From Candidatus Methanoperedens sp. (GTDB lineage: Archaea > Halobacteriota > Methanosarcinia > Methanosarcinales > Methanoperedenaceae): a stretch of 32,000 nt of DNA. The stretch is from contig JAPZAR010000036.1 in assembly GCA_027460535.1 (NCBI GenBank), positions 69,519 through 101,518 of the forward strand. Reading direction: 5' to 3'. The position numbers and the translations under genes were made by a program. The first letter of the stretch is position 1. Each line of letters starts with the position of its first letter. The notes under the pieces were generated by a model that made no database searches, was not told the DNA's origin, and saw only the letters and a list, made by a program, of their open reading frames with translations. This document shows, one piece after another, positions 1-32,000 of the stretch.

Positions 1-374
1 CGCGCAAGTGTCGCATGCGCACTGAAATTCCTGTCCTTTTCGAATTTGAATGGGAAAAGCACGCGTTCTACTTCTTTATGCAATAAGTCAAAATTGCCTT
101 CTGTACCCAGCCAGATGACCTTTATATAACTGGGCTTCGGGAAAACACCTATACCTTTTATCCTTGCCTCGAAGGGCTCACAATTGATCCCTGATAGAGC
201 AGAAACGATAGGTTCGACTCTGTCTTCAGATATATCCCCCAGGAATTTCAAAGTTATATGTACCAGCTTTGGTTCTACCAGTTTGATACTTGGAGCTTTC
301 AGGATGGACTCTATTTTCTCTATATCCGGGATTAACCTTTCAGGCAATTCCACAGCGATAAACGTGCGTGTCAT
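1..374 (-). CDS. thpR: RNA 2',3'-cyclic phosphodiesterase / 2'-5' RNA ligase family (2H phosphoesterase); C-terminus cut by window edge
   Basis: Minus-strand ORF starts at ATG 374..372 and runs off the window, so it is absent from the supplied track. My hand translation is MTRTFIAVELPERLIPDIEKIESILKAPSIKLVEPKLVHITLKFLGD ... EKDRNFSAHATLA. It contains both H-x-T-x motifs (HITL, HATL) typical of LigT/ThpR. The track ORF 184..387(+) is its antisense shadow. Confidence 0.8.
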   Translation of the reverse strand, partial: MTRTFIAVELPERLIPDIEKIESILKAPSIKLVEPKLVHITLKFLGDISEDRVEPIVSALSGINCEPFEARIKGIGVFPKPSYIKVIWLGTEGNFDLLHKEVERVLFPFKFEKDRNFSAHATLA

Positions 375-642
375 ATTTTTTATATAGACACCTTGTTTGC
401 TTAAAAATTGTTCCAAAAACCTTTATTTCTTATCTGAATAAGGTTGTAAAAAAGCGTGGTTCTGGGGGTTATTGCTGGTGCGGATGCCCCTAATTCTTAC
501 ATAGGCTGGGATATGTTAGGTGTATTTAACCCCAGGCATCGCATTTTTGAGCGGGGTAATAACCATTGTACTGTTCGTTTTCAGATCTAAACCTATATCG
601 GCAAACAAATTCAATATGGCTCAGAGTGATTAGGAAACTAAA

Positions 643-1641
643 ATGAAAAAGATGTTGTATATTGGCGCTTTGGTAGTATTGTTATTAAGCGGATGTATCG
701 GAAATAGACCAGAAACACAAGCTCCTGAAATACATAGAAACTTCTCGGTAGAGTTGGTGGATTCCAATAAAATGCCAGTGGAGAATGCAGAGGTTTACGT
801 TGTCGAGCATAAAGATCAGTTTACTCCGAATAGCACAATAGTAAAGCTGATTACTGATGCCAAAGGAAAAGCCGAAATTGAGACTGTATGGAGCACTTAT
901 TTGTTTAGCTGGGACAATGTTCCTGGAATAGACAACAGCAGACTCCTGCGGGTGCTGCATAATGATTTCATTACCGAGGGCGGGGATCTGGAGAATGTGA
1001 CAATCATCAAAATAGATGATGGAAACACCCTCCAGGTCTTTAGCGGGGGGAAATCAGTCGAGATACAGCTCAACAAAGACAAGAAAGGAGCAGTGCTGAA
1101 AAGTAGCAGCTCTCCAGGACTAACCTCTGCTCTAGAAATAAAACAAGAAAACGGTAAGCTTAACATATACATGAGTGCTATCTATTATTCTTATTTTGCA
1201 GAGAAAAGAGGTTATTTTCCAAGCGTCGGGGATGGTGGAAGTTCAGAAAATGAAATAAAAGTTACGGCAGAGCTAGGTGGGCCTCTTGATGGGTCACATC
1301 TTGGTTATTATTTGCCTCAAGGGATAATAAAAATAACACCCGGACAGAAAGCCACTTTTCCTGTTGAACTCATTTCGCATAACGGATTTGAAGGCTTTGT
1401 AGAACTTAGCAGGGATAAAAGTTTACCCAAAGAGTTTCAGGTAGGCATGGAAGGCGATGGGTTATGGATTTCCAAAGAAGAAACGCGAACTGCAGACTTT
1501 TATATAAATGTCCCGCAGGATTATGAATTTCTTAGCCAAACAAATACAATTTCAGGAGATATTGTACTCAATGTTAATAGTACATCAACTCCAAATGAAA
1601 CGCTTCCTATTCCAGTTATGCTATTGTTCGAAAAGAAATAA
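643..1641 (+). CDS. hypothetical exported lipoprotein-like protein
   Basis: 332-aa ORF. The N-terminus MKKMLYIGALVVLLLSGC is a signal peptide ending in a lipobox-like Cys. The rest is hydrophilic and beta-rich-looking with no catalytic motif I recognise. Confidence 0.65.
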   Translation: MKKMLYIGALVVLLLSGCIGNRPETQAPEIHRNFSVELVDSNKMPVENAEVYVVEHKDQFTPNSTIVKLITDAKGKAEIETVWSTYLFSWDNVPGIDNSRLLRVLHNDFITEGGDLENVTIIKIDDGNTLQVFSGGKSVEIQLNKDKKGAVLKSSSSPGLTSALEIKQENGKLNIYMSAIYYSYFAEKRGYFPSVGDGGSSENEIKVTAELGGPLDGSHLGYYLPQGIIKITPGQKATFPVELISHNGFEGFVELSRDKSLPKEFQVGMEGDGLWISKEETRTADFYINVPQDYEFLSQTNTISGDIVLNVNSTSTPNETLPIPVMLLFEKK

Positions 1642-1739
1642 GCAACCTTATCCTCTCCCCGCAATGCTCTTCGAAATACTGAAAGCTCCATAACAATTTT
1701 GTCAAGCAACATACGGAAGCTCCGCACGGTTCTGCCATA

Positions 1740-1907
1740 TTACCCACCAAATTCGTTTAATCTTGTCTGACCAAAGAGTATGAGATTTCTCCCCTCAGAG
1801 TTTATCATTATGAGTTTTTTACAGTGTTCAATGCTTATGGTATATCCTTCCTCCACTAATCGCTCAATGCAAAGCTGTAGATGGCGAGAGTTGATACGAT
1901 GGTTCAT
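1740..1907 (-). CDS. small hypothetical protein (55 aa), below the track size cut-off
   Basis: Hand translation: MNHRINSRHLQLCIERLVEEGYTISIEHCKKLIMINSEGRNLILFGQTRLNEFGG, stop TAA at 1742..1740. On the minus strand it is preceded by AAAGGAGAAAACC-ATG (a Shine-Dalgarno-like GGAG six nt upstream). No family recognised. Confidence 0.35.
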   Translation of the reverse strand: MNHRINSRHLQLCIERLVEEGYTISIEHCKKLIMINSEGRNLILFGQTRLNEFGG

Positions 1908-2037
1908 GGTTTTCTCCTTTGTTCATGAATAATAATCTGGTTAGGTCAGCAATAGTAAAAGCTATAGGATAGCGGGGTGAAACTATTCATGAATCTAACA
2001 GGTTCATAGATAAATATGAAAAATTGCATTTGTTCAT
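1902..2037. promoter_or_regulatory. cluster of five [G/A]TTCAT motifs including two TTCATGAA palindromes
   Basis: GTTCAT occurs at 1902-1907 (overlapping the small ORF start), 1921-1926, 2002-2007 and 2032-2037; ATTCAT occurs at 1985-1990. TTCATGAA at 1922-1929 and ATTCATGAAT at 1985-1994 are perfect palindromes about 63 bp apart. Function is unknown; an operator-like arrangement is an inference. Confidence 0.35.
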
Positions 2038-2130
2038 ACGAAGTAATAAAATGCTACTTTCATTAATCTGCTCATGCAATCGTATTATAGACAAAAAAGC
2101 TTATATCATCGATATTACAAATATACTAAT

Positions 2131-2189
2131 GGGTAAAGGGGGGTGACTTATCCTATCCATATAAAGACTATTTTTCCCCTTACCCTTTT
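2131..2189 (+). repeat. inverted repeat / long-loop hairpin followed by TTTT
   Basis: GGGTAAAGGGG (2131-2141) pairs with CCCCTTACCC (2176-2185): 10 bp with one bulged A and a 34-nt loop, then TTTT at 2186-2189. It lies inside an 830-bp non-coding stretch. Confidence 0.3.
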
Positions 2190-2739
2190 AAGATTCGTCT
2201 TGTTTCATGATATATATGCGATAATATTTATACAATAAAATTTTTATCTTAATCTATGTGCATGTCATCACTTTTTCCCTGTCATCCCCCTCGGCTTTAA
2301 ACCTCCCCGGCTTATTTTTCATTTACCATTCATTCATTTTTGAAGGTTCTGTAAAACCGCACTGCTTCCGCTGGAAGATTGGATGCTTAAGATTAATACA
2401 TATCAAATTTTCTCTGACCAGGTTTCATCAGGGATAATCTTGGGATGTGTATTTCTTAATAGCGCTTTAGCTAATTGCTGGCAGATGAATTTTTCTTGAA
2501 TTCCACGTCAGGGTGCCATGGATTTAAGAAAACCCATCCCTGCTGAATATTAGAATATATTTTGTGATGTGTTGAACTTTTCATGGTGAACTCGGTGGCG
2601 TCATATTTAAGATAACAAGGGTTATTTGAGTGATATCAGAGTACGCGTTTCTATCTCAAGATGCAACCACGTGAAAAACGATGATAACTGTAGTGGAAAT
2701 ATTTCGACAAATTATTGAATTGGAAATGTCCGCCAGGCT

Positions 2740-5415
2740 ATGGAGGACAGTATAATGTTCACTGACTTTTTTATTAGAAATCTGGATTCGGTCTTCTTTA
2801 TTTATGGATTTGCGTTTACGATCCTTGGGATTATCATCTTCGTGCAGCTCAGGGTTACCAAACAGAGCAAATTTAGATTGCTTGATATTTTATGGCTTTT
2901 GGCCTGGTTTGGGTTCATTCACGGAATAAGCGAATTCATCGATATGTTCATGCTCATTAAAGGGAACCTTCTTTTCCTAAGAATTCTTGGTGCCTTGGTT
3001 TTGTTTATTTCTTTCTTATTTCTCTTCTTATTCGGTTATCGGATGATTAATATCGGCGAGAGAAAGAGACTCGGGTCTTGGTTTCCATTTACAATCGCCC
3101 TTTTATTTTTTGGACTGCCAGCAGTATTTGGAGCAACATCTTTTGATAACTGGAATATTTCATCAAGATACTTTTTGGGTTTTCCAGGTGCGATTTTAAG
3201 TGCTATTGGATTTGTTTTATATTATAAAAGTGAAGCTAAGAAATTAGGAGAAGCCAAAGTTAAAAAATATTTTATTCTTATCGCTTTATTATTTGGGCTT
3301 TATGCGATATTTGGAGGGTGGGTAGTCCCCCAAGCGAATTTTTATCCAGCTTCGGCGATAAACAACGCATGGTTTACTTCCTCGTTTGGCATTCCTGTTC
3401 AAATTTTCCGTGCTATGATTGCGGTGGGAATTGCCTGGTCTCTCTGGAATATAGTGAACATTTTCAATGTAGAAGAGACTGTCGAGCATAGGCGTGTGAA
3501 CGAGGAGCTTCGAGAAAGCGAGGAACGCTACCGCAAACTTGTAGAGTTGTCTCCGGATGCAATATCAATTCACAGCGAGGGCAAGATTGTATTTATCAAT
3601 GCTGCCGGTGCGAAACTTCTTGGTGCTGCAAATCCTGAACAATTGATTGGAAAACCAGTGATGGATTTCGTTCATCCTGATTATCGGGATATCGCCAGGG
3701 AGCGAATCCAATTGATGGGAGAGGAAGGGAAGAACGTATCTCCTGCTGAACAAAAGTTCATCAAACTTGACGGGTCAGTTATAGATGTAGAGGTGATAGC
3801 AATGCCTTTCACCTATCAGGGTAAGTCCGGGATACAGGTAATCATCCGCGATATTACAGAGCATAAGATGGCGGAGGAGGCATTGATACAATCTGAAGAA
3901 AAATATCGCATGTTAATAGATAACATTCAGGATGGCGTGTTCATTATACAGGGTGATAAGATCCAATTTGCCAATGAAGCATTTGCCAAAGTGGTTGGAT
4001 ACACGGTGCAAGAAGTTATAGGAAAGGACTTTAGAGAACTTGTTGCACCGGAGGATTTGAAGATAGTTGCAGATCATTATCATCGAAGGCAGGCGGGAGA
4101 GGATATCCCTCGTGAATATGAATTCCATATGCTGCACAAGGACGGGAGAAACAGAATGCTTGTCAATATGAACGTTGGACTTATCACTTTTCGCGGCGGG
4201 ATGGCAAGTATGGGGACAGTGAAGGATATAACGGAAAAGAAAAAACTTGAGTCGCAGTTACTCCGAGCGCAGCGGATGGACAGCATAGGAACGCTCGCCA
4301 GCGGCATAGCACACGACATCAACAATGTGCTGACACCAATAATGCTGTCACAGGAACTATTACAAGAAAAATTCACAGATGAAGAAAGCCATAGATTGCT
4401 TAATGCAATCGAGAGGAGTACACAACGCGGAGCTAGTTTGATGAAACAGGTTATGTCATATGCAAGAGGCGTTGAGGGTGAACGCAATGCGCTTCAAATA
4501 GCGCACCTTATATCGGAGATAAGGCAGATAGCAAAAGAGACTTTCCCAAGAAATATTGAAATCAGAACTGATATACCTAAAGACCTGTGGAATATCTCTG
4601 GAGATGCCACACAGTTGCATCAGGTTTTAATGAACCTCTGCGTGAATGCACGTGATGCGATGCCAGACGGCGGAATACTTCGCATATCTGCTGAAAATCT
4701 ATTCATTGATGAAGATTACGCTCATATCAATAATGATGCCAAAGTCGGTCCATACATTGTAGTCACAGTATCTGATACAGGAACTGGAATTTCTCCCGGC
4801 ATATTGGATAGGATTTTTGAGCCATTTTTTACGACAAAGGAACATGGAAAAGGCACAGGACTAGGTCTTTCTACAGCACTTGGGATTATGAAAAGTCATG
4901 GTGGGTTTATAACAGTATATAGCGAGATTGGAAAAGGAAGTGTATTTAAAGTTTATTTGCCTGCTATTACAACAACTGAAACACTGAAAGCGCAGCAGCA
5001 TCAACATGAACTGCCGGTGGGTCATGGAGAGTCAATTCTTGTTGTTGATGATGAAGACCAGATTCTTGAGTTAACCAGAAAAACATTGGAAACACATGGA
5101 TATAGAGTAATCACAGCCAATAATGGAGAAGAGGCGATTGCATTGTACAAACAAAATAGAGAAATAATAAAACTTGTTCTTATGGATATGATGATGCCGG
5201 TAATGGAGGGTCAGGAAAGCATTAGAATAATAAGCGGAGTCAATCCTGAAGTCAAAATCATCGCAGTTAGTGGATTGGCAGAGAAGGATAAACTTAAAAA
5301 AATCGCCGAGGCTCATGTAAATGCCTTTTTACCAAAGCCTTACACTGCCGAGAAATTATTGAAAACTATACATGAAGTTATAGGTGCAAAACATGGTGCC
5401 GGTGAGCATGTCTAA
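2740..5415 (+). CDS. hybrid sensor histidine kinase (multi-TM sensor, two PAS domains, HisKA, HATPase, C-terminal receiver)
   Basis: The roughly 260-aa N-terminus is hydrophobic and multi-TM. PAS-like segments are present (SEERYRKLVELSPDAISIHS..., SEEKYRMLIDNIQDGVFII...). The H-box is SGIAHDINNVL, the ATPase G-box is GTGLGLS, and the receiver is ILVVDDEDQ...VLMDMMMP...KP. The first ATG codons read atGGAGGAcagtataATG, so the second ATG at 2755 has a perfect SD 7 nt upstream and may be the true start. Confidence 0.9.
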   Translation: MEDSIMFTDFFIRNLDSVFFIYGFAFTILGIIIFVQLRVTKQSKFRLLDILWLLAWFGFIHGISEFIDMFMLIKGNLLFLRILGALVLFISFLFLFLFGYRMINIGERKRLGSWFPFTIALLFFGLPAVFGATSFDNWNISSRYFLGFPGAILSAIGFVLYYKSEAKKLGEAKVKKYFILIALLFGLYAIFGGWVVPQANFYPASAINNAWFTSSFGIPVQIFRAMIAVGIAWSLWNIVNIFNVEETVEHRRVNEELRESEERYRKLVELSPDAISIHSEGKIVFINAAGAKLLGAANPEQLIGKPVMDFVHPDYRDIARERIQLMGEEGKNVSPAEQKFIKLDGSVIDVEVIAMPFTYQGKSGIQVIIRDITEHKMAEEALIQSEEKYRMLIDNIQDGVFIIQGDKIQFANEAFAKVVGYTVQEVIGKDFRELVAPEDLKIVADHYHRRQAGEDIPREYEFHMLHKDGRNRMLVNMNVGLITFRGGMASMGTVKDITEKKKLESQLLRAQRMDSIGTLASGIAHDINNVLTPIMLSQELLQEKFTDEESHRLLNAIERSTQRGASLMKQVMSYARGVEGERNALQIAHLISEIRQIAKETFPRNIEIRTDIPKDLWNISGDATQLHQVLMNLCVNARDAMPDGGILRISAENLFIDEDYAHINNDAKVGPYIVVTVSDTGTGISPGILDRIFEPFFTTKEHGKGTGLGLSTALGIMKSHGGFITVYSEIGKGSVFKVYLPAITTTETLKAQQHQHELPVGHGESILVVDDEDQILELTRKTLETHGYRVITANNGEEAIALYKQNREIIKLVLMDMMMPVMEGQESIRIISGVNPEVKIIAVSGLAEKDKLKKIAEAHVNAFLPKPYTAEKLLKTIHEVIGAKHGAGEHV

Positions 5416-5434
5416 TTAAAACAGAAGAAACGAG

Positions 5435-5830
5435 ATGATGAATAGGAAAATCCATTTATCTGATACGCAGATCAAAATATTAGTTGTAGATGATGAGAAA
5501 GTTATAGTAAATACATTGAGGATGTCTCTTGAATCAGATAACTACAAAGTTGTCGAAGCATACACTGGTGACGGAGCGATAGAGAAAGCACGCAGCGAAG
5601 CTCCTGATTTAATCTTATTGGATATCATGCTTAGAGACATGACTGGCTATGAGGTATGTAACAGGATTAGAAAAGATCCATTGACCCGATCAATTCCAAT
5701 TATTATGCTGACAGGGATGGGTGAAATAGGAAGAATGGCAGGCATGGAATTAGGGGCAGATGAATATATTACAAAGCCATTTAATCTAAATGAACTTAAA
5801 TCGAAAATTCGTACTGTTCTGCGGCGTTAG
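5435..5830 (+). CDS. single-domain response regulator (CheY-like receiver)
   Basis: 131 aa. It reads ILVVDDE...DLILLDIMLRDMTGYEV...ITKPF, with the acidic pocket, phospho-acceptor Asp and conserved Lys (KP) pattern. It starts 19 nt after the kinase. Confidence 0.9.
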   Translation: MMNRKIHLSDTQIKILVVDDEKVIVNTLRMSLESDNYKVVEAYTGDGAIEKARSEAPDLILLDIMLRDMTGYEVCNRIRKDPLTRSIPIIMLTGMGEIGRMAGMELGADEYITKPFNLNELKSKIRTVLRR

Positions 5831-6053
5831 GCGGTCTGGATAAGGATATATTGAAATTAGCTAATCCTGTGAAACGGGTCGTCCACAGCATTGGTACACC
5901 TTATAGTTATTCTTGATTCTTTCATCAAATTTTTTTTCTGTAAAAAATCACCATCCACCTCGATCAACATTTAATAATTATTTGACTCGGACTCATCTAA
6001 AATATTCGTGCATCGATTAATCTTTAATACAAGCCATGCGTACTATTTAGGGT

Positions 6054-6428
6054 ATGAAAAAACTTCTGGCTCTCATGATACTTCTTTTTCTCATTTCAGG
6101 CTGTGTGAAAACAAAACCCAATGTCACCGATAACAGGTCTGAAGTTCCCGCACCCAACATTACAGCGGTCAATAATAAATCAGAGGCCCCCCCGGTTGTG
6201 GATATTGCAAAGAACGACCTTGCCAAAAGACTCAATATCTCTATCGATCAGGTCCAGGTCGTCAAAATTGAAAATGTTGACTGGCCGGATACAAGCCTCG
6301 GATACCCCCAAAAAGGAATGATGTATGCGCAGGTCATAACCCCGGGATTCAGGATAATCCTGAAAGTTGGCGATAGGTTATACGAGTACCACAGCGATAA
6401 CAGGCGGGTCGTAGGACCGGGTTCCTAA
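6054..6428 (+). CDS. small exported lipoprotein-like hypothetical protein
   Basis: 124 aa. MKKLLALMILLFLISGC is a signal peptide with lipobox-like Cys, followed by a Pro/Asn/Ser-rich linker and a compact C-terminal domain (VDWPDTSLGYPQKGMMYAQVITPGFRIILK). Confidence 0.6.
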   Translation: MKKLLALMILLFLISGCVKTKPNVTDNRSEVPAPNITAVNNKSEAPPVVDIAKNDLAKRLNISIDQVQVVKIENVDWPDTSLGYPQKGMMYAQVITPGFRIILKVGDRLYEYHSDNRRVVGPGS

Positions 6429-7231
6429 TAACTGATGTATTTCCCGGTATTTTTGAGGTGCCTGCCAATCAGCAGCCCTGCAAGCACACCGCTTAAATGG
6501 GCACTGCGAGCGATCGCGTCTCCCGAACCTATGAACAGCAGGTCAAGCAGGGCAAAAAATATCAGTGAATATGTTATTTTCATCGGGATGAAATAGACGT
6601 ATATTTCCATATGCGGGGCCAGGACTGTAAGGCATGCAAATATCCCAAATAGCGCTCCGGATGCCCCGATTGCGGGAGCAGAAGAATCCAGGACAAGAAC
6701 GGACCATAGCGAATAGCCAATACCTGCCACAATGCCGGAAAGGAAAAAGACCATCAAGAACCTGTTGCTTCCAATCCTGCGCTCAAGTTCAGGCCCGAGG
6801 AAAAATAAAAACATCATGTTGAATAGGATATGTATCGGACCTGAGTGCAGAAAGATATGCGTCACGAGAGTCCATGGACGTGTTAGAACTTCTTGAGGAA
6901 AAAGAGCCAGATCCAGAGTATACGATGGGATAAGATATTGCAGGATGAATGATATCGCAACCACTATCAGGATAGTCAGCGAATAATTGCTTTTCATTAC
7001 TGATAATGCACCCATCAAAGGGCTGTAAAATGGCTTTCTGTATTTCTTTACATTGGCGGCGGGTTTATACGGGAACTTCCCGCTCTCACGGACCTTTTCT
7101 TTGTAGGCGGCAAGTCCCTGGCAATCATGGGATTCGGGCAATCGGTGATTATAACAATATGACCTGCCGCAGAACTTGCATGTGAAGGGCATGGGGTCCC
7201 TGAAACCACAATAATCACATTCTTTTGCCAT
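6425..7231 (-). CDS. rhomboid-family intramembrane serine protease with N-terminal AN1-type zinc finger
   Basis: The N-terminus CDYCGFRDPMPFTCKFCGRSYCYNHRLPESHDC fits C-x2-C-x9-C-x2-C-x4-C-x2-H-x5-H-x-C (AN1). The membrane core carries HIFLHSGPIHILFNMMFL, the catalytic GASGALFG (Ser) and AHLSGVLAG (His). Confidence 0.85.
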   Translation of the reverse strand: MAKECDYCGFRDPMPFTCKFCGRSYCYNHRLPESHDCQGLAAYKEKVRESGKFPYKPAANVKKYRKPFYSPLMGALSVMKSNYSLTILIVVAISFILQYLIPSYTLDLALFPQEVLTRPWTLVTHIFLHSGPIHILFNMMFLFFLGPELERRIGSNRFLMVFFLSGIVAGIGYSLWSVLVLDSSAPAIGASGALFGIFACLTVLAPHMEIYVYFIPMKITYSLIFFALLDLLFIGSGDAIARSAHLSGVLAGLLIGRHLKNTGKYISY

Positions 7232-7257
7232 GGTACCTGAAATTTTATGTCCTTATA

Positions 7258-7968
7258 TCAGCCCGGGATAATAATAGGTTTGGATACTGTCTCTTTTTCA
7301 AATTTGCCTTGAAAGAAGACAAATACTTCTATTTCTTTTCCCTTTTCAAACTCCCTCATTTTTTTATCATACATTTGCTGGCTGTGCCTGAGAGAATGTT
7401 CTTTGAAAAGGTCTCTAATTGAATTCATGAATCTCAGTTTTTGCTCCAGGAACGCTATTTCATATTTTTTTACGTCTTTTACAATATTTTCGCTTGTTTC
7501 ATCGTTCATATCACTATAATAAAAACCATGCTGGTTCAAACCGGCTATATGTCTCCAATCAATATTTCCCTTTTCATCCGCCTCCCTGTGAAGCGTGTAT
7601 GGATATATCCTGCAGATAAGCGGCCTTATGTCATAATGTTCGCAACGCCCCCCGGTGTAGAATATACAATGTCCTCGTGATTTGTTCTTAAGGGCATAGC
7701 CCATGACATAGAATCTTCCCTTGTTATCGCAAAATTCATAATAAGGCGCGGGGCGAAGGAAGTCCTTGCCAGCATGTTCGATGATCCTTTCCGCATCCTC
7801 ATCAAGGAGAAAAACATGATCATTGAATTCACTGGTGCAGCATTTGCCACAGCTATTGCATTCAAATCCTACCTCACGGATTATTTCAATGAAATGGTCT
7901 TCCGGGAAGGAAATTATATCTTTTATTTCCCTCTCGATGTCGTTCGTTTTTATGTTTTCTGGAGTCAA
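7258..7968 (-). CDS. YkgJ-family cysteine-cluster (CxxCxxCC) zinc/iron-chelating domain protein
   Basis: It has CNSCGKCCTS near the N-terminus and the downstream pattern HCIFYTGGRCEHYDIRPLICRIYPY typical of this family. Confidence 0.75.
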   Translation of the reverse strand: MTPENIKTNDIEREIKDIISFPEDHFIEIIREVGFECNSCGKCCTSEFNDHVFLLDEDAERIIEHAGKDFLRPAPYYEFCDNKGRFYVMGYALKNKSRGHCIFYTGGRCEHYDIRPLICRIYPYTLHREADEKGNIDWRHIAGLNQHGFYYSDMNDETSENIVKDVKKYEIAFLEQKLRFMNSIRDLFKEHSLRHSQQMYDKKMREFEKGKEIEVFVFFQGKFEKETVSKPIIIPG

Positions 7969-7984
7969 GTCGATTAAACAGTTC

Positions 7985-8245
7985 TTATTCCCTTGTGAAA
8001 TATAACAATATGCTCAATGCTATGAACTCAAGTGCATCAGGGATTACCACATACACTGGATTATATCCCAGAAGATTCACTATTATCGGGTACACCTGCG
8101 GGGGAGGAGGACTGCCGATAATCAAAAGCAAGAGGATAGCCCGGGAAAAGCTCTGGAGCAGGAGCGCTATGGTGAAAATAATAAGCCCCAGAGTAAAATT
8201 AGATTTGATCTTGCTGTAAATCTCAAGGTAAGAAACAAAGAGCAC
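7985..8245 (-). CDS. small membrane protein; track start is GTG inside a predicted TM helix, and the ORF probably extends upstream to about 8302
   Basis: 86-aa hydrophobic ORF from GTG 8245. The same frame stays open upstream to the TAG at 8320..8318 and encodes IQITEVAYYITAGNIVLLL before the GTG, which completes a TM helix. GGAGGA (8314..8309) plus 6 nt precedes ATT (8302..8300). No ATG/GTG/TTG occurs in that extension. Confidence 0.55.
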   Translation of the reverse strand: MLFVSYLEIYSKIKSNFTLGLIIFTIALLLQSFSRAILLLLIIGSPPPPQVYPIIVNLLGYNPVYVVIPDALEFIALSILLYFTRE

Positions 8246-8317
8246 AAGAAGTAAAACGATATTACCTGCCGTGATATAATAAGCAACCTCTGTTATCTGA
8301 ATAAAATTTCCTCCTTC

Positions 8318-8554
8318 CTATTTATTCTTACTCTGCATATCAATTTTTTCCCAAATGTCATTGAACTCATTTAAATTGGCCTCCATAGCTTTGGAAATAA
8401 AATACATTGCGCCGTATTTGTCTCCTTCCATCGTTATCACTCCATTTTTAATAAGAACATCCAGATGGTGCCTGATTGTCTTATAATCCATATTCAAAAC
8501 CTCAGCTAACTGGTTTGCATTATACGGCCTGTCAATAAGATATTTCAGGATCAA
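8318..8554 (-). CDS. winged-helix (ArsR/PadR-like) transcriptional regulator; track start is TTG, with a probable upstream extension to about 8611
   Basis: It reads NANQLAEVLNMDYKTIRHHLDVLIKNGVI (HTH plus wing). Upstream in frame, SLKKLLWYLIAGTRGGQTRA matches (from my memory of the family) the conserved N-terminus of this archaeal wHTH family. That stretch contains no ATG/GTG/TTG, but GGAGGA (8623..8618) plus 6 nt precedes CTG (8611..8609). Confidence 0.75.
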   Translation of the reverse strand: MILKYLIDRPYNANQLAEVLNMDYKTIRHHLDVLIKNGVITMEGDKYGAMYFISKAMEANLNEFNDIWEKIDMQSKNK

Positions 8555-8680
8555 TGCGCGGGTCTGTCCTCCGCGCGTTCCTGCAATCAGATACCACAGT
8601 AGCTTTTTCAGAGATTCTCCTCCTACCCTGCAATTCAGGATAGATAACCAACCTAATTATTATAACTTATGGTAAAAAAT

Positions 8681-9292
8681 TTATGCAGGCCCCCCATAAC
8701 CCCGGACCTTGAAGTCGGCACAATAATCTTTGGCAATCTCTTTACATTTTCCAATATCCACCACCGGCAGATTTACCACTGTGAACCGAAGTTCCATCCC
8801 CGCTTTCGAGACGTCCCGGGCAAATTCAAGCATTTTTTTGTATGAGTTCTTGAACTTTGGATCGCAAAGCTGGTTATATGTATCTTCATCATGCGCATTC
8901 AGGCTTATGGATACAATTTTCATACCTGCTTCTGCCAGTTCCCTTGCCACCTTTCTATCAGGGTACAAAAGTTTGGCATGGCCGATAGTATCAAGCCGGG
9001 TTTTCATACCCCGCGTCGTGAGCCATTTTGTAATCTCGAGAACCTCGTTCAAGCGCGCCAGAGGTTCCCCAAGCCCGGTGAACACCACTTCATTGTATTT
9101 TGAAAGGTCGCTCATCGAGAGTTCATTTATTATTTCAGAAAGTGCTGGTTCTTTTGACAGGCGCAGGTTGTATCCGTATACTCCATCAGAATGGCGTTTT
9201 ATGCAAAAAACACATTCTGCGGTACATCTGTTAGTAATGTTGAGATACAGGTTCCCGTGTGCTTCGTAGATAATAATGTCTTTTCTGTCCAT
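8681..9292 (-). CDS. small radical SAM protein (resembles the TatD-associated radical SAM family)
   Basis: 203 aa. YLNITNRCTAECVFCIKR carries the CX3CX2C radical-SAM cluster motif, and a glycine-rich SAM motif GLGEPL follows. Confidence 0.8.
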   Translation of the reverse strand: MDRKDIIIYEAHGNLYLNITNRCTAECVFCIKRHSDGVYGYNLRLSKEPALSEIINELSMSDLSKYNEVVFTGLGEPLARLNEVLEITKWLTTRGMKTRLDTIGHAKLLYPDRKVARELAEAGMKIVSISLNAHDEDTYNQLCDPKFKNSYKKMLEFARDVSKAGMELRFTVVNLPVVDIGKCKEIAKDYCADFKVRGYGGPA

Positions 9293-9338
9293 TTCCTTTG
9301 TTAATAATAAGTTTCATAGCACATATTACTTTTCGTCA

Positions 9339-10169
9339 TCATGTAATAATCTCGCATCCTTCGGGGTGTACTATCACCGTGTGTTCTGCCTGGGCTACAA
9401 TTTCGTTGCTTTTTTCAATAAGCTCATGATATTCCCGAAGCCCTCTCAGGTCTTCCATCCTTATACCTGGAATCCAGCGGCGCGAAAAAGGAAGGCATCC
9501 AATGCTTTTTCTCAGTTCAGCACTCACTTTTGTCCTTCCCGTTAGTGCAAAAATGTGGGATTTTCCGTATCTTATATCTCCTTTGCCATATGTGGCAAAA
9601 GGTTCAATCGCAAATACCATGTCCTTTTTCATTTTCTGGCTGAAGACGCTCCCATAATTCGGAACAGTGATACCTGAGTGCAGGTCATATCGCTCCAGGC
9701 TGTGCCCCGTCAGATCCCTGATCGGGTTGAAACCGTATCTCTTGATCGTGCTTTCAATTATCTTCCCGATCGTTCTTGTCTGGATACCGTCCTTAGTGGA
9801 TGTAATGGCATTCCCAAGCGCCTCTTCGCAGGCTTTTATCAGACAGCAGTGCTTATCTGTCCCTATCTCGATAGTGCTTGCTGTATCCGCGATATACCCT
9901 TCGATATGAACACCAACGTCTATTTTTACAACATCACCTTTTTTGAAGCATGGTGCGCCGTCTTCGGGTGTGTAATGTGATGCAATCTCATTGACAGAAA
10001 TATTGCAGGGGAATGCAGGTTTTCCCCCCAGCTCTCTTATCCTGTTCTCGGCAAATTCGGCGATCTCAATAAGCGGAACATCTGCTCTTACCCTGGAAAT
10101 GGCTTCGTTCCTCGCACTTGCGGCTATTTTTCCTGCTTCGATATAGTATTCATGGATAGTTTCGTTCAT
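9339..10169 (-). CDS. map: type II methionine aminopeptidase
   Basis: 276 aa. Pita-bread metal-ligand blocks are present: DVVKIDVGVHIEGYIADTA, LTGHSLERYDLH, FAIEPFAT, AEHTVIV. It has the archaeal/eukaryal-type insert. A 4-nt overlap with the upstream EamA gene indicates an operon. Confidence 0.9.
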   Translation of the reverse strand: MNETIHEYYIEAGKIAASARNEAISRVRADVPLIEIAEFAENRIRELGGKPAFPCNISVNEIASHYTPEDGAPCFKKGDVVKIDVGVHIEGYIADTASTIEIGTDKHCCLIKACEEALGNAITSTKDGIQTRTIGKIIESTIKRYGFNPIRDLTGHSLERYDLHSGITVPNYGSVFSQKMKKDMVFAIEPFATYGKGDIRYGKSHIFALTGRTKVSAELRKSIGCLPFSRRWIPGIRMEDLRGLREYHELIEKSNEIVAQAEHTVIVHPEGCEIIT

Positions 10170-11032
10170 CTGTCCGTAGCAACTAATGCTGCACCCGCCA
10201 ATATAAATGCCCCCCCGATTACCTCTGGAAATGCAAGCCTTTCATTAAGAATAAGAACTGATAATACAATAGCACTTACTGGCTCTATCAACCCGAGGAT
10301 GCTCGCACTTGCAGCTCTCACTTTCGCCAATCCGTTAAAATAAAGTGAAACGGCAAGTATGGTCGGGAATATAGCTAAAAGTATGAGAAAAATTACGTTG
10401 GAGGAAAAGACATCCATTGGTACAAGACCCGATGGGAGGAGGACGAGCGCGGCTACCAGGAAACTCCAGAAAGCCTGGGTGTAACCTGAATATGTGGAGC
10501 TGATGAACTTTGAGGTCATTATCTGGAAGCCATAAGCTATGCCAGAAAGTATGCCTGCTATTATCCCGATGGATTGCAGCGAGAAATCAGGTTTTTCAGG
10601 GCCAACAATGAACAGGATGCCTGCGATGGATAGAAGAAGGGCTATCAACCCTTTCTTAGTTGCCCTTTCCTTCAAAAGCAGTGGCGAAAGTACCGTAACA
10701 TATACAGGCGCTGTATATAAAAGTAGAACTGCAATAGAGACCGATGCATTCAATATGGCCTCGAAATACGTAAGCATGGTTGCTGCCTGAAGAATACTGA
10801 ACATGACCAGATAGGATTTCTTATTTTTAAGGTGTACTCTATAAAGATTTCCTGAAATCAATAATACAGCGAACAGTATTATGAATGCAATGGTCACCCT
10901 GTAAAAAATAATGCTCTGGGCTGACATTCCAATGATCATTTTCCCAAATATTCCTGCAAGTCCCCAGAGTATAGCTGCTGCAATTATCTCCCCGTAGCCT
11001 GCAAAGATATTCCGGATTTGCGCTGGGTTCAT
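10166..11032 (-). CDS. EamA/DMT-superfamily transporter
   Basis: 288 aa with about ten hydrophobic helices arranged as two repeated halves, typical of drug/metabolite transporters. Confidence 0.8.
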   Translation of the reverse strand: MNPAQIRNIFAGYGEIIAAAILWGLAGIFGKMIIGMSAQSIIFYRVTIAFIILFAVLLISGNLYRVHLKNKKSYLVMFSILQAATMLTYFEAILNASVSIAVLLLYTAPVYVTVLSPLLLKERATKKGLIALLLSIAGILFIVGPEKPDFSLQSIGIIAGILSGIAYGFQIMTSKFISSTYSGYTQAFWSFLVAALVLLPSGLVPMDVFSSNVIFLILLAIFPTILAVSLYFNGLAKVRAASASILGLIEPVSAIVLSVLILNERLAFPEVIGGAFILAGAALVATDR

Positions 11033-11172
11033 GCGGTTCTGAAGATTCTATTAGGCAAAATAGGTTTCTTTTTTAGAACTGCAGCCGAATGCAGGTTTCC
11101 GGCATCAGCGACTATCACTGACTTTCTATTTATACAGTTCGCTCATTTTTCCGGATAATTCCGGATGACGGT

Positions 11173-12285
11173 TCATGCCAACGCTTTCATGAATCTCTCT
11201 TTGATCTCGTGCGCCGACAGGGGGATTTCCTTGCATTTCATGTTTACAGGCTTCACTATCACATGAACAAAACCTGCTTTGCGCTGCAACGCCTCTCTCA
11301 ATTCCTCAATGGTATGCACTTTGACGGTATCTCCTATCCCGCTTGCCTTTGCGAGAAATTCGAGATCAATCTGCCTGAAGGTTGCCGTTTCCTGGTTTCC
11401 CGTGGAGCCGTATGCTGCATTATCTATGGCAACCACAGTCATGTTTTCGGAAGCGCAGGCGCCGATAGCTGTCAGAGCGTTCGGATTCATAAGGAGACTC
11501 CCATCTCCATCGATCACATACACATGCCTTTTCTGCACAATGGAAAGACCGAGACCTATGGAAGACACCAAACCCATCGAACCGAGCATATAGAAATTAA
11601 ACTTCCTGTCCCTGATCTCAAATAATTCCTTTGAAGGGATGCCGAGGTTCGCGACAATGATATCATCATTAACCAGTGAGGTAATTACCTTAATTGCCTC
11701 ATATCTTGTCATTGCAGGTTTCCTTATTTCCGACCTTAACCTCAATTCCGTTGTTCGGGGGGTTATCTCAAGAGGCTCAGACACTTCACACATGGAGCCT
11801 TCCCATACTGCAGGTGAAACCAATATGACATGAGGTCTTGAATTGTCAAAAGAATCCCTGATCGCAGTATCGATCTCATCCAGTTCATCCTGGGTATTTA
11901 AGATCGTATATTTTATATCTGCGGCATCCAGGATTGCAGGAAGCCTTTTACCGAACTGCCATTGGGCTTCGATCGATTCTCTGTAAACGCCGCGCCAGCT
12001 TGCCAGCACTGGTAAAGGTATCCCGTATGTCAAATTGAGGGATTCCAGGGCATTTATCATATTGCCTATCCCTGTGCTCTGGATCACCATAACAGGTCTT
12101 CCGCCCCCCAGGTATATGCCTGCGCATATTCCCACACCGTTCTCTTCTCGGGTCAAAGGAAGCGTTGTCATATTTTTGCCGATCTGAGGGAGAAGGGCTT
12201 TGATCCTATCGCACGGAAGCGTAGCTGCAAAATTTATCCTGTTCTTTTTCAGGATTTCAACGACTTTGCTCTCCGGACTTATCAT
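11173..12285 (-). CDS. comDE: sulfopyruvate decarboxylase, fused alpha/beta (ComDE), coenzyme M biosynthesis
   Basis: 370-aa TPP-enzyme-like protein with an N-terminal ComD-like half and a C-terminal half carrying the TPP motif GDGSLLMN...N. It shares one nt (TAATG) with the upstream cysteate-synthase-like gene, the arrangement known from Methanosarcina. Phosphonopyruvate decarboxylase is the alternative call. Confidence 0.75.
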   Translation of the reverse strand: MISPESKVVEILKKNRINFAATLPCDRIKALLPQIGKNMTTLPLTREENGVGICAGIYLGGGRPVMVIQSTGIGNMINALESLNLTYGIPLPVLASWRGVYRESIEAQWQFGKRLPAILDAADIKYTILNTQDELDEIDTAIRDSFDNSRPHVILVSPAVWEGSMCEVSEPLEITPRTTELRLRSEIRKPAMTRYEAIKVITSLVNDDIIVANLGIPSKELFEIRDRKFNFYMLGSMGLVSSIGLGLSIVQKRHVYVIDGDGSLLMNPNALTAIGACASENMTVVAIDNAAYGSTGNQETATFRQIDLEFLAKASGIGDTVKVHTIEELREALQRKAGFVHVIVKPVNMKCKEIPLSAHEIKERFMKALA

Positions 12286-13616
12286 TATACGGCCAATACT
12301 TTTCTGTGGATTATCTCTTCAAGCGGCACGATCGCATTTTCGGCACATGCCGCCGGCTCTATTTTGTGCAGGGAATAATCCATTTCGAGTCGCTTCACGC
12401 CTCCCCCCGTTATGTTCAGACAAATGTGTTCCTCTGCGTCTACTTTATGGCTATTCACCGCTTCCATAAGGGATGCAACCGCAACTGCGGCCGGAGGGAA
12501 TATGTCTATCCCTTCAAACCGCTCGAATAACCTCTGTGCGTCTTTTGTATCATTATTTGAGATTCCGTACATCGTTCCGTCGGTGGAACACAGCGCATCG
12601 TAGACACCGCCCGGAACAGAATACGGCGGTTCTCTGTTGGATAGTATGTCGGCGTACATCTTATGAATGAGCTCCTTGGGATTAGGCATGTCAAGGTCCT
12701 TAATGATCTCGCGTCTTTTTGCATTCCATGCATGGAACATGGGCGCAAAAGGCAGGTTCTGCGAAAGGTGGAGCTGCGGCAGTCTTTTTCCGAACCTTCC
12801 ATCTTCAAGCAAGCGCATCGACGCTTCCCATGACGCAATGCCGCCCGTCCCACTCCCTATGGCCTGGAAATAATGATCGGGCATCCGCCTCATGTATAAT
12901 GAGGCGTCCAGCATCACGGTTCCCATTCCATCCCTCCGCGCCACGTTCCTTGCCCCCCCTTCCGCCATCATGCCAGGAAGGGATGAGAGGCGCTCTGCAA
13001 GGTGAATGGAATCAGTATAATCGCAGTTCTTTCCCATCTGGATAATATGAATTGAATCTGTAGGCTCCTCGGGAAGCCATAGCCTTGGCACTCCGCTTGC
13101 CGGCACAACGATATAAACTTTTACGCCTGTCAGCGCGGATACGTGGGCAAAGGCACGCGCGGTGTTCCCGGCTGACGCCAGGACAAGAGATTTGCCTGAA
13201 TTCTTGATCTTCTGGATGGTGGGAAAGGCTTCCAGTTCCTTGAAACTGCAGGTTTTGATAAAAGCCCCATTTTCTGGCCAGTAGCCGTTAAAAGATACGT
13301 ATAAATTATTCAATCCCAATTCTGCCGCAAGTTCAGTGCTTTTGTATGTGATCGGTCCGGAATCTGAAGTGATGATTTCATTTACGGGCAGCCAGTCATG
13401 GAACTTTCCCATCCCTGGAACATCCTTCAGCATGATCTGGCGATTGCTGTACTTTGTCCGCAAAAGGGCATTGTCGGTAGTGCACTTCAGCCGGTCGTCA
13501 AAATAAATGCCCGAACAGCCTGTGCATTCAAGATGGAATTTGGGATTCTTAGATATCGAAATAGATGATTGCGAGCTGGAAACCCTTTTGCCGCATGCAT
13601 ATTCGCTTTCTGTCAT
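12285..13616 (-). CDS. cysteate synthase (threonine-synthase-like PLP enzyme), coenzyme M biosynthesis
   Basis: 443 aa. It has a Cys-rich N-terminus (CTGCSGIYFDDRLKC), a PLP-lysine block CSFKELEA, and a glycine loop GSGTGG. It is coupled to fused comDE, as in the Methanosarcinales CoM pathway. Confidence 0.7.
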   Translation of the reverse strand: MTESEYACGKRVSSSQSSISISKNPKFHLECTGCSGIYFDDRLKCTTDNALLRTKYSNRQIMLKDVPGMGKFHDWLPVNEIITSDSGPITYKSTELAAELGLNNLYVSFNGYWPENGAFIKTCSFKELEAFPTIQKIKNSGKSLVLASAGNTARAFAHVSALTGVKVYIVVPASGVPRLWLPEEPTDSIHIIQMGKNCDYTDSIHLAERLSSLPGMMAEGGARNVARRDGMGTVMLDASLYMRRMPDHYFQAIGSGTGGIASWEASMRLLEDGRFGKRLPQLHLSQNLPFAPMFHAWNAKRREIIKDLDMPNPKELIHKMYADILSNREPPYSVPGGVYDALCSTDGTMYGISNNDTKDAQRLFERFEGIDIFPPAAVAVASLMEAVNSHKVDAEEHICLNITGGGVKRLEMDYSLHKIEPAACAENAIVPLEEIIHRKVLAV

Positions 13617-13925
13617 AATTAATAGGTTTAATTTAGTTGACTATTTATGTCTTTCCGTTTAAAGTGTAATTTTTTCCTGAATTAGACACTAAAACAATTC
13701 CAATATACTTTTGTCCAATAGTGCATAAGAACAATAAATGGTCGAATCTTTCGTTTCTCTGTGAAGTGGCTGCCACAGAACAGTACTCGGGCTTTCTCAA
13801 ACAGGCCGACCGGGGTATTTTTTGAGCCTGCCGATCGTTCTCCGTCCCTCTTCATTAACTGGCAGGATATAAAAAAGATAATCATCCAGCGGGAAGAAAA
13901 AACCTGACTGGCAAGGAACCTGTGT

Positions 13926-14504
13926 TTACCCGCTGATTACGATACAATAAAGGGAAGAGCTTACAGATGGCGGTTCCTCTGTCGTGCCTGTCACTATTCT
14001 CTCATCCGGATAGGCAAGCCTCTCGCAAACGGAGATTTTCCTCGAAAGCCCCCGGGATTTCATAACATCTGCGATCTCTTTCACCCCGAAGTCCCGGCCC
14101 GGTAGAATGAACAGTTTTCTCCCTTCCCTAAGCTGTTCGACGATTCGTTTTTCCACAATAATGCTTTCGCCTGAATGGGCTGTGATCACGGAAAGATTGT
14201 CCATATCCAGACACAGGCGGGAGCATGCCAGCTGCAGCGATGATATCCCCGGGATCACTTCGTCGTATTTTTTTGCGAATTTACCAAGACCTGAGAGCAT
14301 AGGATCGCCTGTTGAAAGCACGACTGCATTTTCAGGGAGTGAATCCAATTTATAATCAGTGATCTCATGAGTCTCACATTTTTTATGCTCTCTTGCGAGC
14401 TCTATCGCTCTCTTTGATCCGAATATTATTTCAGCGCTTTCAATTGCAGATATTGCTTCCTCAGTAAGGAGATTCGGGCCAGCCCCTACGCCTACTATTT
14501 TCAT
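13926..14504 (-). CDS. cbiE: cobalt-precorrin-7 (C5)-methyltransferase
   Basis: 192 aa. MKIVGVGAGPNLLTEEA is the tetrapyrrole methylase N-terminal motif. A 4-nt overlap with cbiD lies upstream. Confidence 0.85.
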   Translation of the reverse strand: MKIVGVGAGPNLLTEEAISAIESAEIIFGSKRAIELAREHKKCETHEITDYKLDSLPENAVVLSTGDPMLSGLGKFAKKYDEVIPGISSLQLACSRLCLDMDNLSVITAHSGESIIVEKRIVEQLREGRKLFILPGRDFGVKEIADVMKSRGLSRKISVCERLAYPDERIVTGTTEEPPSVSSSLYCIVISG

Positions 14505-15490
14505 TTTCGCTCACCACTGTCCCGAAGTATTGTTCCATCCCTGTTCAAAAGCACGACCCTTTTGCCCGATAACTTCACAGCCTCCGCAAGAGCGCTGTCG
14601 ATGAGAGCATTTTTTGGATTATCTTCGATCATATCCGCAATCGTCCTGTACCCGCTGTTTTTCAACAGATCCCGGGACGCCCATTTGAGGATCAAGCCAG
14701 GGAGTCCCACGATAATCACTTCTCCCTTTGCCGCTCTTAATCCCCTGGTAATATCACTCCCGATAAGTATCACATCGTAATCCGGGAAAAGCAAATGGGA
14801 GAAACGCATGCCAAGGCGCCCCGTTGTGAACACTATCCTGTCCGAGCGCCTAATGAGTTCTTCTTTCATTTCACCCAGATGCTCATTCCATGGTTCGACA
14901 AAGCCGGTGGTGCCAAGAATAGATATGCCGCCAATTATTCCCACTTTTTCATTGAGCGTATGTTTTGCGATCTCCTTACCCCTGGGTACTGAAATGGTGA
15001 CTATAGCACCTTTCAGCCCGGTTTCAATAAGCGCCTCCTTGACCGATTCCTCTATCTGCCGCATGGGAATTGGATTGATAGCGGGTGTCTCATTTTTTCT
15101 GCCTATACCGAAGCCTGCTTTGATTATGATGTTTTCATTATCCTTTGCCTCGGCGATGATTTCCACGCCCTTTGTAGCATCGAAGGCATGGTCGCCTGAG
15201 TCTTTAATAGCAGATGCTTTTCCATCCCTGGCGTTTACAGGCATGATGGCCCGCGGACCTGCGGGTGTGGGTACCGATACTTCTGAGATCCCTTTTCTCA
15301 AGGACAATACAGCGGCTTTTGCGGCAGCAGACGCTGTAGTCCCCGTGGTATAACCCCGCCGCAGCAGCAAACCGTTTGAAAGAAGCACGTAGCGCCCGCT
15401 CGAAATCATCGAATCGAGTTCATTTGCCGGGACGTTTGCCCTCATCATCCATTCATCCGGAATATGAAAATTGTTAACAGGGTCTATCAT
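14501..15490 (-). CDS. cbiD: cobalt-precorrin-5B (C1)-methyltransferase
   Basis: 329 aa. It carries the hallmark LRRGYTTGTTASAAAKAA and GGISILGTTGFVEP. Confidence 0.9.
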   Translation of the reverse strand: MIDPVNNFHIPDEWMMRANVPANELDSMISSGRYVLLSNGLLLRRGYTTGTTASAAAKAAVLSLRKGISEVSVPTPAGPRAIMPVNARDGKASAIKDSGDHAFDATKGVEIIAEAKDNENIIIKAGFGIGRKNETPAINPIPMRQIEESVKEALIETGLKGAIVTISVPRGKEIAKHTLNEKVGIIGGISILGTTGFVEPWNEHLGEMKEELIRRSDRIVFTTGRLGMRFSHLLFPDYDVILIGSDITRGLRAAKGEVIIVGLPGLILKWASRDLLKNSGYRTIADMIEDNPKNALIDSALAEAVKLSGKRVVLLNRDGTILRDSGERK

Positions 15491-15654
15491 TTTGTTTCAT
15501 CTGATTAGTGTAATTATTCCTTTATAGTATATTATCTATATATATAAATTATTAATTTAACTCAACAGTATTTTGAAATTCAAATACCAGCAATGCCATT
15601 TTATTCACATAGTATATACACTTTTTTATACTTTGAAATCATAATAGTCAGCAA

Positions 15655-15837
15655 ATGAGAAAAGATAATTATAGATTCAGGCGACCTCGCTGCTGCGGCT
15701 CCATGATGGTCTCGGCGTACTTCGGGCATGGGAGGGCAGCGCCCGGTAAAGAAAAGATAGGACTGTACTGTACCCGATGCAGGCGGTTTGAAATAGAAAG
15801 ACCGATGCATCCAACTGTTGATGGCGGAATTAAGTAA
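15655..15837 (+). CDS. possible small basic zinc-ribbon protein (60 aa); alternatively non-coding
   Basis: RPRCCGS...(24 aa)...YCTRCRRFE resembles the split zinc ribbon at the N-terminus of IS1/IS1595-type transposases. A T-rich TATA-like tract (ttttttatac, about 15622-15631) lies about 25 nt upstream, consistent with a leaderless mRNA. There is no SD. It occupies a GC-rich pocket in an AT-rich spacer. Confidence 0.3.
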   Translation: MRKDNYRFRRPRCCGSMMVSAYFGHGRAAPGKEKIGLYCTRCRRFEIERPMHPTVDGGIK

Positions 15838-15843
15838 ATAAAT

Positions 15844-16281
15844 ATGATAAAAAGAGAAGAAAGATTGTCGTTTATATATTTACTTTGTGGGTTATTTTTT
15901 CTAATTCAAGCTGTTTTAAATATTGAGATTATACCTGTGGAATACGCCATTAAGATACTTGGAATTCCATCGAACATAGAAGGTTTTTTTTGGCTGGCAA
16001 TATATTCTGTTTTGTTTAGCATGGCATCATATGTTGGAACAATGGCATACGCAAGAATATTTTCTAAAGGCAAAGAATGGGCGGCTAAAATTGCTTCTGT
16101 ATATTTTGTTAACGGAATGGTAGGATTTTTTACCATTTGTATAACCATTTTCTCTTTTGGAATACTTTCGTTGTTTAAAATACTTCCAATGCAAATCTCT
16201 TTTACGCGAACCGTGTATCTTTATATGTTTTGGTTTTTTGTTTTAAAAATGCTTAACATAAGACCGGCCAATAATAAATAA
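15844..16281 (+). CDS. hypothetical membrane protein (about 4 TM), AT-rich gene
   Basis: 145-aa ORF with four long hydrophobic segments. It is visibly more AT-rich than the flanking cbi and dedA genes. Confidence 0.5.
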   Translation: MIKREERLSFIYLLCGLFFLIQAVLNIEIIPVEYAIKILGIPSNIEGFFWLAIYSVLFSMASYVGTMAYARIFSKGKEWAAKIASVYFVNGMVGFFTICITIFSFGILSLFKILPMQISFTRTVYLYMFWFFVLKMLNIRPANNK

Positions 16282-16297
16282 ATTTTAAGGATGAATT

Positions 16298-16443
16298 ATG
16301 AAAATAGATGTTAAAAAACTTCCCAAGTCGCAAGTTGAACTGACGATTGAAATTCCGGCTGAAAAATGGAAACACTATCATGATCAGCGATAGAATGTTT
16401 GGCCGAACACGTAAAAATTCCCGGTTTCAGGCCGGGCAAAGCT
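16298..16443 (+). pseudogene. tig: trigger factor (tig) N-terminal fragment, frameshifted and truncated
   Basis: aaggatgaattATG then MKIDVKKLPKSQVELTIEIPAEKWKHYHDQR, stop at 16391-16393. The +2 frame from 16384 continues SAIECLAEHVKIPGFRPGKA, which is the trigger-factor ribosome-binding signature GFRxGK. Similarity ends at about 16443, where the IS fragment begins. Confidence 0.6.
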
Positions 16444-16801
16444 GACGCTGCAACTCCTGCCAGATTTTTTTATCCCTGCCTGTTTTGCTCAATCTTTCTC
16501 TAAAAGCCCATACCGTTGTGTAATCAGGTACGGCTTCCAGAAAGCATAAAAACTTCCGAAAGGATATTCTGTCTGTGATCTGTCTTTCGAGTTCTGGGTC
16601 AGATAGACCATTCCATTCCTGTAAAACCAGGATTTTTATCATTACCACCTCATCAATGTTTGGTCGTCCACCCTGCTCGCTTTTGTTGTTACACATATCT
16701 TTCACTATCGTTCGAAAGGATTCCCAGTCAATCAATGAATCAATTTCGGCTAATTTGTCTCCTAAACGCTTTACTCTTTGGTATCTTCCTGGAATGAAAA
16801 A
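16427..16801 (-). mobile_element. IS5-family transposase N-terminal fragment (truncated at both ends)
   Basis: LAEIDSLIDWESFRTIVKDM...GGRPNIDEVVMIKILVLQEWNGLSDPELERQITDRISFRKFL...VWAFRERL matches the InsH/IS5 N-terminal domain pattern. No DDE catalytic domain follows. The ORF reads into the tig fragment and stops. There is no ATG; the track start is TTG. Confidence 0.7.
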
Positions 16802-16932
16802 TCAATAAACTATGCCATAGTATCTAAATATAGTTATTATGTAGTAAATGTTCCGATTTTAGCTGGTGGGTTTTTCAAAATTCTCAGTATTAATTCCGCA
16901 ACCTTTAATTGGTGATTTTATAATCAGGACTT

Positions 16933-17541
16933 ATGATCGCTGAACTGTTATCTGATTATATCACGGCATTTATCTCTTCGATCGGGTACTGGGGCGTGTT
17001 TATCCTCATGATGCTTGAGAGTGCGGCATTGCCTGTGCCTTCCGAAGTGGTGATGCCTTTTGCCGGTTACCTTTCATACCTTGGTACATTCAATCTGGTC
17101 CTCATAAGTTTTGTGGGAGCCGCGGGCTGTGCTGCAGGTTCTGTGCTTTCCTATCTCGTGGGATTGAAAGGAGGCAGACCATTTCTTGAAAGATATGGAA
17201 AATATTTTTTCTTTGAGCATAAATACTTGGATCTTGCAGAAAAATGGTTCTATAGGTACGGCGACAAAGCGGTTTTTTTCTCGCGGCTCTTACCCGTGAT
17301 ACGCACTTTCATATCTTTTCCTGCCGGCATCGGGAAATATAATTTCAAGAAGCTTGTCGCATTCAGCTTTATCGGCTCCCTGCCCTGGTGTTTTGCGCTG
17401 GCGTATGCAGGCTACAGGCTTGGCCCCTACTGGAAAGACATCATAAAATTTTTCAACGGTCTGGATATCGTTATAATCGTGGCTTTTGTTATATTGGCGG
17501 TCTATTTCTGGAAGTTCAAGAAATCGCTGATTTCTGATTAA
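16933..17541 (+). CDS. DedA/SNARE-associated family membrane protein
   Basis: 202 aa. It reads LPVPSEVVMPFAGYL and FSRLLPVIRTFISFPAG, typical of DedA. Confidence 0.85.
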   Translation: MIAELLSDYITAFISSIGYWGVFILMMLESAALPVPSEVVMPFAGYLSYLGTFNLVLISFVGAAGCAAGSVLSYLVGLKGGRPFLERYGKYFFFEHKYLDLAEKWFYRYGDKAVFFSRLLPVIRTFISFPAGIGKYNFKKLVAFSFIGSLPWCFALAYAGYRLGPYWKDIIKFFNGLDIVIIVAFVILAVYFWKFKKSLISD

Positions 17542-17566
17542 CAGCGAGAATGGATCAAGAACTCAT

Positions 17567-19300
17567 TCAGATTCTTTTGAACATCTTATCCAGTTCCTGC
17601 CTGCCAAAGGACACCATTGTGGGCCTTCCGTGCGGGCATGTATAGGGGTTCTCCGTGGAAAAAAGCTGCTTGATAAGGTTCTCCATCTGTTCGGTAGAAC
17701 ATGATGCACCTGCCTTAATAGCGCCCCTGCATGCCATACTTTTCGTGACACGTTCAAAAAACCCGGTTTCGCCTTTTATTTTTCCTTCAGAAAGTATATC
17801 GGATATTATGTCATGTATCAGGGAAGGGTCCTCAAGCCTTCCAAGAACATCCGGGACAGCAGTGACGGCAAATGCATCAGGCCCGAACTCCGAAATCCTG
17901 AAACCGAATTCCTCAAGGAAAGGAATGCATTCTTTCATCAGTACCTTCTCCCTGGAATCCAGTTCCAGATTAATGGGAACAATAAGCTCCTGAGAATCGG
18001 CGCGCTTGGAGTCCCTAACCTGTTCAAAAAGTACTCGCTCATGGGCAGCATGCTGATCGATTATCATTAATCCGTCTTTTGTTTCTGCGATAACATAAAC
18101 AGCGTCAACCTGTCCGAGAACCTTAACTTTCGGCATCTCGCCTGCCTTGATATCTTCTTCGAATGTATTCCGCTCGGTTTGTCGAAGCCTTTTTTCCGTA
18201 TCTCTTGAGGGTACTCTGAATCCTGAATCAGTTTCTCTGACAGCCGTCCGGATTTCCGGGGGGATCTCATAAAATGAAGTCTGTGCTGTCGCGATATTCC
18301 CATCGGGAATGAGGTTCTGGTTTGAAAGAGCGCACCTTACGGCTTCTGTCACGGCCTCCGCGATCTCCCTTTCATGGCTCAGGCGAACCTGGTTCTTTGC
18401 TGGATGCACATTGACATCCACTTCTCCCGTATCCACGGATATTTTAAGGACCGCCATTGGAAAGCGTCCTTTTGGAATAAGTGTTCCATATCCATCCCGA
18501 AGCGCATAGCTTATCGCCCTTGAACTCACGCTCCTGTTATTGATGAAAAAAGATTGATGATCGATGCTTCCCCGCGTGACAGCAGGTTTTGATACAAAAC
18601 CCGTCACCCTGGCAAACCTGGAGCTTGAATCTACAGGAAGCATCGATCTTGCGGCTTCCTGGCCGTAGATATGAATTATGGTATCATAGAGCTCTGAGGC
18701 CGGCGAGCGCAGTATTTCATTCCCGTTATGGAGAAGCGTAAAAGAGATATCGTTGTGACCAAGTGCATTTTTCGTTACAACCTCGATTATATGGGCAAGT
18801 TCTGTGCTGTCCGATTTCATATATTTTCTCCTGGCCGGTGTATTGTAAAAAAGTTCTTCGACAGTTACAACCGTGCCTTCGGCCGCACCTGTATCGTTTA
18901 TTCCTATCAGTTTCCCTCCGTGAATGCTGATCTTTGTGCCTGCCAGTTCCTCTTTTGTTTTCGTGATAATTTCCACTTTTGCCACCGCTGTCATGGAGGA
19001 TAGCGCTTCCCCCCGAAATCCCATTGTCATCACATTTTCAAGATCGTCAATTTTCTGTATCTTGCTCGTGGAATGTTTAACGAAAGAGAGTGCAGCATCA
19101 TCCCTGCTCATCCCGCATCCGTTGTCGCTGACGCGTATCATTTTCTTTCCCCCTTTCATCACATCGATCCTGATATCTGTAGCCCCCGCGTCTATTGAAT
19201 TTTCGACGAGCTCTTTGACAACCGATGCCGGTCGCTCTATTACTTCCCCGGCTGCTATCTTATTTATTGTGGCTTCATCGAGGATGTGGATTTTTCCCAT
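17567..19300 (-). CDS. mutL: DNA mismatch repair protein MutL (endonuclease-motif type)
   Basis: The GHKL N-terminus is INKIAAGEVIERPASVVKELVENSIDAGAT. The C-terminus carries DQHAAHERVLFE (DQHAx2Ex4E), ACRGAIKAG and CPHGRPT. Confidence 0.95.
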   Translation of the reverse strand: MGKIHILDEATINKIAAGEVIERPASVVKELVENSIDAGATDIRIDVMKGGKKMIRVSDNGCGMSRDDAALSFVKHSTSKIQKIDDLENVMTMGFRGEALSSMTAVAKVEIITKTKEELAGTKISIHGGKLIGINDTGAAEGTVVTVEELFYNTPARRKYMKSDSTELAHIIEVVTKNALGHNDISFTLLHNGNEILRSPASELYDTIIHIYGQEAARSMLPVDSSSRFARVTGFVSKPAVTRGSIDHQSFFINNRSVSSRAISYALRDGYGTLIPKGRFPMAVLKISVDTGEVDVNVHPAKNQVRLSHEREIAEAVTEAVRCALSNQNLIPDGNIATAQTSFYEIPPEIRTAVRETDSGFRVPSRDTEKRLRQTERNTFEEDIKAGEMPKVKVLGQVDAVYVIAETKDGLMIIDQHAAHERVLFEQVRDSKRADSQELIVPINLELDSREKVLMKECIPFLEEFGFRISEFGPDAFAVTAVPDVLGRLEDPSLIHDIISDILSEGKIKGETGFFERVTKSMACRGAIKAGASCSTEQMENLIKQLFSTENPYTCPHGRPTMVSFGRQELDKMFKRI

Positions 19301-19362
19301 GATGCAGACCGATACATTATATGATTTGCTTCATCATTGAGTTCGGAAAAAGGTACAGTAAA

Positions 19363-20004
19363 TCAGTCCTGGTTTAAACTTAGAAACTGGGGCGGTATCT
19401 CCTCTGAAAGCACAATATTTTCCGTAGCTGACAGCATTGAAACCCCATTTTCCTGCGCCTCTTTCGCATTGATTATAATCATTACCGGGTCATCTGTGTG
19501 GATCCTTGCCACTTCCAGAGCTTTATCGATCGATGTACTGAGATGGACATATCTCTGTTTCATCGGCTTTATCCCTTTTTCAAGCAGAATATCGACTTCC
19601 TCGCGGCTTGCCCCATAATAAAGTTTGGGCAGCGCGTTTTCAGTGTAATCAAGGTCAACATCAACCGAGTGGCCGTACCTTGCCCTGATCTTCCTTCCCA
19701 ATATTTCGTATCTCCCCTTTTCATCAGATTCGATTATCGAATAAAGTTTTTCCTTGTTGGACCATTTGTAACGCGTCCGCATGGCGTCACAAAGCACGTC
19801 CACATCCACCCACCCGTGCTGGTTCATAGCGAGCCCCAGGTCGTCGGGGAAATGCCTGAGTGCCCCGGAGATGAACCGCCCCAGTCGCTCGGTCTGTCCG
19901 TCATCCAGCATGAGGGTTCCGACCTCGCCGCAGTGGCATACATCTCCCCTGAAATATCCATGATTCGGGCATTTTTTAATCATTTCACTGCTTATATGAA
20001 TCAT
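19363..20004 (-). CDS. kptA: RNA 2'-phosphotransferase (Tpt1/KptA family) with N-terminal Cys/His cluster
   Basis: 213 aa. LGRFISGALRHFPDDLGLAMNQHGWVDV is the family hallmark, followed by RYE, GHS and VHLS blocks. The N-terminus is CPNHGYFRGDVCHCG. Confidence 0.85.
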   Translation of the reverse strand: MIHISSEMIKKCPNHGYFRGDVCHCGEVGTLMLDDGQTERLGRFISGALRHFPDDLGLAMNQHGWVDVDVLCDAMRTRYKWSNKEKLYSIIESDEKGRYEILGRKIRARYGHSVDVDLDYTENALPKLYYGASREEVDILLEKGIKPMKQRYVHLSTSIDKALEVARIHTDDPVMIIINAKEAQENGVSMLSATENIVLSEEIPPQFLSLNQD

Positions 20005-20083
20005 CCTGTTATAAAATTTACCAACACCACAATGTTAATTTACTATACAAACAAAATAATCTCTTAAAGGATAAGGAAAAATA

Positions 20084-21187
20084 ATGGAAATAACTTATAA
20101 TGTGTTCGAAGTCATAGATGATATCGGCCCTGAGAAGACCATTTTTTTATATGAGCCAAAAACGCAGCTGGAAGCTATTGTCATTATCGATAATGTGGCA
20201 GCTGGCCCTGCTATCGGCGGGGTGCGCATGGCGCCCGATGTTACGGCAACTGAAGTACGAAGGCTTTCACGCGCAATGACGTACAAGAACGCAATGGCAA
20301 ACCTTCCTCATGGGGGTGGAAAATCGGGGATAATAGCCGATCTAAAAACCGTGGATAAGGAGAAGGTGGTCAGGACATTTGCCCGCGCTATCAAAGATCT
20401 AGAGGATTACATCCCAGGGCCTGATATGGGTACTGACGAAACCAGCATGGCGTATATCCACGATGAAATCCACCGCTCGGTGGGACTTCCAAGAGAGCTT
20501 GGCGGGATACCGCTCGATGAGATCGGCACCACTGGATATGGGGTGGCGCTATGTACAGAAATGGCAAAGGATTACATCAACCTTGACCTCAATGGAGCGC
20601 GCCTGACCATTGAGGGTTTTGGAAATGTGGGAAAACCCACAGCTCGAAACCTTGCACAGAAGGGAGTAAAACTGATTGGCGTAAGCGATTCAAAAGGTAC
20701 GATTTACGACCCCAAAGGACTGAATGTCGAAGAATTGATAAGGATCAAGGATTCAACCGGCTCTGTAATAAATTACAGAAAAGGGGAAGTATTGAAAACT
20801 ACTGACCTCGTTACCATAAGCACCGATATCTTTGTCCCGGCGGCGAGACCTGATGTAATAACTGAAGCCAATGCCGATGTATTGGAAGCAAAATTAGTGA
20901 TCGAAGGGGCCAATATCCCAATTACGGAAAATGCTGAGAGGATGCTTCATGACAGGGGCATCCTTGTCGTGCCAGATTTCGTGGCTAATGCAGGCGGGGT
21001 TATTACTGCGTCTGTCGAATATCACGGCGGGACTGAGACGCAGGCATTTGAAAGGATAAGGAGCACCATTCCAAAGAACACAAGAGAGATCCTGGACAAA
21101 GTCTATGGGGAAAAAGTATATCCACGCGATGCTGCGCTTGCCATAGCAAAACAAAGGGTTCAGCGAGCAATGAAATACAGGGAGTGA
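20084..21187 (+). CDS. Glu/Leu/Phe/Val dehydrogenase family protein (short, about 367 aa form)
   Basis: The catalytic block is NLPHGGGKSGI and the Rossmann motif is IEGFGNVG. Substrate is not assignable from sequence alone. Confidence 0.85.
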   Translation: MEITYNVFEVIDDIGPEKTIFLYEPKTQLEAIVIIDNVAAGPAIGGVRMAPDVTATEVRRLSRAMTYKNAMANLPHGGGKSGIIADLKTVDKEKVVRTFARAIKDLEDYIPGPDMGTDETSMAYIHDEIHRSVGLPRELGGIPLDEIGTTGYGVALCTEMAKDYINLDLNGARLTIEGFGNVGKPTARNLAQKGVKLIGVSDSKGTIYDPKGLNVEELIRIKDSTGSVINYRKGEVLKTTDLVTISTDIFVPAARPDVITEANADVLEAKLVIEGANIPITENAERMLHDRGILVVPDFVANAGGVITASVEYHGGTETQAFERIRSTIPKNTREILDKVYGEKVYPRDAALAIAKQRVQRAMKYRE

Positions 21188-22572
21188 ACATAGAAATGCT
21201 CTCCTCGATATTTGAGCCCTCTTCAATAGCGGTGATTGGCGCATCCAGTAATATCAATAAATGGGGGGGGAGGATACTGAAAAACCTGGCCGAGAATTTC
21301 AAAGGTCCGGTGTATCCTGTGAATCTTAACGAAGAGAAAGTGCAGGGCTTGCCATCGTATCGCTCTATTCTCGACATACCCGGTGAAGTCGGGATGGCGG
21401 TGGTTGTGGTGCCTGTCCAACATGTTATCAGTGTAGCGGAAGAGTGCGGGAAGAAAGGCGTTAAAGGGCTTGTTGTCATAACTGCAGGATTCGCGGAGAC
21501 GGGAAGTGAAGGTAAGGAACTTGAAGGAAAGCTCGTGTCTGTAATAAATGATTATGGCATGAGGATGATAGGACCGAATTCGCTTGGAATCGTCAACGAG
21601 CCAATGCGCCTGAATGCAAGCATTATAGGCAGGCTGCCGCGTCCCGGTCCCATCTCTTTCATCACCCAGAGCGGAACGCTGGGCCTAGCACTTGCAGAAT
21701 GGACTATCGATATGGGACTTGGGCTCTGCAAGATAATCAGCACGGGCAACAAGGCTAATGTTGATGATATCGACCTGATCGAATACCTGGATAATGATCC
21801 CTCCACTGGTGTAATAGCGATGTACATAGAGGGGATCAATCGCGGAAAGGATTTCATGGAAGCTGCCCGGCGCATAAGAAAACCCATAATCGCGATCAAG
21901 ACAGGAAGATCAAAAAGGGGTTCAAAGGCCGTCTTTTCGCATACAGGTTCGATCGCGGGTTCGGATGAGATTTTCTCTGCTGCATTCAGGCAGGCAGGGA
22001 TACTGCGGGTCGATACCATAGATGAGGTATTCGATGCAGCACTCGCATTCTCATGCCAGCCTCTTCCCAGAGGAAATAACGTAGCTATTGTTTCAAATGG
22101 TGGAGGCGCTGCTATCGTGGCTACGGATGAGTGCGAAAAGCATGGGATAAATATCGCCGACCTGACCGAAGAGACGAAAGAGCGAATAAAAAAAGCCATA
22201 CCTGAATTTGCTTCCAGCTCAAATCCGATCGATACAGCAGGCACGTCCACATATGAGGTTTATACTGATGTCATAAAAGCGCTTCTCCTTGATCCTAATG
22301 TAGATGCCCTTATCGTTATTTATGTCCATACCCAGATGTCAAATGCAATGCCTCCGGCCGAGGCTGTGGTTGAGTTGAAGCGGAAATCCCCAAAACCGGT
22401 GATCTCATGCTGGATGGGTGGAGCGGGTACGGAGGAAGGGGTGGATATCCTGAAGAGCGGATGCCTGCCCAACTATTCTGTGCCTGAAAGAGCAGTGAAG
22501 GCACTTGCATGCCTTATCAAACATAAAGAATTCATTGATACAGTAAAAACCGATTCCTCAGGGCAGGGATAG
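21184..22572 (+). CDS. acdA: ADP-forming acetyl/acyl-CoA synthetase, alpha subunit (CoA-binding plus ligase-CoA domains)
   Basis: SSIAVIGASSNINKWGG is the CoA-binding motif and AVFSHTGSIAGSD holds the phosphohistidine. The track start GTG 21184 overlaps the upstream stop (GTGA); ATG 21196 (MLSSIFEPSSIAVIGAS) is an equally plausible start. Confidence 0.85.
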   Translation: MNIEMLSSIFEPSSIAVIGASSNINKWGGRILKNLAENFKGPVYPVNLNEEKVQGLPSYRSILDIPGEVGMAVVVVPVQHVISVAEECGKKGVKGLVVITAGFAETGSEGKELEGKLVSVINDYGMRMIGPNSLGIVNEPMRLNASIIGRLPRPGPISFITQSGTLGLALAEWTIDMGLGLCKIISTGNKANVDDIDLIEYLDNDPSTGVIAMYIEGINRGKDFMEAARRIRKPIIAIKTGRSKRGSKAVFSHTGSIAGSDEIFSAAFRQAGILRVDTIDEVFDAALAFSCQPLPRGNNVAIVSNGGGAAIVATDECEKHGINIADLTEETKERIKKAIPEFASSSNPIDTAGTSTYEVYTDVIKALLLDPNVDALIVIYVHTQMSNAMPPAEAVVELKRKSPKPVISCWMGGAGTEEGVDILKSGCLPNYSVPERAVKALACLIKHKEFIDTVKTDSSGQG

Positions 22573-22573
22573 C

Positions 22574-23275
22574 ATGAAAATTCTCACCGAGAACGACGCA
22601 AAAAAACTTCTTGCAAAATATGGGATTCCCGTGACTGAAGGGAGTATTGCAAGGAGTCCGGAAGAAGCTCTTAAGATCGCAGCCCGGATAGGCGCGCCTG
22701 TAGCCATGAAAATCTCATCGCCAGATATTCCCCACAAAACCGATGTAGGCGGTGTGGAGTTGAATGTAAAGGCAGAGGAAGTGAAGGCTGCATATTCAGG
22801 GATCCTGGAGCGTGTAAGGAAGACGGTTCCAGATGCAAATATCGAGGGAATACTGGTGCAGCAGATGGCGCCGCCGGGCCATGAGATCATTGTAGGGCTG
22901 AAGAAGGATGCTCAGTTCGGCCATGCCCTGATGTTCGGGCTTGGTGGTATTTTCGTTGAGGTATACAGGGATGTTTCTTTCAGGGTGGTTCCTATCGGAA
23001 AAAAAGAAGCCTTTGCGATGATCTCCGAGATTAAAGGCTACCCGATACTGAAAGGGATCAGGGGGAAGAAACCTGCAGATATAGACTCGATCGCTCGTGT
23101 GCTTATTTCGGTCTCGGCTCTGGCTGAAAAGGAAAGGATAATCGAGCTTGATATCAATCCTCTCATGGTGGATGAGAATGGAGCGGTTGCTGTGGATGCC
23201 AGGGCAATGATAGAAAATATTGGTGGGGGAAATGAAGCGGCACAGACGGAAAAAGGAAAGTTACGTGTAGATTAA
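22574..23275 (+). CDS. acdB: ADP-forming acetyl/acyl-CoA synthetase, beta subunit (ATP-grasp)
   Basis: 233 aa. It reads LTENDAKKLLAKYGIPV...PVAMKISSPDIPHKTDVGGV, an ATP-grasp fold pattern. It starts 1 nt after the alpha subunit. Confidence 0.85.
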   Translation: MKILTENDAKKLLAKYGIPVTEGSIARSPEEALKIAARIGAPVAMKISSPDIPHKTDVGGVELNVKAEEVKAAYSGILERVRKTVPDANIEGILVQQMAPPGHEIIVGLKKDAQFGHALMFGLGGIFVEVYRDVSFRVVPIGKKEAFAMISEIKGYPILKGIRGKKPADIDSIARVLISVSALAEKERIIELDINPLMVDENGAVAVDARAMIENIGGGNEAAQTEKGKLRVD

Positions 23276-23604
23276 AGAAAGCATGGATTCGCAGATAAAA
23301 TTTTTAGCTGTGGCGCTGGTGCTTGGTTTGTTGCTACTGGAATCTCGCCTTTCGCCTTCTGAGGTCAGAAGAGCCTGCTAAGCCTCCGGTAGAACCACTT
23401 ACATAAAATATCACAAAGCGTGAAAAAACCATGATGGTGCTGGCGTGCCTCACCCGCCATCCCATCCAAAGACCCCTCCGAATAACAAAGAACGTCAAGG
23501 AAATTGATGTTCTATCACATTTTACTTATCAATCACAAAAAAAGGAATTTTTTATAAACTAAGATGGATTGAATTTATATATCAGTATACCATAATTACC
23601 ACAT

Positions 23605-24831
23605 ATGGCCACACCCGGCAAATATGATATACTGATTTACTTGCATTTCAACCAGCCAGTTACATTTAACACTCTTGAAAATATTCTCCGGGGAAACATA
23701 CTGTTTGAAGACCTGAACACCCAGATATTGTACAGGCATTTGAGGGAATTGATAGATGGTGAGCTTGTATTGAAAATACCCTTATCTGCTAAAAGAGGTT
23801 ACGAATACTCCCTGAATCTTGAAAACGATTCACTCATCAATCACCTTTCCTTCCTTATCTGGTGCAGGAAAGAAGGTATTGACTACAATAGGCTCCTGGC
23901 TCCCAGAACAGAAACTCTAATCTTTAATATCCTGAAATTTGAAAAAATATCCCATGAGAATCTTTTACAGAGTTCAAAAATGTCAGCAAAAACCCTCAGG
24001 AAGCATATAAGGGCTCTTATCGATAACCGGTTCATTCACACAATCCAACAAAAACCGATGGTTTTCGAGTTCCTTCTAAATGATGTAACGCTGTGGTATC
24101 TGACAATGAAAGGTCTGCCAGTTCCGGATATGGAAAGCAAATGCAAAGATTCTATCTCCAATATGGACGCCAATAGAGATATTACCGGATCAAGGGAGAT
24201 TATGGATAAACTCATAAAACTGCACATTTACTCTTCCACAGTCACAGAAGGAAATACTGCCTCCAATGAAGATGTTGAACGCATCATAAATGACCTTCCC
24301 ACCAACCTTACACCAAAGGAAATAATCGAGATTAAAAACACAAAAGATGCTCTGGATCATATAATAGAAGTGTATGAAGATACGGACTTGAATATTGACC
24401 TTATTAAAACCACTCATCAGATACTGATGCGCGGATTGATAAAAGAAGCAGGATTGTTCTTTGCGTCTTCATCAAAACGAATTGTAGGTTCTAAATTGAA
24501 ATTACCATCGACCAACAAAGAGATTGAATATTTGATGAGGTCGCTCATAAGTTATTATAATCTTAACAAAAACCACATTCATCCTCTCATACTTGGTTCG
24601 ATATTCCACTTTCTTTTTGTTTCTATCCATCCATTCAAAGACGGTAACGGCAGAGCGGCACGACTTATTCATTCTTTCATACTGCTAAAGAATGGATACC
24701 CTATCTTTGCTTTTAACCCTGAAAAAAAATACGAGTATTTCAACTATCTTGAGAAAGGAAGGGAGTCGGATGTAAGTGATTTTATCAGGTTCATAATAGA
24801 TGAACACAGGAAAATACTGCCTGAAAGGTAA
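23605..24831 (+). CDS. Fic-family protein (AMPylase-type motif) with long N-terminal winged-helix-like extension
   Basis: The Fic motif HPFKDGNGRAAR lies at nt 24628-24663. The auto-inhibitory-type [ST]xxxE[GN] motif (STVTEG) lies at nt 24235-24252. The N-terminal 200 aa contain two HTH-like repeats (...YRHLRELIDGELV..., ...LRKHIRALIDNRFI...). The gene is visibly AT-rich. Confidence 0.9.
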   Translation: MATPGKYDILIYLHFNQPVTFNTLENILRGNILFEDLNTQILYRHLRELIDGELVLKIPLSAKRGYEYSLNLENDSLINHLSFLIWCRKEGIDYNRLLAPRTETLIFNILKFEKISHENLLQSSKMSAKTLRKHIRALIDNRFIHTIQQKPMVFEFLLNDVTLWYLTMKGLPVPDMESKCKDSISNMDANRDITGSREIMDKLIKLHIYSSTVTEGNTASNEDVERIINDLPTNLTPKEIIEIKNTKDALDHIIEVYEDTDLNIDLIKTTHQILMRGLIKEAGLFFASSSKRIVGSKLKLPSTNKEIEYLMRSLISYYNLNKNHIHPLILGSIFHFLFVSIHPFKDGNGRAARLIHSFILLKNGYPIFAFNPEKKYEYFNYLEKGRESDVSDFIRFIIDEHRKILPER

Positions 24832-25073
24832 TACCCGCAGGAAATGACTGGTTCACTATGATAAATAAATATATTGTCAATGGTGGTTAGAAAAGACCCA
24901 ATCCATGGGGACTGTATGATATTATTGCGGCAGGTGTCTGGTTGGCATCGGGTATTCTATCATAGAAGGCATTTTTAATAGTCTTTATTGAAATTTCGCT
25001 TATAATATATAGGAGCTAAATTTATACATAATAGCATGCTATTTAGATACCGGCCCTTAAGGAGGTAATACGA

Positions 25074-25223
25074 ATGGTTGAAATAATTGACAAACGCAGA
25101 ACCGAAAATGTCAATAAGAAGGAAAAAGGATGTACATTAACGCAAGAAACAATATCAGAACAGCAGAGTTTCTTGAACAACAATAGATTCAGGGAAGATT
25201 TGACCAACAATATACGGGAGTGA
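25074..25223 (+). CDS. possible 49-aa upstream ORF preceding cooS
   Basis: GGAGGT (25061-25066) plus 7 nt precedes ATG 25074. Hand translation: MVEIIDKRRTENVNKKEKGCTLTQETISEQQSFLNNNRFREDLTNNIRE, stop TGA at 25221-25223, 4 nt before the cooS ATG. It is hydrophilic with no family recognised, and is below the track cut-off. Confidence 0.25.
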   Translation: MVEIIDKRRTENVNKKEKGCTLTQETISEQQSFLNNNRFREDLTNNIRE

Positions 25224-25227
25224 TATT

Positions 25228-27108
25228 ATGGGACCGGTTAGCGCACATAGATCAATAATAGAATTGCACAATATATTGAACAAAGACAAAGTAACGAACA
25301 CTTTTGATAGAGCAGAAGCCCAGGGAAAACGCTGCTCTTTCTGCGAGCAGGGGATAAGCTGCCAGCTTTGCAGCAACGGCCCGTGCAGGATTAAACCGGG
25401 CGCAGAGAGGGGGGTTTGCGGCATAGATGCAGATGGTATGGCTATGAGGAACCTTATGTTCCTGAATACCATGGGAACAGCAACATATACATTCCATGCA
25501 AAGGAAGTTGCAAAAACACTCAAAGCAACAGCATTGGGAAAAACACCTTTCCAGATCAAGGATGAAGCAAAGCTTCGTGGTCTTGCCGGGAAGCTTGGGA
25601 TAAAAACTGATAAGGTGGGTACCAAAGAAATTGCAATTTCAGTAGCAGATGCAATGATCACTGCAATAAACTCTGATTCAGACAGCGAGCTTTCCAATGT
25701 TCTTCTCTTTGCCCCAAAGTCAAGGATAGAACTATGGAGAAAGCTTGGCATCCTTCCGGGAGGACCGCTTCACGAAGTAATGGATTCCGTATGCAGCACA
25801 ATGACAAATATCGACGGGGATTATGTTTCACTTGCAAAGAAGGCTTTGCGCCTCGGTATTTCCTGCATATACGGCTCTCAGATACCGCTTGAGATGGGAC
25901 AGGACATACTTTTCGGGACTCCCCAGCCCCATGCGGTCAATGTGGACCTCGGGATCATAGACCCCGCCTACGTTAATGTCGCCGCCAACGGTCATGAACC
26001 CTTTATCGGAGCAGCTCTCATCAAAGCTGCCCATGAGGCAAAGAACCAGGAAAATGCAAAGAAGGCGGGCGCTAAAGGCCTGCATATCATTGGTTCTATC
26101 GAGACTGGCCAGGAACTTGTGCAGAGATTCGAGATAGACGATGTATTCGTGGGCATGACCGGTAACTGGTTATCGATCGAGCCAGCGCTTGCAACAGGCG
26201 GCATCGATGTTTTTGCCATGGACATGAACTGCTCGCCTCCGGCAATGGGAGTGTATCAGGAAAAATACAACACCTCCCTTATTTCAGTCTCAAAACTCGT
26301 CAATGTTCCGGGAATGAAAGACCATATTGTATATAAACCGGAAGATTCAGCTGCTCAGGCGCAAAAACTCATAGATATCGCTATTGAGAATTTCAAGAAG
26401 AGAAAAGGAAAAGCCACAAACCCGTCAAGAATTAAGCAGAACGCTGTGATCGGGTTCTCGGCGGAAGCATGCCTCGGGGCGCTTGGCGGCACTCTTGACC
26501 CGCTTCTGGACGTAATAAAAAAGGGAACTTTGAAAGGTGTTGTGGCTCTTGTGAGCTGTACAACGCTGCGAGATAGCGGTCAGGATGTAAATACACTTAA
26601 AATGGCACGCGAACTTATCAAACGGGATATACTGGTCATCAGCGCAGGATGCGGGAATGCTGCCCTTCAGGTGGGAGGACTTACCACGCTTGAGGCAAAG
26701 CAGGAAGCAGGTCCTGGTCTAAAGGCGGTATGTGAATTGCTCAAGATCCCGCCAGTGCTGAGCTTTGGCACTTGCACGGATACCGGAAGAATTATTTCGC
26801 TTGTTACGGCAGTGTCTGATGCTCTCGGCGTTGACCCGTCTGAATTGCCTGTTGCAGTGACAGCTCCTGAGTACATGGAACAGAAGGCAACGATCGATGC
26901 GATATTCGCGCTGGCTTTTGGCCTGTATACACATGTGGCGCCTATGCCGCCGGTGGCAGGAGCTCCCCGTCTTGTGAAACTCTTAACTTCTGACCTCGAA
27001 GGGATAACAGGCGGGAAGATTGCCGTAGAGACGGACATGGTTGACGCGGCAAATGGCATAGAGGCCCATATCATGAAGAAACGGATGGCACTGGGGCTTC
27101 CAGCGTAA
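25228..27108 (+). CDS. cooS: anaerobic Ni,Fe carbon monoxide dehydrogenase catalytic subunit
   Basis: 626 aa. The N-terminal cluster region is CSFCEQGISCQLCSNGPCRI...GVCG. C-cluster ligand contexts are all present: NGHEPF, MDMNCSPP, LVSCTT, SAGCGNAA, FGTCTDTGR, plus APEYMEQKA. There is no signal peptide. Confidence 0.9.
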   Translation: MGPVSAHRSIIELHNILNKDKVTNTFDRAEAQGKRCSFCEQGISCQLCSNGPCRIKPGAERGVCGIDADGMAMRNLMFLNTMGTATYTFHAKEVAKTLKATALGKTPFQIKDEAKLRGLAGKLGIKTDKVGTKEIAISVADAMITAINSDSDSELSNVLLFAPKSRIELWRKLGILPGGPLHEVMDSVCSTMTNIDGDYVSLAKKALRLGISCIYGSQIPLEMGQDILFGTPQPHAVNVDLGIIDPAYVNVAANGHEPFIGAALIKAAHEAKNQENAKKAGAKGLHIIGSIETGQELVQRFEIDDVFVGMTGNWLSIEPALATGGIDVFAMDMNCSPPAMGVYQEKYNTSLISVSKLVNVPGMKDHIVYKPEDSAAQAQKLIDIAIENFKKRKGKATNPSRIKQNAVIGFSAEACLGALGGTLDPLLDVIKKGTLKGVVALVSCTTLRDSGQDVNTLKMARELIKRDILVISAGCGNAALQVGGLTTLEAKQEAGPGLKAVCELLKIPPVLSFGTCTDTGRIISLVTAVSDALGVDPSELPVAVTAPEYMEQKATIDAIFALAFGLYTHVAPMPPVAGAPRLVKLLTSDLEGITGGKIAVETDMVDAANGIEAHIMKKRMALGLPA

Positions 27109-27135
27109 CAGAATCCATCCCAAATAGAAGAAATT

Positions 27136-27168
27136 GGTGCGCCGGACCAGAGCGCACCTTAATTTTAA
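27136..27168 (+). terminator. hairpin plus T-rich tract between cooS and the cytochrome gene
   Basis: GGTGCGC (27136-27142) pairs with GCGCACC (27152-27158) around a 9-nt loop, followed by TTAATTTTAAT. A TATA-like gatatata (about 27174-27181) and an SD-like GGAGGG (27192-27197) follow, ahead of ATG 27205. Confidence 0.35.
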
Positions 27169-27204
27169 TGCGGGGATATATAGTAACGTATGGAGGGTTA
27201 ATAG

Positions 27205-28497
27205 ATGATCAAGCGATTCATTGGAATAGCTATTGTTTTTTTGTTTTTGACAGGATTGTCTGCAGCAGTTGAAAACGCTTGTGTGGGCTGTCATACATCG
27301 GTGGGGGTCACAAAAGGGATAATCAATGACTGGAAAGAGAGCAAACATGCGTTAAAGAATGTGACATGCGATAAATGCCATGGGGCGGAAGAGGGGGATA
27401 AGGACTCATTAAGTCATAATGGTTTTCTGATCACAAAAACGCCATCTCCTAAAGACTGTGCCAAATGCCATCCGGACCAGGTAAATCAATTCGGTGCGGG
27501 GAAACACAGCCTAGGCTGGACGAAGATGGAGGTTGCAGCCCGATATAAGGCAATCCCGAATGATAAAATGCGGGCAAGTATGTGTGAAGGCTGCCATAGC
27601 GTAGGAAAAGTTTATTCTGACGGTTCTACTGGTAAATGCGACTCGTGCCATACGAGGCATGTATTCAGTAAAGTTGAAGCACGCCAGCCCGAAGCATGTG
27701 AGACCTGTCACATGGGACTTGACCATGAACAGATAGAATATTACAAGAAATCAAAACATGGGATGATCCAGGAGACGAACAGAACGAGTTCCCGCGCCCC
27801 GGCTTGTTTTACCTGCCATATGGACGGCGGCACTCATGATGTCAGCCAGGGAATAACCATAGGCACAGTATCGCAGGGAGCGTTCATAAGCAACAAGAGC
27901 AGCGGAAATGATTATGTCAAAGATGGAAACGGCATTGTAATGAGAGCAATAACCCAGGAAGAGTTCGATACTAACAGGGAAAAGATGCTATCTATATGTG
28001 CACGCTGCCATTCCAGGAATTTTGCACAAAATGTTCTTGAAAATGCGGATGAGATAAAGGTCCAGGCTGACAAAAAAGTGGGAGAAGGCATAACAATAAT
28101 CGAAGGACTTTATAAAGATGGCTTGCTTGACCCCATGCCTGAAAACAGGACACCAAATCCCGTTGCGGGGGATAAACTAACTCTCACCGGGCAGCAGACA
28201 TACTCCAATACCTCAGGAATAGAATCGGAATTCTTTGAAATGTATAAATACGCGCTCGTTCATTCCTGGAAAGGGGCGTATCATATGAACCCTGACTATG
28301 CCCACTGGTATGGATGGGCACAGATTAATCTTGACCTTGAAAAAATAAAGTCTGAGAACAGGACATTACGCAGGATAGCAGAGCTTGAAAAAGCTCAAAA
28401 GACAATGGGAGAAGGAACAAAAGCAGCAGCAGGATTCGAAGTTACAATTGCAGCTTTCGGGACAATAGTCTTCTTAATCCTGGTCAGGAAGAAATAA
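27205..28497 (+). CDS. exported octahaem c-type cytochrome, hydroxylamine-oxidoreductase (HAO)-family-like, with C-terminal membrane anchor
   Basis: The signal peptide is MIKRFIGIAIVFLFLTGLSAA. There are eight CxxCH motifs (CVGCH, CDKCH, CAKCH, CEGCH, CDSCH, CETCH, CFTCH, CARCH). The segment GKCDSCHTRHVFSKVEARQPEACETCHMGLDHEQIEYYKKSKHG reads like the HAO-family core. The C-terminal tail is AGFEVTIAAFGTIVFLILVRKK. Confidence 0.85.
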   Translation: MIKRFIGIAIVFLFLTGLSAAVENACVGCHTSVGVTKGIINDWKESKHALKNVTCDKCHGAEEGDKDSLSHNGFLITKTPSPKDCAKCHPDQVNQFGAGKHSLGWTKMEVAARYKAIPNDKMRASMCEGCHSVGKVYSDGSTGKCDSCHTRHVFSKVEARQPEACETCHMGLDHEQIEYYKKSKHGMIQETNRTSSRAPACFTCHMDGGTHDVSQGITIGTVSQGAFISNKSSGNDYVKDGNGIVMRAITQEEFDTNREKMLSICARCHSRNFAQNVLENADEIKVQADKKVGEGITIIEGLYKDGLLDPMPENRTPNPVAGDKLTLTGQQTYSNTSGIESEFFEMYKYALVHSWKGAYHMNPDYAHWYGWAQINLDLEKIKSENRTLRRIAELEKAQKTMGEGTKAAAGFEVTIAAFGTIVFLILVRKK

Positions 28498-28507
28498 CAA
28501 AAAAAAT

Positions 28508-29080
28508 ATGAAAGATATGGAACTTGAAAGTGAGGACATTCAGGCAGCGTTAGAGGAATTGCATCAATATGTTGACATAACTGAAGAAGACCTCAAGAAA
28601 ATTTATGTAATTGCTCTTCGGCATGCAAAAGAAAGGCTCACTCTCAAAGTTCCTGTTAAAGATGTGATGACCGGGAATGCGATATGCATCAGTAAAGATG
28701 CCGATATTCATGAAGCAGCCAGAATCCTTTCAGAAAACAGGATAAGCGGTCTGCCTGTTGTCAATGAAGAAAAGCGGCTGATAGGGATTGTAACAGAAGC
28801 TGATATCCTTTATTCAGCAGGAATGGAAAAAAGCCATAATTTTGGGGATATTTTAAGGAATATTCTTGGTGAGCCACATCCGAAAATCAGGAATGGGAGC
28901 AAGGTCGAAGAGATAATGACTACCAGGGTAATAACAACATCACCTGACAGGGATATCAGGGAAGTGGCAAAGATACTGGATGAGAAAAGGATCAAAAGGC
29001 TTCCCGTTGTGGATAAAAATAATAAGCTTATTGGGATTATTTCAAGGGCTGACATTCTGAGATACCTGGGGAAACAATGA
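28508..29080 (+). CDS. CBS-domain pair protein
   Basis: 190 aa with two CBS repeats (VKDVMTGNAICISKDADIHEAARILSENRISGLPVV...GIVTEADIL and VEEIMTTRVITTSPDRDIREVAKILDEKRIKRLPVV...GIISRADIL). It starts 10 nt after the cytochrome. Confidence 0.85.
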   Translation: MKDMELESEDIQAALEELHQYVDITEEDLKKIYVIALRHAKERLTLKVPVKDVMTGNAICISKDADIHEAARILSENRISGLPVVNEEKRLIGIVTEADILYSAGMEKSHNFGDILRNILGEPHPKIRNGSKVEEIMTTRVITTSPDRDIREVAKILDEKRIKRLPVVDKNNKLIGIISRADILRYLGKQ

Positions 29081-29616
29081 AAGAATATTTCCTGAAAATG
29101 AGAGGTGGTGCCAGAAGCCCTCCGGGGGTTGGTATTTCCGAGGTGATGTGGGCATTTCTCGGTTCTGTCACAGGTATCGGCATATTGGGATATCTTTCAT
29201 CGATGTACTTTGAACCCAGAGATCAGACAATGATAATTGGTTCCTTCGGGGCATCTGCCGTCTTAATTTATTCTGCAATCAAAAGTCCCCTGGCACAGCC
29301 AAGGAACCTTATCGGTGGACATATTCTCTCAGGACTTGCGGGGGTATTATGCTACCAGATATTTGGAAATGTAATATGGGCTGCAGCAGCTCTTGCTGTA
29401 TCATTTTCCATAGTTTTAATGCTTGCCACCAAGACGCTTCACCCGCCGGGAGGTGCAACTGCATTAATAGCAGTAATCGGCGGTGAAAAAATTCACGATC
29501 TTGGCTTTCTCTATGCCTTCCTGCCTGCAGGATTGGGAGCTTTCATTCTTCTTATTGTTGCTCTGTTAGTGAATAATCTTTCAAAAGATAGAAAATATCC
29601 AGAATACTGGTTATAG
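29077..29616 (+). CDS. HPP-family integral membrane protein
   Basis: 179 aa, about 4-5 TM, with the eponymous HPPGGATAL motif. A 4-nt ATGA overlap with the CBS gene indicates translational coupling; CBS and HPP are often fused in other organisms. Confidence 0.85.
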   Translation: MKEYFLKMRGGARSPPGVGISEVMWAFLGSVTGIGILGYLSSMYFEPRDQTMIIGSFGASAVLIYSAIKSPLAQPRNLIGGHILSGLAGVLCYQIFGNVIWAAAALAVSFSIVLMLATKTLHPPGGATALIAVIGGEKIHDLGFLYAFLPAGLGAFILLIVALLVNNLSKDRKYPEYWL

Positions 29617-29724
29617 CGGATTATTAGCCCGCTTTTGGATATCGGAAAAAATGTGACACAGGTAAGCAGAAGGATAATTGGACTCGAAGTAAGAATCAAT
29701 CGTAAGGATATATATTTACCACTT

Positions 29725-30801
29725 TTACTCTCCCAATTCAGGGTAGTCGATATAACCCTTTTCCTCGCCCATGTAAAAGGTCGCAACATCTGCGGAATTC
29801 AGCGGGGCATTTTTCCTGAAGCGCAGAGGTAGGTCTGGATTAGCCAGGAACAGAACTCCGAATGAGATAAGGTCAGCGCCGCCTTTTTCAATTGCTTCGT
29901 TTCCACTGCGGGCATCATAGCCTCCATTCAAAACGAGTGTCCCTTTGAATATCTCACGAATAATGGGAGTCACTCGCGCATCGGGTGCTATTGCACCCAT
30001 CCTGCCACCAACAGGCTCAACCATGTGAAGATACCCGAGCCCGATATTGTTAAGTTCCTCTACAAAGTATGAAAAGGTTTGACGCGGATCAGTATCAGAC
30101 ATTGAATAGGCTGAAAAGTGCGGCGAAATCCTGTATCCGACTCTATTCGCACCCCATACTCCGACTACGGCTTCTGTGACTTCAAGCGGAAGGCGTGCGC
30201 GATTCTGGATGCTTCCGCCGTATTTGTCGCTCCGTCGATTTGAGCCATCCCTCAGGAACTGATCCAGCAGATATCCATTGGCACCGTGGATCTCAACCCC
30301 ATCGAAGTCCGCCTCCTTCGCATTCTGGGCACCTTTTCGAAATTGATCAATAATGCCAGCTATCTCGTCTGGTTCGAGAGCCCTTGGAGTCACGAATTTC
30401 TTTTTGCCCTGTGGTGTATGAACTTCGCCCTCGAATGGAAGTGCAGAAGGTGCTACAGGCACTTCACCTCCCAGGAAGTCGGGATGCGATACTCGTCCCA
30501 CATGCCAGAGTTGAAGGAAAATTTTCCCGCCTGCCTTATGAACGGCGCCAGTCACTTTTTTCCAGCCTGCGACCTGCTCTTCCGAGTGAATTCCAGGCGT
30601 ACGGATGTAACCGACTCCCTGAGGGCTTACCTGCGATCCTTCCGTGATGATCAAACCTGCAGAGGCTCTTTGCGTGTAATAGGTGACGGCTAATGGATTA
30701 GGAACATTGCCAGAGAGTGCACGACAACGGGTCATCGGCGCCATAACCATCCGATTTGATAGTTTGAGATCTCCCAATTTGTACTGGGTTAAAAGATTCA
30801 T
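29725..30801 (-). CDS. Old Yellow Enzyme family NADH:flavin oxidoreductase (alkene/N-ethylmaleimide reductase-like)
   Basis: 358 aa. It reads LSNRMVMAPMTRCRA, LWHVGR, HGANGYLLDQFL, and RSDKYGGS. Confidence 0.9.
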   Translation of the reverse strand: MNLLTQYKLGDLKLSNRMVMAPMTRCRALSGNVPNPLAVTYYTQRASAGLIITEGSQVSPQGVGYIRTPGIHSEEQVAGWKKVTGAVHKAGGKIFLQLWHVGRVSHPDFLGGEVPVAPSALPFEGEVHTPQGKKKFVTPRALEPDEIAGIIDQFRKGAQNAKEADFDGVEIHGANGYLLDQFLRDGSNRRSDKYGGSIQNRARLPLEVTEAVVGVWGANRVGYRISPHFSAYSMSDTDPRQTFSYFVEELNNIGLGYLHMVEPVGGRMGAIAPDARVTPIIREIFKGTLVLNGGYDARSGNEAIEKGGADLISFGVLFLANPDLPLRFRKNAPLNSADVATFYMGEEKGYIDYPELGE

Positions 30802-30919
30802 TATCCTCTCCTCAGGGCAATTATGAATGGCTTCCCTATTAATTTTTGTGATAAAGTGTTAATCGATAACTTATAAATAGAATCGTGCATAACAATAATT
30901 AGATGAAGGGGGTTTATTA

Positions 30920-31291
30920 ATGAAAGTAGAAGAGATCTTAAAAACACTAACAGAAGAGATCGCCAATATGATTTCCACAAAGACGGTTATTGGAGAGCAC
31001 ATTACCATAGAAGGCAGGACAATTATTCCTGTCACTAAAGTGAGTTTTGGCTTTGGAAGCGGTGGAGGTGAAGGTAAAGGAAAAAGCGGAGATGAAGGCT
31101 TTGGAGGGGGCGGAGGTGGAGGTGCTGTGATTCAACCTGTTGCATTTCTTGTCATATCCAAGGAAGATGTGAAAGTATACTCTGTAAAAGATAAGGGTAT
31201 AGTGTCGCAATTGGCAGAAGTTATTCCCGAAATAATAGATAAATGCAGGTCATCCAGGGAAGAAGGTAAAAAAGAAGAAAAGCCAGAATAA
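30920..31291 (+). CDS. GerW/YtfJ-family protein
   Basis: 123 aa. It reads ISTKTVIGEHITIEGRTIIPVTKVSFGFGSGGGEG...GGGGGGGAVIQPVAFLVISKEDVKVY, the characteristic beta-glycine-beta layout of the sporulation protein YtfJ family. Confidence 0.8.
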   Translation: MKVEEILKTLTEEIANMISTKTVIGEHITIEGRTIIPVTKVSFGFGSGGGEGKGKSGDEGFGGGGGGGAVIQPVAFLVISKEDVKVYSVKDKGIVSQLAEVIPEIIDKCRSSREEGKKEEKPE

Positions 31292-31315
31292 GAAAAAAAT
31301 AAAGCTAATTTCCTG

Positions 31316-31921
31316 ATGATTTCTATAATACTGTTAATCATTATTGTATTGGCGATTGCAGCGCTGTTGTTTCCTGTGACGATAGCCATCAATTCAATCA
31401 GGTCGGGACAAAAAATCACAGGAAGCCTTCAGCTTAACTGGACAATATTCATACTCCTATATTCATTGAAGGAAAGGCAACTCGAAATTCTCATATTCGG
31501 AAGACGCATATTCCGTCACCTTGAAAAGAAGAAGCCAACGCCTGAACATCCAAAAAAGCCAGAAAAATTAAAGAGACATTGGGCAATAAAAGATTTTTTT
31601 AATCTGGCAGGTCCGATGTTACAACTTTTAAAAGAACTGGTTTACGCATTTAGATTTAAATATATTCGCTTCGACATCACTTTCGGTCTTAATAATCCTG
31701 CCTGCACCGGTATCCTGACTGGATTTTTACATGCAGTTGGTTTATCGCAAATGGGTAATGTAAGATGGGCTCCTGATTTCACAAGACAAGTAATGGATTG
31801 GAACCTGGAGGCTAAAACGTCGGTCATACCAATCCGATTGTTACCCCCATTCGCAAAATTTATTACCAACAGCCATGTTAATGCCCACCTTCTAACCTTA
31901 CTTGGGCATATTCCAATATGA
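31316..31921 (+). CDS. DUF2953 (YtfI-like) membrane-anchored protein
   Basis: It has an N-terminal TM helix, a basic linker, and a C-terminal block FGLNNPACTGILTGFLHAV resembling the DUF2953 G-x-x-D/N-x-A-x-TG motif. It is adjacent to the GerW/YtfJ homologue, as in Bacillus ytfI-ytfJ. Confidence 0.65.
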   Translation: MISIILLIIIVLAIAALLFPVTIAINSIRSGQKITGSLQLNWTIFILLYSLKERQLEILIFGRRIFRHLEKKKPTPEHPKKPEKLKRHWAIKDFFNLAGPMLQLLKELVYAFRFKYIRFDITFGLNNPACTGILTGFLHAVGLSQMGNVRWAPDFTRQVMDWNLEAKTSVIPIRLLPPFAKFITNSHVNAHLLTLLGHIPI

Positions 31922-32000
31922 TGCCGCTAGCTAATATATTTTATCCACTGTATGCACATTACCACCGCAGCGAAGCTGCGGCGCTGAAGCTAATTTTGAT

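Follow-up and report, generated by a model that had tools for sequence, protein, structure and literature searches.

We identify four consecutive genes on one strand of a 32,000-nucleotide stretch of Candidatus Methanoperedens sp. DNA (hereafter the window) that encode a CooS-V-type hybrid-cluster protein, an outward-facing octahaem cytochrome of the HAO family, and a CBS-pair protein coupled to an HPP-family membrane protein (Table 1). Because a nominal "CooS" predicted to be a nickel-free hybrid-cluster enzyme lies beside an octahaem reductase and a putative nitrite channel, the likely substrates of the block are nitrite, hydroxylamine, or NO and not CO, and we lean toward regarding it as a module with which a nitrate-respiring Methanoperedens handles nitrogen oxides, as opposed to one for CO oxidation. 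An initial annotation of this DNA had proposed a nitrite or hydroxylamine unit fed by CO or ferredoxin; its nitrogen-oxide theme stands, given the CooS-V/D-1 class of the first protein, the cross-link-free HAO, and the conserved linkage described below, but its CO-fed electrons do not, given the replacement of Cys295 by Glu and the absence of cooC and cooF.

ORF analysis reproduces the four plus-strand genes and their spacing as first described: 96 nt between the CooS-like and cytochrome genes, 10 nt between the cytochrome and CBS genes, and an ATGA overlap between the CBS and HPP genes. Pfam profiles assign the products to Prismane, Multi-haem_cyto (PF13447), CBS pair, and TM_HPP, respectively. 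The start of the first gene, originally placed at 25074, has to be moved: the ATG there belongs to a distinct ORF of 49 codons, read in another frame, which stops 4 nt before the real start (ATG at 25228). This small ORF returns no match in a family search, and DNA homology to related loci starts only at ~25209–25237, with no conservation of the ORF there; public gene calls for the source contig (L175) also list a 626-aa protein and a separate 49-aa ORF. The block sits among housekeeping genes, and the earlier observation that cooF, cooC, Ech, and ACS genes are missing agrees with the Pfam scan, which finds none among the window ORFs scanned. The cytochrome is the sole multihaem ORF found in the window, and the block was found to contain neither a quinol dehydrogenase nor any other donor of electrons to it.

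Table 1. Features of the gene block and its immediate surroundings (window coordinates)
Feature	Position	Strand	Basis or remark
Upstream ORF, 49 codons	25074..25223	+	Strong Shine-Dalgarno AAGGAGG; status uncertain; outside the CooS-like protein
CooS-V-type (structural group D-1) hybrid-cluster protein on a CODH scaffold, 626 aa, cytoplasmic	25228..27108	+	Alignment to 7b7q
GC-rich hairpin, 7-bp core stem, then TTAATTTTAAT	27136..27168	+	28 nt past the cooS-V stop
HAO-family octahaem cytochrome c, 430 aa, Sec-type signal peptide, 8 CxxCH	27205..28497	+	PF13447, PDB and fold matches
Soluble CBS-pair protein, 190 aa	28508..29080	+	CBS, E 6e-37, two domains
HPP-family integral membrane protein, 179 aa, putative nitrite/related small-solute channel	29077..29616	+	PF04982

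The label "cooS" is misleading for the first gene, whose product has Glu at the position of C-cluster ligand Cys295. In a residue-by-residue alignment, its closest solved relative is C. hydrogenoformans CooS-V (PDB 7b7q; E 1.3e-237, 793 bits), with ~64% identity over the full length. Glu292 takes the Cys295 position (CODH-II numbering), in a GSIETG motif that compares with GSIESG in 7b7q and GMCCTG in the canonical CODH 6t7j. The other hybrid-cluster ligands all align with 7b7q (His256, Cys335, Cys444, Cys475, Cys516, and Glu550 in YMEQK), the CooS-V reference set being His259, Glu295, Cys338, Cys449, Cys480, Cys521, and Glu556 (PMC9311411) and group D-1 being defined as published (PMC6344411). 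The D-cluster is type III CxxC (CSFC, residues 36–39; Cys36/Cys39), Cys45/48/53/64 are the predicted B-cluster ligands, and Tyr87 (TATYTFH) stands at the site of acid-base residue His93. A true Ni,Fe-CODH, recognised by His261, Cys295/333/446/476/526, and acid-base His93, was considered and rejected on the basis of Cys295 to Glu, His93 to Tyr, and the lack of cooC, cooF, Ech, or ACS neighbours among the window ORFs scanned. The NCBIfam model for the CODH catalytic subunit (TIGR01702), which does not separate the CooS-V subclass, scores the protein above its cut-off. Judged by its residues, the first gene encodes a CooS-V-type protein with a CODH scaffold, Glu for Cys295, and the remaining hybrid-cluster ligands; the homology to hybrid-cluster protein suggested at the outset is thus closer still, at the level of the CooS-V/D-1 class by ligand set. 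A scan for hydrophobic segments finds none, in line with the cytoplasmic location, without signal peptide, assigned earlier.

The C. hydrogenoformans enzyme contains an Fe/S/O hybrid cluster and no Ni cluster, shows no oxidation of CO or reduction of CO2, and turns over NH2OH slowly (PMC9311411). Its kcat of 0.13 s-1 and kcat/KM of 20 M-1 s-1 lie below Hcp and below even true CODH, and NO is nowhere mentioned in the text of that paper (PMC9311411), for which reasons a hydroxylamine or NO role of CooS-V is putative. At the active site, group D-1 has the same residues as Hcp (PMC6344411). A C295E mutant of true CODH loses Ni and CO oxidation, and one reading of M. acetivorans genetics gives D-1 proteins a part in removing CO. 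The window protein has in common with C. hydrogenoformans CooS-V and the D-1 group of Inoue et al. 2019 the ligand set, the CxxC [2Fe-2S]-type D-cluster, and Tyr for His93. It differs in being archaeal and in having an HAO-like cytochrome and a CBS-HPP pair as neighbours; for CooS-V/D-1 genes, the literature reports contexts that are uninformative or consist of Zn-dehydrogenase/HypAB.

The product of the second gene is an HAO-family octahaem that is exported and tethered to the membrane and lacks the conserved cross-link tyrosine. The signal peptide, eight CxxCH motifs, and C-terminal anchor noted initially are all seen in the sequence: hydrophobic segments span the N-terminal signal (residues 1–29) and residues 407–429, and the C-terminal tail combines a hydrophobic helix with basic residues; in most homologues the corresponding tail is PGF-CTERM-like. 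Assignment to the HAO family lacking the cross-link tyrosine, also part of the initial annotation, is borne out by the PF13447 match (E 8e-31), PDB sequence matches running from 6h5l to 6hif (top, kustc0458, 6h5l; E 6e-36), the fold, and an alignment of 56 homologues. In an AF2 model (pLDDT 84.6), the top 11 Foldseek matches are all HAO family (TM 0.65–0.70), the best again being kustc0458 (E 2.4e-17, TMq 0.70). Invariant in the 56 homologues are the motif KGAYHxxPDxHWxG and the Asp-His pair D173/H174 (CHMGLDH, compared with CHSGVDH in N. europaea HAO), which, from HAO structures, we take to be the catalytic distal pair. His367/Trp368 align with the position of NeHAO Tyr467, which is Trp in kustc0458, and the nearby Tyr365 and Tyr369 are not fixed across the clade (Y/W/H and Y/F/L/N). 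With the conserved cross-link tyrosine missing, membership in the oxidative HAO (P460) subclass appears excluded. kustc0458 is described as "reducing HAO-like," converting nitrite to NO (PMC8042395). This Kuenenia stuttgartiensis HAOr (6h5l) and the window cytochrome both have eight haems and Trp at the oxidative-HAO cross-link position; identity is only ~27%, however, the window has no kustc0457-like partner gene, and the C-terminal membrane tail and archaeal host are particular to the window protein.

The last two genes are a translationally coupled pair. The HPP protein matches PF04982 over profile positions 3–157 of 157 (E 4.8e-60), has the HPP motif at residues 122–124 as well as hydrophobic segments, and has a 100% identical counterpart in Candidatus Methanoperedens sp. 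The CBS protein, in which no hydrophobic segments were found, is probably its cytoplasmic regulatory partner. The nearest relatives, ~78% identical, belong to Nitrospirota, where an overlapping CBS-HPP gene pair also occurs, in unrelated contexts. Nitrite transport is shown only for cyanobacterial and plastid HPP members (Maeda et al. 2014); full-length PF04982 and the HPP motif are common to these transporters and the window protein, which differs in having its CBS pair encoded by an overlapping gene of its own and for which nitrite transport is putative. The Kuenenia HPP homologues, proposed nitrite transporters, are up-regulated under nitrite limitation, and in D. desulfuricans an HPP gene lies inside the NO-induced hcpR1 cluster.

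A hairpin separates cooS-V from the cytochrome gene, folding at 27136–27158, followed by a T-rich tail (-15.5 kcal/mol, z = -2.3). It is kept in 7 loci with altered stem sequences, with compensatory changes in related loci, and an A/T-rich stretch and a GGAGGG Shine-Dalgarno lie upstream of the cytochrome gene. The hairpin and T-run are likely a partial terminator or 3'-end stabiliser and, with a possible promoter, may allow the two genes separate transcription. In the orthologous block of 'Ca. Methanoperedens BLZ2' (83–88% protein identity, order CooS-V, Hao-like, CBS, HPP; locus L006), published transcript levels cover the first two genes: TPM values over three conditions are 602/3613/614 for cooS_2 and 17/185/39 for hao (PMC13079737), a drop of roughly 20–35-fold across the equivalent gap. 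The early caveat that the hairpin may split cooS from the rest was therefore apt, the hairpin being conserved and TPM falling sharply across it. The two genes nevertheless vary in parallel over the three conditions; both rise 6–10-fold under CO/NO3-, with Nar, and fall without nitrate though CO remains (PMC13079737). The cooS_2-hao adjacency has already been drawn in that study (Nat Commun 2026), where cooS_2 is included among the Ni-CODHs; a search by term through its text and its supplements other than Supplementary Data 10 (structural classification) finds CBS, HPP, and CooS-V/D-1 unmentioned (PMC13079737). The BLZ2 block, of which a mobile element carries a duplicate, has a canonical cooS and an unusual NarGH next to it, unlike the window block with its housekeeping surroundings.

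The survey of related genomes called for in the initial annotation reveals that the block genes stay linked, in different orders and contexts, within Methanoperedenaceae. Six loci of Methanoperedenaceae type have the order CooS-V, cytochrome, CBS, HPP (L001, L005, L006, L007, L094, and L095), three have CooS-V and the cytochrome alone (L008, L091, and L092), and three the cytochrome, CBS, and HPP (L002, L012, and L014); CooS-V follows HPP in L013 (cytochrome, CBS, HPP, CooS-V) and on the short contig L096 (CBS, HPP, CooS-V), and single genes are found in L009 (cytochrome) and in L093 and L097 (CooS-V). In the genome-collection scan of Methanoperedenaceae-type loci, cytochrome and HPP are linked in 9 of 11 and CooS-V is adjacent in 5 of 11, making cytochrome plus HPP the core with the widest conservation. 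At the nucleotide level, homology to the window is limited to 25237–29616, with flanks that differ between genomes, and the pair or quartet occurs in at least three unrelated genomic contexts, homology stopping precisely where the block does. In the more distant locus L098, a 72% identical CooS-V is adjacent to a 48% identical cytochrome fragment. Outside Methanoperedenaceae, ~60 CooS-V loci and ~70 HAO-like loci show no linkage, apart from a loose one in two Thermoleophilia loci, where a CooS-V type gene lies 5–7 kb upstream of an HAO-like gene; the association could be lineage-specific synteny. In L016, genes for TusA and an NIR_SIR-type reductase, another cytoplasmic small-oxyanion reductase, stand between the cytochrome and CBS-HPP, and L011 has equal cytochrome-to-CBS spacing. 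An NrfHA pair lies ~5 kb from the L002 block as a separate unit.

By analogy with these relatives, nitrate reductase would produce nitrite outside the membrane, the outward-facing octahaem would convert this nitrite to NO, hydroxylamine, or ammonium, and the CBS-gated HPP protein would move nitrite or related small nitrogen species over the membrane. NO or hydroxylamine reaching the cytoplasm might be cleared by CooS-V, probably fed by ferredoxin, which would do the job that Hcp does in other anaerobes and in the reverse-HURM proposal; hcp is reported as not identified in Methanoperedens hosts of Lilac Borg. The hairpin would keep the cooS-V transcript far above those of the downstream genes, with all of them responding to the same conditions. 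Reverse-HURM in Nautilia profundicola, itself a proposed pathway, uses a periplasmic Tyr-less epsilon-Hao and then cytoplasmic Hcp, so that both systems place an outward-facing Tyr-less HAO and a cytoplasmic hybrid-cluster enzyme in a nitrate-reducing anaerobe. They differ in that the window enzyme is built on a CODH scaffold and is not Hcp, its genes are physically clustered with a CBS-HPP putative channel added, and a NapC/NrfH-type tetrahaem quinol dehydrogenase is missing from the window, which has one multihaem ORF. Of the reverse-HURM parts, the block thus has the Tyr-less HAO, and its cytoplasmic partner is CooS-V, with very low NH2OH activity in the sole assayed member.

That a genuine CODH, or a ferredoxin-linked enzyme, feeds CO electrons to the cytochrome for nitrite or hydroxylamine reduction seems to us improbable. 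CO feeding is unsupported because Cys295 to Glu marks a class without CO oxidation or CO2 reduction, and because the maturation and electron-transfer partners cooC and cooF are absent from the window ORFs scanned and the block has no cytoplasm-to-outside connection, leaving a cytoplasmic enzyme and an outward cytochrome without a membrane conduit. The acid-base His93 is also replaced, by Tyr, and the assayed relative with the same ligands has no Ni cluster, in agreement with the C295E mutant. Against this stand the TIGR01702 score and the reading of M. acetivorans genetics that ties D-1 type proteins to CO removal; moreover, BLZ2 cooS_2 and hao, near a canonical cooS and the unusual Nar, are induced by CO plus nitrate, and a CO link is for that reason still conceivable, yet both drop on nitrate removal with CO still there. 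We consider it rather unlikely, with substantial points on either side, that CooS-V, cytochrome, and CBS-HPP are independent and separately transcribed, brought together by descent and local rearrangement. The linkage is essentially limited to Methanoperedenaceae, solitary units exist (L009, L093, and L097), CBS-HPP is an independent cassette in Nitrospirota, and the conserved hairpin and T-run 3' of cooS-V coincide with the BLZ2 TPM decrease. However, CooS-V is found on either side of cytochrome-CBS-HPP (L013 and L096 versus the window), the recurrence in at least three unrelated contexts with homology ending at the borders argues for association, distant L098 keeps the CooS-V/cytochrome adjacency, the Thermoleophilia loci retain loose linkage, and BLZ2 cooS_2 and hao shift in parallel.

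Two further readings were weighed. Handling of sulfur oxyanions (sulfite or thiosulfate) instead of nitrogen oxides would fit the Mnv1-type variant L016, with its TusA sulfur-carrier and NIR_SIR-type (sulfite/nitrite) reductase; methanogen relatives are also poisoned by sulfite, which some multihaem nitrite reductases can reduce as well. We give this little credence, as the window lacks TusA and NIR_SIR and the cited characterised relatives (HAO family, HPP, and CooS-V/Hcp) all act on nitrogen species. Methanoperedens genomes contain many multihaem cytochromes for extracellular electron transfer, and the iron-reducing enrichment MAG FeB_1 has the cytochrome alone (L009), as would suit a general electron-transfer cytochrome (e.g., for metal reduction) with incidental neighbours and no catalytic nitrogen chemistry. 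This too is very unlikely in our judgment: the protein has lost none of the eight CxxCH motifs, its distal Asp-His pair is invariant, its fold resembles catalytic HAOs (TM 0.65–0.70), and HPP is linked to it in 9/11 loci.

The first gene of the block, which the initial annotation had labelled cooS as a CODH, encodes a protein of CooS-V type. Pfam assigns it to the Prismane/CODH family and the NCBIfam model TIGR01702 scores it as a CODH catalytic subunit; by a wide margin its closest solved relative is 7b7q (E 1.3e-237, 793 bits; best canonical CODH, 421 bits), the structure of C. hydrogenoformans CooS-V, which combines the CODH fold with an Fe/S/O hybrid cluster. The CooS-V structure paper lists His259, Glu295, Cys338, Cys449, Cys480, Cys521, and Glu556 as ligands of that cluster, and in our alignment all of them are kept, as His256, Glu292, Cys335, Cys444, Cys475, Cys516, and Glu550 (in YMEQK). 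Glu292 lies in GSIETG, which stands where canonical enzymes have GMCCTG; the same paper describes the change of Cys295 to Glu as a synapomorphy of the CooS-V subclade, co-occurring with a CxxC [2Fe-2S] D-cluster, and in the window protein residues 36-39 read CSFC and the acid-base His is replaced by Tyr87. Because of this ligand set, including Glu for Cys295, the protein falls outside the true Ni,Fe-CODHs and within CooS-V and, judged from its sequence, it is a member of structural group D-1, in which the catalytic residues match Hcp exactly (Inoue et al. 2019).

The second gene encodes an octahaem cytochrome of the HAO family (PF13447, E 8e-31), with eight CxxCH motifs, a signal-like hydrophobic segment at the N terminus, and a hydrophobic tail at the C terminus. 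Its sequence matches to solved structures are confined to the HAO family, the best being kustc0458 of Kuenenia (6h5l, E 6e-36), and a fold search with an AlphaFold model built on 56 homologues (pLDDT 84.6, pTM 0.80) returns the same set, headed by the "reducing HAO-like" 6h5l (E 2.4e-17, TMq 0.70), with the NrfA and ONR families trailing by a wide margin. The distal Asp-His pair is invariant among the 56 homologues, the cross-link Tyr of oxidative HAOs aligns with His367/Trp368, and the nearby Tyr365 and Tyr369 are not conserved across the clade. A gapped HMMER alignment to KsHOX offers Tyr369 (HWYG) as the cross-link tyrosine; we reject this candidate, as the position varies among Y, F, L, and N in the clade and the ungapped register gives the Trp of kustc0458. 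HAOs free of the cross-link are reductases, and kustc0458 converts nitrite to NO with no hydroxylamine oxidation (PMC8042395). The C termini of the cytochrome and its homologues (P0001-P0020) run from (P/S/A)GF through a hydrophobic helix to Arg/Lys, with PGF, seen by eye, in most homologues and AGF in the window copy. NCBIfam returned no PGF-CTERM model match for this tail; its resemblance to that archaeosortase sorting signal suggests that the protein is held at the surface by a lipid and not just by a helix. At three related loci (L016, L014, and L061) the HAO-like gene is matched by tblastn in two overlapping or offset segments, suggesting frameshifts, i.e., pseudogenes or assembly errors.

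The third gene encodes a CBS-pair protein. The product of the fourth spans the entire HPP domain, carries the HPP motif, and is 100% identical to an NCBI protein of Candidatus Methanoperedens sp. In Nitrospirota and Thermodesulfovibrionales the HPP protein has relatives with 75-80% identity (L170-L173, compared with window positions 28508-29616), and the overlapping CBS-HPP arrangement is also found there in loci of unrelated context, next to glnE in one and to a protoglobin and a multihaem gene in another. Since the same overlapping pair recurs in unrelated contexts, CBS-HPP is a self-contained, horizontally shared cassette, and the similarity of sequence and gene arrangement points to its recent inter-domain transfer between Methanoperedens and Nitrospirota/Thermodesulfovibrionales. 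Cyanobacterial and plastid HPP members transport nitrite, two HPP genes of Kuenenia rise under nitrite limitation, and D. desulfuricans has an HPP gene inside an NO-induced cluster with hcpR1.

We surveyed the linkage from the cytochrome side in one genome per GTDB species, searching the flanks of the best 80 of 355 relatives with the other three proteins. In eleven of these best 80 loci the cytochrome shares 65% identity or more with that of the window, and 10 of the 11 are labelled Methanoperedens or Methanoperedenaceae, the exception (L014) being labelled Syntrophorhabdus. Within 3.5 kb of this cytochrome lie HPP in 9/11 and CBS in 8/11, and CooS-V is adjacent to it in 5/11, in several gene orders (Table). 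Neither CBS nor HPP was found near the approximately 70 more distant cytochromes of the best 80. At the M. nitroreducens Mnv1 locus (L016), the inserted genes include what appears from its domains to be a siroheme-type reductase, the cytoplasmic partner in this variant, replacing CooS-V; the cytochrome-to-CBS spacing is 2.2 kb in L011, as in L016.

Table. Features of the window and gene orders at related loci (CYT, octahaem cytochrome; CooSV, CooS-V)
Locus	Positions	Strand	Feature or gene order
Window			Upstream of block: glutamate dehydrogenase, ADP-forming acetyl-CoA synthetase subunits, Fic protein
Window	23605-24831		Fic protein, 408 aa
Window	25074-25223		49-codon ORF; strong Shine-Dalgarno AAGGAGG; stop 4 nt before cooS-V start codon
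Window	25228-27108	+	CooS-V ORF, 626 aa
Window	27205-28497	+	Cytochrome ORF, 430 aa
Window	28410-28497		Cytochrome C terminus
Window	28508-29080	+	CBS ORF, 190 aa
Window	29077-29616	+	HPP ORF, 179 aa
Window			Downstream of block: Old Yellow Enzyme-type flavoprotein
L001, L005, L006, L007			CooSV-CYT-CBS-HPP
L008			CooSV-CYT only
L009			CYT alone
L010			CYT-HPP
L012, L014			CYT-CBS-HPP
L013			CYT-CBS-HPP-CooSV, CooS-V at opposite end
L016 (M. nitroreducens Mnv1)	9339-11501	same strand	Between CYT and CBS-HPP: TusA, 310-aa NIR_SIR + 4Fe-4S reductase, 87-aa unknown, amidohydrolase
L016	8001-9286		Split HAO-like match
L014	564-1863		Split HAO-like match
L061	3147-4179		Split HAO-like match
L094, L095			Full quartet
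L091, L092			CooSV-CYT pair
L096			CBS-HPP-CooSV
L098			72% CooS-V, then cytochrome fragment of different subclade
L093, L097			CooS-V alone
L033 (Thermoleophilia)	789-9740	same strand	CooS-V-type gene upstream of HAO-like gene
L054 (Thermoleophilia)	1-9179	same strand	CooS-V-type gene upstream of HAO-like gene
L001/L006 (BLZ2-type)	473-7896		Canonical CooS beside narG, divergent from block

From the CooS-V side, the Glu motif [S/A]IETG occurs in 79 of 80 metagenome loci (the pattern search missed it in L145), and linkage is seen only in those loci at least 72% identical to the window CooS-V. The adjacency, whose presence in related genomes the initial annotation had set as a check, recurs, rearranged, in Methanoperedens-like loci but disappears elsewhere; a general CooS-V/HAO-like association across prokaryotes was not found among 80 genome and 80 metagenome loci, bar two in Thermoleophilia. 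There, an HAO-like cytochrome with a PKD domain is preceded, at a distance of 5-7 kb, by a CooS-V-type gene (61-66% identity, GSIETG and YMEQK present); an rRNA methyltransferase gene and one unknown gene intervene. This gives the pairing a second, looser instance, in Actinomycetota. Other CooS-V neighbourhoods, in Methanosarcinaceae and bacteria, give weak leads only (NMT1_2 binding protein, PadR-type regulator, HdrA/FlpD-like genes); in Methanosarcinaceae an NMT1_2 (nitrate/sulfonate/bicarbonate-type) substrate-binding protein gene precedes CooS-V on 3/3 contigs (L085-L087).

Nucleotide homology between the window and the linked loci stays inside 25237-29616, i.e., the block, and the flanks vary from an unusual Nar with canonical cooS (BLZ2-type) to the mtr operon (L092) and housekeeping genes (window). 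That the linkage survives these changes of order and context argues for selection, and its confinement to one family leaves room for simple inheritance. In the BLZ2-type loci, the canonical CooS has GSMCTG, and DUF2114, DUF1894, a ferredoxin-like gene, and an AsnC/MarR regulator lie between it and the CooS-V-hao block; the 77-aa ferredoxin gene 3' of HPP there has no equivalent in the window.

A hairpin with a T-rich tail lies 28 nt past the cooS-V stop codon (-15.5 kcal/mol, z = -2.3), followed by an A/T-rich stretch and a GGAGGG Shine-Dalgarno; the hairpin recurs in 7/7 compared loci, and its stem sequence differs in L001 and L098. The orthologous cluster is drawn in a 2026 paper on 'Ca. Methanoperedens BLZ2' (PMC13079737), which also tabulates TPM under CH4/NO3-, CO/NO3-, and CO/CO2, with cooS_2 at 602, 3613, and 614, respectively. 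In these data TPM step down about 16-35-fold across the cooS_2-hao gap, with the same direction of regulation, which fits partial termination or differential stability, with separate promoters as the alternative. Both genes track the BLZ2 Nar cluster (about 60, 550, and 240), and nrfA falls under CO/NO3- (PMC13079737). The earlier caution that the hairpin may separate cooS from the rest fits the conserved hairpin and the drop in transcript level in BLZ2, where regulation of the two genes is parallel.

We lean towards reading the block as a nitrogen-oxide module, because the best-characterised relatives of each of its proteins act on nitrite, NO, or hydroxylamine; sulfur oxyanion handling and a plain electron-transfer role for the cytochrome both seem very improbable beside it. 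Nitrite would be converted by the outward-facing, cross-link-free HAO into hydroxylamine or NO as a reactive intermediate; the HPP channel, gated by CBS, would carry nitrite or that intermediate across the membrane, and CooS-V, as a hybrid-cluster enzyme on a CODH scaffold, would complete the reduction in the cytoplasm. As a joint scheme, this dedicated archaeal route is tentative. Among described schemes, reverse-HURM, as proposed for Nautilia, comes closest: there nitrite is reduced in the periplasm by a Tyr-less HAO, perhaps to free hydroxylamine, and Hcp completes the reduction in the cytoplasm; the block differs in that CooS-V would fill the role of Hcp and a channel gene is added. One study of the Lilac Borg did not identify hcp in its Methanoperedens hosts and suggested that the Borg's own Hcp protects the host against nitrosative stress.

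Several points weigh against the nitrogen-oxide reading. The sole CooS-V assayed is a very poor and very slow hydroxylamine reductase (kcat/KM 20 M-1 s-1), and nitric oxide did not come up in a term search of the structure paper, which reports this turnover. The block holds no electron donor for the cytochrome, and a search of the window found no second multihaem ORF. Its lineage-restricted linkage is a further weakness, and that the genes are independent units with no functional coupling is conceivable, if unlikely. The BLZ2 genes were induced under CO plus nitrate, which speaks for the CO-fed module first proposed for these genes; with Glu292 in place of Cys295, so that the protein is not a true Ni,Fe-CODH, we consider that module improbable.

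The four protein families are already known, and the cooS-hao adjacency is already in a figure and table of PMC13079737. That paper treats cooS_2 as a Ni-CODH and, in the portions of its text and supplements covered by our term search, mentions neither the CBS/HPP genes nor the CooS-V/D-1 class. New relative to the searchable literature are the apparent CooS-V-type, non-CODH nature of the hao-linked "CooS"; the recurrence of CooS-V, Tyr-less HAO, and CBS-HPP as a rearranged block in Methanoperedenaceae; and the lead that these give on what the CooS-V class does physiologically. The structure paper found the gene contexts of CooS-V uninformative. The recurrent link with an HAO-like reductase and a putative nitrite channel, in a nitrate-respiring archaeon, makes NO or hydroxylamine chemistry a concrete candidate; if true, the whole CooS-V/D-1 class would gain its first physiological role, the block would be a gene-clustered, Hcp-independent version of reverse-HURM, and part of the Methanoperedens "CODH" inventory would be nitrogen-cycle machinery. 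Recent work counts such genes as Ni-CODHs when arguing for CO oxidation by Methanoperedens; since at least the hao-linked copy lacks a ligand that the Ni,Fe C-cluster requires, CODH inventories and the "five induced CooS" reading may need revision. Methanoperedens, with hcp reported as unidentified in one study, may handle nitrosative by-products of nitrate respiration through such a block.

The same gene string is present on contig JAPZAT010000050.1 of GCA_027460495.1 and on one 101-kb ENA contig. The ORFs bear out the spacings first reported, 96 nt between cooS-V and the cytochrome gene, 10 nt between the latter and CBS, and an ATGA overlap of CBS and HPP, and also the absence of cooF, cooC, Ech, and ACS genes among the window ORFs scanned against Pfam; the remainder of the window consists of housekeeping genes. 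The start originally placed at 25074 has to be moved: it opens a 49-codon ORF in another frame (stop codon 25221-25223), public gene calls also split this ORF from the 626-aa product, and DNA homology with related loci begins at ~25209-25237, past the 25074 ATG. A frameshift or N-terminal extension joining the two ORFs was rejected, as the upstream ORF is unrelated to the N-terminal extension of L001 and is missing at other loci, and the alignment to full-length 7b7q already starts at residue 4 of the 626-aa product. The 49-codon ORF has no family match and no counterpart in the related loci compared, and may encode a leader peptide peculiar to the strain or have arisen by chance. The Fic-domain protein encoded immediately upstream of the block has a weak, sub-threshold N-terminal HTH_20 match, and the corresponding place in BLZ2 is taken by an AsnC/MarR-type regulator.
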